A stretch of 64,000 nucleotides of DNA. It comes from a virus. The notes under the pieces are model-generated. The model was not told the origin of the DNA, searched no databases, and saw nothing but the letters and a program-made list of their open reading frames with translations. Below are positions 1 through 64,000 of the stretch, one piece after another. Positions within the stretch are counted from its first letter, which is position 1. Every line of letters begins with the position of its first letter. A program made the translations under genes and the position numbers. The stretch covers positions 32,001 through 96,000 of the IMG/VR virus record IMGVR_UViG_3300017917_001940. One strand, 5' to 3'.

Positions 1-15
1 AATTTGGGAGGTAGC

Positions 16-177
16 ATGAGCGAGTTTAGAGCGTGGGTTTACCAAGTGTGGCAAGACAACTGTAGCGAGCACGATGCATATAACGAGCTACCTTTTACCC
101 AACAAGAGTATTTTAATCGTTACAAATACTGGCTCAAGCGAGAATTCCGCTATAAAAAATCCCTTATAAATCAATGA
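16..177 (+). CDS. small hypothetical protein (53 aa, own translation)
   Basis: GGAGG RBS then ATG16, open to TGA175-177. Confidence 0.6.
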   Translation: MSEFRAWVYQVWQDNCSEHDAYNELPFTQQEYFNRYKYWLKREFRYKKSLINQ

Positions 178-184
178 CTTACAA

Positions 185-208
185 CCCCTAGAAATAGGGG
201 TTTCTTTT
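185..208 (+). terminator. intrinsic terminator
   Basis: CCCCTA-GAAA-TAGGGG followed by TTTCTTTT. Confidence 0.7.
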
Positions 209-210
209 GG

Positions 211-239
211 TCGACCACTAATGCCAAAAGTGCTACAAT
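211..239 (+). promoter_or_regulatory. sigma70-type early promoter (IHF-like site upstream at 166-182)
   Basis: TCGACC-N17-TACAAT. Confidence 0.6.
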
Positions 240-276
240 TATACTATAAATTAATACTTCGGAAAGGAAATTGTAA

Positions 277-495
277 ATGGACAAATATACAGTTAAAGCA
301 ACAGCTCAACTCGCAGGTTATGCCCTAGCGGTAGCCACAGTAGGTTTTATCACAGCCGCGGTGCTTGATTACTTCAAACCCACCCCAGAACAAGGTATTT
401 TTGCTATTGCAATGGCGGTTTTAGCATATACAGCATATAATCTTGTTAAAATTCAAGCAGATATACTTAGATTCCGCGATAAAAATCGCAAGTAA
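277..495 (+). CDS. small membrane protein
   Basis: two hydrophobic segments, RBS GGAAAGGA. Confidence 0.7.
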   Translation: MDKYTVKATAQLAGYALAVATVGFITAAVLDYFKPTPEQGIFAIAMAVLAYTAYNLVKIQADILRFRDKNRK

Positions 496-564
496 AACGG
501 TTGACCAGAATTACCCATTTTGTTAAAATATTACTATACAGTTAAGAAATAGGAGCTAAAAATG
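496..564 (+). repeat. promoter+RBS cassette, copy 1
   Basis: TTGACC(501)-N17-TAAAAT...GTTAAGAAATAGGAGCTAAAAATG, near-identical to 771-838 and 42785-42851. Confidence 0.85.
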
Positions 565-765
565 GAATTCGAAAAAGCAGTGTTAGGCACAGTAGCAGTA
601 ACTTTGGGCAACTGGATTCCTGCCAGTTTCACTTGCGGTAGTTTGTTCGTTGAGTGTGACCAAGCAGATTCAGACGCATTGTTTGAAGTGTTGCGAAAAA
701 ACTACACCGGTCGCTTGATCAAAAGCGGTCCTATCCAAGGCGAATACGCCTACGACTTTGTATAA
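562..765 (+). CDS. hypothetical early protein
   Basis: ORF with AGGAG RBS. Confidence 0.75.
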   Translation: MEFEKAVLGTVAVTLGNWIPASFTCGSLFVECDQADSDALFEVLRKNYTGRLIKSGPIQGEYAYDFV

Positions 766-770
766 AAACC

Positions 771-838
771 AAACGGTTGACCAAAATCAACCGTTTTGTT
801 ATAATATTACTATAGTTAAGAAATAGGAGCTAAAAATG
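771..838 (+). repeat. promoter+RBS cassette, copy 2
   Basis: TTGACC(777)-N17-TATAAT(800)...AGGAGCTAAAAATG. Confidence 0.85.
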
Positions 839-1189
839 GCAACATTAGATTATACAGCAGAACAAATCAAAGACATCGTGGCAGAAGCCAAGGCTGAAGC
901 CAGCAAGGCCGCAGAGGCTTATTTCCAAAAAGAACTAGGTGGTGTTGATCAATACGCCTGTGGTTTTGGTTGGTTAGAAATTTACGGCATTCGAGGCAAC
1001 ACCAAACTAGGCAAAGCATTCAAGGCCGCTGGTGTTGAGAAAAACTACAATGGTGCGTTTAGCATTTGGAATCCATCAGGACACGGTGCCCAAAACATTG
1101 ATGTCAAATACGAAGGTGCCCGTGCCGCTCAAAAGGTATTCGAGAAATATGGTTTCACTCGTGCCTTTGCTTGCTCGAGGTTAGATTAA
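836..1189 (+). CDS. hypothetical phage protein
   Basis: ORF, strong RBS. Confidence 0.8.
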   Translation: MATLDYTAEQIKDIVAEAKAEASKAAEAYFQKELGGVDQYACGFGWLEIYGIRGNTKLGKAFKAAGVEKNYNGAFSIWNPSGHGAQNIDVKYEGARAAQKVFEKYGFTRAFACSRLD

Positions 1190-1551
1190 TGCGTAACAGC
1201 AAACTACCTGGATTCATGGATCGTCATGGCGGTCCATCAACAGAGTATAATGTTCCAGTACATACTCAAGAAGCACTGGAACATTATTTGATCTCAGGAT
1301 TTCAGCCAGGCGGATTCTTATCATCTATGTTGGCAATGAATATGGAACGAGCAGTATATAACGCAGACGTGGCAAATAAACAAGCGTTCGTTAGTATTGC
1401 TCGTTGGATTATAGAATATGCTCCTAAAGCCAGCTGGGGCAGTTATCAAGCAATCGACGATTGGTGTGCTGATAAAGATGGTCGTAGAACCAAGTACGGC
1501 ACAAACATTGAAAAAGAATACGTTGCACGAGTATTGAAAGAAGGTGTGTAG
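1189..1551 (+). CDS. hypothetical phage protein
   Basis: TAATG coupling to upstream gene; start moved to ATG1189. Confidence 0.7.
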   Translation: MRNSKLPGFMDRHGGPSTEYNVPVHTQEALEHYLISGFQPGGFLSSMLAMNMERAVYNADVANKQAFVSIARWIIEYAPKASWGSYQAIDDWCADKDGRRTKYGTNIEKEYVARVLKEGV

Positions 1552-1919
1552 TGCTAAAGATTGATAAAACTGATCGCCGTATGAATGGTCACCGTGACTT
1601 CAAATATCGCATTAAGTTTGACCTACACAGTTTCCTCAACAATGATTATAGCATAGAAGCAACAATGGCGGCCTGGAATAATGCCAACCGTGCGTTTTTG
1701 ATGTGTTCCAAATACATGACTGAGACACACGGATACGGCCCAGAACTGAAGTTAGTTAATTACATGAAAGAAAATGGCGAGGGTGTTCCGTTGTGGGCCA
1801 CCCGTCATGCTTATAGTGTATTACATACCAAGCAACCAGATACCATCTATCTACGCGATGATGATGCACGTGAGAAGATTGAAAAGGTATTTGTGTTTTT
1901 ACAATTAAAATATAATTGA
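1551..1919 (+). CDS. hypothetical protein (C-terminal LQLKY motif family)
   Basis: ORF track; ends FLQLKYN like 51822, 53348, 53572, 63170. Confidence 0.65.
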   Translation: MLKIDKTDRRMNGHRDFKYRIKFDLHSFLNNDYSIEATMAAWNNANRAFLMCSKYMTETHGYGPELKLVNYMKENGEGVPLWATRHAYSVLHTKQPDTIYLRDDDAREKIEKVFVFLQLKYN

Positions 1920-1926
1920 GGTTACA

Positions 1927-2109
1927 ATGAATCCAGAAAAGAAACAGCACTTGTTTAACAGCATTAAAATGACGTTGAGTAAAGATCAGATCGCTTCGTT
2001 TGTAGCTGGCTTGCATGAAGTTCAAGAAGAAATGTTGGAAGAACTTGTACGCAGAGCCGAAGCAAAAGGCTTTCCTGAAGCCAACGAACTAATCAAGCGA
2101 GTTAAATAA
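1927..2109 (+). CDS. hypothetical protein
   Basis: ORF with GAGG RBS. Confidence 0.65.
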   Translation: MNPEKKQHLFNSIKMTLSKDQIASFVAGLHEVQEEMLEELVRRAEAKGFPEANELIKRVK

Positions 2110-2110
2110 T

Positions 2111-3523
2111 ATGTCAGCAGTATACAACACATACATTGACAAACCACATGAAATCATCTATGAAAGATTAGATGAACACGAAGGATTAAAGTTGGCCGCA
2201 GATTGGATTAGAGATTTAGAATCAAGCGACAGCAGAATTCACAAGGAAAAAGTTATTGAGAAAGCCTTGATGGCATCCAAACTTGGTAGTCTTAATGCTC
2301 AATGTTTCTTGTTTAACTGCTACCTAGCCTACAATCCATTTTTCATTTACAATATTAAACAAGTTCCGGAGACCGAGGGGCTTGTTGGCCAGGAAAATCC
2401 ATGGCCACGTTTCTGGGCACTAGCTGAATCATTACGCACTCGTAGCGTGACAGGTGGTATGGCAAGAAACGCTATTCACACAATCAGTCAACAATTTGAC
2501 AGCGAAGAATGGAATGGCCTAGCTCGTCGTGTGCTGATCAAGGACTTGCGTTGTGGCATCAGTGAAAAGACTTTAAACAAAGTACTAGGCAAGACTGAAT
2601 GGAAGATTCCTGTGTTTGCTTGTCAGTTAGCCACAGACTCTAACGATCATCCAAACAAAATGAAAGGTCGTAAGCGTTTAGAGTGTAAACTAGATGGTGT
2701 GCGTGTGTTGGCAGTGGTCACAGGCCCAGCAGTCAACTTGTACAGTCGTAATGGTAAAGCATTTGACAACTTTCCACAGGTTGCCGAAGCGATCAATCGC
2801 ATTAGACACAGACTAGAAACAGGTTATGGTGCCAGTGGTCGTTTTGTATTAGATGGCGAAATCGTTGGAGAAAGTTTCCAACAGTTAATGCGTCAAGCAC
2901 ATCGTAAGAGTGATGCTCAAACGGATGGTATGGTGTATAATATATTTGACGTTATTCCATTGGAAGACTTTGAGCGTGGTTGGTGGAATGCCCAACAATT
3001 CAAACGCACCAAGTGGTTAGAAAAAGTCAAAGAAGTTATTGAAAGCGAAGATTGCTTACAAGTCATGCCTGGATTAGATGTGGATTTGGACACCGCCGAA
3101 GGACAAGACATCATGCGTCGTTATGCTAACGAAGCAGTTAACCAAGGCTACGAAGGCATTATGATTAAAAACCTCGAAGCACCATATGAGTGCAAGCGTA
3201 GCAGTTTTTGGATGAAATGGAAACCGGTTATGAGTGTGGACCTGACTGTAATCGGTGTTGAAGAAGGTACAGGTCGTAATGCGGGCCGTTTAGGTGCCCT
3301 AATTTGTGAAGGAGTAGACAATGAGCGACATATTCGCGTTAATGTTGGTAGTGGTCTGTCTGACAGCGATCGTGACGTTTTCTGGACCGACCGCGATTCA
3401 ATTCTTGGTCACTTGGTTGAAGTCCAAGCTGATGCGGTAACCCAAAACCAAGACGGAACTTACAGTTTACGCTTTCCCCGATTCATGAGATTTAGAGATT
3501 TCGATGCGGGCGATAAACTGTAA
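2111..3523 (+). CDS. lig: ATP-dependent DNA ligase
   Basis: motif I ECKLDGVR, motif III LDGEI, EGIMIK, WMKWKP, C-terminal SLRFPRF. Confidence 0.95.
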   Translation: MSAVYNTYIDKPHEIIYERLDEHEGLKLAADWIRDLESSDSRIHKEKVIEKALMASKLGSLNAQCFLFNCYLAYNPFFIYNIKQVPETEGLVGQENPWPRFWALAESLRTRSVTGGMARNAIHTISQQFDSEEWNGLARRVLIKDLRCGISEKTLNKVLGKTEWKIPVFACQLATDSNDHPNKMKGRKRLECKLDGVRVLAVVTGPAVNLYSRNGKAFDNFPQVAEAINRIRHRLETGYGASGRFVLDGEIVGESFQQLMRQAHRKSDAQTDGMVYNIFDVIPLEDFERGWWNAQQFKRTKWLEKVKEVIESEDCLQVMPGLDVDLDTAEGQDIMRRYANEAVNQGYEGIMIKNLEAPYECKRSSFWMKWKPVMSVDLTVIGVEEGTGRNAGRLGALICEGVDNERHIRVNVGSGLSDSDRDVFWTDRDSILGHLVEVQADAVTQNQDGTYSLRFPRFMRFRDFDAGDKL

Positions 3524-3703
3524 GTTGACAGGAAAATAAACTTATGTTAATCTATACTATATCAGTAGTGTTAGCTATTGTAGCAGTTATTGGTATTGCT
3601 AAAATTTGTGATTGTTTAGGAGATTGGCGATGATTCAACGTAAAGAATGGCTACACTATATCAAGTGGCGTATTAAAAAGTTTTTTAAAAGAAAGAACAT
3701 CAA

Positions 3704-3952
3704 GTGGCAACAATGATCACTGTGCCTAATGGTGCTACTGTTCACAGTCGTGTAGAATATGAGTTTGCTGATGCTAACACACAGCCAAACACTATTACAT
3801 GTCTCGCGGGTGGTAAGGAAATGTTAAGAGTTGGCCCAGATGGATTTTGGGTTCGTGGTGTAAAAGTCGAGCAAGATGATCAAGAAGCACAGGCAGTATA
3901 TAACGCATTTAAACAATGGATGGCTTGGATGAGCCTACAAGGACAATACTGA
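3704..3952 (+). CDS. hypothetical protein
   Basis: ORF track. Confidence 0.6.
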   Translation: MATMITVPNGATVHSRVEYEFADANTQPNTITCLAGGKEMLRVGPDGFWVRGVKVEQDDQEAQAVYNAFKQWMAWMSLQGQY

Positions 3953-4176
3953 TGTCAAAAAAAGATAAAAAAGTAAAGATTGAATTTGCACCCGGTTGCT
4001 TTGACAATGTAGATCTTACACAAGAAGAATTAGATGGTATTGTTGCCATGCTTGAAAACATGACTGAGGAAGAATTCCTAGCCAATAGTACCGAATTAAC
4101 TGATGAGGATATCAATGATATTCCTGATGAAGTCGTTGAACAACTGTTTAATCAATCTAAAAGGACATTACAGTAA
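3952..4176 (+). CDS. acidic hypothetical protein
   Basis: start reassigned to ATG3952 coupled to upstream stop. Confidence 0.65.
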   Translation: MSKKDKKVKIEFAPGCFDNVDLTQEELDGIVAMLENMTEEEFLANSTELTDEDINDIPDEVVEQLFNQSKRTLQ

Positions 4177-5333
4177 TGGCTACTAAAAAAGAGCAAGAAC
4201 AATTAATGGAAACATTAAAGTTCACACCTCGCACTTATAAGATCAGCTTGTGGGGCTACGGTGGTGAAAAGGTTATGGGCACAGTAAACCAAGAAGTCTG
4301 GGATTACTGTATGGACAATCAAGTTAACCTACAAGATATTGCTTGGAACTACGATGTTGAAGAAGAAATGGGCCTTGATCCAGATATGTTACCATTTCCA
4401 CCAGGATCCTGGTATGAATGTGACGACATGGCACACGTTAATGGTGTAAGTCGTAGCGCCGGTACTATTCAAATTGAAGACGAAAACGGCAATGAAATTA
4501 TTCAAAAGTCGTTAGATGATTGTGACGGTTGCGAAGACAGCCCTACTTGGTGTTGCAATGATGAAGTTTGGGTTGGCATGAAGAAAAAGGGTGAGATTGT
4601 TTTTATTGGATCGAGCAACGAAAAAGGCACATTCTTTGAAGGAGATATTAATCTCAGGTCTCCATTTAATATTGAGTTGTTAGAACTACACTATGATGAA
4701 ATAGATGGTGAAGAAATTGTCAATGCTGTTTATTATGACGGCGAAGAAATTGATAACTATGGCGGTAGCACCGATGGTAAGAGCTCAGACTTTAACATGG
4801 TACGTCTAACTAGCGACGATGGTGAATGGGAACGATATGAACCTGGTGAAAAAGATTGGGGTCATCCTGAATTTGGTCCTAGTCCTAGTGACTGGGAAAG
4901 CTCTCCTAAGTTTAAGTTTAAACAACATAAACCGGTGTATCCAGGTTACTATAGTTTAAACTATGGTTATGGATCTAGTTACAGTAGTATGTATTGGGAC
5001 GGTAAAGAGTTTGGCGATTGGGAGTTTGGTAAATTTCATCCTATTGACCAAAAAGGTATTGTTACTTGGCAAGGGTATAATTGGGACACTAGTTCATGGG
5101 TTAACCAACCACCAGCGCCACCGGGATTTGAATGTAAGTGTGGTTGGGTAGGTAACCGTGATCAACTAGTCGAAGACGAAGAATATAACGATCATTGTCC
5201 TGCATGTAATAGTACTGATGTTTATTGGATTGATTACGATCCTGAAACTGCTAAAGGTCGTAAGAATCGAACAAAGTATTGTAAACCATGGGATCCAGCT
5301 CTAGCACTAGAACGTATTGCTGTACCAGAATGA
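4176..5333 (+). CDS. acidic hypothetical protein with C-terminal CxC..CxxC zinc-ribbon-like motif
   Basis: 385 aa ORF; ECKCG...HCPACNS. Confidence 0.75.
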   Translation: MATKKEQEQLMETLKFTPRTYKISLWGYGGEKVMGTVNQEVWDYCMDNQVNLQDIAWNYDVEEEMGLDPDMLPFPPGSWYECDDMAHVNGVSRSAGTIQIEDENGNEIIQKSLDDCDGCEDSPTWCCNDEVWVGMKKKGEIVFIGSSNEKGTFFEGDINLRSPFNIELLELHYDEIDGEEIVNAVYYDGEEIDNYGGSTDGKSSDFNMVRLTSDDGEWERYEPGEKDWGHPEFGPSPSDWESSPKFKFKQHKPVYPGYYSLNYGYGSSYSSMYWDGKEFGDWEFGKFHPIDQKGIVTWQGYNWDTSSWVNQPPAPPGFECKCGWVGNRDQLVEDEEYNDHCPACNSTDVYWIDYDPETAKGRKNRTKYCKPWDPALALERIAVPE

Positions 5334-5497
5334 GCGAACAAGTAACCGATTGGTTTGACAAAAGATACAAGCCACGTTATACTGGATTGTATCAAGTTAT
5401 GCTTGCACATTGGCCCTGGCCTACATTGTTAATGTGGAATAACAAAACGGGTTGGGCAAATAACGATTTTGTAAAATGGAGGGGTATTAGTAAATGA
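5330..5497 (+). CDS. small Trp-rich hypothetical protein
   Basis: ATGA overlap with upstream stop. Confidence 0.55.
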   Translation: MSEQVTDWFDKRYKPRYTGLYQVMLAHWPWPTLLMWNNKTGWANNDFVKWRGISK

Positions 5498-5820
5498 TTG
5501 GAACAATTAAGAAGTATGGTGACTTGGCTCGCTCGGCCAGTCGTAGCGAATATTGGGGAGTTGTACTCAGTGTATTTGCTTTGAGCTTTTTGCTTGGCAT
5601 TGTATCGTTAATCATGATGTTCGGCGGAGTGTTTGGAATGATGGTTGCTATTCCTGTATTGCTCGCTGGTACATTGATCCTTACCTGGGTAAGTATCGCA
5701 ACTATTGTGGCACGTTGTCGTGATGCTGGTATCAACCCTTGGTTTACTGCCGCATGCTTTATACCTTATATCGGTACAATCGTTATGATTGTCATTGGAT
5801 GTATTGGAACTAAGAAATGA
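5494..5820 (+). CDS. DUF805-family inner membrane protein
   Basis: RSEYW, R(C)RDAG, three TM helices. Confidence 0.8.
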   Translation: MIGTIKKYGDLARSASRSEYWGVVLSVFALSFLLGIVSLIMMFGGVFGMMVAIPVLLAGTLILTWVSIATIVARCRDAGINPWFTAACFIPYIGTIVMIVIGCIGTKK

Positions 5821-5953
5821 ATGGATTTGTTGTTTTTGGAGTTATTGTATTAGTTGTTCTTGGTGCATTATACGCACTGAGAAATATTCCTGGCTGTACA
5901 GGCGACTGTGAGCAAGGACGTAAGCCTTGTAACTGTGAAAAAGGAAAACGATA

Positions 5954-6502
5954 ATGGCCTGGCCCTTTGGACCTGATGAAGTAACACAAACTGAAGTTGA
6001 GAAAAATTTAACTACTTGGACAGTACAACCGCGTTATAAGAAATCTATTGAAGAGCGTGAGTTATGGTCTAAAGATGGCGAACAAATTGTTCGTGTAACC
6101 GGTTGGCGTGGCGGTTCTTGGACTGTAACTACTAACGACGGTAATCCACCAGAGTTCGAATTTACCTATGTTCCTGGCGGCGATGGCAACTGTGACAGTA
6201 TTGATATGAACTTTTGCTGTTCTAATAACATCGAAGAATGTGAAATGAATGAAACATGGGACGGCTGGTACGGTGATGTACAGTATCCTGATGACATGGA
6301 TGATGATGAACAAGAGCGTCTCAATGAACTCTGGGAAGAGGAATTCTACGACGGTTGGGAAAGTGACGGTTGGAGCAACGATGACACAGAAATGTGGATT
6401 TGGGGCGATATCGAAATTTTAAACGAAGCCGGTGATCTTGTTAAAGTTATTCGTGCTGATGAAGATGGTAATGTTGTCGATGTAACTGATGACGCTGAGT
6501 AA
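5954..6502 (+). CDS. acidic hypothetical protein
   Basis: ORF with AAGGA RBS. Confidence 0.75.
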   Translation: MAWPFGPDEVTQTEVEKNLTTWTVQPRYKKSIEERELWSKDGEQIVRVTGWRGGSWTVTTNDGNPPEFEFTYVPGGDGNCDSIDMNFCCSNNIEECEMNETWDGWYGDVQYPDDMDDDEQERLNELWEEEFYDGWESDGWSNDDTEMWIWGDIEILNEAGDLVKVIRADEDGNVVDVTDDAE

Positions 6503-6610
6503 GTTATTAGATGTTGCATTAGGCTTAGTTGAGGCAGGATTTTTCTTTGCTTTGATTATAATGTATGCTATAATATTAGGTAAGTTAATCCAACCAACTA
6601 AGAAGATCAA

Positions 6611-6826
6611 ATGAATGTAGTAGCAGAAAGTTTAGAATATCTTTGGTATAGCTTTTATGGCTTGATTGCAGGTTGGGGATTAACCACAACCTTTTTTGCT
6701 ATTGTGGCCATAACATTATTTGTTAAAGTTGTTCGCCTTGACAAGAAAGTTGAACGACTTGAAAATCGTTTGGTACATGCCGAACGTGATTATAACATTA
6801 CCTTGGCAAAATGGCAGAAGAAATAA
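6611..6826 (+). CDS. small membrane protein with coiled coil
   Basis: one TM then heptad-like tail. Confidence 0.6.
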   Translation: MNVVAESLEYLWYSFYGLIAGWGLTTTFFAIVAITLFVKVVRLDKKVERLENRLVHAERDYNITLAKWQKK

Positions 6827-7251
6827 ATCGTTGCGTGTGTTGCGGCCACGAGATCACTAAAGAGCAACACACATTCCAAAAGTTAAAGGGCATTCGAGAA
6901 GTTGTAGTAAATGCTCGGCATGGTGGATTTAGTTTGAGTCACGAGGCAGAACTGGAGTACCTACGTCGTGCCGGCATCGATTATACTTTAGAGTCTCGGG
7001 GTAGTAGAGACGATGATAATAGATATGGTTTAACTATTCGTGTTGATGGCAATCATTGGTCTGGTAGACATGATATTGCTCGCGACGATCCTATATTAGT
7101 TCGTTTGATTAAAGACTGGGGTGATGATGTAGATGGCGAGTATGCTGATCTTGCCATAGTACAGATTCCTGGCAATGTTGATTGGATTATAGAAGAATAT
7201 GATGGATTAGAATGGGTAGCAGAGGACCATAGAACCTGGCACGCCCGCTAA
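6811..7251 (+). CDS. conserved phage hypothetical protein
   Basis: VVNARHGGFSLS ... IEEYDGLEWVAE. Confidence 0.7.
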   Translation: MAEEINRCVCCGHEITKEQHTFQKLKGIREVVVNARHGGFSLSHEAELEYLRRAGIDYTLESRGSRDDDNRYGLTIRVDGNHWSGRHDIARDDPILVRLIKDWGDDVDGEYADLAIVQIPGNVDWIIEEYDGLEWVAEDHRTWHAR

Positions 7252-7261
7252 ATATTTAGAT

Positions 7262-8869
7262 ATGATTTTAAGTTATTGGACATTATTTGTAGCACTATCA
7301 CTGAGCCTTATTGCCGCTTGGTATAGTATCGCCGGCCTAACAGCCATCTTTGCCGCGGCCGCAGTGCCTATTATGATCATGGGCGGCATCATGGAAGTGG
7401 CCAAGATCACTGTTACTGTATGGTTACATGAATACTGGCAATACTGTAAACGCAGTCTTAAGGCGCAGTTGACTGTTAGTGTGGTCCTACTCATGTTTAT
7501 TACCAGCATGGGTATCTTTGGATTCCTATCAAAAGCACACAGCGATCAAGCACTGGTATCAGGCGATGTACAGGCTAAGATTAGCATATACGATGAAAAG
7601 ATTCGTATTGCCCGCGAGAACATTGAGGCAAGCCGTAAGGCATTGACACAAATGGATGCCGCAGTTGATCAAACCATGGGTCGTTCGACGGATGAAAAAG
7701 GTGCTGATCGAGCAGTGGCCATACGACGTAGTCAAAGTGCTGAACGCTCACGTTTATTAAAAGAAATTGATCAAGAACAAAAGAAGATTCAAAAACTTAA
7801 CGAAGAAGCCGCCCCTATTCGTGCAGAAGTGCGTAAGGTAGAAGCCGAAGTTGGTCCTATCAAATATATTGCCGCACTGATCTATGGCGACAATCCTGAT
7901 GCTAACTTGTTAGAACGTGCTGTTCGTTGGGTTATTATTATACTGGTTATTGTATTTGATCCGTTGGCTATTGCCATGGTATTAAGTTCTACAGAAAGTA
8001 TCAAATGGGAAAAACAATGGAAGGGTCGCAAACCTGATCCTGTTGATGACTCTGAAGATCATGAAGTTGAATCTTGGTTTGATCGTGCTAAAGAACGTGC
8101 CCGCTTTTGGGACAAACAACCCAAGGTAGGTGACCTTGTTGAACAAATAACTCCAGAGAATGTTCACAAGGAACAGTTAACTGATTTGGTTATAGATGAA
8201 CCACAAACTGAAGATCAACATACACACATTCCTGTATCAACATACTACTCAAGTATCAGACCAAGTAGTCAGTTTGAACCTAAGCCAGAAGAAGATCAAG
8301 AGCTTGCTCAAGATCCAATGATCAATAAAGAAGCCAATGCAGATCTATCAATGTATAACGATGAAAGGTTAGTTTCAAAGTTTGACAAAGAGTCAGGATT
8401 TGTGAGTCCTAATGCACCAGAATTAGATGCTAGTGATGAACGCCCAGGCGACTATCTAAATGATAATGACAAAGCTCTACGCACCGCATGGAAAGAAGCT
8501 AATCCAAAAGATACACTCAAGCATCAACGTGACTTGTATGATAAAGGACTAATTGATCAATTGCCTTGGCTAGGTCTAGATGCTGACAACGAGCCACACA
8601 CTGGAGAGGTAAAAGGATTTGGTACAGCTTTCCCAAATGATCCTGCTAAAGGCGACATGTTCTTACGTGTAGATCAAATACCAAGTATCTTGTTTAAGTT
8701 TAATGGATCACATTGGATTGAGGTTGACAAAAACCGAACAGACCAGTATGCTTATGATGAAGCATACATTGATCATCTTATTGCCAAAATTGATTCTGGG
8801 GAATATGATCCAGACCTGCTTAGTGATGCCGAACGCGATCAAATTGAACATAGACTAAAGAATGCCTGA
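7262..8869 (+). CDS. membrane-anchored coiled-coil protein with fibre-like C-terminal motif
   Basis: N-terminal TMs, long coiled coil, FPNDPAKGDMFLR..FNGSHW; TAAATA 7 nt upstream. Confidence 0.7.
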   Translation: MILSYWTLFVALSLSLIAAWYSIAGLTAIFAAAAVPIMIMGGIMEVAKITVTVWLHEYWQYCKRSLKAQLTVSVVLLMFITSMGIFGFLSKAHSDQALVSGDVQAKISIYDEKIRIARENIEASRKALTQMDAAVDQTMGRSTDEKGADRAVAIRRSQSAERSRLLKEIDQEQKKIQKLNEEAAPIRAEVRKVEAEVGPIKYIAALIYGDNPDANLLERAVRWVIIILVIVFDPLAIAMVLSSTESIKWEKQWKGRKPDPVDDSEDHEVESWFDRAKERARFWDKQPKVGDLVEQITPENVHKEQLTDLVIDEPQTEDQHTHIPVSTYYSSIRPSSQFEPKPEEDQELAQDPMINKEANADLSMYNDERLVSKFDKESGFVSPNAPELDASDERPGDYLNDNDKALRTAWKEANPKDTLKHQRDLYDKGLIDQLPWLGLDADNEPHTGEVKGFGTAFPNDPAKGDMFLRVDQIPSILFKFNGSHWIEVDKNRTDQYAYDEAYIDHLIAKIDSGEYDPDLLSDAERDQIEHRLKNA

Positions 8870-10061
8870 TACTAATTCAGTAGATAATTGCAGTTTTTGT
8901 AACAAACATAAAGATCAAGTTGATAAACTTATTGTTGGTCATTCAGTGGCCATTTGTAATGAGTGCGTTGATCTGTGTGGGTCCTTATTAAAGGATTCTA
9001 AAAAACTTAAAATCAAAAGTCAAGACGTTAAACTCGATCCTCGACAAATTAAATCATATCTCGATGAACATGTAATTGGTCAAGATACCGCAAAGATTGT
9101 TCTAAGTGTGGCAATTGTCAATCATTACAAGAGAATTCAAAACAAAGATAATCAGATACAAAAAGCCAACATACTAATGGTTGGTCCAACGGGTACTGGT
9201 AAAACACTAATGGCTCGAACAGTGGCCAAGTATCTTAATGTTCCATTTGTAGTTGCTGACGCAACAACATTAACCGAGGCGGGTTATGTAGGAGATGATG
9301 TTGAAACATTAATATCTCGATTGTATGCTAATGCCAATGGAGATATTGAACAAACTCAAAAAGGCATTGTCTTTTTAGATGAAGTTGATAAAATCGCTCG
9401 AAAGAGTGAAAGTGCCAGTGTATCAAGAGATGTGTCGGGCGAGGGTGTGCAACAGGCTCTACTAAAATTAGTAGAAGGAACAAAATGTCGCATTCCAACG
9501 CTAAACTCGAGAAAAATGAGCGGTGCCGAAACCGTCGAAATTGACACAACTAACATTTTGTTTGTTGCCGGCGGTGCATTCGTTGGATTAGAAGACGTAA
9601 TTAAAAAACGATTGCAAGGTACATCCATTGGGTTTGGTGCTAGTTTAAACACCCAGGAAAAAATCAGTACAGAAGATTTAATACCAGAAGACCTAGTAGG
9701 ATTTGGAATGATCCCAGAATTTGTTGGACGTTTCCCTACTTGTGTAAGTTTAAAACCATTAGATAAATCACAGTTAATAAACATACTCACAGAGGTAAAA
9801 AATAACTTTGTAGAGCAATACCAATGGTTATTTGACCAAGATGGTGTAAAGTTAGAATTTGATACCGAAAGTTTGGATCTCATTGCCGAAAGAACACTTA
9901 AAACTAACACCGGAGCTCGTGGGTTACACAGTGAATTAGAACGTGTATTACTACCGCATATGTTTAACTTAGGGCAATACAAGGAACAGAATGTATTGCG
10001 TGTGGTCATAGATAAAACCCAGGTAAATACTCCTACAAAATTAGAACAGGGAAATAAGTGA
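8862..10061 (+). CDS. clpX: ATP-dependent Clp protease ATP-binding subunit ClpX
   Basis: C4 zinc finger, Walker [13 protein letters not shown] pore loop, [22 protein letters not shown] loop. Confidence 0.95.
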
Positions 10062-10282
10062 AACCAATTTACGGAAACAGCGTACTTGTTAAGGACGGAA
10101 ACGTAGAAAAAGCTCTACGCAAGTTCAAGAAGAAAGTGCAGGAATCTGGCTTACTTCAAGAGTTACGTGATCGTGAAACTTATGAAAAACCCACAACCGT
10201 GCGTAAGCGTAAAAAAGCCGCGGCAAAGAACCGTTTACGCAAACAACTAGCATCACAAAGTTTGCCAAAAAAATTGTATTAA
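10058..10282 (+). CDS. rpsU: ribosomal protein bS21
   Basis: [33 protein letters not shown]. Confidence 0.92.
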
Positions 10283-10296
10283 TTTGAAATTTGTTG

Positions 10297-10356
10297 TATA
10301 AATAATTTTTGTAGCGCCTAATGGGCTACAGTAACTTTTAACTTGCTTTTAGGAGG
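10297..10356 (+). promoter_or_regulatory. late-type promoter + hairpin leader (motif copy A)
   Basis: TATAAATA, hairpin TGTAGCGCCTAATGGGCTACA, ACTTGCTTTTAGGAGG. Confidence 0.6.
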
Positions 10357-10415
10357 AGATAAAATGATCAAAACAATCTTATCAAGCTGACCACAGCAAT
10401 TCCTGATTATAAAGT

Positions 10416-10444
10416 TTGACACGTACTTGTGCGTGTGTTATACT
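10416..10444 (+). promoter_or_regulatory. sigma70 promoter of groES-groEL
   Basis: TTGACA-N17-TATACT with extended TG. Confidence 0.7.
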
Positions 10445-10470
10445 ATTCTATTGTTACATAAGGAGAAATT

Positions 10471-12395
<1,925 letters not shown>

Positions 12396-12423
12396 TTGAC
12401 AGGTATTTGATATTCTGTCATAA

Positions 12424-12489
12424 TAAATACATGTGTGGATGCCCAATGGTGGGGTCCACACTGTATAGTCAACTTGCTTAATAAAGGAG
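12424..12489 (+). promoter_or_regulatory. late-type promoter + hairpin leader (motif copy B)
   Basis: TAAATA, GTGTGGATGCCCAATGGTGGGGTCCACAC, ACTTGCTTAATAAAGGAG. Confidence 0.6.
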
Positions 12490-12496
12490 AAAACAA

Positions 12497-12934
12497 ATGA
12501 CTAAAATCACATCTTTTGATCTAACCCCATTCTATCGTAATACCATTGGTGTAGATAGACTCTTTGATCGCATCACACAACAGATCGATCATGCCGCAGG
12601 TAATAACTACCCTCCATATAACATTGTAGAAACAGGCGAGAATCTTTATGAGATTCAAGTGGCTGTTGCTGGCTTCACACAAGGTGAAGTTACAATCAAT
12701 GTTAAAGACGGTGAGTTAATTATCACTGGAGAAAAAACAGAAGCTATTCCAGAAGGACATGTATATCGTCACCAAGGTATTAGTGCTCGTAAGTTTATTC
12801 GTACATTTAGTCTTGCTGATCATGTAGAAGTGCGTGAGGCTGTAAGTAAGGATGGTATCCTAACTGTTAAGTTAGAGCGTATTATTCCTGAGTCAGCCAA
12901 GCCAAAAACTATTGCGATCACATACGCAAATTAA
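12497..12934 (+). CDS. ibpA: small heat shock protein (IbpA/Hsp20 family)
   Basis: IGVDRLF, NYPPYNI, AVAGF, GISARKFIRTF, DGILTV. Confidence 0.92.
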   Translation: MTKITSFDLTPFYRNTIGVDRLFDRITQQIDHAAGNNYPPYNIVETGENLYEIQVAVAGFTQGEVTINVKDGELIITGEKTEAIPEGHVYRHQGISARKFIRTFSLADHVEVREAVSKDGILTVKLERIIPESAKPKTIAITYAN

Positions 12935-12995
12935 TATAATGTAGTAAATACAGTGGAGGGCGTGGTGCTCTCCACTAACTGATAAAGGACTAAGG

Positions 12996-13298
12996 ATGTC
13001 ACAAGCAGAAGTAAAAACAAGAACAAGCCTAGAGATTAAAGAACCTCCTATGTTCAAGGTCATTTATCTCAATGATAACCAAACTACTATGGAATTTGTT
13101 ATTGAGACTTTAGTTGACTTTTTTGATTACAATACAGAAACAGCACTAAAAATTACTGAAGATATTCACCACGAAGGTTCAGCAGTAGTGGCTGTTTTAC
13201 CTTATGAGGTAGCTGAACAAAAAGGCATTGAAGTTACTGTTTGTGCTAGATCCAACAACTATCCTCTTCAAATTAAACTTGAACCTGAGTCTGATTAA
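12996..13298 (+). CDS. clpS: ATP-dependent Clp protease adaptor ClpS
   Basis: PPMFKVIYLNDNQTTMEFV, IHHEGSAVV, YEVAEQK. Confidence 0.92.
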   Translation: MSQAEVKTRTSLEIKEPPMFKVIYLNDNQTTMEFVIETLVDFFDYNTETALKITEDIHHEGSAVVAVLPYEVAEQKGIEVTVCARSNNYPLQIKLEPESD

Positions 13299-14077
13299 AA
13301 ATCTATTTCAATACGTTTAGGATAATATACTGATTGTTTCCAGGGGGTGTCACCTCGCCCCCGACAATTATTAACAAATCTAATTCCATCTATGTAGCGA
13401 TCAACACCTTTATGGTAGTGACCAAAACACCATGCTTTAATTTTATCTTCAGTATCTTCGTTGATAGCTAATCTCATGTGTTTATTGCCTAGAGTGTTAA
13501 ATCTGTAGGTATCGACTAAATCAATGTCATGATTAACTAATGCAGGGTCTGGTACAGTATGAGTTACAATCACAACAGCCTTAACATCTTTATGAGTTTG
13601 AAGTTTTTCTAGGCTGTTAATAAGGTAAGCCGCATCATTAAATGAAATTCCGGTTATTGAATCAGCTGCCGAGTCTATTTTATCTTGATACCATAAGACA
13701 CTTTCTTCGTAACTTATTGATGAGTCAAAATCATAACCCCACCAACCATTTGTAGCAATGATAGCAACACCATTAATAATTACCACATTGTTTTGCAAAT
13801 ATACTACATTGTCGATATTTTTAAGCACATGATTGAGTTCTCGATAACTTCTTCCTAAATCATTTAGATAATATGCATGTTCATCATTACCGTCGATATA
13901 AAAAACACCCCCGGGATAACAACGACCCAAGTGGCCAAGTGTTTCAACTAATACTCCTCGATCTCTTGCGATGTCTCCTGCTACTACACAATACGGACTC
14001 GTGGCTTGTCCAGTCCAGTTGAACTCATTCCAAGTTTCAATATGTAGGTCAGAAATTAAATCAAATGCAAAAGTCAT
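13295..14077 (-). CDS. calcineurin-like metallophosphoesterase
   Basis: SDLH, AGD, GND(E)H, TH, FGHYH motifs. Confidence 0.85.
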   Translation of the reverse strand: MTFAFDLISDLHIETWNEFNWTGQATSPYCVVAGDIARDRGVLVETLGHLGRCYPGGVFYIDGNDEHAYYLNDLGRSYRELNHVLKNIDNVVYLQNNVVIINGVAIIATNGWWGYDFDSSISYEESVLWYQDKIDSAADSITGISFNDAAYLINSLEKLQTHKDVKAVVIVTHTVPDPALVNHDIDLVDTYRFNTLGNKHMRLAINEDTEDKIKAWCFGHYHKGVDRYIDGIRFVNNCRGRGDTPWKQSVYYPKRIEIDF

Positions 14078-14103
14078 GATACATATTTAAAAGGATTAAA
14101 CAT

Positions 14104-14469
14104 ATGAACATAATAATGGGAACCGAGAACGCACAATCATTTGCTGAGAAATATACAGTATTAGAACTTGATATTATTAAGATCATGCCCGAAGGACATT
14201 GTATACCAGCTTATTGTGTAGTTGAAAACATTCCAATACTAGATCTCAATCGAGTTGATAATATGCGCCGATTGCATCGCGGATTGTTGGAAAACTATCG
14301 CCAAAAAAATTGGAACTATTGTATTCAGGCAATTGAGAATCTAACAGGCTTTTGGGGAGGAGAGTTAGACTCGTTCTACGCTGATTTACAGCAACGTATC
14401 AATAAATACTCAGAACAAGATCCAGGGGAGGATTGGGATGGTACAATTGAAAAACATCCTGTTGGTTAG
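14104..14469 (+). CDS. stand-alone paralog of the cyclase C-terminal helical region
   Basis: YTVLELD..LH..L..YRQ....C...L.G...G.LD.FY..DWDG matches the C-terminus of 20388-22439. Confidence 0.7.
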   Translation: MNIIMGTENAQSFAEKYTVLELDIIKIMPEGHCIPAYCVVENIPILDLNRVDNMRRLHRGLLENYRQKNWNYCIQAIENLTGFWGGELDSFYADLQQRINKYSEQDPGEDWDGTIEKHPVG

Positions 14470-14836
14470 TGCCTTAGCATTTCTAACAGCATGTGCCGCT
14501 AAATTTGATCCGTTGGAATACGGACGTGTAGTTGACATTAGACATACTGTCAGCGTAGCACAACAAGAAAACACCTGTGCCAAACCAGCTCAAGCACGTA
14601 CAGTAGCCGATAGCATTTATAGTGATGTTCGTTGGTTAATGATGTACGCTCAATATCTTCCTGATAACAGCCCAGGCGAACAAATGGCAGTGGCACTGTT
14701 TAACACAGCGGCAGAATTTAGCAAACGATACGAAGCTCCGGAACCTGTAAGCAAAGTCTACTGTGATCTTAAACTTAAAACACTTGCGGTACAAGTAGAA
14801 ACAATACAAAAATCACATGGCGGGAGACCTAGATGA
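14438..14836 (+). CDS. lipoprotein
   Basis: lipobox FLTAC after hydrophobic stretch. Confidence 0.7.
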   Translation: MVQLKNILLVSALAFLTACAAKFDPLEYGRVVDIRHTVSVAQQENTCAKPAQARTVADSIYSDVRWLMMYAQYLPDNSPGEQMAVALFNTAAEFSKRYEAPEPVSKVYCDLKLKTLAVQVETIQKSHGGRPR

Positions 14837-15075
14837 GCATAGCACAACAAATTAATGAAATTTTAGGTCATATTGACCTATCTAACTTTTTAGCCGAACA
14901 AACAGATGCTATTAACAATGCCTATGCCACACAGCAAATATCTGCTGAAGAACGTGATGCATTATTGACTGATCTTGTTAATACAAATGTAGTATTTCAG
15001 GGTGCTAGTGATCAGGATATTCGAGTTTTTCTAGATCGTGTGCTCACAGTAATTAAATCCGCACCACTTCCGTAA
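14833..15075 (+). CDS. hypothetical protein
   Basis: ATGA overlap. Confidence 0.65.
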   Translation: MSIAQQINEILGHIDLSNFLAEQTDAINNAYATQQISAEERDALLTDLVNTNVVFQGASDQDIRVFLDRVLTVIKSAPLP

Positions 15076-15128
15076 AAACCCAGCACTAAATTTGTTCTAG
15101 ATCCTGTTAAATACTAATAGGAGCTAGA

Positions 15129-15575
15129 ATGAGAAAAATAATAATAACAATTCTCGCTGGTTTTACTGTTAATGTGTGGGCCGACACCTTAGTTCACCAA
15201 TTTCAATCGCCAGCTTTTATACCGGGTAATGGGTATTCCACTCATGTGCTAACCATTGAACAGCTCGAAGCAAACCGTAAAAAAGCTATACAGGATGCTA
15301 AAAAAGCCGAAGCTGATGCTGCCGCAAGAGCCGCCGCAAATACTAATCTACAAAAATTCCTAAACAACTTTGAAAGTCGTGTTTATGCTCAATTGTCCAA
15401 ACAATTAGCAGACGCTATGTTTTCCTCCACCTCCGGAACCACAGGTACTATAGAATTCCAAGGCACTACTATTACTTGGGACAAGGACACGGTTACCAAT
15501 CAGGTCACGCTAACTATTGTTAGTCCTACAGGAACCACTACGGTTACTGTACCAATAGCGAGCTTTGCATTTTAA
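15129..15575 (+). CDS. csgF: curli assembly protein CsgF-like
   Basis: signal peptide then ADTLVHQFQSPAF (CsgF N-terminal motif), adjacent to csgG. Confidence 0.75.
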   Translation: MRKIIITILAGFTVNVWADTLVHQFQSPAFIPGNGYSTHVLTIEQLEANRKKAIQDAKKAEADAAARAAANTNLQKFLNNFESRVYAQLSKQLADAMFSSTSGTTGTIEFQGTTITWDKDTVTNQVTLTIVSPTGTTTVTVPIASFAF

Positions 15576-16354
15576 TGCGAGGCTTAATGACTCTTCTACT
15601 AGCTTTAACCTTAACCGGTTGTGCTGGTCTGCAACTTGATCTTCTCAAAGAAGAACCTGTAGCACTAAAACCCAAAGAAAACTTAATTGCTAAACTGCCC
15701 AAGTTAGATGGTCCACCTATGACCATTGCTGTATACGGATTTATAGATAAAACAGGTCAAAAGAAACCTAGCCAAAACTTAGCGTTGTTTAGTTCAGCAG
15801 TGACACAAGGTGCCGAAGTATTTTTAATTAAAGCACTACAAGATTCACCAGGTTGGTTTAGAGTTGTAGAACGTGTAGGACTAGACAATTTGGTTAAAGA
15901 ACGTCAACTTATTCGAAATCAACGAGAAGTTTACGAAGGTAAGGATGCCAAACCATTAAAGCCATTAACTGTGGCTGGCATTATGATTGAAGGTGGTATT
16001 ATTGGCTATGACAGTAATATCCGTTCAGGTGGTAACGGTGCTCGATTCTTGGGTATCGGAGCCAGCCAACAATATCGAGTCGACGAAGTAGTTATTAGTC
16101 TTAGAATAGTAAGTATTTCGTCAGGTGAGGTATTGTTGACAAACGCTGTGAGCAAAACAATATACAGCACACAGCACGATGTCGCAGTGTTAAAATTCGT
16201 TGATGGTGGCACCAAAGCACTTGAAATGGAAAACGGCTCGGCATTGAATGAACCCACTACCTACGCAGTTCGTGTGGCAATTGAACAAGCGGTATACGAA
16301 TTAATTGTAGAAGGGGAAAAGAAAGGGCTCTGGAGATTTCAGGGCAAACAATAA
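15575..16354 (+). CDS. csgG: curli secretion channel CsgG-like lipoprotein
   Basis: lipobox LTGC, IAVYGF.DKTGQ.KP, SSAVTQGA, WFRVVERVGLDNLVKERQLIR. Confidence 0.9.
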   Translation: MRGLMTLLLALTLTGCAGLQLDLLKEEPVALKPKENLIAKLPKLDGPPMTIAVYGFIDKTGQKKPSQNLALFSSAVTQGAEVFLIKALQDSPGWFRVVERVGLDNLVKERQLIRNQREVYEGKDAKPLKPLTVAGIMIEGGIIGYDSNIRSGGNGARFLGIGASQQYRVDEVVISLRIVSISSGEVLLTNAVSKTIYSTQHDVAVLKFVDGGTKALEMENGSALNEPTTYAVRVAIEQAVYELIVEGEKKGLWRFQGKQ

Positions 16355-16965
16355 TGATAAGAAGTATTTTAATACTCACAATGATGATGTTAGCTGGCGT
16401 TGGAGTCGTTAGTGCCAATGAGGTGTATATTGAACAAATTGGTGATGGTACAAGCATCTCAGTTACTCAAGAAGGATCTAACAACAACATGGGTAGTGCC
16501 AATGCATCGGCATATATCGGTGGTGATGCGAATGATGTAACTGTTAGCCAAGTTGGTTCAAATAATAGTTTGACAATGACCATTGGTGGTAACACTAATA
16601 CTGTTAACGTGAATACTACTGGTAGTAATAATACGCAAGAAATTACCTGCGGTACCAGTGCAAGCCAAACTTGTAGTAGTTCGACTATTACCCAAACAGT
16701 CACTGGTGACTCAAACACTGTGACACAAACTTTAGGTAGTGGTGCAACACGTACAAGTAATATAAACATTACAGGTGATTACAACACTGTAACACATACT
16801 GCTAGTGGTGTTGGCTCTCATAGTGCTGACATTACAGTTAGCGGCAGTGGTACATCGTTGCTTAATAACCATGTTAGCGTAACACAAGAAGGTGCAAATG
16901 CTAAGACAGCAGTGGTTAACGCCACGGGTAATAATATCAATATTGGTATTACTCAGCGCGATTGA
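16354..16965 (+). CDS. curlin-like (CsgA/CsgB-type) repeat protein
   Basis: signal peptide, N/S/T/G/Q-rich repeats (YIEQIG, VTQEGSNN, VSQVGSNN). Confidence 0.75.
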   Translation: MIRSILILTMMMLAGVGVVSANEVYIEQIGDGTSISVTQEGSNNNMGSANASAYIGGDANDVTVSQVGSNNSLTMTIGGNTNTVNVNTTGSNNTQEITCGTSASQTCSSSTITQTVTGDSNTVTQTLGSGATRTSNINITGDYNTVTHTASGVGSHSADITVSGSGTSLLNNHVSVTQEGANAKTAVVNATGNNINIGITQRD

Positions 16966-17995
16966 TAGTTGGGCCGGTGTTGGAAAAGTGACAGAACAAA
17001 CAGGCCCAACTGAAATCGTTAGATCAAAAAAGTCACTGCCGTCGGCGGTGAATACCCCTGTGGAGATGAACGATACCATCATCACTGCCAAGGCTCGGGC
17101 ACAGTTGACCTTTGAGGATAATACCACTGTAAAGATTACTGAACAAAGCAAATTAGTCATAGACGACTTTGTCTATGATCCTAAAAAAGGCACAGGCAAA
17201 GTTGCTATGAAAGTTGTTCTGGGCACAGCTCGCTATTCTTCAGGACAAATAGCCAAGACAAATCCACAAGCAGTGGATGTTAAAACTCCTACTGCTACCG
17301 TGGCTGTTCGCGGCACAGATTTTTCTATGACTGTAGACGAACTAGGGCGCAGTCTTGTTATGTTATTGCCCAGTTGCGATGACAAAGGTTGTGTAACTGG
17401 TGCGATTTTAGTTAAAAATGACGCAGGTGAAGTTTTTATGGATCAGCCATATCAAGCCACACTAGTTGCTACGCTAACCACACCGCCTACAGCTCCTGTA
17501 TTTGTAACCTTAGATCAGGCTAATATTAACAACATGTTAATTGTCAGTCCACCTAAACAGTTTAAAGATGAAGAGCTACAAAAAGAATCAAAGTCAGCAC
17601 TAGATATAAACTTTCTTAATCAAGACTTTTTAAAGTATAGTAAACTTGACGAAGATGAACTTAAAAAGTTTAGAGAATTAGACATGAATTATCTTGACAC
17701 AGATTTTTTGGCCAACATGCTAGATTTAGCCAACGCACAGTTGTCTGCTAGCCAAGAGCAAATGCTCAGTCAAAATACCATGTTGCCTGGCTATAATGCC
17801 GCTACAGGTTTAACGTATGGTATTGATGCAGATGACGACAGTAAACTTGTGCTACGCAGAGGCAACGATCATATTGCTCAAGTTACCGTAAATCGCGAAG
17901 CAAATTTAGTATTAAATATTACACAATCAGGCAACCCATTAACACAGCAGGTTAATCGCGGAGGAACGACGGTAATTACTATTAATCAACGATGA
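16892..17995 (+). CDS. FecR-domain exported protein
   Basis: signal peptide, LTFEDNTTVKITEQSKL, VKTPTATVAVRGTDF. Confidence 0.85.
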   Translation: MQMLRQQWLTPRVIISILVLLSAIDSWAGVGKVTEQTGPTEIVRSKKSLPSAVNTPVEMNDTIITAKARAQLTFEDNTTVKITEQSKLVIDDFVYDPKKGTGKVAMKVVLGTARYSSGQIAKTNPQAVDVKTPTATVAVRGTDFSMTVDELGRSLVMLLPSCDDKGCVTGAILVKNDAGEVFMDQPYQATLVATLTTPPTAPVFVTLDQANINNMLIVSPPKQFKDEELQKESKSALDINFLNQDFLKYSKLDEDELKKFRELDMNYLDTDFLANMLDLANAQLSASQEQMLSQNTMLPGYNAATGLTYGIDADDDSKLVLRRGNDHIAQVTVNREANLVLNITQSGNPLTQQVNRGGTTVITINQR

Positions 17996-18271
17996 GGAGA
18001 TTAGTATGAACGGCAAGACCATGAAACTATTAGTTGAGTATATTGCAGATCAACATAGAAAAGAGCGTGAACGTTATGCTCAAACCTATCGAACAATATA
18101 TCAAAAACCCAGTGATACTAAAGAAGTTAATCAAACTAAGGATAATAAATGAGCTGGTTTAGACACAGGCCGCCAAGGTACCCACCAGAACCACAACAAG
18201 ACCCGGTACCTGACACGTTTTGGCCACCCGAAAACGAATAAATACCTACATAATAACAATAAGGGGCTATC

Positions 18272-18553
18272 ATGGGTGACATTTTTAAACTCATAGGTGA
18301 TCTTGGTTTTCCAATTGCTGTAGCACTAGCAGGCGGATACTTTGTTTATCTAACAATCAAACTATTATTGCAGGGTGTATTAGGCAGTATTCGCGGCATG
18401 GCGGGTATTATTACTGCACTAGATAACCGTGTAAAGACAATGAATCATGATGTTATACGTATTGATACTGTGGTATCAAATGCACTAGGTCTGCGTCCAG
18501 ACGTAGATCGTATTAGTCGAGCTGATGGCAAAAACGACGCACGGAGAGATTAG
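18272..18553 (+). CDS. small membrane protein (GFPI motif, paralog 1)
   Basis: LIGDLGFPIA TM + coiled coil; TAAATA upstream. Confidence 0.75.
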   Translation: MGDIFKLIGDLGFPIAVALAGGYFVYLTIKLLLQGVLGSIRGMAGIITALDNRVKTMNHDVIRIDTVVSNALGLRPDVDRISRADGKNDARRD

Positions 18554-18987
18554 TATGTTAATGTTTACAATTATTGCTGTAATTGCTGTACTTTTGTACA
18601 TCAACGAACGAGAAGAATCTCCTAATCAACACCAAGAAGATTTAAAATTAGCCAAAGAATTTTATCTTAAACAACGCTACTATCGTGGATAACAATAACC
18701 AACGATTAGTTTTGGTAGAAAATAAAGAGGACGACACCCTCGAGTTTAAATATGTAACGGATCAAGAGTATGCTTGGATGCTATTACAAGAGCAAACTAA
18801 ACAGCCGAAGGATTTAACTTAAGGAGACGTAGTATGAAATTTGTAGATTATACTTTTACAAGGACTTTTGATGATAACATCTTATTTGATCCAGAACTAA
18901 CACCCGAGCAGTTAGGAGTTAAGACTGGTGATTGTTTTGAAGTTAAAATAAGAGACAACGTCATTATTTTAGAAAAGAAACAATACA

Positions 18988-19353
18988 ATGAATAAATTAT
19001 TAGCCCTGGTCTTGTTGCTTGTCAGTACCTTGACTTGGGCTGATAATCGTTCCTGGACTCCTGAAGAGCAAGCACGGTTGGCTACAGCTGCCGCGGTTAC
19101 AGTAGCCGACTGGTCAACTACAAGAGATTTATCTCGACGATACAACGAGGGATATCACGAGAATAATCCTATTCTTGTCAAGCACCCAAGTACAGGTCGT
19201 GTGGATTTGTATTTTGTCTCAGCTGGACTGTTAGGCTATGCAATCGCCGACAATTTAGATCAATATAGAAAACCATTTCTACAAACATGGACTGCTGTGG
19301 AAATATATTATACAAACAGAAACCTTAACATAGGTTTAAGAATGAAATTTTAG
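18988..19353 (+). CDS. exported protein
   Basis: signal peptide; C-terminal Phe (GLRMKF). Confidence 0.65.
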   Translation: MNKLLALVLLLVSTLTWADNRSWTPEEQARLATAAAVTVADWSTTRDLSRRYNEGYHENNPILVKHPSTGRVDLYFVSAGLLGYAIADNLDQYRKPFLQTWTAVEIYYTNRNLNIGLRMKF

Positions 19354-19361
19354 GAGTTAAC

Positions 19362-19688
19362 ATGGATGTAGTAGGATTGATAAACAAGTATGGATTTCCA
19401 ATTGTCATGGCAGTTGGAATGGGATATATTATAAAATATGTGTGGGAATGGTCAACTAAAGAAGTTAAGCCAGTTATCTCTGAAGCAAACACAGTGCTTA
19501 TCGCTCTTATTGATCGTATCCGCATGTTGGATAATGATCTCATCCGCTTAAATCAAAAAGTAAACACCGTATTACATCTTCGTGGTAAGACTATTGAATA
19601 TGAGCGTGTGGAAGCTGAGATGGAAATTAATAAAACTGTACACAAAAAATCTGAAGATGATCAAACTGCAAGTGCAGGTGAAGGTTGA
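19362..19688 (+). CDS. small membrane protein (GFPI motif, paralog 2)
   Basis: LINKYGFPIV TM + IRMLDNDLIR similar to 18272. Confidence 0.75.
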   Translation: MDVVGLINKYGFPIVMAVGMGYIIKYVWEWSTKEVKPVISEANTVLIALIDRIRMLDNDLIRLNQKVNTVLHLRGKTIEYERVEAEMEINKTVHKKSEDDQTASAGEG

Positions 19689-19705
19689 TTTAACTAAATA
19701 TTATT

Positions 19706-20221
19706 ATGAGATTAAAAGAGATTACTAACGAAGGAAAAGTCGGCGGATTCCCATCATCATTGCAAAGAATCACCGCACCGTATACAGGTGGAGGTCCTCG
19801 AGTAAATGAACCAGCATTTGTAAAAGCCGGCAAGCAAAAAAAATATCAACGAACTGTTGATTTTAATGATTTAAAAACCGACAAAGAAAAATTTGAATTC
19901 ATATACAACTTAAAAGTTGGTAAAACTACAAATAAAGCGGTGTTCGAAATTCCAGGGACCAACGGAAGTAAAGTTATCAGTTATGATCCACAAACTGGCA
20001 ACATTGAACTTGAAGTTGCTAGAGGAAAGAATGTTGATTTGTACTCTGGTAATGCTAATAATTTTAAATTTTTGGGTAGAGAAAAATCTCCTAGCACTCC
20101 GTTAATAAAGTATAAGTTTAGTCCTGGGGCTCTTGAAGATCTGGGTCCGGCTGTCCGTAAAACAAAAACTCAAGCAAACCCTTTTAGCAAACCATCGACT
20201 CTTACTAAGTTACCTTGGTAA
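19706..20221 (+). CDS. hypothetical late protein
   Basis: TAAATA 5 nt before ATG. Confidence 0.7.
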   Translation: MRLKEITNEGKVGGFPSSLQRITAPYTGGGPRVNEPAFVKAGKQKKYQRTVDFNDLKTDKEKFEFIYNLKVGKTTNKAVFEIPGTNGSKVISYDPQTGNIELEVARGKNVDLYSGNANNFKFLGREKSPSTPLIKYKFSPGALEDLGPAVRKTKTQANPFSKPSTLTKLPW

Positions 20222-20387
20222 ACAAATACCTGAACCAATCCACGGGCCCAAACTGGCTCTAGTAGGTTCAAACAATAAATTCCATTGCGGTTGTGTGCCT
20301 GTTAGTATATTACCTGGCAAGTAATGCCAGAATAAAAAACTACTAATCATACTATCAACAATCCAGTCGCTAATCTTACCGACAGGA

Positions 20388-22439
20388 CTATTTGCTAGTT
20401 GCTCGGTATACTGAGTCCCAATCTGATGGTAGTTCAACATTTTTCATCTCCTCGCATCTTTCAATCCATATATCATAGTAGTGATCCATTGCACCTTCAA
20501 ATCGACCTTTAAGTTCACGACATTGTTTAATCGCTTGGTCAAACTTCTGTTTGCGGTACAGTGCCAACATAGCATCGTGTAACTGATGGTCGCCTGTGTC
20601 AGCGTTTATTTCATCCTTACGTCCTAGTACAGTATAGATATGTACTCCTTCTGTTTTGCCTTTAACAGCAATACAATCTAGTTCGAGTACATAGTATTCG
20701 TCTGCTACATATTCTGCCGTCTTCGGGCCCAATACGATTTTGACACCATACGGTTTACTTTGCCCTTCAAGACGCGATGCGAGATTGACGCTATCTCCAA
20801 GGCAAGTATAATCGAAACGCTGATCACTGCCCATATTCCCAACAACAACAATCCCGGTATTAATACCAAGACCCATTCCAAAAGGTGGAACACCTTCAGC
20901 AGTAATTTCTTTATTAAATTCATCTAAACTCCCTAACATTTCTAATCCTGTGCGTACAGCATGTTTGGCGTGGTCTGCATCTTTAATCGGTGCGTTCCAA
21001 AATGCCATTTGAGCATCACCAATATATTTGTCCAGTGTGCCGCGATTCTCTAAAATCTTTTTAGTCATGGCAGTCATGTAACGATTCATGATCTTGGTCA
21101 AGCCTTGTACATCTCTACCATAGTGTTCACTGATGCTGGTAAAGCCACGCACATCTGTAAACATAATAGTCAACTCTTGTTCCTCACCACCTAGGCGTAG
21201 TAAGTCTGGACTGCGCTGTAGTTGTGCTACTAGGTCTGGACTCAAGTATGTGCCAAATTGTTTCTTTATTTGTTGCTTTTGCAAGAACTCGCTGACGAAC
21301 TTGACACCGTATGCGTGGAGGGACACAATAAGAATTGCGCCAACAAAGGCAGTGACATCATATAGATACAAACCGTAGCGGTAAGCAAGATGACTACCAA
21401 CCACGGCAATAAGTGTTGTTCCCACAACTGTCGCCAATCCAACATAAACATACCTCGTTAAAAATAATAAACCTACACCTGCTAATAATATAGCAAGTAA
21501 CTCTACACCATCTGCGTAATCAGGACGTTTGATAGTTACACCATTAATCATTGTGCTGATAGCACTAGCTTGAAACTCTTGTGGCCACATAGCACCTTGA
21601 GCAGTTGGCACAGGATTACCCAACCCTGCGGCAGCCGGCCCTACAATAACAATAGCATTACCAAAGTCTTTGGGCAAGTTAGTTAAACTTACGCTCTTTG
21701 ATTTTTGACTTAGGTCAACCCACACACGACCTAGGTTATCTGTTGTGATAGGACCAAATGCTGGCACACGCATCTTCTCTACACCAAGTTCATTTAACTT
21801 AACTTGGAATGTATTGTCACCTGCGGCCACCCGCAAAGTTTCCATCGACAAACTTGGGTATAGTTTATCACCCACTGCTACGACCATTGGCAAGCGACGA
21901 TTAACACCATCTACTTCTGGTAGTGTGCCGACAATTCCCACGCCCACTGCACTTGCTTCTAGAGGGCGAATGTTGGCAATTAATCCTGGATATTGTACAA
22001 CTTGTCCTAAGTATTCTGCACCAATAACAGCCGACCCTGGTTGCTTAGGTGGGTTCTTAGTTTTCTCACTTGGAACACTTGGTAGAATGACTGGATATTG
22101 TTTAAGTGCGTTGGCTAATACAGCATCGCCGCCTGTGCGATCTGGCTCAGCCATAAGGACATTAAACACAACAAGACCAGCATTACGACGATACAAATCT
22201 TTAATGATTTCAGCATATTGATCCCTTGGTAAAGGCCATTGGCCATATCGGTCTAATGTTGCTTCATCTATATTAACTGTGTATATATTGTTTTCTGTAG
22301 GAGCCTTGCTGGTAATCAGTGTGTCAAAATATTTTAAACGAACTGATTCTACAAATGCGGGATCTGCTACTCGCACACATAACACCAGGGCTAATGTAAC
22401 CAACGCAGTCCATGGGTTAATTAGAAGTTTTTTAAGCAT
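20388..22439 (-). CDS. CHASE2-domain class III adenylate cyclase
   Basis: periplasmic CHASE2 (VNIDEATLDRYGQWPLPR), 3 TMs, MFTDVRGFT, DKYIGDA, DYTCLGDSVNLASRLE. Confidence 0.92.
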   Translation of the reverse strand: MLKKLLINPWTALVTLALVLCVRVADPAFVESVRLKYFDTLITSKAPTENNIYTVNIDEATLDRYGQWPLPRDQYAEIIKDLYRRNAGLVVFNVLMAEPDRTGGDAVLANALKQYPVILPSVPSEKTKNPPKQPGSAVIGAEYLGQVVQYPGLIANIRPLEASAVGVGIVGTLPEVDGVNRRLPMVVAVGDKLYPSLSMETLRVAAGDNTFQVKLNELGVEKMRVPAFGPITTDNLGRVWVDLSQKSKSVSLTNLPKDFGNAIVIVGPAAAGLGNPVPTAQGAMWPQEFQASAISTMINGVTIKRPDYADGVELLAILLAGVGLLFLTRYVYVGLATVVGTTLIAVVGSHLAYRYGLYLYDVTAFVGAILIVSLHAYGVKFVSEFLQKQQIKKQFGTYLSPDLVAQLQRSPDLLRLGGEEQELTIMFTDVRGFTSISEHYGRDVQGLTKIMNRYMTAMTKKILENRGTLDKYIGDAQMAFWNAPIKDADHAKHAVRTGLEMLGSLDEFNKEITAEGVPPFGMGLGINTGIVVVGNMGSDQRFDYTCLGDSVNLASRLEGQSKPYGVKIVLGPKTAEYVADEYYVLELDCIAVKGKTEGVHIYTVLGRKDEINADTGDHQLHDAMLALYRKQKFDQAIKQCRELKGRFEGAMDHYYDIWIERCEEMKNVELPSDWDSVYRATSK

Positions 22440-22446
22440 CTAATAT

Positions 22447-23760
22447 TTATTTACGGCTAGCTAGGTATCTGTTGTAGTATTTTCTGGCTTTGGATAGAAT
22501 GGCTATATTCTGCTCGAGTGTTAGTGGAGTAATACCTCGGGGAAAAAATTGATTATATAATTTTGGTATACCTGCTAATTTTTTTCTAATTGTTAGATAG
22601 ATTTCGCTTGTATTTGTATTTTCAAGAGTATTGAGCCCAGTTTTAAGATTCTCTCTTAATTCACCAGATACTAAGTTAAAGAATGCATCACTGAAAAAAT
22701 GTTGTTGATTATAGATAGCAATGGTTTTGAGTTGTTGCATCTTATACTGTCGTTCTTCTGATGTCCAATTTTTAATGGTTTTCATAACTTCAATTATTGC
22801 TTCTAATCGAGTGTAATGATCTTCAATTTTATCATAACTTTCATCAATGATACCATCAAATGTTTTAAACCCGTAGCTGTGCAAATATTCTAGAGACCTT
22901 GGAGTACCAGCAAGTATAAACGGTTGTTGGCAAGCAATTGGACGCAATACCTTCTCTGTTAAGTGATTTCTTGGATCTTGAAATAATGTTTCAAGTACAA
23001 TTTCAAAGTTAGTCGACTTATAATCCTCTACATCAAAATCAGCACTATAACAACTAGTGGTGAGGTTTTCTTGAAAATGTTTCTCGAGTTGATTATTTGG
23101 TTTCCATTGTTTATTGATGAATTTGTAATTTGTGTAATGGGTATTGTTATCTGTAAACCCAATGGACGTTTGACATTCGTTAATTAGGTTGTGTTCTATT
23201 AGTAAGTCGGCAAACTTTAATCGATATTCTCTTGTTCCACTCCAAGCCCGGTTGTAAACTAAAAACAGTTTGGTATTATCGTGCTTTCTAAAGTCAACAT
23301 GTTGAGCATATCTAAACCAGTCTCGAGAAATTAATGCATGACTCCAATAATATATCGGAATAAAATTCATTCTTTTATATACGTCAACTTGTGGGGAATT
23401 TCTTTCGCTATGTAACAATAAACATAAATCGTAAATATTTCCAGGGAAGTACCGAAGATTTCTCATCAATGTTGGAGCATTGTTTTCGGTAAAAATTTTA
23501 CACACAAACTCGTTTTCTCCTAACTTTGGATTTAATGTTGGTTTTTGATCTTGATAAAGTTGATAATTTAACGGTTCTTGGTCGTTACAGTATAATTCAG
23601 CAGTTGTCAATTGAGTTACCTCATCGACAATTTTTAATAATGTTAAATCTTCTATTTTTTTACTCCCATGGGGCAAAAAACGATAAATTAGTACATCGCC
23701 GTAAACATCTTGGGCGACACTTTCAATATAGTGATACAATCTATCTAAAGGAATACTCAT
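22447..23760 (-). CDS. glycosyltransferase-like protein (ET..TEK..RPI..PF family, paralog 1)
   Basis: LETLF...LTEKVLRPIACQQPFILAG; start reassigned to MSIPLD. Confidence 0.6.
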   Translation of the reverse strand: MSIPLDRLYHYIESVAQDVYGDVLIYRFLPHGSKKIEDLTLLKIVDEVTQLTTAELYCNDQEPLNYQLYQDQKPTLNPKLGENEFVCKIFTENNAPTLMRNLRYFPGNIYDLCLLLHSERNSPQVDVYKRMNFIPIYYWSHALISRDWFRYAQHVDFRKHDNTKLFLVYNRAWSGTREYRLKFADLLIEHNLINECQTSIGFTDNNTHYTNYKFINKQWKPNNQLEKHFQENLTTSCYSADFDVEDYKSTNFEIVLETLFQDPRNHLTEKVLRPIACQQPFILAGTPRSLEYLHSYGFKTFDGIIDESYDKIEDHYTRLEAIIEVMKTIKNWTSEERQYKMQQLKTIAIYNQQHFFSDAFFNLVSGELRENLKTGLNTLENTNTSEIYLTIRKKLAGIPKLYNQFFPRGITPLTLEQNIAILSKARKYYNRYLASRK

Positions 23761-25006
23761 GAAAAATATTGGTTTTATTGGATTAGGAAAATTAGGCCTT
23801 GACTGCGCCGAAGTTATGGCTGAAAAACACACAGTACGGGGTTATGATATTTACCCACGTACAAGTGATGCGGTAAAAGTTTGCTCCATTGAAGAAACAG
23901 TGAACGAAAGCGAATGGATCTTTATCGCAGTTCCTACTCCACACGAAGAAGGTTATGATGGTAGTGTGCCTAGCTCACACATGACTCCAAAGGACTTTGG
24001 GCATGATGCTGTTAAGGATGCTATCCAGAAGGTAAACCAATATGCTACAAGTCCTAAAAAAGTTGTGTTAATTAGTACAGTACTACCGGGCACAACTCGC
24101 AGGCACTTTATTACGTTACTAGACAAAAAGCATCAGTTCTTATACAACCCATATTTGATTGCCATGGGCAGTGTTAAGTGGGACATGGTTAATCCAGAAA
24201 TGATCATGATTGGTACAGAAGATGGTAACCCAAACACCTTAGCTGGTGAGTTGATTGACATTTACAAAACAATCATGCAAAACAATCCACGCTATGAAAT
24301 TGGCACATGGGATGAATGTGAAGCAATCAAGATTTTCTATAACACATTTATTTCGGCTAAAGTTGGCTTGGCCAACATGATCCAAGACTTTGCTCTTAAA
24401 ATTGGCAACATCAACGTTGACGTAGTTACCAATGCATTGGCCCGTAGTACCATGCGTATTATGGGTCCTAAGTATATGACAGCAGGTATGGGAGATGCAG
24501 GTGCTTGCCACCCACGTGATAATATTGCCTTGCGTTGGTTAGCACAAGAATACGAAGTAGGCTACGACTTGTTCGACACTATCATGCATGCTCGCGAAAT
24601 CCAAGCAAAGAACTTGGCACTATTCTTAGTTGATCAAGCCAAGAAATCTAACTTGCCTATTGCTATTCACGGTAAAGCATACAAGCCCGACGTTCCGTAC
24701 TGTATTGGAAGTTATTCAACATTAGTTGGTTATTATGTTGAAGAGGCAGGATTGCCTGTTGTTTACGTAGATCCATTAGCTGACGATGCTACTAAAGTTG
24801 TTGCTAGTGTGGATACACCAGCAGTTTATTTGTGGGCACACAATCGTAAAGTAACCTACGAATACACAGGTGATCAAGAAGCAACTAAACCATATTGTGA
24901 AATCAAGCCAGGTTCAGTTATCGTAGATCCATGGCGTCAATTGCCATTAGACATGGCAGATATTAAGGTTGTACACTATGGTAACACACGCAATAGCCAA
25001 GTATAA
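23759..25006 (+). CDS. UDP-glucose/GDP-mannose dehydrogenase family protein
   Basis: GFIGLGKLG, AVPTP, STVLPG, KIFYNTF, GAC(H)PRD. Confidence 0.9.
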   Translation: MKNIGFIGLGKLGLDCAEVMAEKHTVRGYDIYPRTSDAVKVCSIEETVNESEWIFIAVPTPHEEGYDGSVPSSHMTPKDFGHDAVKDAIQKVNQYATSPKKVVLISTVLPGTTRRHFITLLDKKHQFLYNPYLIAMGSVKWDMVNPEMIMIGTEDGNPNTLAGELIDIYKTIMQNNPRYEIGTWDECEAIKIFYNTFISAKVGLANMIQDFALKIGNINVDVVTNALARSTMRIMGPKYMTAGMGDAGACHPRDNIALRWLAQEYEVGYDLFDTIMHAREIQAKNLALFLVDQAKKSNLPIAIHGKAYKPDVPYCIGSYSTLVGYYVEEAGLPVVYVDPLADDATKVVASVDTPAVYLWAHNRKVTYEYTGDQEATKPYCEIKPGSVIVDPWRQLPLDMADIKVVHYGNTRNSQV

Positions 25007-25496
25007 TCTTGACGTCTTTTGGGACGACGAATACAAACATTTAGACTATATTCAAGAACCATTCAACGATCCTGATGATGTAGCTCGATGGATCGAACAA
25101 GGTTACCACACTAAGATATGTGGTGATCTTGCTGACATGCGTGGACGTCAACCCAGTTGGAATCACAAGTTTGTTGAACATTTTGAACGCATGGGTTGGA
25201 AAAACATTGGTACAGCATACTATCGCATGACATCAGGTACAGTCATGCCGGTACACAGTGATCGTTATGTAAAGTATATTGACTTGTTTAATCTTCAAGG
25301 GCGCGAGAATCGTATTCGCCGAGCTTTAGTTTTACTAGAAGATTGGCGTTCGGGTCACTATCTTGAAGTGATGGACATTCCATTTGTCAAATGGTCGGCT
25401 GGACAAGTAGTTGAATGGAATTACGATACTCCACACATGGCCGCCAACATTGGACTAGAAGATCGATATACACTACAAATAACAGGGTGGGCATGA
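24978..25496 (+). CDS. Fe(II)/2OG-oxygenase-like (double-stranded beta-helix) protein
   Basis: PVHSD...PHMAAN...RYTLQITG facial triad. Confidence 0.7.
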   Translation: MVTHAIAKYNLDVFWDDEYKHLDYIQEPFNDPDDVARWIEQGYHTKICGDLADMRGRQPSWNHKFVEHFERMGWKNIGTAYYRMTSGTVMPVHSDRYVKYIDLFNLQGRENRIRRALVLLEDWRSGHYLEVMDIPFVKWSAGQVVEWNYDTPHMAANIGLEDRYTLQITGWA

Positions 25497-26407
25497 TAGA
25501 TAGTCGTAACGAATGGGATCCATTAGAAGAAATTATTATTGGTCGTGCTGACTATGCTAACTGGCCCAGTGACGATCCTGTGTTTGCACAAGAAGCAGAA
25601 AAAACAGCCTGGAAAGATTCTCCCGTTCCTGGTGGTCCTGTGCCACAGTGGATTATAGATGAAGCCAACGAAGATTTAGATGCACTAGCCGATGTATGTC
25701 GCAAGTATGGTGCTGTAGTTTATCGTCCACAGCCCTACAATTATGTTGAACGTCAAGGTATGTATGGTTATTGCCCACGTGATCGTGTGTTAGTTGCTGG
25801 CAAACAAATAGTTGATGTTTCAATGATGTATCCCTGTCGTAATCAAGAGATTGGAGCACTGGAACATGCCTGGGTAGGACATCAAACACTGCGCATGCCT
25901 AAAACTTCTGAGTTTGTTTGTGATGCCGCAAACATCGCTCGCCTGGGCGACACATGGTTATTCCTTGAAAGTTGGTCTGGTAACCGCAGAGCATACGAGT
26001 GGTTGTGTGAACAGTTTCCTAACATAAACATCGAATTGGTAAATTTCTATGCTGGTGTACACATAGATAGCACAGTAATACCCTTGCGTGAGGGTTTGGT
26101 CCTGCTCAATGGTGCTAGAGTCAACGATGATACTTGCCCAAAAGCATTCAAAGATTGGGAAAAGATATACGCACATGATGTAGTGCCTCAGGGCTTTTAC
26201 AATTATCCCTATGCCAGTAAATGGATTGCCTTAAATATGCTAGTATTAGATCCACACACGGTTATTGTTGATCGGCATCAAAAAACGCTAATTAATATAC
26301 TGGAGAAATATAAGTTTACAGTTATACCTTTGGAACTGCGCCACAGCCGTACATTAGGGGGTGGATTCCATTGTGTTACATTAGATACACGGAGACGTCA
26401 TGCTTGA
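25493..26407 (+). CDS. amidinotransferase (glycine/inosamine-phosphate amidinotransferase family)
   Basis: NEWDPLEEIIIG, CPRD, HIDST, GGGFHCVT. Confidence 0.9.
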   Translation: MIDSRNEWDPLEEIIIGRADYANWPSDDPVFAQEAEKTAWKDSPVPGGPVPQWIIDEANEDLDALADVCRKYGAVVYRPQPYNYVERQGMYGYCPRDRVLVAGKQIVDVSMMYPCRNQEIGALEHAWVGHQTLRMPKTSEFVCDAANIARLGDTWLFLESWSGNRRAYEWLCEQFPNINIELVNFYAGVHIDSTVIPLREGLVLLNGARVNDDTCPKAFKDWEKIYAHDVVPQGFYNYPYASKWIALNMLVLDPHTVIVDRHQKTLINILEKYKFTVIPLELRHSRTLGGGFHCVTLDTRRRHA

Positions 26408-27677
26408 TCCACAAGTAGTAACAAAATTAGTTGAACAACATATTGCTGACTCAGTTGATGGTCAAGTGACTGACCTCTTTTCCAAAGAAGAATGGTTAAA
26501 CCCAATTGAGGACAAGATTGTTCGATTTACACAAGATACTATCTTAAGAAAATTTGCTAATTCTAGCTCAATGCCTGAAATTATTGAAGCAGTTAAAAAG
26601 AGTGTTGAGAAGATGTTTGCAGATGGATACATTCCTGGAATTGAAAATTTTGTAGATTCTCAAATTATCAAAAAAGCCACCGATGAATCTATCAGTGAAA
26701 TTGTAAAAAAATCAATATCTAGACTAGAAAAAGATCCACAATGGATTAAAAACGTCGAAGGAATGATTAACCAGGTTGTAGTTAATCGTGTGTTAAGTGC
26801 AATGAGCACTGTCGATGTTAGTGCAGTAATCAATCGTCGTGTCGACGAAAGACTTAATAAACTTAAAGATGAGATTGTCGAAAGGACCACACTTAAGGGC
26901 ATTCAAAATGCCGCTGGACAAGTAGAGCTCACAGTGTTGGATCAACACGTTGTTGTGGAAAATCAGTTCACCACTAAAAATCTTGAAGTGGTTGACACCG
27001 CAGTAGTTAACAATCTTAACATCACCGGAGATGTGAATATTTCTGGCCCTAGTTGGAAAAATGTTAGAATAGAAGTGGCAAAAGACGCAGTTAATTTATT
27101 AACTGATGCTTGGAAGGATCAACTGATAAAGGACTTATCTGCAGAAATTAAAACTAACGGCATTAACTTTGAAAGTGTGATGATAGATAATATTCCATTG
27201 GTTGCCGACGGCAAATTGTCAGATGCGATTGTGTCTAGTAGTATTCAAGAACTTGGAACCCTGAAAAAATTAAAAGTCAGCGGAGAATCTCACATCTATG
27301 ATACATTTAGTGTGGTAAACAAACGTGTAGGTATTAACACTCCTGAGCCCGAAATGGCACTGGGATTATGGGACGAAGAAGTTAGTGTTGTAATTGGTAA
27401 ACTTAAAAACAAGACCGGTTATATTGGCACCGGTCGAGCACAAAATTTGGCTATTGGTGTTAACAAAGATGCCGCAATAGAGATTGATTCTACAGGATTA
27501 ACTGTAGTTAAAAAGTTACAAGTGGGTGTAAATCGAATTGGTTACGACAAACAAGTTCCCGGTTGGTCTGGATCAAAAGGAGACATTGTTTTTAATAATA
27601 ATATAAACAATGAAAATAATGTATTTGCTTGGATATGCCTCGGCGAATACAAATGGAAATCGCTTAGAAGTATATGA
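26400..27677 (+). CDS. putative structural/fibre-like protein
   Basis: helical N-terminus, beta-rich C-terminus with RVGINTPEP repeat-type motif. Confidence 0.5.
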   Translation: MLDPQVVTKLVEQHIADSVDGQVTDLFSKEEWLNPIEDKIVRFTQDTILRKFANSSSMPEIIEAVKKSVEKMFADGYIPGIENFVDSQIIKKATDESISEIVKKSISRLEKDPQWIKNVEGMINQVVVNRVLSAMSTVDVSAVINRRVDERLNKLKDEIVERTTLKGIQNAAGQVELTVLDQHVVVENQFTTKNLEVVDTAVVNNLNITGDVNISGPSWKNVRIEVAKDAVNLLTDAWKDQLIKDLSAEIKTNGINFESVMIDNIPLVADGKLSDAIVSSSIQELGTLKKLKVSGESHIYDTFSVVNKRVGINTPEPEMALGLWDEEVSVVIGKLKNKTGYIGTGRAQNLAIGVNKDAAIEIDSTGLTVVKKLQVGVNRIGYDKQVPGWSGSKGDIVFNNNINNENNVFAWICLGEYKWKSLRSI

Positions 27678-28219
27678 GAATAAGTTGGGTTTTAGCCAAT
27701 CAAACACATCTCGATCCCACCGTTGATATCAGTCAACTTAAAGATATTGGTAGTATCTGGGGAGGTTGGCAAACCTGGAGATCATATCAAACCGATAATG
27801 TAATTTGTTATGATCCGACGAAAGCAGCCGAACTCTTAAAAAGAAACTTTCAACAGAAATGTAATTTCTACCTACCTAATAATCAGTATCAATTTTTGGG
27901 CCGCCCGGAAGGTGTGCGATTGTTTGAAGGAGAAATTAAACACGAAGTAGATAATGTTGATGATTTAGTTAGCTTAAATTTAGCCAGTACTGTAAGCGAT
28001 GTTATTGCTATATTAGGGTTTAACTTAGAGGAATTAGAGGAAACACCCGACAGATTGGCACACCATAAGAAATTTAATTACCAAAACCTTATCTATCGCA
28101 CTATTGAAGATAATCCAGAAGTACAGTGGGTTATTGTGGATCATCCGGGACCACTGGCTAAAATTTTTGGTAAACTTACCAATTTAACCCAAGATACTTT
28201 AGATAACATATTGGGTTGA
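27674..28219 (+). CDS. hypothetical protein
   Basis: ORF, ATGA overlap. Confidence 0.7.
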   Translation: MRISWVLANQTHLDPTVDISQLKDIGSIWGGWQTWRSYQTDNVICYDPTKAAELLKRNFQQKCNFYLPNNQYQFLGRPEGVRLFEGEIKHEVDNVDDLVSLNLASTVSDVIAILGFNLEELEETPDRLAHHKKFNYQNLIYRTIEDNPEVQWVIVDHPGPLAKIFGKLTNLTQDTLDNILG

Positions 28220-28250
28220 CGCATAAGTCAACTAGCTATATAATGCTAAC

Positions 28251-29312
28251 ATGACTACTTCTATTACACCTCGTATTGGCTTTTGTTGCAAATGGATCGA
28301 TCGTCCAGATCAAGTTGATGGCATCAAGCCTCTTGACGAAGCCAAACAATACAACACCGGTACCACTACTGTGGCCTGGCTCAAACGACAAACTAAAGAA
28401 GTAGCTGAACAGCGACTATGGGACCTAATGGTACAGAACATTGAGTCCACACGCAAATTAGTAGAAAGAGTAGGTACCTTAGATGAACGTTTACGAATGG
28501 TTCGTATCAGCAGTGACATTCTCCCCGTTTACACCCAGCCTGATTTTAGTTATTTTTGGCGCCTTCCTGATGTTCGTGCCTATTCCGAAAAGCATTTCGG
28601 AGACGTTGGTGTTTTGGCTCGTAATGGGGGCGTTCGCCTTAGCTATCATCCTGGCCAGTTCTGTGTTCTTGCATCCGCTGATGACGGCATCGTCGAACGC
28701 AGTATAGAAGAATTTGAGTATCATGCTGATATGGCTCGTTGGATGGGCTATGGAAAATCATGGCATGATCATGGATTTAAGATAAATGTACATTTAAGTG
28801 GTCGCGGTGGTGCCACTAAGTTCCTAGAGACATTGGGTCGCCTCAGTCCAGAGGCTAGGAATCTAATTACCGTCGAGAATGATGAGATGGCAAATGGTTT
28901 GGACGTTACTTTGGCTGTGGCTGAGCATGTGGCTCTGGTATTGGATATACATCACCACTGGGTCAACTCAGGTGAATACATTTCTCCGCAAGACAGTCGT
29001 ACGCGGCGGGTTATTGACAGCTGGCGCGGTACCCGTCCTGTACTTCACTATTCAGTTAGCCGTGAAGATATTCTTGTGGACCATTGCACCCGAACTAGAC
29101 CAGATCATGCCCAGCTCTTGGCAAGTGGTTACACTAAACAGAAACTTAGAGCCCATAGTGACTTTATGTGGAATGACGCAGTTAATGACTGGGCTTTAGA
29201 ATTTTTGCCAAACTTTGACATTCAGGTTGAGTGTAAATCAAAAAATCTAGGAGCTCAAAAGTTGTTTGAGTTCTGGAAAGATCGACAAAATTCTATGCTT
29301 GCCGGTTTTTAA
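28251..29312 (+). CDS. uvsE: UV-damage endonuclease UvsE/UVDE
   Basis: RIGFCCK, MVRISSD, RLSYHPGQF, VENDE, LDIHHH, HSD, ECKSK. Confidence 0.92.
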   Translation: MTTSITPRIGFCCKWIDRPDQVDGIKPLDEAKQYNTGTTTVAWLKRQTKEVAEQRLWDLMVQNIESTRKLVERVGTLDERLRMVRISSDILPVYTQPDFSYFWRLPDVRAYSEKHFGDVGVLARNGGVRLSYHPGQFCVLASADDGIVERSIEEFEYHADMARWMGYGKSWHDHGFKINVHLSGRGGATKFLETLGRLSPEARNLITVENDEMANGLDVTLAVAEHVALVLDIHHHWVNSGEYISPQDSRTRRVIDSWRGTRPVLHYSVSREDILVDHCTRTRPDHAQLLASGYTKQKLRAHSDFMWNDAVNDWALEFLPNFDIQVECKSKNLGAQKLFEFWKDRQNSMLAGF

Positions 29313-29951
29313 TTTTTTAATAGTAGCATAATCGGCTTTGATGTCTTTTTGAATTTCGGTAATAGTAAGATTGCGGTTTAATAATTCGAGTATAGTTTTA
29401 TATTTGTTATAGTTTGCAGTATATCTAATCTTCCATGTCTTTTCCGCTCGACTTTTGAGAATTTCAGGATTGTCTATGCACCACTGCTTGGTTGATTGTC
29501 TTTGCTTTTCTATCACTTCAAGTGGTCGAGTTCGACCCGACAACGCCAGAGAAACTTTAGGATTTGGTCTGCCTCTTGTTGTAGAAGCCTGATTCTCAGT
29601 ATGTTCGGGCGTTCTTGAAGGTTTCTTTTTACCTAATTGTTGTTTTCGAAATAGTTCTTTTCTTTCTGGAGTATGATTACCACCTCCGCCGGTTTCTGGA
29701 ATACGATTTGCCCATCCACAATCTTCAACAACATTCCATAATTTACTATAATATCTCCCCCAGTGAGATAGTTCTTCGTTTGAATGGCATTCTCTTAAAA
29801 TCTCAGTATCATAATATGGACCGTGTTCAGCCAGGTGTTGCCTCCATAATAACCCAGAACCTTTGTATTTGTGAGGATCGGTAGATGATGTTTTACCTAG
29901 ATATTTGAATCCAGTTTTTTTGTGTGTTTTAATATACAAGTAAATAAGCAT
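29247..29951 (-). mobile_element. free-standing GIY-YIG homing endonuclease
   Basis: IYLYIKTHKKTGFKYLGKT..YKGSG, NRIPETGGG, basic DNA-binding repeats. Confidence 0.85.
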
Positions 29952-30017
29952 GCTGACATGGTCCTTTCATGTTAGAGTAGTTGGGAGTTCCTGCTCCGCG
30001 AACTACACTTTTATTTA
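29952..30017 (-). promoter_or_regulatory. structured leader of homing endonuclease gene (copy 1)
   Basis: TAAATA + two hairpins, RBS in second hairpin; same design as 48059-48125. Confidence 0.7.
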
Positions 30018-30025
30018 GTTAAAAA

Positions 30026-30307
30026 ATGATTGAAAATATTTTTGGGTGGATTGCACGAGATTATCGTGAACATCCTGTTCGTTGTGTAGCAGAAATATTA
30101 GGTTGGGCAATGAGTGTGGGTGCCAACATTATGTTTATGTTGACTGTGCCAGCTGTGCCCTTCGTTTGGTTTTTAACATTAACTGTATCAAGCAGTGCCA
30201 TCTTTGCCTGGGCACTGTGGACTAGAAATAGTCTAGGTGGTTTGGCCAACTATGCCTTCCTGGTTACAGTAGACACAGTGGCCTTGATCAAACTATTGTT
30301 ATTTTGA
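30026..30307 (+). CDS. small multi-pass membrane protein
   Basis: three hydrophobic helices. Confidence 0.7.
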   Translation: MIENIFGWIARDYREHPVRCVAEILGWAMSVGANIMFMLTVPAVPFVWFLTLTVSSSAIFAWALWTRNSLGGLANYAFLVTVDTVALIKLLLF

Positions 30308-30580
30308 TTTTTTTGGTGCTGACTTCTTAGCAGGTGCCTTTTTAGCAGTGGCTTTGGCTGGTGCTTTTTTACCCTTGTTAGACTTGGCTTTGACTGCTGG
30401 TTTCATTTCTTTAACAGGAAATGATTTTTCAGCTTCTACTTGAGCACGCATTTCTTCGTGGAACTCTAACCCTTTTTTAGGTTGTTCTAATGCTGTAACA
30501 TAATCTGTGTTAAAAGCAGGTTTGCCCACTGGTGCTTGAGCTTCGGTTTTACCAAAAAGTTTCTTAATAAAGTTTAACAT
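30299..30580 (-). CDS. protein with Lys/Ala/Pro-rich histone-H1-like tail
   Basis: KKAPAKATAKKAPAKKSAPKKSK. Confidence 0.7.
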   Translation of the reverse strand: MLNFIKKLFGKTEAQAPVGKPAFNTDYVTALEQPKKGLEFHEEMRAQVEAEKSFPVKEMKPAVKAKSNKGKKAPAKATAKKAPAKKSAPKKSK

Positions 30581-30633
30581 ATAAATCTCCTCGCATTTAT
30601 TTAACCCAATATAATAGATACTGGCAAAAATAC

Positions 30634-30662
30634 TTGACTTTTGTGCGGTTGCAACATAAACT
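30634..30662 (+). promoter_or_regulatory. sigma70 promoter with TGC-rich operator-like spacer
   Basis: TTGACT-N17(TGCGGTTGCAACA)-TAAACT. Confidence 0.5.
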
Positions 30663-30798
30663 GTATAAGTATATTAGTAGAAACCATGAGAGGCTTGTAT
30701 GTTTAAAACAATTTGTAAGGCAATCAAGATAACTATAACTAGTATTTGCGATAGAATCGAATATCATAAGAAGTCCAAACAATCAGACTGGGAATAAT

Positions 30799-31341
30799 AT
30801 GTTATCCACAATGTTTTTACCACGCAGCGAGTATGACTTGTATAAGTTATGGCTCAAGCAACAAGATCCGGAAACACTTCGTATGTATTTTGGAGTGAGT
30901 GTAACCAGTGGATATATTGATCAGGTAATGGCACGCATTGATGCTGATAGATCAAAACACCACTTTTTAGTGGCATTTGACCACGACCAATGGATCGGCA
31001 TAGTACACATAGCCGACATACCCAATGGTGGCGCCGAGTTTGGATTTATAGTAGATACTGATCATAGACAACAAGGTGTTGCTGATAGACTAATGGACGA
31101 AGCAACCACCTGGTGTAGAAATCGAGGTTATACCAAGTTATTTCTACACTGCTTGAGTCGTAACGAACCTATTAAAAAGTTGTGTTTGAGACACGGTCTT
31201 GAAATACACAATGTAGATGGAGATGCAGAAGTTGCAGTTGAACTTCCTCCTCCTAGCTTTTTTACCTTGGGTAAAGAAGTATCAGCATGCCAGCGTAACT
31301 TGTTTACCATGATGTTAAACAAGACTCTGCATATAACCTAA
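30799..31341 (+). CDS. GNAT-family acetyltransferase
   Basis: AEFGFIVDTDHRQQGVADRLM, NEPIKKLC. Confidence 0.85.
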   Translation: MLSTMFLPRSEYDLYKLWLKQQDPETLRMYFGVSVTSGYIDQVMARIDADRSKHHFLVAFDHDQWIGIVHIADIPNGGAEFGFIVDTDHRQQGVADRLMDEATTWCRNRGYTKLFLHCLSRNEPIKKLCLRHGLEIHNVDGDAEVAVELPPPSFFTLGKEVSACQRNLFTMMLNKTLHIT

Positions 31342-31349
31342 GGAAAAAT

Positions 31350-32054
31350 ATGTCAACAATCATAGCCGCACTGGTGATGGTACAAATCACCATAGCCTGT
31401 GTTACACTCTACTTACATAGAAGTCAGGCACATAGAGCAGTTGAGTTTCATCCTGTAGTCGCCCATTTCATGCGTTTTTGGTTGTGGTTAACCACAGGCA
31501 TGGTCACCCGGGAATGGGTAGCCATACACAGGAAACATCATCAAAAATCGGATACACCCGAAGATCCACATAGTCCAGCAGTGTATGGTATTTGGAGAGT
31601 ATTATTTGGAGGAGCACTATTATATGTTAAAGCTAAACAAGACAAAGGTATGGTTGATAAACTTGGGATTGGCTGTCCTAATGATTGGGTTGAGCGCAAT
31701 GTTTATAGTCGCTACCCTAGCACAGGAATCGCCCTCTTACTCATTATTGATACGCTAGTATTTGGCTGGACAGGCTTGCTAGTGTGGGGAATTCAAGTGC
31801 TTTGGATTCCATTTTGGGCCGCTGGTGTTATCAACGGGCTAGCACATTGGGTTGGTTATCGTAATGTAGATACTAAAGATACATCAAGAAACCTTTGGCC
31901 GTTGGCTGTATGGATCGGCGGCGAAGAATTACATAACGGGCATCACGCTAACGGCACCAGTCCAAAATTCAGCCAAAAGTGGTGGGAGTTTGATATCGGT
32001 TGGATGTATATACAAATTTTGCGAGCATTAGGTTTGGCAAAATTGAGAGTGTAA
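31350..32054 (+). CDS. membrane fatty acid (delta-9 acyl-CoA type) desaturase
   Basis: His boxes HRSQAH, HRKHH, HNGHH; KWWEFDIG. Confidence 0.92.
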   Translation: MSTIIAALVMVQITIACVTLYLHRSQAHRAVEFHPVVAHFMRFWLWLTTGMVTREWVAIHRKHHQKSDTPEDPHSPAVYGIWRVLFGGALLYVKAKQDKGMVDKLGIGCPNDWVERNVYSRYPSTGIALLLIIDTLVFGWTGLLVWGIQVLWIPFWAAGVINGLAHWVGYRNVDTKDTSRNLWPLAVWIGGEELHNGHHANGTSPKFSQKWWEFDIGWMYIQILRALGLAKLRV

Positions 32055-32070
32055 AAACCACCAAAAAGTA

Positions 32071-32182
32071 TTGCATTTTTTGCGGCAGTGCAATATAATA
32101 GCTAAATAAAGTTGTTAAAGAAATGTTGTGCCGAATGGGTCGGGCAACGGCAACTTTACATTCCACTTGCTTAATAAAGGAG
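32071..32182 (+). promoter_or_regulatory. sigma70 promoter with TGC-rich spacer, TAAATA and hairpin leader (motif copy C)
   Basis: TTGCAT-N17-TATAAT; GTGCCGAATGGGTCGGGCAAC hairpin; ACTTGCTTAATAAAGGAG identical to 12472-12489. Confidence 0.6.
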
Positions 32183-32188
32183 ATTAAA

Positions 32189-32443
32189 ATGGAATTCAAT
32201 TACAAACAATTAGAACAGATGTTCAACGTAGACGCACTAGTAGACCAAACTGAGAAAGCAGTTGCTCAAGTTTTGACATATTTGCCACACGCAGAAGTTA
32301 AAGAAACTCTTTTGACTTTGAACAAAGCCAATGCTAACTTTGCTCGTGCAAATTTGGTAGCCGCTAAATCATTTGGTGAAGTTGCTAAAGCATTTACCGA
32401 ACAAGCTCAAAAGAATTTGAAATCAGTAGCAAACGTTAAGTAA
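32189..32443 (+). CDS. small amphipathic Ala-rich protein (phasin-like)
   Basis: 84 aa, all-helical composition; start reassigned to ATG32189. Confidence 0.5.
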   Translation: MEFNYKQLEQMFNVDALVDQTEKAVAQVLTYLPHAEVKETLLTLNKANANFARANLVAAKSFGEVAKAFTEQAQKNLKSVANVK

Positions 32444-32516
32444 TTCCGAAATACTTGACAACTAATCCAGTGTGTGTTACATTACATACACTGGATTTTT
32501 TATTGAAGGAAATATC

Positions 32517-33206
32517 ATGAAACGTAGTTTATTAGCCATAGCTGTTTTAGCCACTTTAGGTTTAGGTGCTTGTTCATCTACTAAGACTGATCTCAGTGGT
32601 ACAGTATCTGCCGGGCCACAACAGGCCATTAGTGAACAACGCTTACAAAGCGACTTCAAACGTCAAGGCGTCAGAGTTATCTACTCACTAACAGGAAACC
32701 TTGAAGCATTAGAAGTTACCGCTTATGCTCCAGTCTGGGGCAATAGTGAAAATGCCGCCCGTGAAGCATTTCGCACTGCCGAATTAGAAGCTAAAAAACA
32801 AGTTAACGATTTTATCAATCGCGAATCAATTGCATCAACTACATCAGTTGTAATGATTAGCAAGAACTTGGAAAAGGCCAACGACAACAAGACAAACAAT
32901 ATCACAACCAATCGAAATCGTGATATTGTAGCCGGTGATACTAGTGATCTTGAAATCAACTCAAACAAAAACGAAACTGGCAATGACAGCAATAAAAACG
33001 AAAACGTAGCCACACGCAACGATGCCGTTCAAATTGCCACAACTCTTAAGAATGAAATTACCATACGCAACCAAGGTGTTTTAGGTGGCTTGTATCTAGT
33101 CGAAGGCGATACCATTAACAGTGGTAAAAACGTTCGAGTGGTATATCGTTGGGACAAAAAGCACGAAGCATCACGCAAAGAATTGCGTAACTCAATGTCT
33201 CAGTAA
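32517..33206 (+). CDS. lipoprotein (LPP20-like)
   Basis: lipobox LGAC; AFRTAELEAKKQV. Confidence 0.65.
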   Translation: MKRSLLAIAVLATLGLGACSSTKTDLSGTVSAGPQQAISEQRLQSDFKRQGVRVIYSLTGNLEALEVTAYAPVWGNSENAAREAFRTAELEAKKQVNDFINRESIASTTSVVMISKNLEKANDNKTNNITTNRNRDIVAGDTSDLEINSNKNETGNDSNKNENVATRNDAVQIATTLKNEITIRNQGVLGGLYLVEGDTINSGKNVRVVYRWDKKHEASRKELRNSMSQ

Positions 33207-33208
33207 TC

Positions 33209-34273
33209 ATGAGGAACTGGTTAGCGGGCCTGGTATGTGTAACCTTGCTAGGCACCGCACAGGCTCAATCCACTGTTCAACTTTTAACTCCTAGCCCACT
33301 AACTATTGTACTCACAGCCGGGCAGTGGCTTTTTCAAAATCAACGCAAGGTTTACTACATCGAAGTAGAAAGTCGTGCGGCTAGCTTTGAACAAGCTCGC
33401 AGTGAAGCATTTCGCCTGGCAGTTGAACAAGCAGTTGGCACACTAGTATCTAGCGAATCAGTGTCGCAGGGTCAACGTCTAACAAGAGATGAGATTATTA
33501 CCTATGCGTCGGGTTACGTTGATCGCTACGAAATTGCCTATAGAGAAGACCAACCTCGTGGCGTACTTCTTAGATTAAATGTTTGGGTAGCTCATAGTAA
33601 ACTGTCCACAAGACTACTCAATCGTAGTGATGCCAGTGGCCAAATTGACGGAGCTCAAGCGGCCGCACAAGCCGAAACCATTATAACCGAACGCTATTCC
33701 GGTGATCGTTTGTTACGATCAGTACTAGCTGATTATCCTCGTCGAGCTTATAAGTTTGATGTTAAACCCACAGAAGTTTATTTAGATCGCAACCGTGCTC
33801 TTAAAATGCGAATACCATTCCATTTACGCTTGGCACCGGAATATTTAGAATCGCTCTGGACAGCACTAGAAGCCACAGCACAAAGCCAAGGTCCTACGCC
33901 TAATGTAAGCATGGTTAAAGTTACCACTGGAAAGTTGTTTAATGTAGGCGGAGGAACAGTAGGATTCAATGATCCTGGCAAAACTCAATTAATTGCCTAT
34001 ACTGCAACCAGCACTCAACCGGCGGTATTGCTAACTATTAGTTCTTCAGATTCGCCTACAATTCAAACTTGCTATCGTTGGAGCGAATTAGATCAAATTG
34101 TTAACAGCCACTACCCACAGTGGTTTTTTATATCTGCAGGTCCAACTTATGCTAATATTGATGGCCGTTTGGTGCTAAATGCCTATATTGAACGATATGT
34201 ACATAGCTCACAATTAGAGCATATTACCAGTATTGATTTAGCTGTAATTCCGGGTAAGGAATGCCCAAATTAA
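33209..34273 (+). CDS. exported protein (LPP20/FlgT-N-like region)
   Basis: signal peptide; ARSEAFRLAVEQAVGTLVSSE. Confidence 0.6.
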   Translation: MRNWLAGLVCVTLLGTAQAQSTVQLLTPSPLTIVLTAGQWLFQNQRKVYYIEVESRAASFEQARSEAFRLAVEQAVGTLVSSESVSQGQRLTRDEIITYASGYVDRYEIAYREDQPRGVLLRLNVWVAHSKLSTRLLNRSDASGQIDGAQAAAQAETIITERYSGDRLLRSVLADYPRRAYKFDVKPTEVYLDRNRALKMRIPFHLRLAPEYLESLWTALEATAQSQGPTPNVSMVKVTTGKLFNVGGGTVGFNDPGKTQLIAYTATSTQPAVLLTISSSDSPTIQTCYRWSELDQIVNSHYPQWFFISAGPTYANIDGRLVLNAYIERYVHSSQLEHITSIDLAVIPGKECPN

Positions 34274-34347
34274 AATTGCCATAAGTATTAGAGTATGTCC
34301 GAAAAATGTGTTATAATTATAATATACGCAGTTTAAGGACTATTTAA

Positions 34348-34938
34348 ATGCCAGAAAAAATGCCTGCACTAGAAGAATTAGAAACAGAAAAATCCCACAG
34401 CCAGCTACTACAAGATGCTGGCATGTATGTGTTTATGGGTGACGTAGACACAGAATCTCTCAAGCCTGTTATTGAGTGGATTCTTGCTGAAAATCACGTG
34501 ACCAAGAAACGCAAGAAAGAACTGCTATTAATGATATGTAGTTCTGGCGGAGATATGGAGCCAACGTTTGCATTGATTGACGTGATGAAGGCCAGTTCAA
34601 TACCTATTAAAACTGTAGGACTCGGGCAGATTGCCAGCTGTGGATTGTTGATTTTTATGGCTGGCACTCGAGGACAACGAATTCTTACACCTAACACAAG
34701 TATTTTAAGTCATCAATACTCATGGGGTAGTGATGGCAAACATCACGAACTATTTTCAGTTGCTAAAGAATTTAATCTTACACATGCTCGTATGATTGCT
34801 CATTATAAGGAATGTACGGGCTTAAACGACGAAGAAATTAAAGTAACTCTACTGCCACCAAGTGATGTGTGGCTAACCGCAGACGAGGCATTGGCTCTTG
34901 GCATCTGCGATTATATTTCTGACTTAAAACGCGATTAA
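34348..34938 (+). CDS. ClpP-like protease (divergent)
   Basis: ICSSGGD, GQIASCG, ILSHQ, DVWLTADEAL..G. Confidence 0.85.
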   Translation: MPEKMPALEELETEKSHSQLLQDAGMYVFMGDVDTESLKPVIEWILAENHVTKKRKKELLLMICSSGGDMEPTFALIDVMKASSIPIKTVGLGQIASCGLLIFMAGTRGQRILTPNTSILSHQYSWGSDGKHHELFSVAKEFNLTHARMIAHYKECTGLNDEEIKVTLLPPSDVWLTADEALALGICDYISDLKRD

Positions 34939-36500
34939 CGTTGACGTTTACGGCCTAGTGTACTAGGCGATCCTAGTTTTTCTTTTTCCACACCGCCAGC
35001 ATGAGCAGTGACACTGCTACGTGGTGGAATATAGTCGACTAACTCGCCTGCTTGGCTGTCGCCAGGGGCATCTGTAGTAGCAGTCTCTTCTTTGTTTGCC
35101 ACTGCTTTAGGTTCTTTGTTGATGTTAAACACTAACTTACCACCAGAACTGGCTGTGGAACTATAACTCTTTTGTGCTTCTAGTGTCACGTCAGTAAACA
35201 GTTTACTTGGCCACACTGTGGTAAAGCCTTGAATGATAAATTCACCTTTGCCTTTTTTAGCATCAGTGTACATTTGAACAAATGCTGAATTGTTAAGGAT
35301 ATCTGCGGCAGCTTCTGAGAAGTTGGTTTTAGTATTAATCTCATTACATACTTTGTAAGCAATACTTGACACTAAATGATTTAACGGAACAACCTTACTC
35401 GGATCTTCTGCTGTGCGGTCTTTATAAATTTTCTTAAGATTAGCAGACAAATCAGTCTTGTTGATATCAAAATCTTTAACACCATCATATTTTTTCAAAC
35501 TCATCACTTGAGCTATTTCGTCTTGTTTAATCATACCGAGTTGAACAGCAAGATCTAACGGACCACTATCATGACTACCTTTATCAATTACTTCTAAAAT
35601 ATCAATAACATCTTTATACTGTTTACGGAATTGTGTCATTCCTGCTGCCTCAAGTTCACGAACACTGTTTAATAAGTTCACACTAGATGCCATGGCACCT
35701 TTTGCGCCTTTAGAACTTAGTTTAATCTGTTTCCCAGCCGAATTAATCAATAATGAATCAAATAATTCTCCACTGGTCTTGGTATTAAAACTAACTACGC
35801 AATCTGAATATCCACCTTTGCCCATAAACACTTCTGCGGCACGTGCAGCGTTACCTTTAACTGGTGCACCATTGATAAGAACAATAGGCTGTAACATTTC
35901 GCAAAAGTAATCGCGGAATCCGGCAAAGTCCATGTTACCTGACGGTACCGATACTGGAAAACTTTCAGCTGAGGTAATAATCACAGCCGCTTGATACTCA
36001 GCTGATTCATTACCAAATTTAGCGGCAATTTGTGCTAGTATGCTTTCTGGGGTTTGGCTTTTAAATTCAGTTAATACATCTGTTGGTTTATACCCAACTT
36101 TTTCTTTTGACCCACGAGCGTCAGTTTGGCTAAACTCTCCTGGGATATCCACGGTTTGGAAAAATGTATTTTTTTCTCTAACTGGTTTGATCTCTTTAGC
36201 AAATTTAGCTAGATATCTTGTGCCCACCGCAGTGTCAAATGCCGCAATACCAAACGCACGATTTGCTCCGGGTTGATTAACCATTTCAATTGGATGTTTT
36301 ACTTGCTTTTGTACAGCATCAAACGCAGTCATCATCTCTTCTCTACTGGTAAAACTACCAACTTCTGGATAAAAGGTTAAACTTTGGAATGTAATTTGGT
36401 TATCACTGCCTTCGCCACGCGAATAAACTTCGCCAGGTTTACGGGCACTTAGTCCACGAGCTTCATCTAGGGTGTTTATTAGGTTAATCAAGTCTCTCAT
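34935..36500 (-). CDS. hypothetical late protein
   Basis: 521 aa ORF; TAAGTA 6 nt before ATG. Confidence 0.75.
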   Translation of the reverse strand: MRDLINLINTLDEARGLSARKPGEVYSRGEGSDNQITFQSLTFYPEVGSFTSREEMMTAFDAVQKQVKHPIEMVNQPGANRAFGIAAFDTAVGTRYLAKFAKEIKPVREKNTFFQTVDIPGEFSQTDARGSKEKVGYKPTDVLTEFKSQTPESILAQIAAKFGNESAEYQAAVIITSAESFPVSVPSGNMDFAGFRDYFCEMLQPIVLINGAPVKGNAARAAEVFMGKGGYSDCVVSFNTKTSGELFDSLLINSAGKQIKLSSKGAKGAMASSVNLLNSVRELEAAGMTQFRKQYKDVIDILEVIDKGSHDSGPLDLAVQLGMIKQDEIAQVMSLKKYDGVKDFDINKTDLSANLKKIYKDRTAEDPSKVVPLNHLVSSIAYKVCNEINTKTNFSEAAADILNNSAFVQMYTDAKKGKGEFIIQGFTTVWPSKLFTDVTLEAQKSYSSTASSGGKLVFNINKEPKAVANKEETATTDAPGDSQAGELVDYIPPRSSVTAHAGGVEKEKLGSPSTLGRKRQR

Positions 36501-36541
36501 AATATGTACTTATACTAGTTCTAATACAATAAGTAAAAGGT

Positions 36542-37414
36542 ATGAACAAAATACAACTACAAATTTGTAGTGACCAATGGCAAAATCGAGAACAGATATT
36601 AGAACTACTGCCCAAAATAACAGCAAGTTGGGTGGTGTTTGATACTGGCGCAGAAGGTATCAGTTTAAAGCACAGTGGCATTTTAGACGTGATCAATCAA
36701 TGGGTGTCGAGCACTGGTCGAGATCCAGCAACAGTATTCATAAACAATCCAAACACCTACGAGCAAACCCCATACAAAAATTTGTACAATCCAAATTATG
36801 GTAATCATTTCTTTTCAATGAGTCGTAGTTATCAAATGCCAGTGCCGGAAATTAATACACAATCTAAATTGTTTGGTTTGTTTATCGGAAGGCATACAGC
36901 AGAACGAGAACAGATACTTTTAGATGTTGTAAACACATGCCAGGATCATTTTGTGTTAAGTGTAATGAAAACTCATTATCCTTGTCCTTGGCCTAATGAA
37001 CTCAAACACATTAAATCAATTGATGATACTTACATTAGAGATCAATACACTGGAGAAACAAACACTAACTTAAATTTGCTAAAGTTTTACGATCAGTTTC
37101 AAATTGAGGTGGTAGCAGAAACTATGACCGCAGGAGAAACATTCTTTCCTACTGAAAAAACAATTAGACCCATCAGTGGACTAAGGCCTTGGTTAGTGTA
37201 TGGCCCAAAAAACTTTTTGGCAAATTTAAGATCTATGGGTTTTTCCACCTATCAAACTTGTTGGTCTGAAGAATACGATTGTTACGACGGACTAGATCGT
37301 TGGCGTCGTATGTTAGACATAATTCAACATATTATTAACAATGGATATGACACCGAATTGGCACGTGATATTGCCCAATACAATCTCAACGTGCTTAGAA
37401 AGTGGCATAGATGA
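36542..37414 (+). CDS. glycosyltransferase-like protein (paralog 2)
   Basis: VVAET...FFPTEKTIRPI...PWLVYG. Confidence 0.6.
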   Translation: MNKIQLQICSDQWQNREQILELLPKITASWVVFDTGAEGISLKHSGILDVINQWVSSTGRDPATVFINNPNTYEQTPYKNLYNPNYGNHFFSMSRSYQMPVPEINTQSKLFGLFIGRHTAEREQILLDVVNTCQDHFVLSVMKTHYPCPWPNELKHIKSIDDTYIRDQYTGETNTNLNLLKFYDQFQIEVVAETMTAGETFFPTEKTIRPISGLRPWLVYGPKNFLANLRSMGFSTYQTCWSEEYDCYDGLDRWRRMLDIIQHIINNGYDTELARDIAQYNLNVLRKWHR

Positions 37415-38376
37415 TTGTAGCAGAATTCAACAATGGTTGGGGAGTACACTGGCCAGTTAAACAACTTGAACATGACATTGTTCAACAACTGCTGGCAACT
37501 AGCACAGATAAAATCGTGATTATCAATAGCACATGGTACACAACTGAATATCATCTGAAAGTTATACAACAATTAAAAACCCTTGACTTCGATCATATTG
37601 TGTTAGTGGCCATGATTGATCCAGCAATACCTAAACTTGAATGGTACGATGAGTTCGCTTGTTCTATAAGCGTTATTGGTTATTATCCTGGAGAATGTAA
37701 TATAGATTTCTGGGCTCTGGTATTAAATAAATTTTATCAAGAACCTGCTGTTGATTTGTTAGATGCTACATTGATAGACACTGCCTATATGTGCCTTAAT
37801 CGCAAACCACACTGGCACCGAAAGAAACTCTATAACGAACTTGACATACATGGTTTGTTAGACAATGGTATAGTTAGTTTAGGAGGTGTTAGAACCTTGC
37901 TAATGGATGTCGGATACCAAGACCTTACACCAAATGCCGGACCTGGTGAATATGGCATTGGCAACGATATTGTAAGTCTTGGGCATTTATCCAATTGGAC
38001 CAGATGTTTTATGAACATAGTAACCGAAACCGCTTGGAGCATTAATCATACAGGATTCGTCAGTGAAAAAATTTACAAGCCTATACTCGGTTGTCGTCCA
38101 TTTTTAGTATACGACACAGATGCTGGCGAACAATGGTTAACTAATCGAGGGTTTAAAACATATACACAGGACTTTCAAGACATAACCAATTTAACATTAA
38201 CCGATCCTAACAATTTGGTACCGTTTTTAAAAATACTTTGTGCTCAACCAAAAGATTATTGGCAATCAAAATTACTTGATCTAAAAGACAAATTATTGTA
38301 TAATAAAAATCACTTTGCTGAGTATGTTCAGCAACAACAATTAACTATTAGACAAGGAATACAATGCCAAATTTAG
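37411..38376 (+). CDS. glycosyltransferase-like protein (paralog 3)
   Basis: IVTET...[10 protein letters not shown]...PFLVY. Confidence 0.6.
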
Positions 38377-38957
38377 TGCCGATCGTAGTAGAACAAACAT
38401 CAAAAGGCGAACGTAGTTACGATATCTACAGTCGTTTGCTTAAAGAACGTATTGTAATGTTGGACACAGATGTAAATAATCATAGTGCTAGTTTGATTGT
38501 GGCACAGATGTTATTCCTTGAAGCAGAAGATCCTGAACGTGATATTCTGTTTTACATTAACAGCCCGGGTGGTGTAGTCACAGCAGGCATGAGCATTTAT
38601 GACACTATGCAATTTATCAAGTGTGACGTGAGCACTATTGTCATGGGTCAAGCGTGTTCTATGGGTAGTTTATTAGCCCAAGCCGGTGCCGCAGGTAAAC
38701 GATTGATTTTGCCTAATGCACGACACATGATTCATCAACCAAGTGGTGGTGCTCAAGGACAAGCAACAGACATTCAGATTCAAGCACAAGAAATTTTAAA
38801 GATGAAAAAGTATCTCACCGAAATTTACGCAAAGCATAACACAGCAGGCAAGACATATGATGACCTAGCAAAGGACATGGAACGTGACTATTTTATGAGT
38901 GCTGAAGAGGCAGTGGCATACGGTCTAGCAGACAAGGTCATTACTAAACGAGAATGA
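38364..38957 (+). CDS. clpP: ATP-dependent Clp protease proteolytic subunit
   Basis: [40 protein letters not shown]. Confidence 0.97.
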
Positions 38958-40252
38958 GTTTCAAAAAAACTTTTTGTCCTAGCCCATGGTTTCACATTCG
39001 AATAAACAACGGTGGCAACTATGAGTTTTGTCGCTGGGGGAAACTTTCAGACGAATCACGAGTTAATTTTATTCACAATATTAAAAATCAATCACCCGTA
39101 GATTATTTTCAAAATACTCTAGCACCATTAAGACAACAAATGTTAAACGGGCAACCCATTGCCGAATGTGCAGATTGTCACACAATGGAGAAGCATGGCA
39201 AGGTCAGCGGTCGACAACGTCAACTGCTAAAAGTTGGTGTTATGGAGCCTTATTTTGAAAAATCATTAGCTAGTTCGCCGATGGTATCCGATTTCGCTTA
39301 TAGCGACCTTAATGAAGGTAAGACTACAAGAAATGTAACCGATTGGCAAATCGACTTAGGAAATTATTGTAACGGTGCATGTGTTTTTTGTACTCCTCGA
39401 AATAGTAGTCGATTAGCACAAGATTATAAAGCACTAGGACTTATTGATGAACTTCCTCCTAGTAGTTGGTGTGACAATCCAGTTCTGTTGCAAAAATTTA
39501 TCAATGATTTAATATCTAGTAAAAACTTAGCATACTTACACTTTATCGGAGGCGAAACTGTTATTACTCCTGGGTTTAAAACCATCCTCACAGCGTTAGT
39601 TAACAGTGGACAATCAAAAGATATTACAGTAGGATTTACAACAAATCTATTGGTGTGGTCAGAACCTATTATTAATTTACTTACTCAGTTTAAACAAGTT
39701 AATCTTGGATTAAGCATTGAAACCCTCACACCAGTTAATGATTATGTAAGATGGCCATGTGAGTACAATCAAACTCGAATAGTTCTTGACCGCTGGGTTA
39801 GCGAGGCTAAACAACGTAACTGGTTAACTCAATTACGTATTACTCCGACCTGTCTGACTATTAAAGATTTACACACAGTATATGATTATGCCTGGGAACA
39901 TGGCACCGCTGTTGAGAGTTGTAACTTTTTACATCAACCAGAGTTTTTACGTATTAACGTACTGCCAAAAAATATACTCACCCAGGCCAAGCAAAATTTG
40001 TCTCATTGGATTGATCAACATCAAATTGAGATTAACGAACAAATTATTAACACAAGAGATCCTAATATGTATCAAGCACAACTATTGCAAGATGCACAAA
40101 GTTATCTAGCCTTCATTGACTCAACAGAGGACGAAAGTTTTAGATTACCTGAATTAATCAAATATCTAAAACTGCTCGAGAGTAAGAGAAATAATAGTGT
40201 ATTGGATTATCTACCGGAATATGAAACGTTATTCAGATCTGCAGGTTACTGA
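38954..40252 (+). CDS. radical SAM protein with N-terminal SPASM/twitch-like domain
   Basis: [22 protein letters not shown]. Confidence 0.85.
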
Positions 40253-40610
40253 TTTAGTATTATCCATTGAGATAGAAACAATAGGTAATCCTGATTATCT
40301 ATTAACTGTCAATGGGCAACATTATATCGATAATATGCACCTACCATTATTAGATCCTATTAACATTGATATTGAGTTTAAAAATAAAGTATACACTACT
40401 GAATATGAAACAGCGATTATTGTCGATATATCAATTGATAATATCAATATAATCCCAACATATAATCATCTTGTACAGTATGTTAACGATCATAATCAAG
40501 TAGTAACATCAAACTACATCGGCTTCAATGGTAAGTGGACACTAACCATAGATAGACCCTTTTATCAGTGGCTACATCAAGTACAAAATCAGGGCTGGTT
40601 ACTAGACTAG
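40221..40610 (+). CDS. hypothetical protein
   Basis: ORF track, start adjusted. Confidence 0.55.
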   Translation: MKRYSDLQVTDLVLSIEIETIGNPDYLLTVNGQHYIDNMHLPLLDPINIDIEFKNKVYTTEYETAIIVDISIDNINIIPTYNHLVQYVNDHNQVVTSNYIGFNGKWTLTIDRPFYQWLHQVQNQGWLLD

Positions 40611-40708
40611 CTAAGTCATTGATTCTTAAGGAAAAAAATTTCTATATAAATCAATGACTTAGCGGCATACACCAAATACTTGACCAGAATCTCACCTTTT
40701 GCTATACT
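40611..40708 (+). promoter_or_regulatory. inverted pair of IHF-consensus sites + sigma70 promoter
   Basis: CTAAGTCATTGATT(40611-24)...AATCAATGACTTAG(40649-62); TTGACC(40680)-N17-TATACT. Confidence 0.7.
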
Positions 40709-40735
40709 AATAAAACTTAAACAAAAGGAGTAGCA

Positions 40736-41239
40736 ATGAGCAAAGTTCTAAATTTCGCAGGTGTTAGTCGTTTAAATGGTGAACTCAAGTTCCGTACTGC
40801 CACTGAAGACAGTCGTTTTGCACAGTTGTCTAAGTTGGGTGACACTGATGTTGAATTTGTTCGCATTGACCCAGTTGAGTCCAAACAAGCGGCCGCAGAA
40901 CAGTTACTCGCTCGTAACTTTGCCAATGGTCGTGTTGAGATCGAAGCATTGTTAAACGAAGTTGCTCTTCGTGTGAAACCCAAACGTGAAGTTAAAGTAA
41001 CTGTTCCAACTAAGTTTGCCCAAGAAATGTTGGGTGCTAAGGTTAAGGTTGAGCCAGTTCAGAAACGGGTGCGTAAGATTGATCAAGTGTTTGGCAAAGG
41101 CCCTACTTTATCAGTTGACGAAGCCAACGCTCGTGTTATGGCTACTGTTCGTGAGGTAACTCCAGAAGAAGCCATGCGATTGTTGGTTAACGCCATGCCT
41201 AAGAAACGCAAGTCACGTAAACAAGTGGAGACAGTATAA
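40736..41239 (+). CDS. hypothetical early protein
   Basis: AGGAG RBS; N-terminus similar to 60605 (F.VAG.....G..K.R.A). Confidence 0.75.
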   Translation: MSKVLNFAGVSRLNGELKFRTATEDSRFAQLSKLGDTDVEFVRIDPVESKQAAAEQLLARNFANGRVEIEALLNEVALRVKPKREVKVTVPTKFAQEMLGAKVKVEPVQKRVRKIDQVFGKGPTLSVDEANARVMATVREVTPEEAMRLLVNAMPKKRKSRKQVETV

Positions 41240-41515
41240 TGAGCACAGTAGACACACTGCGTCAAGAGATTGAGCAATTGAGCAATCGCGAGTTAGAACA
41301 AAAGTACGAACTATATCGCGATCTTAAGAGCAAGGGTGTGAGAGATGAGATCATGCTCACACTGCTTGAGGAAGAATTATACAACCGTGTGGTATTGGTT
41401 TAACGAATAGGCGTTGTAGTAAGGTAGCACTCCAAACCCGGCAGATGACCTGGGCAGACATAAGTCGTAAGTCCTAAGTCCGGGATAAAGGTCAGAAACC
41501 AACTAACAGGAACAT

Positions 41516-41755
41516 ATGCCCTACGTAACAGACAATTTGAAAACAGAAGCATTTGTCGCAGGTAAGATTGATTTATATAACCTAGTTTGCGACAATCCAC
41601 AACTACGCATGGTCCCAATTGATCAAATTCGTATCCGTGATGATCTAAATGATTTAGGATATAAGTTTAGAATTCGTTATCGTGGCCCACATCGTCCACA
41701 GCACGACACTAAGAAAGTTGACGCTCGAGCATTTACGGTGTATATACTTGAATGA
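41516..41755 (+). CDS. hypothetical protein
   Basis: ORF with AGGA RBS. Confidence 0.7.
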   Translation: MPYVTDNLKTEAFVAGKIDLYNLVCDNPQLRMVPIDQIRIRDDLNDLGYKFRIRYRGPHRPQHDTKKVDARAFTVYILE

Positions 41756-42786
41756 GAATACGATTAATAGGTCAACGCAATCGCACAGGCATAGGCACAC
41801 ACTATGCCTATTTTGCTGATGCACTGCGTCGTTGTACCACAACAGAAATACAAGAGATTGATTATCAAAACGATGATCAAGTTCGTCGGGCCATTGATGA
41901 CAGCGACGAACAAGACGTAAATATCAGTTTTGTGGGTGCAAACATTCACAAGTTTTTTGCTGGTCGTATTATACAGTGGATTGTATTTGAAAGCACACGC
42001 ATAGCACCACACTTGCATGAGTGTCTACATCAGTCCAATCAAATATGGGTACCAAGTGAATGGGGCCGTAACATACTACTCCAAAACGGCTATGGTTCAA
42101 AATACATTCGTGTGGTTCCTGAAGGTGTGGACGGTGCTTTTACATCTGGATTCCCGCAAGAAAAGAATGAAATCTTTACTTACTTGTTAGTGGGCAAGTA
42201 CGAACAACGCAAAGGTATCAAGGAAACAGTTGAAGCATTTAAACTGGCCTGGGGCAACGACCAAGACAAACAGTTGTGGCTCAAGACTAATCGCTGTCAA
42301 GAGTTGGTAGACTTGATTGGTGATAGTAAGAATATCCATGTATTTGATGGTGATTTGGACATGGTTCAGTTGTACATGAAGTGCCATGTATTTGTTCTAC
42401 CCACACGTGGCGAAGGTTGGGGTCTGCCCATTATTGAAGCGGCCGCAAGTGGTCTGCCCATAATCACAACCTACTACAGTGCTCAAACCGAATACCTTAA
42501 CCAAATACAGAATAGTTGTTACTTTGTTGATTTCAATTTGGTTGATATCAACTGCCCGCTATACAAGGTCTGTTATCCAACACCAGATGGTAACTATGGT
42601 AAGTGGGCCCAACCCAGTGTAGACAGCATAGCCCAAGCTATGTTGGACGTACACAAGAGCTATCAATTTGCTGATTATAAAGCAAAAGACAGCGAATTTA
42701 TCATCAAAAGCCAATACACCTGGGTAAAATCAGCAGAAAAAGCCCTAAAAATCCTTGAAAATCAACGACTTAGCGACATCATTTAA
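41752..42786 (+). CDS. glycosyltransferase family 4 (GT-B)
   Basis: RKGI, FVLPTRGEGWGLPIIEAAASGLPIIT. Confidence 0.9.
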   Translation: MRIRLIGQRNRTGIGTHYAYFADALRRCTTTEIQEIDYQNDDQVRRAIDDSDEQDVNISFVGANIHKFFAGRIIQWIVFESTRIAPHLHECLHQSNQIWVPSEWGRNILLQNGYGSKYIRVVPEGVDGAFTSGFPQEKNEIFTYLLVGKYEQRKGIKETVEAFKLAWGNDQDKQLWLKTNRCQELVDLIGDSKNIHVFDGDLDMVQLYMKCHVFVLPTRGEGWGLPIIEAAASGLPIITTYYSAQTEYLNQIQNSCYFVDFNLVDINCPLYKVCYPTPDGNYGKWAQPSVDSIAQAMLDVHKSYQFADYKAKDSEFIIKSQYTWVKSAEKALKILENQRLSDII

Positions 42787-42851
42787 CGGTTGACCAAAAT
42801 CACCTAATATGGTATAATATTACTATAGTTAAGAAAAAGGAGCTACAAATG
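42759..42851 (+). repeat. IHF-like site + promoter+RBS cassette, copy 3
   Basis: AAATCAACGACTTAG; TTGACC(42790)-N17-TATAAT; GTTAAGAAAAAGGAGCTACAAATG. Confidence 0.8.
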
Positions 42852-43079
42852 ACTACAGTAAATTATCAAGTTGGTGACCAAGTTAGTTATGGCATTGGTG
42901 GTGATCGTTATTATGACGGTAAGATTGTTCGTATCACCAAGCGTTTTATTTTTACAGATTCTGGTCGCAAATATACTCGCAAAGAGTACAAAGATGGTCA
43001 TGTAAGTTATCGCGAAACTGGTTGTAAGTACTGCTACCTGATTCCTGGTGTAGTTGAATACTTAGACCCACACTTTTAA
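42849..43079 (+). CDS. hypothetical early protein
   Basis: ORF. Confidence 0.75.
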   Translation: MTTVNYQVGDQVSYGIGGDRYYDGKIVRITKRFIFTDSGRKYTRKEYKDGHVSYRETGCKYCYLIPGVVEYLDPHF

Positions 43080-43086
43080 ACCCAGA

Positions 43087-43115
43087 TTGACCAGAAATGG
43101 TCAATTTGTTATAAT
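43087..43115 (+). promoter_or_regulatory. sigma70 early promoter
   Basis: TTGACC-N17-TATAAT. Confidence 0.75.
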
Positions 43116-43134
43116 ATTACTATAAACTAAACAA

Positions 43135-43428
43135 ATGGAGCTCAAAATGGAATTCACAGTTATCAACAATGATGTTATTCGTGCGTATGACTTCAAGCCA
43201 ATGGTAGGTCGTAGTGACTGTTTCGTAGAAGGCAAGGTCCTGGATGCACACGATAACAGCCGTGGTCATCAAGCATACAAGATTCGCGTCACTCGTGATG
43301 TATTTGATGGTAAGGAATTCACAGAAGCAGGTTACAAGTCGTTGGGTAACCGTGTGGGTGAGATTGTTTATGTTCCTTGGTTTACCACTCGTGATTACCA
43401 AGGTCGTGTAATTAACTTGTCGAGATAA
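43135..43428 (+). CDS. hypothetical protein
   Basis: ORF track. Confidence 0.7.
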   Translation: MELKMEFTVINNDVIRAYDFKPMVGRSDCFVEGKVLDAHDNSRGHQAYKIRVTRDVFDGKEFTEAGYKSLGNRVGEIVYVPWFTTRDYQGRVINLSR

Positions 43429-43432
43429 GATT

Positions 43433-43777
43433 ATGGCAGTAACTAAACTACAAATGATCAAACAAGCTCATTCAATCTTAACCAAGGACTTTGAAACCTC
43501 GGTTAACCGCGACAGCGATTATACTCTGAAAAAACAATGCGATCGTTTGGCCAACTTTGCTTACATCGCTATGAAGCATCTTGAGGATAATAACATGCAG
43601 GACTTTGTGTTACTCAAGCATGATGATCTTCGTTCATGGTGGAATAAGCACAAGGAAGCCATGCGTCAAGAACAGCTGGCCAAAGAAGCCAAGGCTCGTC
43701 GAGCTGAACTTAAAGAACGAGCACTGGCACGTTTGACTGATGAAGAAAAAGAAGCACTTGGACTTAAGAAAAAATAA
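43433..43777 (+). CDS. hypothetical protein
   Basis: ORF track. Confidence 0.7.
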   Translation: MAVTKLQMIKQAHSILTKDFETSVNRDSDYTLKKQCDRLANFAYIAMKHLEDNNMQDFVLLKHDDLRSWWNKHKEAMRQEQLAKEAKARRAELKERALARLTDEEKEALGLKKK

Positions 43778-43786
43778 GGAGTTATA

Positions 43787-44221
43787 ATGGCAACTCGTTC
43801 ATGTATTGGTATTAAACACGGTGATGTTATTCGCGGTATCTATGCCCACTGGGATGGTTATCCAGCGTGTAATGGTATGATTTTATATCAGCACTACAGT
43901 GATTCAATCAAAGTAAACAAGTTGATCAGCATGGGTGATGTTAGCTCACTGGGCGAGGAAATTGGCGAGTATCACAGCTTTGATCAGCCAGCAGTAGGCA
44001 AAGACTACTGTACCTTTTATGCTCGCGATCGAGGTGAAGAAGGTGTGGAGTTTAGAACTTTTGCCACGGTAGATGAGTTTGTTGAAAGGTATGATGGTAT
44101 GGGTGCTGAATACTACTACCTATATGACAACGGTACTTGGTTCGTTAAATCATATCGCGGTGAGTTTGAACCTTTGCGTGATGTGTTAATCGTGGATGCT
44201 TTGACAAAGGAAGAGGCTTAA
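43787..44221 (+). CDS. conserved phage hypothetical protein
   Basis: MATRSCIG...IYAHWDGYP; AGGAG RBS. Confidence 0.75.
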   Translation: MATRSCIGIKHGDVIRGIYAHWDGYPACNGMILYQHYSDSIKVNKLISMGDVSSLGEEIGEYHSFDQPAVGKDYCTFYARDRGEEGVEFRTFATVDEFVERYDGMGAEYYYLYDNGTWFVKSYRGEFEPLRDVLIVDALTKEEA

Positions 44222-44299
44222 ACAAGAAAGATTTGTGGCAGTTGACCAGTATCTCCAAAAGTAATACAATGTAAGTTCAATATACTTTTAGGAGGTCGC

Positions 44300-44638
44300 A
44301 TGTCAGCATTCGCTTATGTAGCCAAATATTCTCCCAGTACTGGAAAGTTCACTGGGCGTAGTAAGTATTGGGAAATTGACGCCACTGCAAAATGGGTGGA
44401 GTATAGTTTGGACATTGTAGACATGAACAAACTGTTAATGGTTTCTAACTTTAATGACAAGATGGATTTGCTTGCCGCATTAGACGTAGCAGAACAGCGT
44501 CGTAAGCGTATGTATGATCATCCAAACTTTGATTTGAAAGAAGCCACTGACTGGTTCCGTTTGGTTAAAGATCGTCCTAAGCTCTCAATTAGCAACAAGA
44601 AAAAACAAGACGTAGTTAAGAAAAAGAAACGCAAGTAA
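44300..44638 (+). CDS. hypothetical protein
   Basis: AGGAGG RBS; promoter TTGACC(44242)-N17-TACAAT. Confidence 0.75.
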   Translation: MSAFAYVAKYSPSTGKFTGRSKYWEIDATAKWVEYSLDIVDMNKLLMVSNFNDKMDLLAALDVAEQRRKRMYDHPNFDLKEATDWFRLVKDRPKLSISNKKKQDVVKKKKRK

Positions 44639-44644
44639 TGTATA

Positions 44645-44869
44645 ATGTATAAGGTATACTGGACAGGCCCAACAGATGAACCCTGTGCTCAAAACTTTGA
44701 GGACATGAGTGAGGCTCTGCAACACGCAGAGTTTCTACGTTCATCTGGTCGTAGGTTTGTTACTATGGTCAGTGAGAACCCTGATTCGGTGGGCAAACCG
44801 GGTGTGGACAGTGTGAAACATGGCCTGCTACCTGATGGTGAGCTATATACTTGGAAGAAACGTAGATAA
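44645..44869 (+). CDS. hypothetical protein
   Basis: ORF track. Confidence 0.65.
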   Translation: MYKVYWTGPTDEPCAQNFEDMSEALQHAEFLRSSGRRFVTMVSENPDSVGKPGVDSVKHGLLPDGELYTWKKRR

Positions 44870-45072
44870 TGGGACTAGGTCCTCCGGTTTGTACCAAATG
44901 TATGGTCATAGGACAGCTCAGTGGAGGTACTTGGGTTTGCCCTGTATGTTATAGCGTACGGTTAGGTAATCATTTGTGGGAGTTCACAGAAGAATATCAA
45001 AAGCGTTTTGAGGACAATACTAAATTTATGAAATTCGTGCAAGGAAAAGATGAGACTGGCAATAGCGAGTGA
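44869..45072 (+). CDS. small zinc-ribbon protein
   Basis: CTKC...CPVC. Confidence 0.6.
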   Translation: MGLGPPVCTKCMVIGQLSGGTWVCPVCYSVRLGNHLWEFTEEYQKRFEDNTKFMKFVQGKDETGNSE

Positions 45073-45871
45073 TCTCCACATTGAGTTTGGAGATATTATT
45101 TTAGACAACATTGTCACCAAGGCTGATGTATTGATTCTTGCTGGCGACATCTGCATGCTCAAGGACTTGGACAAGCAAAGTGAACGTGGCGATCGTACAC
45201 GCAACTTCTTCCAGCGTGTGAGCCAAAACTTTCCACGAGTGCTGTATGTCATGGGTAACCACGAACATTATGGCGGTGACTTTGCCAAGGGTCGTGAACG
45301 GTTTCAAACATTCTGCGACAAGCATCATATTTTTAATATTACCTTGTTGGAAAAAGACACAGTGACTATCGATGGATATGAGTTTATTGGTGGTACGCTA
45401 TGGACAGATTTCAACGACATGGATTCCATGACCATGTTCAACGCAGAACAGATGATGAATGATTATAAGGGTGTGAAGAACAGCAACGACACAGTAAGTT
45501 GGAAATTCTTGCCCAAGCATGCCTTACGTGATCACTGCTCTATGCGTGGATACCTACAGACTTGTATGGACAACTACAAAGAGTCAGGTCGCACAGACAA
45601 CAAGATTGTTGTGATAACTCATCACGCACCAAGTGCCTTGAGTATTCATGAGAAGTATGCTCATGATACACTGATGAATGGTAACTTCCACAGCAAGATG
45701 GACGAGTTTATTCTAAACAATCCACAGATCCAACTTTGGTGCCATGGTCATATGCACGACCCATTTGATTATGGCATTGGTGGTACTCGTGTGGTATGTA
45801 ATCCACGTGGCTATATACAATACGAACAGCGGGCACAGGAGTTTGAACTACAAGTGGTGGAGTTGTTTTGA
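45050..45871 (+). CDS. calcineurin-like metallophosphoesterase
   Basis: SDLH, LAGD, MGNHEH, THH, HGHMH, NPRGY. Confidence 0.88.
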   Translation: MRLAIASDLHIEFGDIILDNIVTKADVLILAGDICMLKDLDKQSERGDRTRNFFQRVSQNFPRVLYVMGNHEHYGGDFAKGRERFQTFCDKHHIFNITLLEKDTVTIDGYEFIGGTLWTDFNDMDSMTMFNAEQMMNDYKGVKNSNDTVSWKFLPKHALRDHCSMRGYLQTCMDNYKESGRTDNKIVVITHHAPSALSIHEKYAHDTLMNGNFHSKMDEFILNNPQIQLWCHGHMHDPFDYGIGGTRVVCNPRGYIQYEQRAQEFELQVVELF

Positions 45872-46059
45872 GTACTACTATCAAGTCACTTGGTATACAG
45901 TATACTGATTGGAAACCTTGGTTTGCTTGGAGACCAGTGCGAACTGATAGTGGACAATGGTTGTGGGGTCGACGTATATACCGTAGATATTGCTGGGCTT
46001 TTATCAAGCGGTATGGTATGTGGGAATACGGCACTGAATTTGACACGTTAAAAGGTTGA
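45868..46059 (+). CDS. small Trp/Arg-rich protein
   Basis: WKPWFAWRPV. Confidence 0.55.
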   Translation: MSTTIKSLGIQYTDWKPWFAWRPVRTDSGQWLWGRRIYRRYCWAFIKRYGMWEYGTEFDTLKG

Positions 46060-46090
46060 CCAGAATTTACCGATTTGCTATAATACTATT

Positions 46091-46447
46091 ATGAAAATAC
46101 TACAAGAAATCACACAATGGGATACCCCAAACCATATCTACTTTACCAACGACAGTAAAGACAAGATGTTTGCTTACATCCGGGCAAGTGGTAAGACTGT
46201 AGAAAAATTTAAAGTGCCCATGCCGTTCAAGGTATCGGGTCGCAAGTTCAAAGAAATTGAAAATACTTTTGGTTATTCAGTTGATGATAAACCAGACGTA
46301 CAAGTAACCGGCAAACAATATCAAGTTCCGGGTAGTAAAGGTGCCATCTATACTGTTACAGACGATAATGGATCTTGGACTTGTACTTGCCCAGCATCAA
46401 AATGGCAGAAGGGCGAGTGTAAGCATATTATTGCTTTAAAGAGTTAA
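46091..46447 (+). CDS. SWIM zinc-finger protein
   Basis: WTCTCPA....ECKHI; promoter TTGACC(46056)-N17-TATAAT 6 nt before ATG. Confidence 0.8.
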   Translation: MKILQEITQWDTPNHIYFTNDSKDKMFAYIRASGKTVEKFKVPMPFKVSGRKFKEIENTFGYSVDDKPDVQVTGKQYQVPGSKGAIYTVTDDNGSWTCTCPASKWQKGECKHIIALKS

Positions 46448-47046
46448 CCAATATACCAGTTAGTACCGTTAGACCACACTGGCACAGTATTGCCAGAACC
46501 ACCTACATATAGATTACCCCAAGTAATTATATCAGCATCCGACACAAATGCTCTAGCACCTGGGCCAACTCCTGAAGCACTCGGAATATTTCCAGTTGCA
46601 TAAACATGAGATACAGTCACACCGTTGGTTAATACGTTCCCGGCTGTGATGTTACCCGTAGGAGTGGTAATGTTGCCCATTTCGATAATGTCACCGGCGA
46701 CTGTCAAATTGCCAGCAACTGTGATATCTTCATTAACAGTAAGATATCTTGTATAAACAGTATTCCACTGTTTAGTTGAAGATCCTAGACTCTGTATATT
46801 ATTACCATTTGGTACAATATCAACATTGGCCACTACTTTACCTATGCCGTTTGGCGCCAAATATAAATTACCGTTGGTATTAACAGTTAAAATAGAATTG
46901 TTTGAGAAGTTAATGTTTGATGTTACAACCCCAGTTGCCCAAACATTTGAAAAATTGTCGTTTACATAGTTAAACGCGGTGCGTAATGGATCACCAGTGC
47001 CATCGTTAGCAACTGCTCCAATATCGATAATAATTTGATTTGCCAT
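46444..47046 (-). CDS. tail fibre/baseplate-like structural protein
   Basis: IDIGAVANDGTGDPLRTAF (T4-like fibre N-terminal motif), NG(T)NW end. Confidence 0.7.
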   Translation of the reverse strand: MANQIIIDIGAVANDGTGDPLRTAFNYVNDNFSNVWATGVVTSNINFSNNSILTVNTNGNLYLAPNGIGKVVANVDIVPNGNNIQSLGSSTKQWNTVYTRYLTVNEDITVAGNLTVAGDIIEMGNITTPTGNITAGNVLTNGVTVSHVYATGNIPSASGVGPGARAFVSDADIITWGNLYVGGSGNTVPVWSNGTNWYIG

Positions 47047-47173
47047 AGGTAGATTTTAGCCTTTTTTGTTATTTATGGTAAAGTTGCTAGGCAAACCCAC
47101 TTGACCATGGCTGAAAAACATGTAATAATAGCATCATGCTGTTTAAGACAGCTCTTGTTAAGAAAGGTAAATT

Positions 47174-47443
47174 ATGAAACATTTTAATCCAGAAACAAAG
47201 ACGTTCAAGGTATTTCAAGCACTACAATCTGGTAAGGCTTTGACAGCTAGCCAGGCTTCTAAAATGGGTATCAAAAACTTGTCAGCAGAAGTTAGCCGTA
47301 TCCGTTCAAACGGTTTCGCTGTGTACACAAACACACGCAAAGCTGGTAACGGTGTTCAGGTTACAGAATACGTTTTGGGCCGCCCATCACGTAAATTGGT
47401 AGCACTTGGCTACAAAGCTCAAGCATTGGGCATCACTCTTTAA
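47174..47443 (+). CDS. helix-turn-helix protein
   Basis: ALQSGKALTA...NLSAEVSRIRSNG (winged HTH-like). Confidence 0.65.
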   Translation: MKHFNPETKTFKVFQALQSGKALTASQASKMGIKNLSAEVSRIRSNGFAVYTNTRKAGNGVQVTEYVLGRPSRKLVALGYKAQALGITL

Positions 47444-47500
47444 TATTCTTTAAAGAGCCGGGATCGCTGTTCAAGTCAAACTGAACACCCCGTAAATACA

Positions 47501-47523
47501 AGGGCCTTAGGGCCCTTTTTTCT
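47501..47523. terminator. intrinsic (probably bidirectional) terminator
   Basis: AGGGCC-TTAG-GGCCCT-TTTTT between convergent genes. Confidence 0.7.
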
Positions 47524-48058
47524 TTGTAAGTCCTCGATACCATCCATGACCCGGACACTCAAATGACATAGTATTTTGTGCTCCGTTGGTCCAACGTTTT
47601 TTACCCTTTTGAGAGGGTGGGCAGGATCCATTAGACAACGATGCTTGTCTAAGTTTTTCTCGTTTACTATCGGTCATTTGGGCGCGAGTTTTAAGGCTTT
47701 TGAGCCACTCTGGGTTGTTTAATCTTTCTTGGGCTTTTCTACTCATTTTGGCCCTTGTTATAGGACCTTGTCGGGCACCGTCTCCACCATCTGTTCGATT
47801 TCGTAAAATACCTGTTCCATTGTCTTTTCTGCCCCACCAACTGATTAAACGTCGTTCAATAGCAAGTGCTCCTATTTCAGTGAGATTAGATTCTAATATA
47901 ATGATATTGATTGGATCTTTTGGGACAGGAATTCGATATCCGTGTTTTTCCCAAGCTCGTCTCCCGGACCCTTTCCCGATATAGTATGGTGTACCTATTG
48001 AGCCGGATTCAGAATCCTTATTTCGTATGTAGGCGTAGACGTAGTAAATATTATTCAT
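47507..48058 (-). mobile_element. free-standing GIY-YIG homing endonuclease
   Basis: YYVYAYIR...[20 protein letters not shown]. Confidence 0.85.
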
Positions 48059-48125
48059 GCTGTAACTCCTATTCAGTTATAGAGCGGGTGGATGTTGGTA
48101 GCATCGCGATTCGCACCTTTATTTA
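48059..48125 (-). promoter_or_regulatory. structured leader of homing endonuclease gene (copy 2)
   Basis: TAAATA + two hairpins covarying with 29952-30017. Confidence 0.7.
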
Positions 48126-48191
48126 TGCCCGGTTGACCGGAATCTCCACTTTTGCTATAATATACATATATTAAGATTTTAGGAGAATATC

Positions 48192-48746
48192 ATCCCCAAC
48201 TGGTGCTCTAACACATTAGTGCTTGAACACGAAGATCCAACACAAATCGAAAGAGCTGTTGAAGGGTTTAAACGTGGAGAGCTATTACAAACCTTAGTCC
48301 CAAACCCAAGTGGTGAATGGGACTACAGTTGGTCCGTAGATAACTGGGGGTGTAAGTGGGACGTAGGTGGTGATACAGATCCTGTGATTACCAATCCAAA
48401 TATGGTGACCTTTGTGTTTGATTCGGCTTGGGCACCACCAATCGCGGCATATGAAAAACTGTACGATCAAGGGTTTAAAATCTATGCCATGTATTATGAA
48501 TCAGGCATGGCATTCGCTGGTATCTGGGAAGATGGGTATGATGATTACTATGAATTCTCAGACATGAACAGTGGCGAAGTTGCTGACATGCTACCGCAGG
48601 AATTGGACAATGAATTTGGTATCAGCGAATGTATGGCTGAATACGAAGCCGAAGATGAAGAACCACTTACTGAGTGGTATGAGCAAGGTGTAGAGGACAA
48701 AGGTTTAGCACCACATACACTTGATAAGGAAGAACCAAATGATTGA
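48192..48746 (+). CDS. DUF1281/Api92-like ferredoxin-fold phage protein
   Basis: (I)PNWCSN, NWGCKWDV, FDSAWAPP, YYESG; probable ATC start; promoter TTGACC(48133)-N17-TATAAT. Confidence 0.7.
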   Translation: MPNWCSNTLVLEHEDPTQIERAVEGFKRGELLQTLVPNPSGEWDYSWSVDNWGCKWDVGGDTDPVITNPNMVTFVFDSAWAPPIAAYEKLYDQGFKIYAMYYESGMAFAGIWEDGYDDYYEFSDMNSGEVADMLPQELDNEFGISECMAEYEAEDEEPLTEWYEQGVEDKGLAPHTLDKEEPND

Positions 48747-48912
48747 GTTTATTCTTTGGATGCTGGTTGGATTCGTTATACTGATATTTGCCGGGATTAT
48801 CTTAGGGTTTGTTGGTGCCAGTGTTTACGACGCCTGGTATCAACGAAAATATGCCGTATGGATAGCACTACAAGAGGATCACAATCAACCGCGAAGACCT
48901 GTGGCAAAATAA
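48721..48912 (+). CDS. small membrane protein
   Basis: single TM. Confidence 0.55.
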   Translation: MIRKNQMIEFILWMLVGFVILIFAGIILGFVGASVYDAWYQRKYAVWIALQEDHNQPRRPVAK

Positions 48913-49037
48913 GGAGTTGATATGACCCAGAAAGACGTAGTTGAATGGCTTGAAATAATTGCAGGTTGTTTTAGAGCCGTTGTTTGGATTGTTGCCTTTA
49001 TGGCCTTGTGTAAGTACGTATTTTACTAGGAGAGAAA

Positions 49038-49406
49038 ATGACAGAATATCTTGAAGCATTTGGTACTACCCTTGTTGTTTTTGGTGTTGTTCTCTATGCG
49101 GTCATGTGGTTGATCGCACAGTGGCTCAAACGAGTGAACACTCGATTAGAAGCACAACTTGAAGCAATCCAAGAGGCCATTGAATCTAAATTTATCCAGT
49201 TAGATGTTGAGATTGACAACGGCATCTATTACTGCTATAATATAAAGGATCATGAATTTATATGCCAAGGTTCTACAGCCCGAGAGATCAAGGATGCGTT
49301 TGATGCTCGATTCCCAGGTAAAGTGGCTATCTTGAACAATGCTGACCGTGAGGAATTGGCTGACTTAAAAGCACAAATATTGGAGATGAAAACAAGTGAA
49401 AGCTAA
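49038..49406 (+). CDS. membrane-anchored hypothetical protein
   Basis: N-terminal TM, AGGAG RBS. Confidence 0.7.
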   Translation: MTEYLEAFGTTLVVFGVVLYAVMWLIAQWLKRVNTRLEAQLEAIQEAIESKFIQLDVEIDNGIYYCYNIKDHEFICQGSTAREIKDAFDARFPGKVAILNNADREELADLKAQILEMKTSES

Positions 49407-50037
49407 AATTGGACCTTATTTGAATTTTATTGGAGCATATCAAATCGCTGATATGATCTTTTTCTGGCAGGAAAAATATCCTGATGATAACTCAGTGTTT
49501 GATCGTTGGGATTATAAACTACACGATCGTTTCGCTACATGGTTGGCCGGCACTTGGGTTCAAGATTTCTGCGAATGGATTTATAAAAAACGCAAACGCA
49601 CAGTCAAAATAAAGATTGACTACTATGATGTATGGAGTGCTGACCATACACTGGCATTGGTTATCAAACCTGTGTTAGAGCAACTTAAAGAAGTCAAACA
49701 TGGGTATGGTTGGATTGATGATGTGGATGTTCCTGAAGAATTGCGTAGCACAGCACCAGGTGCTAGAGATGGGTTAGAATATGAACACGATTGGGATCAC
49801 AATGCTGAAAAGCGTTATGACTATGTGCTAGATGAAATGATCTGGGCATTTACCCAACTAACTGACGATACTAGCGAAGACAAGTTCTACGATCACTCCG
49901 AGAGTGAAAAAGAAAAAGACTTCATGGAATCTATTAAAAAGTTAAAAGTTGATCGCGAAGGATTAAAAGCACACCAAGAGCGTGTGACTAACGGCATTAG
50001 ATTATTTGGCCGATACTATCAAACATTGTGGGACTAA
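49396..50037 (+). CDS. conserved T4-like hypothetical protein
   Basis: IDYYDVWSADHTLA..I.P.L.QLK...HG. Confidence 0.75.
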   Translation: MKAKIGPYLNFIGAYQIADMIFFWQEKYPDDNSVFDRWDYKLHDRFATWLAGTWVQDFCEWIYKKRKRTVKIKIDYYDVWSADHTLALVIKPVLEQLKEVKHGYGWIDDVDVPEELRSTAPGARDGLEYEHDWDHNAEKRYDYVLDEMIWAFTQLTDDTSEDKFYDHSESEKEKDFMESIKKLKVDREGLKAHQERVTNGIRLFGRYYQTLWD

Positions 50038-50038
50038 T

Positions 50039-50794
50039 ATGGACAAGACTACAGATAATGATTTAAAAAAACTCTTCGAAAGTATTCATCAAGCATACAT
50101 GGAGGATGATGATGCTTGGCCAATTCCAGGCATGGGCGATAAAAACTCTAAAGGTCCCAAGGCCAGCTTTCCTGATGATCCACTGGCATTGAGTTGTGCT
50201 AGTTATCGCTTGTACAAGAACGAGCCACAACGCAGATTTACCAACATTGAGCTGGTCAAAGCCACTCAAGAAGATCGTACACACGCACAGGCTATTCGTA
50301 GTTACTACACTCAACGCTATACAATGAAAGCGTTGAAGGGCACTCAACTTACTGACTATCAGAAGAAAACTGCTGAGTTCTTGAGTGGATTATATCATTT
50401 GACCACAGAAGAAATTGGTTTATTGTATAAGTTACCTTACTTCTACGAAGAAGATCAGTTGATTGAGCAAGTGGTTGAACAGACTACAAGTTATCAACCC
50501 AAGGTGACACCACTGGCGGCAGAGTTGAAAGATTTAACAGAATATGAACTTACACCATTGCTTAAGATTCTTGTAAGTCGCAAGGGTGCTGAGTTTAATC
50601 ACTTTTATTTTAAAGATCAAAATAATCATGCTGTGGTGATTCCTTGTCCTAACAATGATCGTTTTAGTTATACCTTGCATGGTTTGTTCAAACAGCCAAA
50701 ACTACGAGTTAGAGCATATGCTAATATGACCAAGATGGAAGGTGATACACCACACGTGGCTATTAAACTAACCGCATGGGAACTTGTATTCTGA
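50039..50794 (+). CDS. hypothetical protein
   Basis: ORF; start adjusted. Confidence 0.7.
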   Translation: MDKTTDNDLKKLFESIHQAYMEDDDAWPIPGMGDKNSKGPKASFPDDPLALSCASYRLYKNEPQRRFTNIELVKATQEDRTHAQAIRSYYTQRYTMKALKGTQLTDYQKKTAEFLSGLYHLTTEEIGLLYKLPYFYEEDQLIEQVVEQTTSYQPKVTPLAAELKDLTEYELTPLLKILVSRKGAEFNHFYFKDQNNHAVVIPCPNNDRFSYTLHGLFKQPKLRVRAYANMTKMEGDTPHVAIKLTAWELVF

Positions 50795-51285
50795 CCAAGA
50801 AGAAAAAGTCAAACTTAGCTGACGGACGTACAAGTTTTGACGCAGAAGTTGGCAACACGTTAGTAGAGTTCATCAATAGGAACGTTACTCCGTATCCTGT
50901 TGAGGTTGGAGCACCAAAGTTTGATCTTATACCTGTTGAGAAGCAAAAAGATATCATGGTCAATGTGGCCAGAATGCATGCTCAACAAGAATATGATCGT
51001 ATCATGCAGTTGGTTGCGGTATTACAGCAACAGGCCGCACAGTTAAAGCGTAGGTTAGATATTACTGACATGGTACATGCGGCACGATATGAGTTTCAAA
51101 TATACCACGGTCAGTTTTATTGGTTGGTTAACGATCTCAAGCGTGGTGGAACAAGGTTAACGCATACTGGTCCAGAGGATTGGACCGTGGGTGCACCAGT
51201 AGAGTATGAATATATTTGTAGAGTAAAATGGTTGGGTGATTATACCTGGGTTGAAGTTGATAGCGAAGGAAGGGATGTAGGGTGA
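50776..51285 (+). CDS. hypothetical protein
   Basis: ORF track. Confidence 0.7.
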   Translation: MGTCILTKKKKSNLADGRTSFDAEVGNTLVEFINRNVTPYPVEVGAPKFDLIPVEKQKDIMVNVARMHAQQEYDRIMQLVAVLQQQAAQLKRRLDITDMVHAARYEFQIYHGQFYWLVNDLKRGGTRLTHTGPEDWTVGAPVEYEYICRVKWLGDYTWVEVDSEGRDVG

Positions 51286-51599
51286 GAAAATATATTAAAC
51301 CTGGAAAGAAAAAAAGCACAGGAGGTATTTGGGATTATGCCAAATATCATCCACATCCATATACGCCTAAACAGCGTAAGAAGATCAAGGAAACCTTGAC
51401 ATTTATTGCTGAGTGGTCGGCTACAGCGGTCATGATCATCGCCGCGGTGGGCATTGTGCAAAAGTGGCCCGTGACCATATGGATTCTTAATACTGGTTGC
51501 GTACTTTGGTTATTAACCGCATGGCTCAAACGTGAGTGGAGTTTGTTTACTGTGAACTTTGTTTTGTTGGCTGTTTACTTTTATGGATTGTTTGTATGA
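51282..51599 (+). CDS. small membrane protein
   Basis: three short TMs. Confidence 0.65.
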   Translation: MRKYIKPGKKKSTGGIWDYAKYHPHPYTPKQRKKIKETLTFIAEWSATAVMIIAAVGIVQKWPVTIWILNTGCVLWLLTAWLKREWSLFTVNFVLLAVYFYGLFV

Positions 51600-51835
51600 T
51601 CAATGGCCCGTGGCAGTTTGATGGAACTTCTTTTAATAAGTTAGATCAATATAAAACAGTGAGTCCCGAGGATTATGAAGATTGGAAAAAACAGTTTACA
51701 GTCGATGCTTTATTTGGTATCCGCTACGGACAGAGCTTCTGCAATCGCTTCGGCATTACCGACAACCTACTATACTTTACAAAAGAACATGAATGGTGCG
51801 ATAGATATATCAAAGACAAATATGTTACCCGATAA
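51596..51835 (+). CDS. hypothetical protein
   Basis: RYGQSFCN; start adjusted. Confidence 0.6.
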   Translation: MINGPWQFDGTSFNKLDQYKTVSPEDYEDWKKQFTVDALFGIRYGQSFCNRFGITDNLLYFTKEHEWCDRYIKDKYVTR

Positions 51836-52046
51836 TGAATTTAAGTATCCCGTGACCATACCTTGGAGTCCAAGATTAGATACTATGTCTGCTTGGAATG
51901 AAGTATGTGCCCAAGGTATGGAACTGTTTGGCCTACCTGGAAATCGTTACATGACCGAAGCCAATGTCAACGACATGACTTGGTGGTTTAAAGATGAGAA
52001 AGATGCATTATTAATGATGCTAAAATTTAGCGAGGCTGTGTGTTAG
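51822..52046 (+). CDS. small protein, F.D....LK[WYF] family
   Basis: WWFKDEKDALLMMLKF. Confidence 0.65.
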   Translation: MLPDNEFKYPVTIPWSPRLDTMSAWNEVCAQGMELFGLPGNRYMTEANVNDMTWWFKDEKDALLMMLKFSEAVC

Positions 52047-52660
52047 ACAAGATTGTTAAAGTTGAGCCCACAAGCCCTGCAATAGCACTCACCTGGATGA
52101 TCGGATCCAGGTGTAATTATGCCTGTTCATATTGCCCAGATGAATATCATGATATGACCAGTCCTCATCCAGATTTAGATAAACTTAAATCTGCGTGGGA
52201 TTCATTTTACAGTAAAACTCAACATATTGGATTACCATATAAGTTAAGTTTCACCGGTGGAGAAGTTACAGCTAATAAAAGTTTTTTGCCTTTGGTAGAA
52301 TATCTTAACCAAGAAAACTTCAATATCAAACAATTGATGATTACAACCAATGGTAGTGCCAGTGAAAATTATTATCGAAAATTAGCCACTGTGGTTACAG
52401 ATATTAGTTTTAGTACGCACAGTGAATTTTTTAATGAGGCAGAGTTTTTTACTAAAGTTCGGGCTATCAATGAGATTATGATTCGTCCAAAAAAAAGTGT
52501 TCATGTAAACATTATGGATGAGTGGTGGAATCAAGATCGAATCAGTCTATATCAAGAATGGTTAGACAAGAATAATATTAGTTACACTGTGAATAAAATT
52601 GAATATATTCGTAATGTTGAACCGATAAACAATGGAGTTAAGAACATTGAATCAATTTGA
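52040..52660 (+). CDS. radical SAM protein (core domain)
   Basis: CNYACSYC, FTGGEVT, ITTNGS. Confidence 0.85.
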   Translation: MLDKIVKVEPTSPAIALTWMIGSRCNYACSYCPDEYHDMTSPHPDLDKLKSAWDSFYSKTQHIGLPYKLSFTGGEVTANKSFLPLVEYLNQENFNIKQLMITTNGSASENYYRKLATVVTDISFSTHSEFFNEAEFFTKVRAINEIMIRPKKSVHVNIMDEWWNQDRISLYQEWLDKNNISYTVNKIEYIRNVEPINNGVKNIESI

Positions 52661-52952
52661 GAATCAGTCTAATTACAACTGCAAGATAACACTAGATTCC
52701 GGTGATGAGTATCTTGTGTACGCTAATTGGATTCATAACCAAGGATTAGATCATTGGAATGGATGGTCTTGTGATGCTGGACATACTAGATTTTATATAG
52801 ATAAAAATTTCGACATTTGGTCCGGTGAATGCCGAAATGACAAGTTAGGTAATGTTCTAGGTGATTGGAACATTCAAACAGATACTATTTGTAAACAAGA
52901 AACCTGTACTGGATGTACTGATGATTTAATTGCGAGAAAGCATGCTAGATAG
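52632..52952 (+). CDS. SPASM/twitch-like iron-sulfur domain protein
   Basis: GWSCDAG...GEC.N..LG...C....C.GC.D. Confidence 0.7.
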   Translation: MELRTLNQFENQSNYNCKITLDSGDEYLVYANWIHNQGLDHWNGWSCDAGHTRFYIDKNFDIWSGECRNDKLGNVLGDWNIQTDTICKQETCTGCTDDLIARKHAR

Positions 52953-53388
52953 TAGAAATTTATATTTTGCTTATGGAGCCAATATTTGTGCTGATGCTAT
53001 GGCATGGCGTTGCCCATTGGCTGAACCCGTCGGTGCATTTGAACTACGTGATTGGCAATTAGAGTTTTACAGTCATGCAACTATTGTTCCTAAACGTGGA
53101 TCAAGTGTACATGGTGTACTTTGGAACCTAACTGACTCATGTGAAAAGTCCCTAGATGCATTTGAGGGTTACCCAACGTACTATACCAAACGCACCTACT
53201 ACCAAGATGGTCATTGGTTCTTCTTTTATGAGATGAGTGATTATAAACAAGGAATGCCTAGCGAAGGCTATATACACGGAATAGCCAATGGTTATCATCA
53301 GTGGCAATTACCACAACGACGTTTACAAGAAGCACTAGACCGTACATATGAATTACACAGTAACCATAGACAATATCAGCGCAGTTGA
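52930..53388 (+). CDS. gamma-glutamylcyclotransferase (AIG2-like)
   Basis: YFAYGAN, VHGVLW, LDAFEGYP. Confidence 0.85.
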   Translation: MRESMLDSRNLYFAYGANICADAMAWRCPLAEPVGAFELRDWQLEFYSHATIVPKRGSSVHGVLWNLTDSCEKSLDAFEGYPTYYTKRTYYQDGHWFFFYEMSDYKQGMPSEGYIHGIANGYHQWQLPQRRLQEALDRTYELHSNHRQYQRS

Positions 53389-53575
53389 GGCCATAGCAAT
53401 TAAGCACACGCTGACAGATGAATGGCAACTGATAGATGGGCGAGACTTTGATTGGTATTGGTATCCTACCACCTTAGATGACACAGGATGGTTAGTTGCT
53501 AGACCACAACATGCAGAATTTAGATTTTGCGATGAAGCACGTGCAACATTTTTTCAATTAAAATACGTCAAGTGA
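53348..53575 (+). CDS. small protein, F.D....LK[WYF] family
   Basis: FRFCDEARATFFQLKY. Confidence 0.65.
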   Translation: MNYTVTIDNISAVEAIAIKHTLTDEWQLIDGRDFDWYWYPTTLDDTGWLVARPQHAEFRFCDEARATFFQLKYVK

Positions 53576-53808
53576 TATTAGATAAACCCTTAACATTTAG
53601 AGACAAACAGAGCTTCAAACACGCTCAAGAGATCGCCAAACCATTTGGCGTGATTGAGGAAGTGTTGGCTTGGTGTAAAAGTGAACTACGTGACGAGTTC
53701 AGGTGGCAGTTAGTTGAGATGTCAAGTGATATTAAACCCGGCCGGTATATATTTTACTTTGATGATGAACGCGATTATTTGGCCTTTGTGCTAAAATGGG
53801 CTGGTTAG
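53572..53808 (+). CDS. small protein, F.D....LK[WYF] family
   Basis: FYFDDERDYLAFVLKW. Confidence 0.65.
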   Translation: MILDKPLTFRDKQSFKHAQEIAKPFGVIEEVLAWCKSELRDEFRWQLVEMSSDIKPGRYIFYFDDERDYLAFVLKWAG

Positions 53809-53882
53809 TAAGCACTAACTTGTGGTTGACAAAAAATACCCGTTTTGCTACAATATTAATATACAACTAAGAAAGGTGAGCT

Positions 53883-54263
53883 ATGTCTAAAAAAGAACCT
53901 ATTGAAATTACAAGTAATTTACGAAGTTATCGATTTGTTGGAGAACAGGCCGAAGCATTGGGCTTGAGATTAGATGCCGCTCGCCGTTCGCTTGAACAAT
54001 CCAAGACACCTTGGGCAAAAAATCATTGGACTAATGTAGTCAACCAATTGTTATTCCAGTGGAGGAATTTGCCAGCACTTCACGACAGTGATGCTACAAT
54101 GTTAGACGTGCCACGTTGGACCGTTGATTACGATTTTTACGAAATCGACGATGGTATTGGGTACGGTTTTGGTGAGAGATTAATGGAACGATTCAAAGAA
54201 CAGGCTAACTTACAAGAATCCTGGGATCGTGTTAGAGAACAAAGACTAGCGAGGGCACAGTAA
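53883..54263 (+). CDS. hypothetical early protein
   Basis: promoter TTGACA(53826)-N17-TACAAT; RBS AAAGG. Confidence 0.75.
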   Translation: MSKKEPIEITSNLRSYRFVGEQAEALGLRLDAARRSLEQSKTPWAKNHWTNVVNQLLFQWRNLPALHDSDATMLDVPRWTVDYDFYEIDDGIGYGFGERLMERFKEQANLQESWDRVREQRLARAQ

Positions 54264-54432
54264 TGATTGGATCGTTTTGGAGAGATGCCAACGGCAAAGA
54301 GTTTACAATTAAATTCGTTGACCACAACATGAATGGATCATGGGTACATTATACTGATCAAGAAGGTCGAGAATACGATTGTTTAGTTGAAGCTTTTAAA
54401 ACACGTTTTACTCCTGTGGAGAATATAAGAAG

Positions 54433-54624
54433 ATGATGAACGAAGAACGTCAATTAGTAGCACAAGCCGTCCTGGCTGGTGACTTGGATGCCGATCAGCT
54501 TACATGGGAAGAAGTTCAAGAAATTGAATTACTAGTAGCTGATTTGGTTGCTGAAAAAACATTGATTGAGCAGGCCAAGTTAGGCAAGAATGTATTTGCC
54601 CACTATTCGGATATCATTCAATGA
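54433..54624 (+). CDS. hypothetical protein
   Basis: ORF track. Confidence 0.6.
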   Translation: MMNEERQLVAQAVLAGDLDADQLTWEEVQEIELLVADLVAEKTLIEQAKLGKNVFAHYSDIIQ

Positions 54625-54956
54625 ATCATCAGTTTATTGTCATGTGGGATTGTTACGGGCTGGAAGTATGCTGTGATGTAACCGAAGCACAACAACGGGC
54701 AGTTTGGGAAGAACTGCAAGGCAAAGGTGTCAGTGAAAGTGGCATACCAAGTTTAGGTCACCTAACACTTCGTGCTCGCTACAACCCACAGAGACATTAT
54801 GAAATTTACATTATCGAAGCAGTTGAAGGCATTGGTGCTATCGACATTCGACAAATGTTTGAAGAAGATCCACAAGGTGCGGCTGATACAATTCGCCGCT
54901 TAGGTACTTGTGTTTACAGTGACAAGGTTGACAAGGAGAACCGTGTGATTGTATAA
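54621..54956 (+). CDS. hypothetical protein
   Basis: ORF track. Confidence 0.7.
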   Translation: MNHQFIVMWDCYGLEVCCDVTEAQQRAVWEELQGKGVSESGIPSLGHLTLRARYNPQRHYEIYIIEAVEGIGAIDIRQMFEEDPQGAADTIRRLGTCVYSDKVDKENRVIV

Positions 54957-54957
54957 T

Positions 54958-55213
54958 GGTTACTGGTTGCGGAGTAACGCCCGCTAGTCTGACCCGGACG
55001 AAAAGTGGAATGTTAACCACGGGTGGTTCCCGTTTAACCCTAACGGGCGTTGGCAGCACGACAGCGGCCCATGGTGAGGAGCGGATACCTCGTAAGCAGG
55101 CAGTTGGTCTATACTCGACTTTTAGGGCGATAATCCTAGATTGAAGCGGTGAGCTAGACAGCTTGAAGGTGGAAAGATAAATGTAACCGCCGGTGGGTGC
55201 AGAGCACCTTTTT
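54958..55213 (+). ncRNA. candidate structured non-coding RNA (~250 nt), family unknown
   Basis: TTGACA(54928)-N18-TATAAT(54952) upstream, ~54% GC by hand count, many hairpins, terminator GGTGC-AGA-GCACC-TTTTT. Confidence 0.6.
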
Positions 55214-55216
55214 CTT

Positions 55217-55270
55217 ATAAATCAATGACTTAGCTTATTGGTTGACCAAAATCACATAGTTTGCTATAAT
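55217..55270 (+). promoter_or_regulatory. IHF-like site + sigma70 promoter of helicase/methylase operon
   Basis: ATAAATCAATGACTTAG; TTGACC(55242)-N17-TATAAT. Confidence 0.75.
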
Positions 55271-55295
55271 AGCAGTATAGAATAAGGATAAATTA

Positions 55296-57527
55296 ATGGC
55301 AAGAATGATGATTTATACCTGGAATGACCAGGACAATGCACTTGATGAAACAAAGATGGGAGACCACTTTGTGCCGTTTGACTGCACTCTGCAACAGGCA
55401 GAGCAACACACTATTGATTATATTCGAACTCAATTCCCTCGTCGTGCTCGACACTTTAATAGTGGTCGTGTGCTAATGAAAGTTTGGGACGTTAGTGATA
55501 TTGCTCGCAAGTTTAATAAATTTCGCAAGGGCAGTCACATTGACGATTTAATTCGCGAGGCATGTTTGGGGCGGCCAGGTACACAAGGTCGAGAATTCCA
55601 TGCACTGCCATTTGATGATACAAATGCCAAACTTGACAAGTATCTGTATAAAATGGGTACTCCACCACCAGTGGTTTGTTTGACTGCCTGGCAGGCTCGT
55701 AGTGCTGAACGTGTTATTGAAGATATTGCTAATGGTAAGAGAACTATCATGGCTGAGTTATGTGCTCGCTTTGGTAAAACTATTTGGGGTGGTGTATTAA
55801 CTCGCGAAACTAACGCTAATCTTACAGTGGTTGTCAGTTATGTGCTAACCAGCTTTGCCAGTTTTGAAAAAGAATTTGTGGGGTTTAAGCAATTTGCTGA
55901 CTTTGTTAGTGTGGACACCTCCGATCCAGATTATCAACAAGTAATTGATCAAGCACTTGCCGAAAACAAACAGGTAGTAGCATTTTTATCAATGTGTGTA
56001 GGCAGTAAACGTCAACAAAAAATCGACTATTTGTTTGGCTTAGACACAACTCGATTGGTGTTAATTGACGAAGCCGACTTTGGTGTACACAAAGCAGGAC
56101 AAGCCAAACCTTTAGTAGAAGCAAGAGATCCTAACGATGTTATTATTTTGATGACAGGAACTAACGCAGACAAAGCCTCTAGTTACTGGCCTGTGGATTC
56201 TGTTATCAGCGTGGTTTATCCTGAACTGTTAATTGAAAAAAGATTAACTGCCAACACCAAATATACCACTAGCCTCAAGCATTTTAAGATTGATCCTGCT
56301 CGACACAATTTAGTAGTTGATGTAGAATTCTATCAAATGGATTTAAAAAGTGCTGTGGAATTTGCACGAGCAACTGATCCAGAAGCATTTGTTGAAGATG
56401 GTATCTACTTACCCAGTTGGACCAAGTTTGCCGCTAATCCTATTAAAGCCAAGGGTTTCTGGACTCGTATGCTACAGTCGGTATTCCTGGGTCAGCATGG
56501 GTGGGACGAACTCAACGTAGAATACCAGTTTGGAGAAGTCGCCGATCATCGGGTAGCTATGATGTTCTTAAGTGGTAGCATGAGAAATACCAACTTAGAT
56601 ATTGCGGCCAAACTGGCTCAACAGGCATTGCCAGGATATGTTGTAGTACCTATCTACGGCGAAGAGATGACCAATCGTTCAGCAGAGAAAGATGTTAAAG
56701 ATGCTATCGAATTGGCCCGTGAAAAAAATCAAAGCGTATTGTTACTAAGTGCTGGTATGGCTCAGCGTAGTTTTAGCGTAGGGGCAATCACAGAACTTTA
56801 TCTTGCGTATGATGAAGGCGATAACGGTGCCACAATACAAAAAATCAGTCGAGCGTTGACTCCAGAAGAACAAGGTAAAGTTGGTCGTATTGTTAGTTTA
56901 AGTTTTGATCCTAATCGTGATGACAAGTTTGATTCACTGTTGATTGAAACAGCATTAAACTATAAACGTAGCCGTTGTATTAAATCAGCTAAAGAAGCCA
57001 TGCGTGATGTACTACACACAGTAGATATCTTCCGCTGTACAGCCGATGGTTCAATCAAACTAGACGGCGATGATTACTTAGAACAGGCAATTGAACGTAA
57101 AAGCGTCAGCCGAGTGGTAGGTAAAGTTGCAGACATTACTAAATTATCTGTAGCTGAACTAACAGCACTAGCCGACGGTAATGCCAACGCATTTAGAGCC
57201 GCTAAACAACAAGCCGCAGAGCGTGGTAAAACTCGAGCTCGTAGCGTTCCAGGAAGTAAAAATAAAAACAATTCAGAAGAGATGGCCACAGCCAAACTAA
57301 TTGCTCAAGCCCGTGAAGTTATCACAACCATTGTTGAGAATTTGGATATCATTGTGCAAGGAACTGGTAGTCACAACATCAATCGAGCATTTAAACTAAT
57401 TGAAAACAACCCCGAACACCAACAGGCAGTCGCAGAAGAGTTTGGTGTTGAGTTTGAACTAATTAAAGAGCTATTTGATCACGGAGTTATTAACACCGAT
57501 TTGGTCGAATTGCAAGTTGATCATTAA
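55296..57527 (+). CDS. SF2 helicase/restriction-type ATPase with probable N-terminal GIY-YIG-like domain
   Basis: Q-motif LTAWQ, Walker A CARFGKT, Walker B LIDEADFG, MTGT, QKISRALT. Confidence 0.8.
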   Translation: MARMMIYTWNDQDNALDETKMGDHFVPFDCTLQQAEQHTIDYIRTQFPRRARHFNSGRVLMKVWDVSDIARKFNKFRKGSHIDDLIREACLGRPGTQGREFHALPFDDTNAKLDKYLYKMGTPPPVVCLTAWQARSAERVIEDIANGKRTIMAELCARFGKTIWGGVLTRETNANLTVVVSYVLTSFASFEKEFVGFKQFADFVSVDTSDPDYQQVIDQALAENKQVVAFLSMCVGSKRQQKIDYLFGLDTTRLVLIDEADFGVHKAGQAKPLVEARDPNDVIILMTGTNADKASSYWPVDSVISVVYPELLIEKRLTANTKYTTSLKHFKIDPARHNLVVDVEFYQMDLKSAVEFARATDPEAFVEDGIYLPSWTKFAANPIKAKGFWTRMLQSVFLGQHGWDELNVEYQFGEVADHRVAMMFLSGSMRNTNLDIAAKLAQQALPGYVVVPIYGEEMTNRSAEKDVKDAIELAREKNQSVLLLSAGMAQRSFSVGAITELYLAYDEGDNGATIQKISRALTPEEQGKVGRIVSLSFDPNRDDKFDSLLIETALNYKRSRCIKSAKEAMRDVLHTVDIFRCTADGSIKLDGDDYLEQAIERKSVSRVVGKVADITKLSVAELTALADGNANAFRAAKQQAAERGKTRARSVPGSKNKNNSEEMATAKLIAQAREVITTIVENLDIIVQGTGSHNINRAFKLIENNPEHQQAVAEEFGVEFELIKELFDHGVINTDLVELQVDH

Positions 57528-57547
57528 CGGTTTATAAAGTAAAATAT

Positions 57548-58768
57548 ATGATTGGTCGTTTAAAATTTGAAATTGATCCGTTGGTTAAAAAAATGATTGA
57601 CAGATTACCAAATGATGTTATTGTCAATGGAACCATATTTGATCCGGCTATCGGTGGAGGACAGTTTGTTCGAGAGATTGAACGACGCAAACGTGCCGCT
57701 GGTAAAACTGATGCCGAGATTGCCTCTACTGTGTTTGGTTTTGAAGAAAATGTTCTGCGAAAAAACTATGCAGTAAATAAGAACAAGTTAGTAGGAACTT
57801 ATAAAGTTGGAAACTTTTTAACCGAGGAAATAAAAATGAAATTTGATGTGATTGTTGGGAATCCTCCATATCAAGATAGTCGTGCACCAACTTTAAAATT
57901 GTGGCATAAGTTTGTTGAAAAAAGTTTTGATTTAATTAATGATGATGGATATCTGGCTTTTGTAACACCTCGTTCTTGGGTTGAGCGTCCTTCTAGTCAA
58001 CTGAGCAATAAAATTGTCAAGGAAGTTTTTGCTAAACATCAGTTGTCATGGTTAGACATCACAGCTAAAGATTACTTTCCAGGCATTGGAGAGAATCCAT
58101 GTTCTTATTGTGTAATCAAAACTAAAAAAACTAGTTTAACAGAAGTAATACTAGCAGACAAAACGGAGATGATTGATTATCACGGTCAAAAAATTCCATT
58201 AGATGAACTAGATCATTATAAAGTATCAATATTTCCTAAACTAACAGGTCAAGGTCATAGGACTCTATTAGATGTTGTGTACAGTGATACTGGTACCGCA
58301 ACCAGCGTCGACGTAATGGTTAATGATGGTGTAATGTGCGATACTCCCCAACCTTCTATTACACATGCTAAGGTTTTTTGGACGGCGGCAAATACTGATA
58401 CCTACTACATGGAACGCAGTAAGATTAAATCTGGTATAAAAGTCATTATCAATAGAAGTGGATACTATTACCACCCAGACTTTCCAACCAAATACATTTT
58501 AATTGACAGCAAGAATGAATATGCTGTGGGTGCTGGTGCGTTTGGAATTTCTTGTAAAAACAAACAAGAAGCTAAAAATTTAGTTTCGTTACTAACTACA
58601 AAACTTTATAGGTGGTTTATTGACAACGAAAAAACCAGTGGATTTAATACCGGCATTACTAAATTGCCGCTACTAGATTTAAACAAGACCTGGACCGACA
58701 GAGAAGTTTTTGATTTGTTTAATATCTCAACCGAAGAAGAAGCGTATATAAATGATTTCTATAGTTGA
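57548..58768 (+). CDS. adenine DNA methyltransferase (Eco57I-like) with NPPY and target-recognition region
   Basis: FDPAIGGGQF, FDVIVGNPPY, LWHKFVEKS. Confidence 0.85.
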   Translation: MIGRLKFEIDPLVKKMIDRLPNDVIVNGTIFDPAIGGGQFVREIERRKRAAGKTDAEIASTVFGFEENVLRKNYAVNKNKLVGTYKVGNFLTEEIKMKFDVIVGNPPYQDSRAPTLKLWHKFVEKSFDLINDDGYLAFVTPRSWVERPSSQLSNKIVKEVFAKHQLSWLDITAKDYFPGIGENPCSYCVIKTKKTSLTEVILADKTEMIDYHGQKIPLDELDHYKVSIFPKLTGQGHRTLLDVVYSDTGTATSVDVMVNDGVMCDTPQPSITHAKVFWTAANTDTYYMERSKIKSGIKVIINRSGYYYHPDFPTKYILIDSKNEYAVGAGAFGISCKNKQEAKNLVSLLTTKLYRWFIDNEKTSGFNTGITKLPLLDLNKTWTDREVFDLFNISTEEEAYINDFYS

Positions 58769-59261
58769 TATGATTTCTCATATAAGAGAACGATCATACA
58801 TGAGTGGTGTTGATCGCGACGCGGTGCGGGTAAAAGCGACGGGTGAAGTATTCACGCCAACACCTCTAGTAATAAAAATGTTAGATCGGATGCCTAAAGA
58901 ATTATTTAAAGACCCAACCAAAACATTTTGTGACCCAAGTTGTGGTGATGGCCAGTTCCTTGGTGAAGTACTAATCCGTAAAGTAGAAAACGGCATAGAT
59001 TTTGAAACAGCACTCTCTACAATCTATGGTGTGGATCTCATGGAAGATAACATAAAACTCTGTCAAGACCGTTTGCTTTGTGGTAGAGAAGACCTGCGTC
59101 ACATAGTTGAAAAAAACATTGTATGTGCCGATGCACTGAGATATCACTATAGATTTGATAATTCAGACCCGTACGAAACGGAATATGAATACAGACTAAA
59201 GCAGTTAGGTATTATACCTATGATATCCCAGTATAAAAGCAATACCAAAGTTCCTGCTTAA
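58752..59261 (+). CDS. short methyltransferase subunit (SAM-binding motifs only)
   Basis: GEVFTP, DPSCGDGQF, YGVDL, CADAL; no NPPY/DPPY. Confidence 0.8.
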   Translation: MISIVDMISHIRERSYMSGVDRDAVRVKATGEVFTPTPLVIKMLDRMPKELFKDPTKTFCDPSCGDGQFLGEVLIRKVENGIDFETALSTIYGVDLMEDNIKLCQDRLLCGREDLRHIVEKNIVCADALRYHYRFDNSDPYETEYEYRLKQLGIIPMISQYKSNTKVPA

Positions 59262-59273
59262 TAAAAATCCCTT

Positions 59274-59325
59274 ATAAATCAACAACTTAGTTCAGGTTGA
59301 CCAAAATTGCCCAATTTGCTATACT
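59274..59325 (+). promoter_or_regulatory. IHF-like site + sigma70 promoter
   Basis: ATAAATCAACAACTTAG; TTGACC(59297)-N17-TATACT. Confidence 0.75.
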
Positions 59326-59354
59326 ATTATTATAGTTAACACTTTGGAGCGATA

Positions 59355-59684
59355 ATGAAAGAAAAAGAATTAGAAACTAAATCAGCAGGTTACTTTGCTT
59401 ATGCGGCGGCACGTGATGCTCGTATCAAAGCCGTGGCCATGTGGAGTCATTACAAGCCCGAACAGCAAGTTGAGGCTGAGCGTGTAAAGTTGGGTTTGGA
59501 GTTAGTGTATTTCTATAAAAATATCTACATCAGCCCACGCAAGAAGTTTATCACTATCAAAGTGGAAAACGGGCGAGTCAAAGATCCCAAGGGTCTGCGT
59601 TTCCTTGAGGAAGAATGGGAAGCCAAAGGTTACACTAAATCTGTAAGTAATCAAGGCGTTATCTATCATATTCCAAAGGCTTAA
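59355..59684 (+). CDS. hypothetical protein
   Basis: GGAG RBS. Confidence 0.7.
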   Translation: MKEKELETKSAGYFAYAAARDARIKAVAMWSHYKPEQQVEAERVKLGLELVYFYKNIYISPRKKFITIKVENGRVKDPKGLRFLEEEWEAKGYTKSVSNQGVIYHIPKA

Positions 59685-59685
59685 T

Positions 59686-60342
59686 ATGTCTAAAAGGAAT
59701 TTACCAGCACCACTCGATCAAAGCACAGCATGGGCCGCGGCCGCGATTGCGTTCCGTGCTAACGGTGATCAGTATGTCAAGGTAATTGATGCTACAGATG
59801 ATCGTAGGACCAACATTGATCTTGTTTACGAGATTATCAATAGCCCAAATCTGGATGCTACGATCTTGAAGCACGATCACGAGCTGGGTCAGCAGATCCG
59901 TAAGTACATTGGGCTCACAGCCACAGCGGCCGCACTTCGAGGTACACTAGACTCATGGGGTCAAGAAATGGCCCGTGTGAGTCAGTTGGATGAGATTGCC
60001 GCAACTTACGATCTTCATATCATTGCCAGTTTGCCCGCCACTTATCATCGTTACTTACAACGTGAAAAGGTGCATCAACGACTTAACGAGTGTGTGGTAT
60101 TCGCACCCAGGATTGGGGACAAGGTTGAAATCGATTGCGAAGTATTGGAAAGCAAATGGAGCCAGAAATGGTCTACCTACTATATCACAGTGGTAGACAG
60201 CCATAACCATGCGTTCTTCTTTGCTTATCGTAACCAGATCAAACCTGGCACTCGATTTACTGCTCGTGGTACAGTCAAGCGTATCTCTGGTAACCAAATT
60301 CAACTTAACCGTGTTAAAACCGACTTAAACCAGGAGGAATAA
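59686..60342 (+). CDS. hypothetical protein with C-terminal OB-fold-like region
   Basis: IGDKVEIDCEV...GTVK...QLNRVK. Confidence 0.65.
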   Translation: MSKRNLPAPLDQSTAWAAAAIAFRANGDQYVKVIDATDDRRTNIDLVYEIINSPNLDATILKHDHELGQQIRKYIGLTATAAALRGTLDSWGQEMARVSQLDEIAATYDLHIIASLPATYHRYLQREKVHQRLNECVVFAPRIGDKVEIDCEVLESKWSQKWSTYYITVVDSHNHAFFFAYRNQIKPGTRFTARGTVKRISGNQIQLNRVKTDLNQEE

Positions 60343-60604
60343 TGAAAAACTTTATCGTAGGTACTGTTTTTGGTATTGTTATTTGTACTATTGGATTTGG
60401 TGGCGTGGCTCGTTTGGTTGACGCTGGAGTAATTAAGGTTCAGGAAGTGGCTAAAAAGGCCACAGAATAACCAAAAGAACATATAATAGTTGACAGGAAA
60501 TACCCGTTCAGCTATAATATATGTATATGCTAAGAAATTGGCATATTAGTAGTAAAATTAATTTTATTAAACTTGTAAGGCAACTTAAGAAAGGCAACAC
60601 AAAA

Positions 60605-60919
60605 ATGGCAACAGAAAAACTCTTTACAGTAGCAGGCACAGCAAAAAACGCTGATGGTACAGTTAAAGCTCGCTTCGCAAATGACTTGGTAGCTCGTATC
60701 AAGATCTTGAACAAAGCAGGTTGTACTGATATCGATCTCATTGAGCTACCAAAGGCAATGACTAAGTTGGAGGCTTTGCAACATCTTCAGACTCTAGGTA
60801 AGACTGGTGATGCGGCTTATGCAGTAGCCAACAAGTTGGCTGAGAAAACTAAGATCGCCAAGCGTGATCAGGTTAAGATCGCCAGCAAGTCAGAGACTCG
60901 TGTAGCTGACGAAGCCTAA
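60605..60919 (+). CDS. conserved phage hypothetical protein
   Basis: FTVAGTA...GTVKARFAND; promoter TTGACA(60490)-N17-TATAAT; start adjusted. Confidence 0.75.
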   Translation: MATEKLFTVAGTAKNADGTVKARFANDLVARIKILNKAGCTDIDLIELPKAMTKLEALQHLQTLGKTGDAAYAVANKLAEKTKIAKRDQVKIASKSETRVADEA

Positions 60920-60985
60920 TTAAGGCAGGGTGGCAGGACGCTGGGTGTAGGCCCAGACTGTAAGTCCACCCAACAGAATTCAACC

Positions 60986-61020
60986 AAAAGCGGTGTATTT
61001 GATGCACCGCTTTTCCTTTT
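60986..61020 (+). terminator. intrinsic terminator
   Basis: AAAAGCGGTG-N9-CACCGCTTTT. Confidence 0.75.
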
Positions 61021-61036
61021 GGCATAAATTAGTAGT

Positions 61037-61276
61037 ATGTTAGATGATTTGGAAATCGAATCAACCATTAAATTTGCCATTTATAGTTTAATGTTATGCT
61101 TATATGATTATGGTATGGAGGAAATTCACCTCGGTGGTCTCATGCGACTACTTGGTGTGCCAAATTCCACTGCTGAAAAGTATGACGAAGATATAGTGGT
61201 ACTCGATGATGAGTTTGCAGAATTTGTTTTAGAAATGACCCAAACGGCCAAGCAATCGGGCCAAACACTACATTAA
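61037..61276 (+). CDS. hypothetical protein
   Basis: ORF track. Confidence 0.7.
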   Translation: MLDDLEIESTIKFAIYSLMLCLYDYGMEEIHLGGLMRLLGVPNSTAEKYDEDIVVLDDEFAEFVLEMTQTAKQSGQTLH

Positions 61277-61524
61277 TGACCATTAGTACTATTAAACACG
61301 GTGAACCTCTATTTGTGGTCATCGTTAGGGACCCTAAGGCTACACCCATGCTTAAAAGTTGGATAGCCGAAAACAAAATCTCTCACGCCCAGGTCAACGA
61401 AAACAAAATGCAGTTATACGATTACCACTCTATGTGTGTATTCAACTTAACTTGGGCTAACGGATGGGCAAATGTTGTTATCTGGGACGCTTGGAACAAG
61501 CGTCACATTCACCAAAATACTTGA
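61276..61524 (+). CDS. hypothetical protein
   Basis: TAATG coupling. Confidence 0.7.
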   Translation: MTISTIKHGEPLFVVIVRDPKATPMLKSWIAENKISHAQVNENKMQLYDYHSMCVFNLTWANGWANVVIWDAWNKRHIHQNT

Positions 61525-61593
61525 CATGACAAAAATATTTGCCTACACTGTATAGTAGTCTAAATATAGACACTATTAGAAAAGGAAATAAAC

Positions 61594-61782
61594 ATGTCAA
61601 CAAATCATGACGCAATCAAAACAGCATTCGAAACATACATCGCTGAGAACGACAAGTTCACAGGCAAGGGTGTAAAAGCATCAGCCGCACGTGCTCGCAA
61701 AGCATTACAAGAAATGTCCAAAGCGATCAAAGAGCGTCGTAAAGAAATCACAGCAGAGAAAGAGGCATTGGCAGCGAAGTAA
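61594..61782 (+). CDS. histone H1-like protein (Hc1 family)
   Basis: ENDKFTGKGVKASAARARKALQEMSKAIKERRKEI. Confidence 0.8.
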   Translation: MSTNHDAIKTAFETYIAENDKFTGKGVKASAARARKALQEMSKAIKERRKEITAEKEALAAK

Positions 61783-62222
61783 TGGCCACTCTTGACCCAC
61801 GAGATATTAACCTAAATTTGGGTAGTGACTACGAAACTGGTTCTACCCAAGATACCTTTACTTTTTCAGACGATACAATCACGTTGAGTAATGTAGCATA
61901 TCCATATCTGTCTGGTACAGGGCTTCAATATGATAGTAATGCCCAAATTTGGGCTAGTTCAACTGATTGGGGCAAAGGATCTGGGCAAATACACCTAGAT
62001 GGTGAAGGTGCGGATATCAAAGTTAACGGTAAAAGTCTAATGGAGTCTATCCAAAAGATAGAAGAACGGTTAAACATTCTTACCCCAAATGCCAATTTGG
62101 AACAAGAATGGGCTGAACTTAAGGCTTTAGGTGACAAGTATCGCGAGCTGGAAAAGCATATTTTGGCCAAGCAGGCTACCTGGGATAAACTCAAAGCCAT
62201 GCCTCCGCCCGAAATAGATTGA
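61782..62222 (+). CDS. conserved phage hypothetical protein
   Basis: IEERLNILTPN..LE.EW.ELK.LG..YR. Confidence 0.7.
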   Translation: MATLDPRDINLNLGSDYETGSTQDTFTFSDDTITLSNVAYPYLSGTGLQYDSNAQIWASSTDWGKGSGQIHLDGEGADIKVNGKSLMESIQKIEERLNILTPNANLEQEWAELKALGDKYRELEKHILAKQATWDKLKAMPPPEID

Positions 62223-62320
62223 CCATTATGAGCATATAGTATATAATGTATTATATGCTCAGTTAATGGCAAAAAGTACCAAAAATCAAGTTATTTTTCG
62301 TACTCACGTAGTAGAATCAC

Positions 62321-62549
62321 TAAGTATTATTATGCGATTGTGCAGTAACTGAGCAATCGTGTACAAAGAGGTCTTCGGAAAGCCTCTTCATTGACAAATG
62401 GTATTGACTGGGTTTAACAGTATATCGTTAGACAGAGTCCAGAGAGTATGGCAAGGAAGGCCCGAGGTCTGTCATTCTAAACTCCCCTTATGTCGATGTG
62501 CCCATTCCGGGATCCGGTGAAGAGCCCACTATGGCTCAGGGAGAAGTAA
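62321..62549 (+). promoter_or_regulatory. long structured 5' leader of sleB
   Basis: TAAGTA, four hairpins, CTCCC(62482)/GGGAG(62539) anti-SD pairing. Confidence 0.5.
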
Positions 62550-63170
62550 ATGAAAGTTAGAAGTTTATTAGTAGCTTTCTTGTTGCTAGGTAGTACAGCA
62601 CAAGCCAGCGAACAGACAACAACTGACCGTGTAGTTGAACAAGCTCAATCCGTATTTGAGCGCACAATCAGTATTATTAGTAATCCATTTCCGTTCTTAA
62701 CAGATCGTGAAATACAGTGTTTAGCTCGTAACATTTTCTATGAAAGTGCTAGTGAGCCAGAAGAAGGTAAAGTAGCCGTGGGTTTAGTAACTTTGAACCG
62801 TGCGGCGGACCCCCGATTTCCCAGCGATGTGTGCGGTGTTGTTAAGCAGAAAACACTTTTCACCCGAACCAAAACCGTGGTTAAAGAAACTACGGGATTC
62901 TTTGGACGCAAGGAAAAGATCAAAGAAACAAAAACAGTAGAAACTCCAGTGTGCCAATTCAGCTGGAACTGTATCAGGGTTAAGAAGCCCAAGGAAGACG
63001 ACGATCGTTGGATTGAAAGCCAGCGTATTGCACGTGAGTTGGCTGAAGGTGGATACGAGCATTATCGTGTCAAATATGCCGATGCCAAGCACTTCCATGC
63101 GGTGTATGTAAAACCCGGTTGGAACCTCAAACGTATTGCCAAGGTTGGCAACCACGTATTCTACGAATAA
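62550..63170 (+). CDS. cell wall hydrolase SleB (Hydrolase_2)
   Basis: EIQCLARNIFYES..E...G..AVGLVTLNR, CQFSW, HFHA.YV.P.W, HVFY. Confidence 0.9.
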   Translation: MKVRSLLVAFLLLGSTAQASEQTTTDRVVEQAQSVFERTISIISNPFPFLTDREIQCLARNIFYESASEPEEGKVAVGLVTLNRAADPRFPSDVCGVVKQKTLFTRTKTVVKETTGFFGRKEKIKETKTVETPVCQFSWNCIRVKKPKEDDDRWIESQRIARELAEGGYEHYRVKYADAKHFHAVYVKPGWNLKRIAKVGNHVFYE

Positions 63171-63436
63171 TGTTAGTAGACGCTAGTCGATTAGATAGTT
63201 TAATTAAACAACTATCTGATTGGCTAGGTCCACCCACGGAAATAAATGTAGGACGTCCTGTGGGACTTTTGGGTTTGCCTAATAAAGCAAGATATCGTGG
63301 ACCGGGATGGACCATCCACACGGATCAACGCAGGTCCGGCGGTCAAATTTGGGTACAAGGTTATCTAACATTTGACAATCCAAAAATGGAAACCATGTAT
63401 AGATTAAAATACACACCTGATCAAAACCGTACATAA
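63170..63436 (+). CDS. small protein, F.D....LK[WYF] family
   Basis: LTFDNPKMETMYRLKY; start adjusted. Confidence 0.6.
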   Translation: MLVDASRLDSLIKQLSDWLGPPTEINVGRPVGLLGLPNKARYRGPGWTIHTDQRRSGGQIWVQGYLTFDNPKMETMYRLKYTPDQNRT

Positions 63437-63444
63437 CTATAAAC

Positions 63445-64000
63445 ATGAATGTCGACAACTTTATAGTATTAGACTCCGTATACGGAAAATTTATTGTCCC
63501 CCGCAATAATCGATTTCAAGCCGAAGCGTTAGTCAAGACAGGACGCACACATATTGAAGGGGAGTTAAACAACCTCTTCGTTATTGCCAGTACATTATCT
63601 CATGATGCTATTATCATTGATGGTGGAACTAACATTGGATTTGTAACTGTACCACTAGCACAAAAACTTCGACTTACAAATATTAAAATAATTGGCTTTG
63701 AACCACAACGTCAATTATTCAACGCACTAAGTGGAACACTAGCACTTAATGGTCTGACTAATTGTTATATTCATAACTGTGGTCTTGGAGAAAAGATAGG
63801 TAAAGCAACTTTACCTAATGTTGATTATTCTGTTGCCCAGGATTTTGGGATGGTACAAATTACGGAAAGTGATAGATCAGCTGAACATCTATACACAAGA
63901 TATTTGGACATTGATGTCGTTACAATTGATTCAATGAATTTACCAAGTCTTGATTTACTCAAATTAGATGTGGAGGGATTCGAATGTGCGGCTTTACGTG
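63445..64000 (+). CDS. FkbM-family methyltransferase (partial, runs off window)
   Basis: own translation: IIDGGTNIG, GFEPQ, LLKLDVEGFE. Confidence 0.85.
   Translation, partial: MNVDNFIVLDSVYGKFIVPRNNRFQAEALVKTGRTHIEGELNNLFVIASTLSHDAIIIDGGTNIGFVTVPLAQKLRLTNIKIIGFEPQRQLFNALSGTLALNGLTNCYIHNCGLGEKIGKATLPNVDYSVAQDFGMVQITESDRSAEHLYTRYLDIDVVTIDSMNLPSLDLLKLDVEGFECAALR

Follow-up and report, generated by a model that had tools for sequence, protein, structure and literature searches.

The investigated window is a stretch of 64,000 nucleotides from the IMG/VR record IMGVR_UViG_3300017917_001940 (positions 32,001 to 96,000). The record stems from an uncultured jumbo phage and represents approximately 38% of its genome, complete relatives having a size of 344-364 kb. 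The module described here lies in an accessory part of the jumbo genome. Genes for CsgF, CsgG, a curlin-repeat protein and a FecR-domain protein were found on the plus strand, followed by two small paralogous genes in the same orientation and by a convergent cyclase gene on the minus strand. For 7/7 products targeting to the envelope was predicted from export signals, a lipobox or transmembrane (TM) segments. An earlier sequence-only reading of the window had arrived at the same gene calls and at the same assignments for CsgF, CsgG, curlin, FecR and CHASE2 cyclase, all of which were borne out by Pfam.

The CsgF homologue (15129..15575, plus strand, 148 aa) carries a signal peptide and matched PF10614 with an E-value of 2e-14 and 54.2 bits (cut-off 25.8), covering profile positions 5-132 of 132. 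No PDB sequence match was obtained for it at E 0.01. Its mature N-terminus, DTLVHQFQSPAFIPGNG, resembles the N-terminal peptide of E. coli CsgF that inserts into the CsgG barrel. The next gene (15575..16354, plus strand, 259 aa) encodes the outer-membrane lipoprotein channel CsgG with the lipobox LTGC. CsgG was identified with Pfam CsgG (E 2e-54), was aligned in full length with E. coli CsgG (3X2R/6L7A, E 7e-48) and matched NCBIfam CsgG at 6e-52, a score under the equivalog cut-off. One csgG copy was found per genome. In the constriction loop, compared to E. coli, Y51 is replaced by Ser and N55 by Leu, F56 is kept and one residue is added. The secreted curlin-repeat protein (16354..16965, plus strand, 203 aa) possesses a signal peptide and approximately 6-7 imperfect repeats of the xVxQxGsNN type. 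Its match to Curlin_rpt (PF07012) was weak, nevertheless above the cut-off (9e-07, 29.2 bits versus 20.7, in two stretches). Judged by these repeats it is a candidate for a CsgA/B-like fibre subunit. Neither CsgE (PF10627) nor a CsgD-type GerE domain was found in this record and in four relatives of at least 99% completeness, with an E. coli positive control for CsgE that worked, in agreement with the absence of both noticed before. Alphaproteobacterial curli operons are likewise devoid of CsgE (PMC3521004).

The FecR-domain gene (16892..17995, plus strand) starts either with GTG at 16892 or with ATG at 16898, overlaps the curlin gene by approximately 70 nt and encodes a protein of 365-367 aa with a signal peptide. 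Scores of 8e-12 for Pfam FecR and of 1e-97 for phrog_37870 were obtained. The FecR domain comprises residues 29-190 with two invariant Cys. In the AF2 model of the single chain (pLDDT 86.6) the FecR domain is followed by a helical acidic linker (residues 213-295) and a small six-stranded beta-sandwich (residues 305-364). Comparison of the model with the periplasmic CCSSD of PupR (6OVK) yielded a Z of 15.4 and an rmsd of 2.5 A over 134 residues, and comparison with 4M0N a Z of 14.2, the PupR alignment stopping at model residue 211. For the beta-sandwich domain (model pLDDT 94) no significant fold match was found (best Z 4.2). Over 73 residues, the N-terminal half of the FecR domain also resembles 5IX9, an RTX-adhesin domain that serves as periplasmic anchor, with a Z of 7.0 and an rmsd of 2.2 A. 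A cytoplasmic anti-sigma domain and a membrane anchor are absent from the protein, and the signal peptide comes first in 60/60 aligned homologues.

The predicted receptor-type class III adenylate cyclase with CHASE2 domain (20388..22439, minus strand, 683 aa) was identified with Pfam CHASE2 (1e-38), Guanylate_cyc (2e-20) and phrog_35576 (3e-230). Hydrophobic segments indicate TM1, a periplasmic CHASE2 domain, approximately three further TMs, the catalytic domain and a helical C-terminal tail. Cya2/CyaB/CyaC are the closest relatives in the PDB. Class III cyclases employ two Asp for metal binding, a Lys and a Thr or Asp for substrate selection, an Asn and an Arg for transition state stabilization and a further Lys for phosphate binding. 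The corresponding motifs FTD, DKYIGD, DYT, VNLASR and VKGK were all found. Among 121 phage cyclase homologues the two Asp, the Lys, the Arg and the second Lys are invariant, save 1-2 alignment gaps per site, while the second specificity site is occupied by Thr in 75 and by Asp in 44 and the Asn co-varies as Asn/Ser. Mean identity in the same set is 62% for CHASE2 versus 69% for the catalytic domain. The metal Asp, the Asn/Arg of VNLASR and, as fitting ATP specificity, the Lys of DKYIGD and the Thr of DYT had already been noted before, and all of these residues were found again. With all catalytic residues present and a Lys and Thr fitting ATP specificity, production of cAMP is predicted. cNMP-binding domains were looked for in this record and in five relatives with complete or near-complete genomes, and none was detected. 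A paralogue of the cyclase tail that stands alone (14104..14469, plus strand, 121 aa; BLASTP versus cyclase residues 566-675, E 2e-12) matches the last approximately 118 cyclase residues, comprising the end of the catalytic domain and the helical tail, without the phosphate-binding VKGK motif. In many jumbo-type loci it occurs upstream of csgF as an ORF of its own, and it is probably an accessory gene of the jumbo lineage.

Two small membrane proteins, s93 (18272..18553, plus strand, 93 aa) and s108 (19362..19688, plus strand, 108 aa), belong to the same PHROG, phrog_18771 (5e-30 and 5e-29, respectively), and are paralogues by BLASTP (2e-11), as their earlier description as related membrane proteins had implied. 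An N-terminal GFPI motif, one TM, a coiled coil and a conserved DGKxDARRD tail were found in s93, and one TM and a conserved LIALIDRIRMLDNDLIRLNQKV coiled coil in s108. Homologues of s93 were also detected in Melnitz and HTVC008M, and both small proteins are core members of the phage module. The s93 gene corresponds to one published 'HK' gene. The histidine kinase label is unsupported for s93 and s108, as a family alignment of 24 sequences showed neither HisKA nor HATPase_c, even at E <= 1. A PDB profile search with the family gave only coiled-coil noise. A faint match of s108 to the holin family phrog_4898 was observed (E 0.0019, no stretch passing alone), and the family profile resembled the leaderless membrane-active peptides enterocin 7A/7B at noise level (E 0.03 and 0.11). 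Between s93 and s108 a gene for an exported protein of 121 aa with a signal peptide is located (18988..19353, plus strand), for which no family match was found in Pfam, PHROG or NCBIfam. A further ORF of 171 aa (19706..20221, plus strand) gave no Pfam or PHROG match. As homologues were found in 4/160 related loci (L110, L112, L116, L117) for the former and in 0/160 by tblastn for the latter, neither is a conserved part of the module, and the sequence-only reading went too far in counting the exported protein among its members. The 171-aa ORF may be cargo, or not a real gene.

In order to count co-occurrence, IMG/VR loci with a flank of at least 5 kb were used. In 46/46 cyclase-centred loci csgF, csgG, FecR and both small genes were present. 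Conversely, 48/48 csgG-centred loci contained FecR and the cyclase, and a curlin-repeat homologue was likewise found in all 48/48. Presence of the cyclase and FecR alongside csgFG, on which the earlier interpretation depended, was thus observed throughout. The genes are arranged in at least 5 orders, and distances between FecR and the cyclase range from 0 to 8.3 kb, unrelated cargo having been inserted; in Melnitz and HTVC008M the module is contiguous. The set of seven genes, i.e., the two small membrane paralogues, csgF, csgG and the genes for the curlin-repeat protein, the FecR-domain protein and the CHASE2 cyclase, is co-inherited in T4-like and jumbo phages. In a few MAGs of Alphaproteobacteria (Henriciella, Caulobacteraceae) the other five genes form a block amid housekeeping genes, without the small pair. 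A class III phosphodiesterase-like gene adjoins the Caulobacteraceae version. Moreover, FecR-domain genes adjoin CHASE2 cyclases in many unrelated bacteria without csgFG, among them Giesbergeria, Simplicispira, Noviherbaspirillum and Aliidongia. Two variant loci were observed. In L176 the FecR domain stands at the head of a protein with RTX repeats. In L175 it stands at the head of a 1,317-aa protein whose gene neighbours comprise the cyclase, the small pair and genes resembling TolC and HlyD.

A possible mechanism may be drawn from these data. CsgG and CsgF would form an outer-membrane channel in the infected Gram-negative cell and export the curlin-repeat protein to the surface. By analogy with the bacterial FecR/CHASE2 pairs, the secreted FecR-domain protein may be the periplasmic partner of the cyclase CHASE2 domain and signal the state of the pore, the fibre or the envelope to the cyclase, resulting in cytoplasmic cAMP. 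As the phage encodes no cNMP receptor, this cAMP would be read by a receptor of the host. The proteins s93 and s108 might be phage-specific inner-membrane coiled-coil accessories on the cyclase side. We give this explanation as a whole, a jumbo copy of the viral T8SS region with a FecR/CHASE2 relay from pore or fibre to cAMP, an even chance of being correct. The relay itself, which the sequence-only reading had already sketched, we infer from gene neighbourhood alone, and neighbourhood by itself gives no direction of signalling. The phage might profit by masking the surface from other phages, by aggregation or by reprogramming of metabolism. Superinfection sensing or aggregation, as suggested before, are speculative roles, and both ideas are already present in the literature. 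In a further reading, which we consider unlikely, a surface structure held in an outer-membrane channel would end in the periplasm with the FecR-domain protein, and the CHASE2 cyclase would read its state. Such a general tethered-fibre sensor could employ CsgG here and, in L175 and L176, a TolC/HlyD-type route, with the small coiled-coil proteins as phage-specific couplers. If true, phages would fit their host with a surface probe turning contact or pull into cAMP.

Other explanations have to be weighed against such a relay. For Melnitz a device for lysis timing was proposed on the basis of structure modelling and synteny (Buchholz et al., 2022, PMC9004378). Accordingly, CsgG/CsgF would act as a gated secretin/pinholin by which the envelope is depolarised or permeabilised late in infection, the small pair would be holin/antiholin-like and the cyclase would serve as timer or sensor for lysis inhibition. 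The missing CsgE gate and the holin and enterocin matches of the small proteins point in this direction, however, these matches are at noise level and CsgG is located in the outer membrane, whereas holins work in the inner membrane. The curlin-repeat substrate, kept with the pore in all 48 loci, would be superfluous for a pure lysis pore, the bacterial chromosomal versions retain pore, curlin, FecR and cyclase without small pair or phage, and no endolysin adjoins the module within the window. Overall, we regard lysis timing as decidedly unlikely. The absence of a CsgE-type gate also means that the pore may be no more than an open conduit, an idea raised by Zaragoza-Solas (2020, PMC7029224) and Wittmers (2022, PMC9599517). 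Small molecules or cofactors, e.g., iron chelates, would be admitted, FecR would be an iron-type sensor and curlin would be secondary. The altered constriction loop of CsgG is in line with this idea, but neither the anti-sigma domain nor the membrane anchor of iron-regulating FecR/PupR proteins is present in the FecR-like protein, its model shows a helical linker and a beta-sandwich where theirs have a C-terminal STN-like subdomain that binds a TonB-dependent transducer, and neither a FecI-type sigma factor nor a TonB-dependent transducer was noticed among the genes scanned around the module. As the strictly conserved CsgF and curlin-repeat substrate argue for fibre export, we consider an open conduit quite improbable.

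Signalling might also run from the inside out, with the cyclase and FecR governing secretion or retention of the fibre in a manner similar to LapD/LapG-LapA and cAMP or conformation setting whether it is kept or released. Both the likeness of the FecR domain to the adhesin anchoring domain 5IX9 and the variants L176 and L175 would agree with such a control. Nevertheless, a Z of 7 is middling and perhaps reflects just a common beta arrangement, and the arrangement of an extracytoplasmic CHASE2 sensor with a cytoplasmic catalytic domain corresponds to a receptor signalling from the outside in. Since, furthermore, neither a protease nor a cyclic-nucleotide receptor resembling LapG/LapD turned up in this record and its relatives, we rate inside-out control as very doubtful. 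Finally, the genes might share a variable island without any link between them, or encode structural proteins of the virion. Their position in an accessory genome region and the variable FecR-cyclase spacing with unrelated cargo would allow for this. The genes co-occur in 100% of the loci even where inverted or relocated, in at least 2 phage lineages and on bacterial chromosomes, which brings this reading close to refuted, and the lipobox, the Sec signal peptides and the four-TM receptor cyclase indicate the host envelope and not the virion. It is hardly credible.

The module itself is not new, although the sequence-only reading had treated it as such. The whole set, including FecR, adenylate cyclase and the small upstream genes, was published in 2022 as the viral T8SS region of SAR11 podo- and myophages, i.e., pelagiphages, and was detected in ocean metatranscriptomes (Wittmers et al., 2022, PMC9599517). 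The module described here is a rearranged, intact jumbo-phage copy of this viral T8SS (curli) region. The same seven families are found in HTVC023P-type podophages, in pelagimyophages, in HTVC008M (gp011-019) and in Melnitz (gp97-104) (PMC9599517, PMC7029224, PMC9004378), with CsgE and CsgD absent from the pelagiphage-type regions as well. Identity to the homologues from cultured phages is 49-53% for CsgG, 36-41% for the cyclase and 38% for FecR. Clear differences were observed, however. The carrier is a jumbo phage and not a T4-like phage of approximately 140 kb or a podophage of approximately 40 kb, the cyclase is inverted, the small pair is located between FecR and cyclase instead of upstream of csgF, a single curlin gene is present, unrelated ORFs are inserted and an extra cyclase-tail paralogue is found. 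New here are the copy from the jumbo lineage with its inverted cyclase, the stand-alone paralogue of the cyclase tail, the missing support for the published histidine kinase label of the small genes and the absence of a cNMP receptor from complete relatives.

With csgBAC-csgDEFG of E. coli/Salmonella the jumbo copy has in common the full-length CsgG channel, a CsgF matching the whole profile and the secreted curlin-repeat substrate. In contrast to bacterial curli it is virus-encoded, lacks CsgE, CsgC/H and CsgD, shows an altered CsgG constriction loop and contains in addition the FecR-domain protein, the receptor cyclase and the two small membrane proteins. The FecR-domain protein shares the periplasmic fold of PupR with regulators of iron transport, without their N-terminal anti-sigma domain. 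NsrA, an outer-membrane beta-barrel of S. meliloti, is to our knowledge not a CsgG homologue. The cAMP output of the S. meliloti CHASE2 cyclases CyaD1/CyaD2/CyaK depends on NsrA (Garnerone et al., 2018, as cited in PMC13001267), so that this precedent, cited in the sequence-only reading, stands. No FecR partner is described for these cyclases, and the cAMP reader Clr, missing in the phage, is known in S. meliloti. A LysM-FecR and CHASE2 histidine-kinase 'BiofilmReg' operon was reported for Burkholderiales and P. aeruginosa (PMC5192318), and together with our own survey this supports FecR-CHASE2 pairing as a sensor arrangement that recurs in bacteria. The bacterial pairs are devoid of csgFG and curlin, and their output domains differ from the phage module. 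What they share with it is an exported FecR-domain protein adjoining a membrane sensor with periplasmic CHASE2 domain, the FecR protein being extended by LysM, TPR or RTX domains in the bacterial pairs and by the small beta-sandwich in the phage.

The ORFs called in the region 15129-22439 matched the description given by the earlier sequence-only reading. Using Pfam, CsgF (15129-15575), CsgG (15575-16354), curlin repeat (16354-16965) and FecR (16892-17995) domains were assigned to four co-oriented genes on the plus strand, tightly packed or overlapping. These are accompanied by two small membrane protein genes, s93 (18272-18553) and s108 (19362-19688), both on the plus strand, and by a convergent gene on the minus strand (20388-22439) encoding a 683-aa protein with a CHASE2 and a class III cyclase domain. 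This establishes the composition of the module. Localisation signals were equally clear, as signal peptides begin the CsgF, the curlin and the FecR-like protein, and CsgG carries a lipobox. E. coli CsgG aligned over the full length with the CsgG of the window (E-value 7e-48); in the constriction loop the Phe is kept, while Tyr51 and Asn55 of the E. coli protein are replaced. The absence of CsgE and CsgD noted before was agreed, since neither type of gene was found. At the DNA level the 7.3-kb region had no relatives among 50,697 phage records, and relatives were found at the protein level only. Promoter and terminator scans yielded counts not above those of shuffled sequence. A single copy of the T4-type late motif TATAAATA was found in the window, at a large distance from the module.

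The source record, an IMG/VR virus of 129,829 bases, was rated 38% complete. Genes for an ATP-dependent DNA ligase, ClpX, GroEL and UvdE lie in the flanks, the ClpX-like (8862-10061, plus strand) and GroEL-like (10767-12395, plus strand) genes just upstream of the module region. Complete related genomes with the same module measured 344-364 kb, and terminal repeats were present in two. Therefore, the carrier is a jumbo phage and not a T4-like pelagimyophage.

In order to analyze linkage, two sets of 80 IMG/VR loci each were compared, one with a CsgG relative and the other with a cyclase relative at the centre. Homologues of every window protein were located in them, and co-occurrence was counted in loci with 5 kb or more on each side. 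The csgF, csgG and FecR genes and both small membrane protein genes were present in 46 of 46 cyclase-centred loci; csgF, curlin, FecR and cyclase genes in 48 of 48 CsgG-centred loci. Conservation and linkage of the module are thus evident, and the co-occurrence of cyclase and FecR with csgFG, which the sequence-only reading had chosen as its own test, held throughout both sets. Gene order was variable. In most loci the cyclase gene lies downstream and is co-directional; the convergent arrangement of the window, in which the small pair separates FecR from cyclase, was found in 22 loci, and in 33 loci the small pair is located upstream of csgF, like in Melnitz and HTVC008M. The distance from FecR to cyclase varied between 0 and 8.3 kb. 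Neighbouring gp32/gp59 genes mark some of the loci as T4-like, and many are of the jumbo type. As this copy shows, the module persists even when parts of it are inverted or moved, which lends weight to the view that the seven genes work together. A 121-aa exported protein, previously counted as part of the set, had homologues in only four loci and a 171-aa ORF in none, which argues for both being cargo.

Several further ORFs adjoin the module. Between a cyclase-tail paralogue and csgF, a predicted lipoprotein of 132 aa (14438-14836, plus strand; lipobox LTAC) and an 80-aa ORF (14833-15075, plus strand) were found, both without family match and with homologues limited to a subset of the closest loci (e.g. 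the fetched loci L004, L010 and L084). Four short plus-strand ORFs of 45-55 aa (18006-18152, 18525-18692, 18685-18822, 18834-18995) occupy the gaps around s93, that at 18525-18692 with a hydrophobic stretch. A 461-aa ORF (22447-23832, minus strand) without Pfam, PHROG or NCBIfam match lies on the same strand as the cyclase gene and ends 7 nt upstream of it; in relatives it accompanies the UDP-glucose dehydrogenase gene (23759-25006) and not the cyclase. Because its listed GTG start overlaps the dehydrogenase gene, the true start is probably located further in.

The cyclase consists of one transmembrane segment, a periplasmic CHASE2 domain, approximately three transmembrane segments and the catalytic domain, and aligned best with enzymes of the Cya2/CyaB/CyaC type. 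Compared to the guanylate cyclase Cya2, Lys replaces Glu and Thr replaces Gly. An alignment of 121 phage homologues showed no exchange of either metal Asp, of the Lys, of the Arg or of the phosphate Lys, the only exceptions being 1-2 gaps at each site; the second specificity site carries Thr in 75 and Asp in 44. Thr and Asp both pair with Lys in adenylate cyclases. All the catalytic and ATP-type residues recognized earlier are present in the window protein. The transition-state Asn is replaced by Ser in 44/121 homologues, the same count as for Thr to Asp (44/121); the phage cyclase family may thus comprise two co-varying subtypes. A stand-alone gene (14104-14469, plus strand) encodes a 121-aa paralogue of the cyclase tail (BLASTP E-value 2e-12 to cyclase residues 566-675). 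It covers the last approximately 118 residues without the VKGK motif. Many jumbo-type loci likewise have it as a gene of its own upstream of csgF, and it could act as a decoy or regulator of the cyclase tail.

The cNMP-binding domain PF00027 was found neither in the source record nor in any of five relatives with complete or near-complete genomes; any cAMP reader would thus be host-encoded or unconventional. The metallophosphoesterase at 13295-14077 (minus strand) was considered as a cAMP phosphodiesterase and rejected, as PDB and Pfam gave no support; its only match, below cut-off, was to a "putative phosphoesterase" subfamily. In a Caulobacteraceae MAG (locus L164) another metallophosphoesterase gene (5803-6663, plus strand) lies directly upstream of csgF of a bacterial module. 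Its product resembles class III cyclic-nucleotide phosphodiesterases (SpdA 2e-33, CpdA 4e-24, both below cut-off), whereas the window enzyme belongs to a different subfamily and shows marginal similarity to this CpdA/SpdA-like gene (E-value 0.001).

The AlphaFold model of the FecR-like protein (pLDDT 86.6) has three parts. The FecR domain matched the periplasmic signalling domain of PupR (Z 15.4), and its first half (residues 25-119) resembles the RTX adhesin anchoring domain 5IX9 (Z 7.0), a modelled likeness which is only a lead. The middle is a helical linker of lower model confidence, and the C-terminal part a confidently predicted six-stranded beta-sandwich, for which structural and sequence comparison revealed no significant relative. 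A role of this part as a fibre-joining curlin repeat was dropped as unsupported in view of its confidently predicted fold, a compact antiparallel beta-sandwich that matched neither curlin nor anything else; profile-profile alignment with the last curlin repeat gave an end-to-end match at E-value 2e-4 and a probability of 45%. Since cytoplasmic anti-sigma domain and membrane anchor are absent, the protein is, strictly speaking, no iron-regulating FecR.

The small pair, s93 (93 aa) and s108 (108 aa), are paralogues of the uncharacterised, virus-only family phrog_18771, each with one N-terminal transmembrane segment and a coiled coil. By position and homology they match the "histidine kinase" genes of Wittmers et al. 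(2022). As HisKA and HATPase_c were matched by 0 of 24 diverse family members, this label is not supported. Holin and enterocin-like matches were faint and at noise level.

For bacterial versions, one genome per prokaryote species was scanned with the FecR-protein alignment as query, then with HMMs of the seven phage families. A block of five genes, lacking the small pair, was found in Caulobacteraceae contigs and in a Henriciella contig of 397 kb, flanked by genes for TonB-dependent receptors, alanine racemase, methylmalonyl-CoA mutase and acyl-CoA dehydrogenase. These copies are sporadic: with 151 genomes sampled per family, only the index genome gave a full-length match. In a quick cyclase tree, midpoint-rooted and with long branches in several rows, the bacterial full-module clade fell within the phage radiation; Wittmers et al. 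favoured an alphaproteobacterial origin (PMC9599517). FecR-domain genes beside a CHASE2 cyclase gene, without csgFG, occur in many unrelated bacteria, with widely differing C-terminal parts (RTX repeats, TPR, or a 1,317-aa protein); in Minwuia (L176) the FecR domain is fused to RTX repeats. A variant without csgFG was observed on a 22-kb contig binned with a Rickettsiales MAG (L175:5210-15365). It encodes the 1,317-aa FecR-headed protein, a TolC-like OEP, an unknown gene, a short HlyD-like protein, a 92-aa ORF, a CHASE2 cyclase, then s93- and s108-type genes; the genome has no CsgG. A conserved operon that pairs a LysM-FecR protein with a CHASE2 histidine kinase has been published (PMC5192318). 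Together, bacterial pairs, variant and operon point to FecR plus CHASE2 as a recurring sensor pair with a changeable outer-membrane partner.

The sequence-only reading had combined these genes into an amyloid secretion pore wired via FecR to cAMP production. Its observation was confirmed; its interpretation was supported in part. The pore would export the curlin protein, and an open conduit appears quite improbable. The FecR-like protein may couple something in the envelope to CHASE2, with cAMP as the predicted output of the cyclase; for inside-out control we see equally little room. CsgGF was discussed as a lysis-timing pore in Melnitz (Buchholz et al., 2022; PMC9004378), and lysis timing based on CsgG/CsgF is considered unlikely here. 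With this module, the infected cell would gain an entirely new envelope structure and a second-messenger enzyme. Once known, the module's role would tell how phages of dilute-water bacteria manipulate host surface and signalling during infection.

A curli cluster was reported in pelagimyophages by Zaragoza-Solas et al. (2020; PMC7029224). The complete region, including FecR and adenylate cyclase, was described in podo- and myophages by Wittmers et al. (2022; PMC9599517), whose phylogenies pointed to Alphaproteobacteria and who also reported transfer across families, distribution throughout the ocean and detection in metatranscriptomes. The module accounts for approximately 0.1% of the viral proteins assembled from ocean viromes (PMC9599517), and more than 588 cyclase matches in one IMG/VR scan indicated its abundance in aquatic phages. 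Its function is an already published question, which this locus leaves unchanged without opening a new one. The feature is a rearranged jumbo-phage member of the published module, and this copy widens the known range of the module to jumbo phages.

What the first reader, a model, noticed from the sequence alone, without database searches (positions are those of the whole stretch)
54928..55215. Stand-alone ~250-nt structured RNA gene of unknown family
A consensus promoter (TTGACA-N18-TATAAT) and a terminator (GGTGC-AGA-GCACC-T5) enclose a segment of ~54% GC (hand count) in an otherwise AT-rich genome, with no RBS-led ORF. Helices: GTTACT/AGTAAC, AACCA/TGGTT, CCCGTT/AACGGG, GAGG/CCTC, TAGG/CCTA, AGCT/AGCT and GCGGT/ACCGC. 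Competing long-range options exist: CGCCCG(54978)/CGGGCG(55044) and GGTTAC(54958)/GTAACC(55183), which closes the whole RNA. It lacks RNase P, tmRNA, SRP and intron signatures. It sits directly upstream of the nuclease-helicase/methylase operon, so it could be an RNA partner of that system or an independent sRNA, sponge or decoy.
Basis: partly seen in the sequence, partly recalled or inferred. Interest (0 to 1): 0.72.

Follow-up and report, generated by a model that had tools for sequence, protein, structure and literature searches.

The report
Stand-alone copy of phage tRNA-array RNA
The flagged stretch is a real gene for a tightly folded non-coding RNA of about 250 bases: a divergent, self-transcribed copy of a large uncatalogued RNA family that in most giant lake phages sits among the tRNA genes. 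Its job is unknown, and it is not tied to the neighbouring helicase-methylase genes.

Summary
The promoter, the terminator, the GC-rich island and the lack of a real ORF are all confirmed. No Rfam family matches, and single-sequence folding is unremarkable (z +0.8). Homologues settle what it is.

- **Family:** it belongs to a large family of ~200-nt RNAs, found in at least 120 viral contigs and including 342-kb and 525-kb phages.
- **Usual setting:** family members normally sit inside phage tRNA arrays and often start within 10 nt of a tRNA's CCA end.
- **Fold:** covariation supports it strongly. 96.9% of cells pair against 85% in shuffles, and 21 pairs change on both sides.
- **Membership:** a covariance model built without the window hits 54963-55208 full length (95.7 bits, E 2.5e-26). 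The hit starts where the consensus promoter should initiate.

In this phage lineage the RNA is not in a tRNA array. It directly follows a conserved 111-aa gene in 13 of 15 loci, carries an enlarged apical domain that itself covaries, and ends in a terminator built on the family's conserved 3' motif.

It is not linked to the helicase/methylase operon: only 1 of 55 loci fetched through the helicase-like gene has it nearby. The 62-aa ORF is not conserved.

Function is unknown. My best guess is a trans-acting stable RNA of the phage's tRNA/translation toolkit. Earlier notes of this scan flagged the same family on other DNA.

The parts
54928..54957 (+). Sigma-70 consensus promoter (-35, 18-nt spacer, -10). 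It lies inside the 3' end of the 111-aa gene, and the -10 overlaps that gene's stop codon.
   Evidence: 12 of 12 matches; 3 perfect matches in the window against 0.09 expected. The perfect -35 is not kept in relatives.
54963..55208 (+). The RNA gene: a full-length match to family model R1, which was built without this sequence.
   Evidence: 95.7 bits, E 2.5e-26, model positions 1-204 of 204. It is the only hit in the window and in the whole contig. The start is 6 nt after the -10 hexamer.
54969..54984 (+). P1 hairpin: 4 bp (54969-72 with 54981-84) and a conserved AGUAACG-type loop.
   Evidence: All 5 family P1 pairs change on both sides.
54987..54999 (+). P2 hairpin: 5 bp and an invariant ACC loop.
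   Evidence: 99.7% of cells paired; 2 pairs change on both sides.
54992..55024 (+). Pseudoknot PK1: the P2 loop (54992-54995) pairs with GGGU at 55021-55024.
   Evidence: Invariant and 100% paired in 57 sequences. One compensatory A-U to G-C change occurs in L054 and L195. This is an inferred helix with weaker support than the others.
55005..55020 (+). P3 hairpin: 4 bp and an 8-nt loop.
   Evidence: All 4 pairs change on both sides in the family.
55029..55047 (+).
   Evidence: The window differs from the family consensus on both strands while keeping the pairing, as do L206 and L207.
55048..55060 (+). P6 hairpin: 3 bp and a conserved 7-nt UGGCA-type loop.
55067..55198 (+). Long-range helix Pa: 55067-55072 pairs with 55193-55198 and closes the 3' domain.
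   Evidence: 100% paired, and 5 of 6 pairs change on both sides. The window keeps all six pairs, two of them through double changes.
55081..55190 (+). Helix P8 (55081-84 with 55187-90). It encloses the enlarged apical domain 55085-55186, which is specific to this sub-lineage.
   Evidence: P8 covaries. For the apical domain, 31 pairs are predicted and 14 have compensatory changes among 8 sequences.
55195..55215 (+). Intrinsic terminator: a stem with an AGA loop and a U run, built on the family's conserved 3' GCAGAGCA motif. Its 5' arm overlaps the 3' strand of Pa.
   Evidence: It is kept in most relatives of this sub-lineage. The overlap with Pa is shown.
54621..54956 (+). Upstream 111-aa gene of unknown function, the conserved neighbour of the RNA in this phage lineage.
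   Evidence: No Pfam or PHROG match. The RNA starts 2-6 nt after its stop codon in 12 of 15 loci with a homologue (57-100% identity) and about 170 nt further on in L202.
54956..55144 (+). 62-aa ORF, judged spurious.
   Evidence: no third-position bias (for example 19/24/20 differences by codon position), 4-8 frame-breaking indels against each relative, and no conserved start codon.

Best explanation
Positions about 54963-55215 (+) encode a stable, pseudoknotted non-coding RNA of about 250 nt. It is a divergent member of a large phage RNA family that Rfam does not hold.

In most carriers the family RNA is co-transcribed with a tRNA array and cut out of it; it often begins 0-3 nt after a tRNA's CCA end. 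In this phage lineage the gene has moved to an early-gene block, directly behind a conserved 111-aa gene. It has gained a larger apical domain and an intrinsic terminator built on the family's 3' motif. In this phage it also has a perfect sigma-70 promoter, whose expected start coincides with the family's 5' end, so host RNA polymerase can make the mature-length RNA directly.

- **Shown:** family membership, the conserved fold, the gene neighbourhood, and the absence of a conserved ORF.
- **Inferred, about 35-40% likely:** the RNA acts in trans as a structured binding partner (scaffold, decoy or cofactor) for a conserved component of tRNA or translation biology during infection, rather than through the adjacent genes.

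The confidence of 0.8 refers to what the RNA is (a real structured RNA gene and a member of this family), not to the inferred function.
For: - **Membership:** model R1, built from 57 family sequences without the window, hits 54963-55208 full length at 95.7 bits, E 2.5e-26.
- **Fold on the MAFFT alignment:** 96.9% of cells pair against 85.0 +/- 0.4 in shuffles. 21 pairs change on both sides. 285 cells show a double change against 77 in shuffles and at most 51 in the slid controls.
- **Fold on the model-fitted alignment that includes the window:** 99.0% paired, and 27 pairs change on both sides.
- **Strand:** frequent G-U pairs fit the + strand only.
- **The window's own helices:** Pa is kept with two double substitutions, and P5 is kept with both strands changed.
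- **Family size and setting:**
  - At least 120 viral contigs carry it.
  - Of 125 loci, 110 hold at least 5 tRNAs, and 59 copies start within 10 nt after a same-strand tRNA.
  - Near-complete phages of 342 kb and 525 kb carry 1 and 2 copies.
- **Sub-lineage:** the RNA follows the 111-aa gene in 13 of 15 loci. Its apical domain covaries, with 14 compensatory pairs among 8 sequences.
- **Transcription signals:** the promoter and terminator are; perfect promoters are enriched, 3 against 0.09 expected.
- **No coding signal:**
Against:
- The minimum free energy is not better than that of shuffles (z +0.82).
- The perfect -35 is not kept in relatives. In those phages the RNA may simply be the processed 3' end of the upstream operon transcript.
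- The terminator stem competes with helix Pa for 55195-55198, so the mature fold requires refolding.
- No partner gene is consistently adjacent across the family, and nothing tested here bears directly on function.
- The family alignment was seeded with a pattern in P5. P5 therefore shows little variation in the pattern-seeded set, and its invariance there is uninformative.
Confidence: 0.8

Rival explanations
1. RNA partner (guide, scaffold or regulator) of the downstream 743-aa helicase-like gene and the methylase operon.
For: It lies 80 nt upstream of that operon's own promoter. In L054 both are within 1.2 kb of each other.
Against: - 47 viral loci with the 743-aa homologue (32-61% identity) and the close relatives L051-L053 and L055-L058 (83-90% identity) have no match to the RNA model nearby. 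Only L054 does, and there a 350-aa gene lies between.
- The family copies found by the DNA pattern lie mostly in tRNA arrays, and no helicase-like gene recurs among their commonest neighbours.
- The operon has its own promoter after the RNA's terminator.
Confidence: 0.03
2. It is a small protein gene: the 62-aa ORF translationally coupled to the upstream gene through an overlapping stop and start.
For: The ATG at 54956 overlaps the stop codon of the 111-aa gene, a common coupling arrangement.
Against: - The start codon is absent in all relatives.
- Each relative has 4-8 frame-breaking indels.
- Substitutions are spread evenly over codon positions.
- There is no Pfam or PHROG match.
- The ATG lies upstream of the expected transcription start.
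- The region covaries as RNA helices.
Confidence: 0.02
3. An anti-defence decoy or sponge: the RNA mimics a substrate, or binds and blocks a host nuclease or sensor aimed at tRNAs or phage RNA. This would explain why it travels with phage tRNA arrays, which are themselves thought to counter tRNA-directed defences.
For: Usual location in tRNA arrays. Early-type sigma-70 promoter here. Strongly conserved loops and junctions suggest a specific binding partner.
Against: No tRNA-like arm was detected by ARAGORN or Rfam. There is no direct evidence, and no defence or counter-defence gene is consistently adjacent.
Confidence: 0.18
4. A cis-acting processing or termination element rather than a trans-acting RNA: a structured spacer that directs cleavage of tRNA-array or operon transcripts, or protects their ends.
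For: It abuts tRNA ends in arrays. In relatives it starts 2-6 nt after the stop codon of the 111-aa gene without a consensus promoter. Its 3' motif doubles as a terminator.
Against: - About 200 nt, eight covarying helices and a pseudoknot, with near-invariant junctions, is far more than a spacer or terminator needs.
- In this window it is a separate transcription unit with its own consensus promoter and terminator.
- Most tRNA junctions in the same arrays lack it.
Confidence: 0.12
5. A ribozyme, for example a self-processing or tRNA-processing catalyst.
For: A compact pseudoknotted core with invariant unpaired nucleotides, and precise ends next to tRNAs.
Against: No match to any ribozyme family in Rfam, even at E up to 10. 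The RNase P P4 and CR motifs are absent on inspection. The ends can be explained by RNase P and host 3' processing of the flanking tRNAs.
Confidence: 0.08

Closest known systems
Phage T4 rnaC and rnaD (species 1 and 2 stable RNAs of the T4 tRNA cluster)
   Same: Both are non-tRNA stable RNAs encoded inside a phage tRNA cluster and released by processing of the cluster transcript, with function still unknown. This rests on the annotation in NC_000866 and on my own knowledge of the T4 literature.
   Different: No homology was found. Model R1 run with filters off scores at most 5.7 bits on the T4 tRNA region. The T4 RNAs are 139 and 119 nt, against about 200-250 nt here. The window's copy is outside any tRNA cluster and has its own promoter and terminator.
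GOLLD RNA (Rfam RF02032) and ROOL RNA
   Same: Both are elaborately folded RNAs of unknown function carried by phages next to tRNA genes, many of them from lake metagenomes. GOLLD occurs in the same tRNA array as a member of this family in L081. Cryo-EM shows that GOLLD and ROOL form homo-oligomeric complexes (PMC12286853).
   Different: They are much larger (the GOLLD match in L081 spans about 460 nt). No Rfam model matches the window or three other family members tested at E up to 10, and none met its gathering score at the family copy in nine further loci. Oligomerisation of this RNA is untested.
Phage-borne tmRNA
   Same: It is another non-tRNA RNA found in the same phage tRNA arrays: L189 holds a tmRNA, and five loci have ARAGORN tmRNA calls. 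It is related to translation.
   Different: This RNA has no tRNA-like acceptor or T arm and no tag reading frame. There is no ARAGORN or Rfam tmRNA match at this RNA.
6S RNA and other trans-acting protein-binding bacterial RNAs (functional analogy only)
   Same: Similar size class (about 200 nt), independent promoter and terminator, and conserved internal loops that suggest recognition by a macromolecule.
   Different: No Rfam 6S match. The architecture is multi-branched and pseudoknotted, not one long interrupted hairpin. The analogy is an inference, not a test.

Membership tests
   95.7 bits, E 2.5e-26, model positions 1-204 of 204. It is the lowest-scoring full-length member; canonical members score 168-232 bits.
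   All seven map to window coordinates with standard pairs, apart from one A-C at the loop-proximal end of P1. Pa and P5 are kept through double changes.
   All five are present in the window.
   It is replaced by a 100-nt domain. That domain is shared with 7 relatives and covaries. This marks a sub-lineage variant.
   There are no tRNAs in the window or in the 130-kb contig. 10 of 125 family loci likewise hold no tRNA. This is a typical feature of the family, not a universal one.
Any Rfam 15 family (including RNase P, tmRNA, SRP, 6S, GOLLD, ROOL, riboswitches and ribozymes) | Score at or above the family's gathering threshold | tested here: not met
   No hit at gathering thresholds in the window. 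The best sub-threshold hit is 15.3 bits against 35.8 needed. There are no relevant hits for L054, L059 or L161.
T4 rnaC / rnaD | Detectable sequence or structure similarity | tested here: not met
   R1 with filters off on NC_000866 68000-76000 gives a best score of 5.7 bits, E 0.44, and that hit is not at rnaC or rnaD.
Independent sigma-70 transcription unit | Consensus -35 and -10 at proper spacing, an intrinsic terminator, and a transcript with these ends | tested here: inconclusive
   The sequence signals are present and beyond chance.

The most novel reading that the evidence does not exclude
The family is a new functional class of phage-encoded trans-acting RNA, comparable in standing to tmRNA or 6S RNA. 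Giant phages would deploy it with their tRNA sets to take over or protect a conserved step of host tRNA or translation biology, or to disarm tRNA-directed immunity. The window's copy would show that it works as a free-standing early gene, independent of tRNA-array processing.
Probability: 0.3. Interest if true: 0.85.

Novelty: new variant of a known kind. Interest (0 to 1): 0.62.

Why it matters
Structured RNAs of about 200 nt with a pseudoknot, near-invariant junctions and dense covariation usually turn out to have a specific biochemical function. This family is widespread in uncultivated large phages. It was found in at least 120 viral contigs and in genomes of up to 525 kb, but not in two motif scans of bacterial and archaeal species genomes. 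It is absent from Rfam and from the papers I could search.

The window adds something the tRNA-array copies cannot show. Here the RNA is kept as a separate early transcription unit, with a consensus host promoter and its own terminator, in a lineage where it has left the tRNA array. That argues it is a functional product in its own right and not a spacer. It also offers a compact, self-contained construct for expression, structure probing and partner pull-down.

The result also removes a tempting but wrong link to the adjacent helicase-methylase operon.

Tried and rejected
- **Rfam:** searches at gathering thresholds and at E up to 10 on the window and on three family members found nothing relevant.
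- **ARAGORN:** no tRNA or tmRNA.
- **Single-sequence folding:** z +0.82, uninformative.
- **Sequence searches against the first 47 related loci and the phage collection:**
  - blastn and nhmmer of the RNA against the loci found nothing.
  - blastn against 50,697 phage records found no match for the window stretch.
  - For a tRNA-array member, only the flanking tRNA matched.
- **Exact 19-25-mers from the window's RNA in viral contigs:** no hits. Degenerate patterns taken from the L054 comparison succeeded.
- **Old long-range pairing:** I rejected GGUGGUA with UACCGCC, my first idea and also proposed in earlier scan notes. The G in that 3' strand covaries perfectly with the GCGG strand (CG 70, UA 7, AU 6) but gives 6 U-U mismatches in the old pairing. 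L054 confirms this with a double change.
- **5'-end helix (cols 5-7 with 110-112):** only 84% paired and no double changes. I left it out.
- **Family 3' mini-hairpin:** not supported in array copies, where a C-A mismatch is frequent while Pa stays paired.
- **Neighbour-gene clustering around 125 family loci:** no consistent protein partner.
- **The 111-aa protein:** no Pfam, PHROG or Atlas lead.
- **Genome-collection scans:**
  - One pattern gave no hits.
  - The looser one gave 117 hits. The 80 listed were tested and none matched the model.
- **Literature searches:** no description of this family.

Full report
**1. The observation**

The window is part of a 129,829-b IMG/VR virus contig. CheckV estimates 38% completeness, so this is a fragment of a jumbo phage. 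Its GC content is 39.7%.

- **Promoter:** a perfect sigma-70 consensus promoter lies at 54928-54957.
- **Terminator:** a stem-loop lies at 55195-55209, followed by a T run.
- **Chance:** perfect promoters are far more common in the window than chance allows, 3 against 0.09 expected.
- **Composition:** the enclosed stretch is 55% GC. It is the second most GC-rich 200-nt window of the contig, and the only one of the top five windows checked with no ORF of at least 80 aa.
- **Known families:** Rfam gives nothing at gathering thresholds. At E up to 10 it gives only a 15-bit chance hit. ARAGORN finds no tRNA or tmRNA.
- **Single-sequence folding:** it does not help, since the minimum free energy is no better than that of shuffles (z +0.82).

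**2. Finding relatives**

The downstream 743-aa gene has many homologues. The 47 viral loci carrying it (32-61% identity) show no similarity to the RNA and mostly have no comparable gap upstream.

Closer relatives came from the large protein collection (83-90% identity). Their upstream neighbourhoods vary. One of them, L054, has a homologue of the upstream 111-aa gene followed by about 260 nt. That stretch shares short motifs with the window and has differently spelled but still complementary hairpins.

Degenerate patterns taken from this comparison recovered more copies:
- 11 viral contigs;
- 10 metagenome contigs;

**3. What the family is**

- **Size:** members are 188-267 nt, with a median of 214 including about 14 nt of flank.
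- **Setting:** of 125 loci, 110 hold at least five tRNA genes. 59 copies begin within 10 nt after a same-strand tRNA, and 52 are followed by a tRNA within 20 nt. Ten loci hold no tRNA.
- **Companions:** the same arrays also contain GOLLD RNA (L081) and tmRNA (L189). No Rfam family meets its gathering score at the family copy in nine such loci or matches L161 at E up to 10.
- **Carriers:** near-complete phage genomes of 342 kb and 525 kb carry one and two copies.
- **Bacterial genomes:** two pattern scans of 185,579 species genomes gave no true member among the loci I could test. These were exact-pattern scans, so the negative is limited.
- **T4:** rnaC and rnaD, the classical non-tRNA RNAs of a phage tRNA cluster, do not match the model.
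- **Literature:** I found no paper describing the family.
- **Earlier scan notes:** they flag the same family on other phage DNA as an uncatalogued ~190-200-nt RNA in tRNA arrays.

**4. The fold**

I aligned 57 non-redundant members with MAFFT, leaving out the window and L054 (A2). The structure was derived from mutual information. It has hairpins P1, P2, P3, P5 and P6, a nested 3' domain Pa-P8-P7, and a pseudoknot between the P2 loop and the GGGU that follows P3.

| Measure | MAFFT alignment A2 | Model-fitted alignment A3, 73 sequences including the window |
|---|---|---|
| Cells forming a standard pair | 96.9% | 99.0% |
| Same, in shuffles | 85.0 +/- 0.4% | 82.8 +/- 0.4% |
| Pairs with a change on both sides | 21 | 27 |
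| Cells with a double change | 285 | 409 |
| Same, in shuffles | 77 | 105 |
| Same, in slid controls | at most 51 | at most 54 |

The model-fitted alignment leans towards the structure, so its figures are the less independent of the two.

- **Strand:** abundant G-U pairs fix the RNA on the + strand.
- **Rejected pairing:** an earlier idea, also proposed in earlier scan notes, paired GGUGGUA with UACCGCC. It is less well supported than GCGG with CCGC. The latter covaries perfectly, while the former then gets U-U mismatches. L054 also changes both sides of the GCGG/CCGC helix.
- **Pseudoknot:** it is invariant in the core set and rests on one compensatory event, in L054 and L195. It is the least secure helix.

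**5. Membership of the window's RNA**

Model R1, built without the window, matches 54963-55208 over its full length at 95.7 bits, E 2.5e-26. This is the only hit in the window and in the contig.

All core helices map onto window coordinates:

| Element | Window coordinates |
|---|---|
| P1 | 54969-72 / 54981-84 |
| P2 | 54987-91 / 54995-99 |
| P3 | 55005-08 / 55017-20 |
| P5 | 55029-34 / 55042-47 |
| P6 | 55048-50 / 55058-60 |
| Pa | 55067-72 / 55193-98 |
| P8 | 55081-84 / 55187-90 |

Pa is kept through two double substitutions. The match starts 6 nt after the -10 hexamer, which is where transcription should start. The promoter would therefore produce directly the 5' end that processing produces in tRNA arrays.

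The terminator is an extension of the family's conserved 3' motif. Its 5' arm overlaps the 3' strand of Pa, so the terminator hairpin and Pa cannot both form.

The window is the most divergent full-length member. The canonical ~55-nt apical hairpin is replaced by about 100 nt.

**6. The sub-lineage**

Homologues of the 111-aa gene were traced to their contigs.

- **At 70-79% identity** (L195-L201, L203) and in L054: the RNA starts 2-6 nt after the stop codon and shares the window's enlarged apical domain.
- **At 57-63% identity** (L204-L207): the RNA is in the same place but in canonical form, scoring 169-182 bits. In L206 and L207 its P5 is changed on both strands, which supplies the P5 covariation that the pattern-seeded set could not show.
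- **In L202** (83% identity): the RNA's 5' end appears about 170 nt further downstream, at the contig end.
- **L049 and L050** (55% identity) lack it.

In total, 13 of 15 loci carry the RNA behind this gene. Genes downstream of the RNA differ from locus to locus.

The apical domain of the eight window-type sequences folds into 31 pairs, 14 of them with compensatory changes. The terminator is kept in most of these relatives. The perfect -35 is peculiar to the window.

**7. What it is not**

- **Not a partner of the helicase-like/methylase operon.** Among the 55 loci fetched through the 743-aa gene, only L054 has the RNA, and there a 350-aa gene separates the two.
- **Not a protein gene.**
  - The 62-aa ORF has no conserved start.
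  - It has 4-8 frame-breaking indels against each relative.
  - Its substitutions are spread evenly over codon positions.
  - It has no family match.
The opposite holds.

**8. How it probably works**

What is shown: this is a conserved, strand-specific, pseudoknotted RNA. It is normally released from tRNA-array transcripts and is here made as its own early transcript.

What is inferred: near-invariant junctions and loops across sequences averaging 70% identity point to recognition of a conserved macromolecule. No protein gene travels with the RNA across the family, so the partner is more likely a host component or a distant phage component.

My odds for the mechanism:

| Mechanism | Odds |
|---|---|
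| Trans-acting role in tRNA or translation biology, given its company (tRNAs, tmRNA, GOLLD) | 35-40% |
| Decoy against tRNA-directed defence | about 18% |
| Purely cis-acting processing or termination role | about 12% |
| Catalysis (ribozyme) | about 8% |
| Something else | remainder |

None of these could be tested with the tools at hand.

**9. Novelty and verdict**

The gene is real and the family is uncatalogued, but earlier notes of this scan had already noticed the family on other DNA. As a kind, a structured phage RNA of unknown function associated with tRNA arrays, it has precedents in T4 rnaC and rnaD, GOLLD and ROOL, though without homology to any of them.

The new points here are:
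- the free-standing, promoter-and-terminator form;
- the conserved position behind the 111-aa gene;
- the enlarged covarying apical domain;
- the correction of the long-range pairing.

Noticed in passing
L070:2334-2500 (also L172:974-1225): A second, weak R1 match lies about 430 nt upstream of the main family copy in L070. It shares only the 5' module (P1 and P2, nearly identical) and then diverges (29.3 bits). It is either a truncated or chimeric copy, or a different RNA that reuses the same 5' module.
   Followed up: partly
L081:1864-2326; L189:4087-4531: Phage tRNA arrays that carry this family also carry a GOLLD RNA (201.7 bits, with a tRNA embedded in it) and a permuted, betaproteobacterial-type tmRNA. 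ARAGORN calls tmRNAs in five family loci.
   Followed up: no
window 55221-55235: The motif AATCAATGACTTAGC lies right after the terminator and about 7 nt before the -35 of the next promoter (55242-55270). It recurs at the same place in L201 and, with two changes, in L203. It fits the IHF-like sites that another first-reader note reports in this genome.
   Followed up: no
window 55296-57527: The 743-aa 'nuclease-helicase' has no Pfam match and only a weak match to a PHROG of unknown function. Yet it has more than 500 homologues at E below 1e-30, with highly variable upstream neighbours even at 90% identity. It appears to be a widespread uncharacterised jumbo-phage protein at a recombination-prone junction.
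   Followed up: partly
window 44639-44961: This is another ORF-poor gap (no ORF of at least 80 aa) with raised GC, 47% against 39.7%. It has no Rfam hit at gathering thresholds and no R1 hit.
   Followed up: no
window 49213-49241 and 60490-60518: These are the two other perfect sigma-70 consensus promoters in the window. This phage evidently relies on strong host-type early promoters.
   Followed up: no
family loci such as L085, L117, L169, L170, L180, L185: In 9 loci a small MazG-like ORF starts about 26 nt after the RNA. In 25 loci a GroES-like gene lies about 800 nt downstream. These are recurrent neighbours within sub-lineages but not across the family. I assigned both names from the sequences by eye and did not test them.
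   Followed up: no
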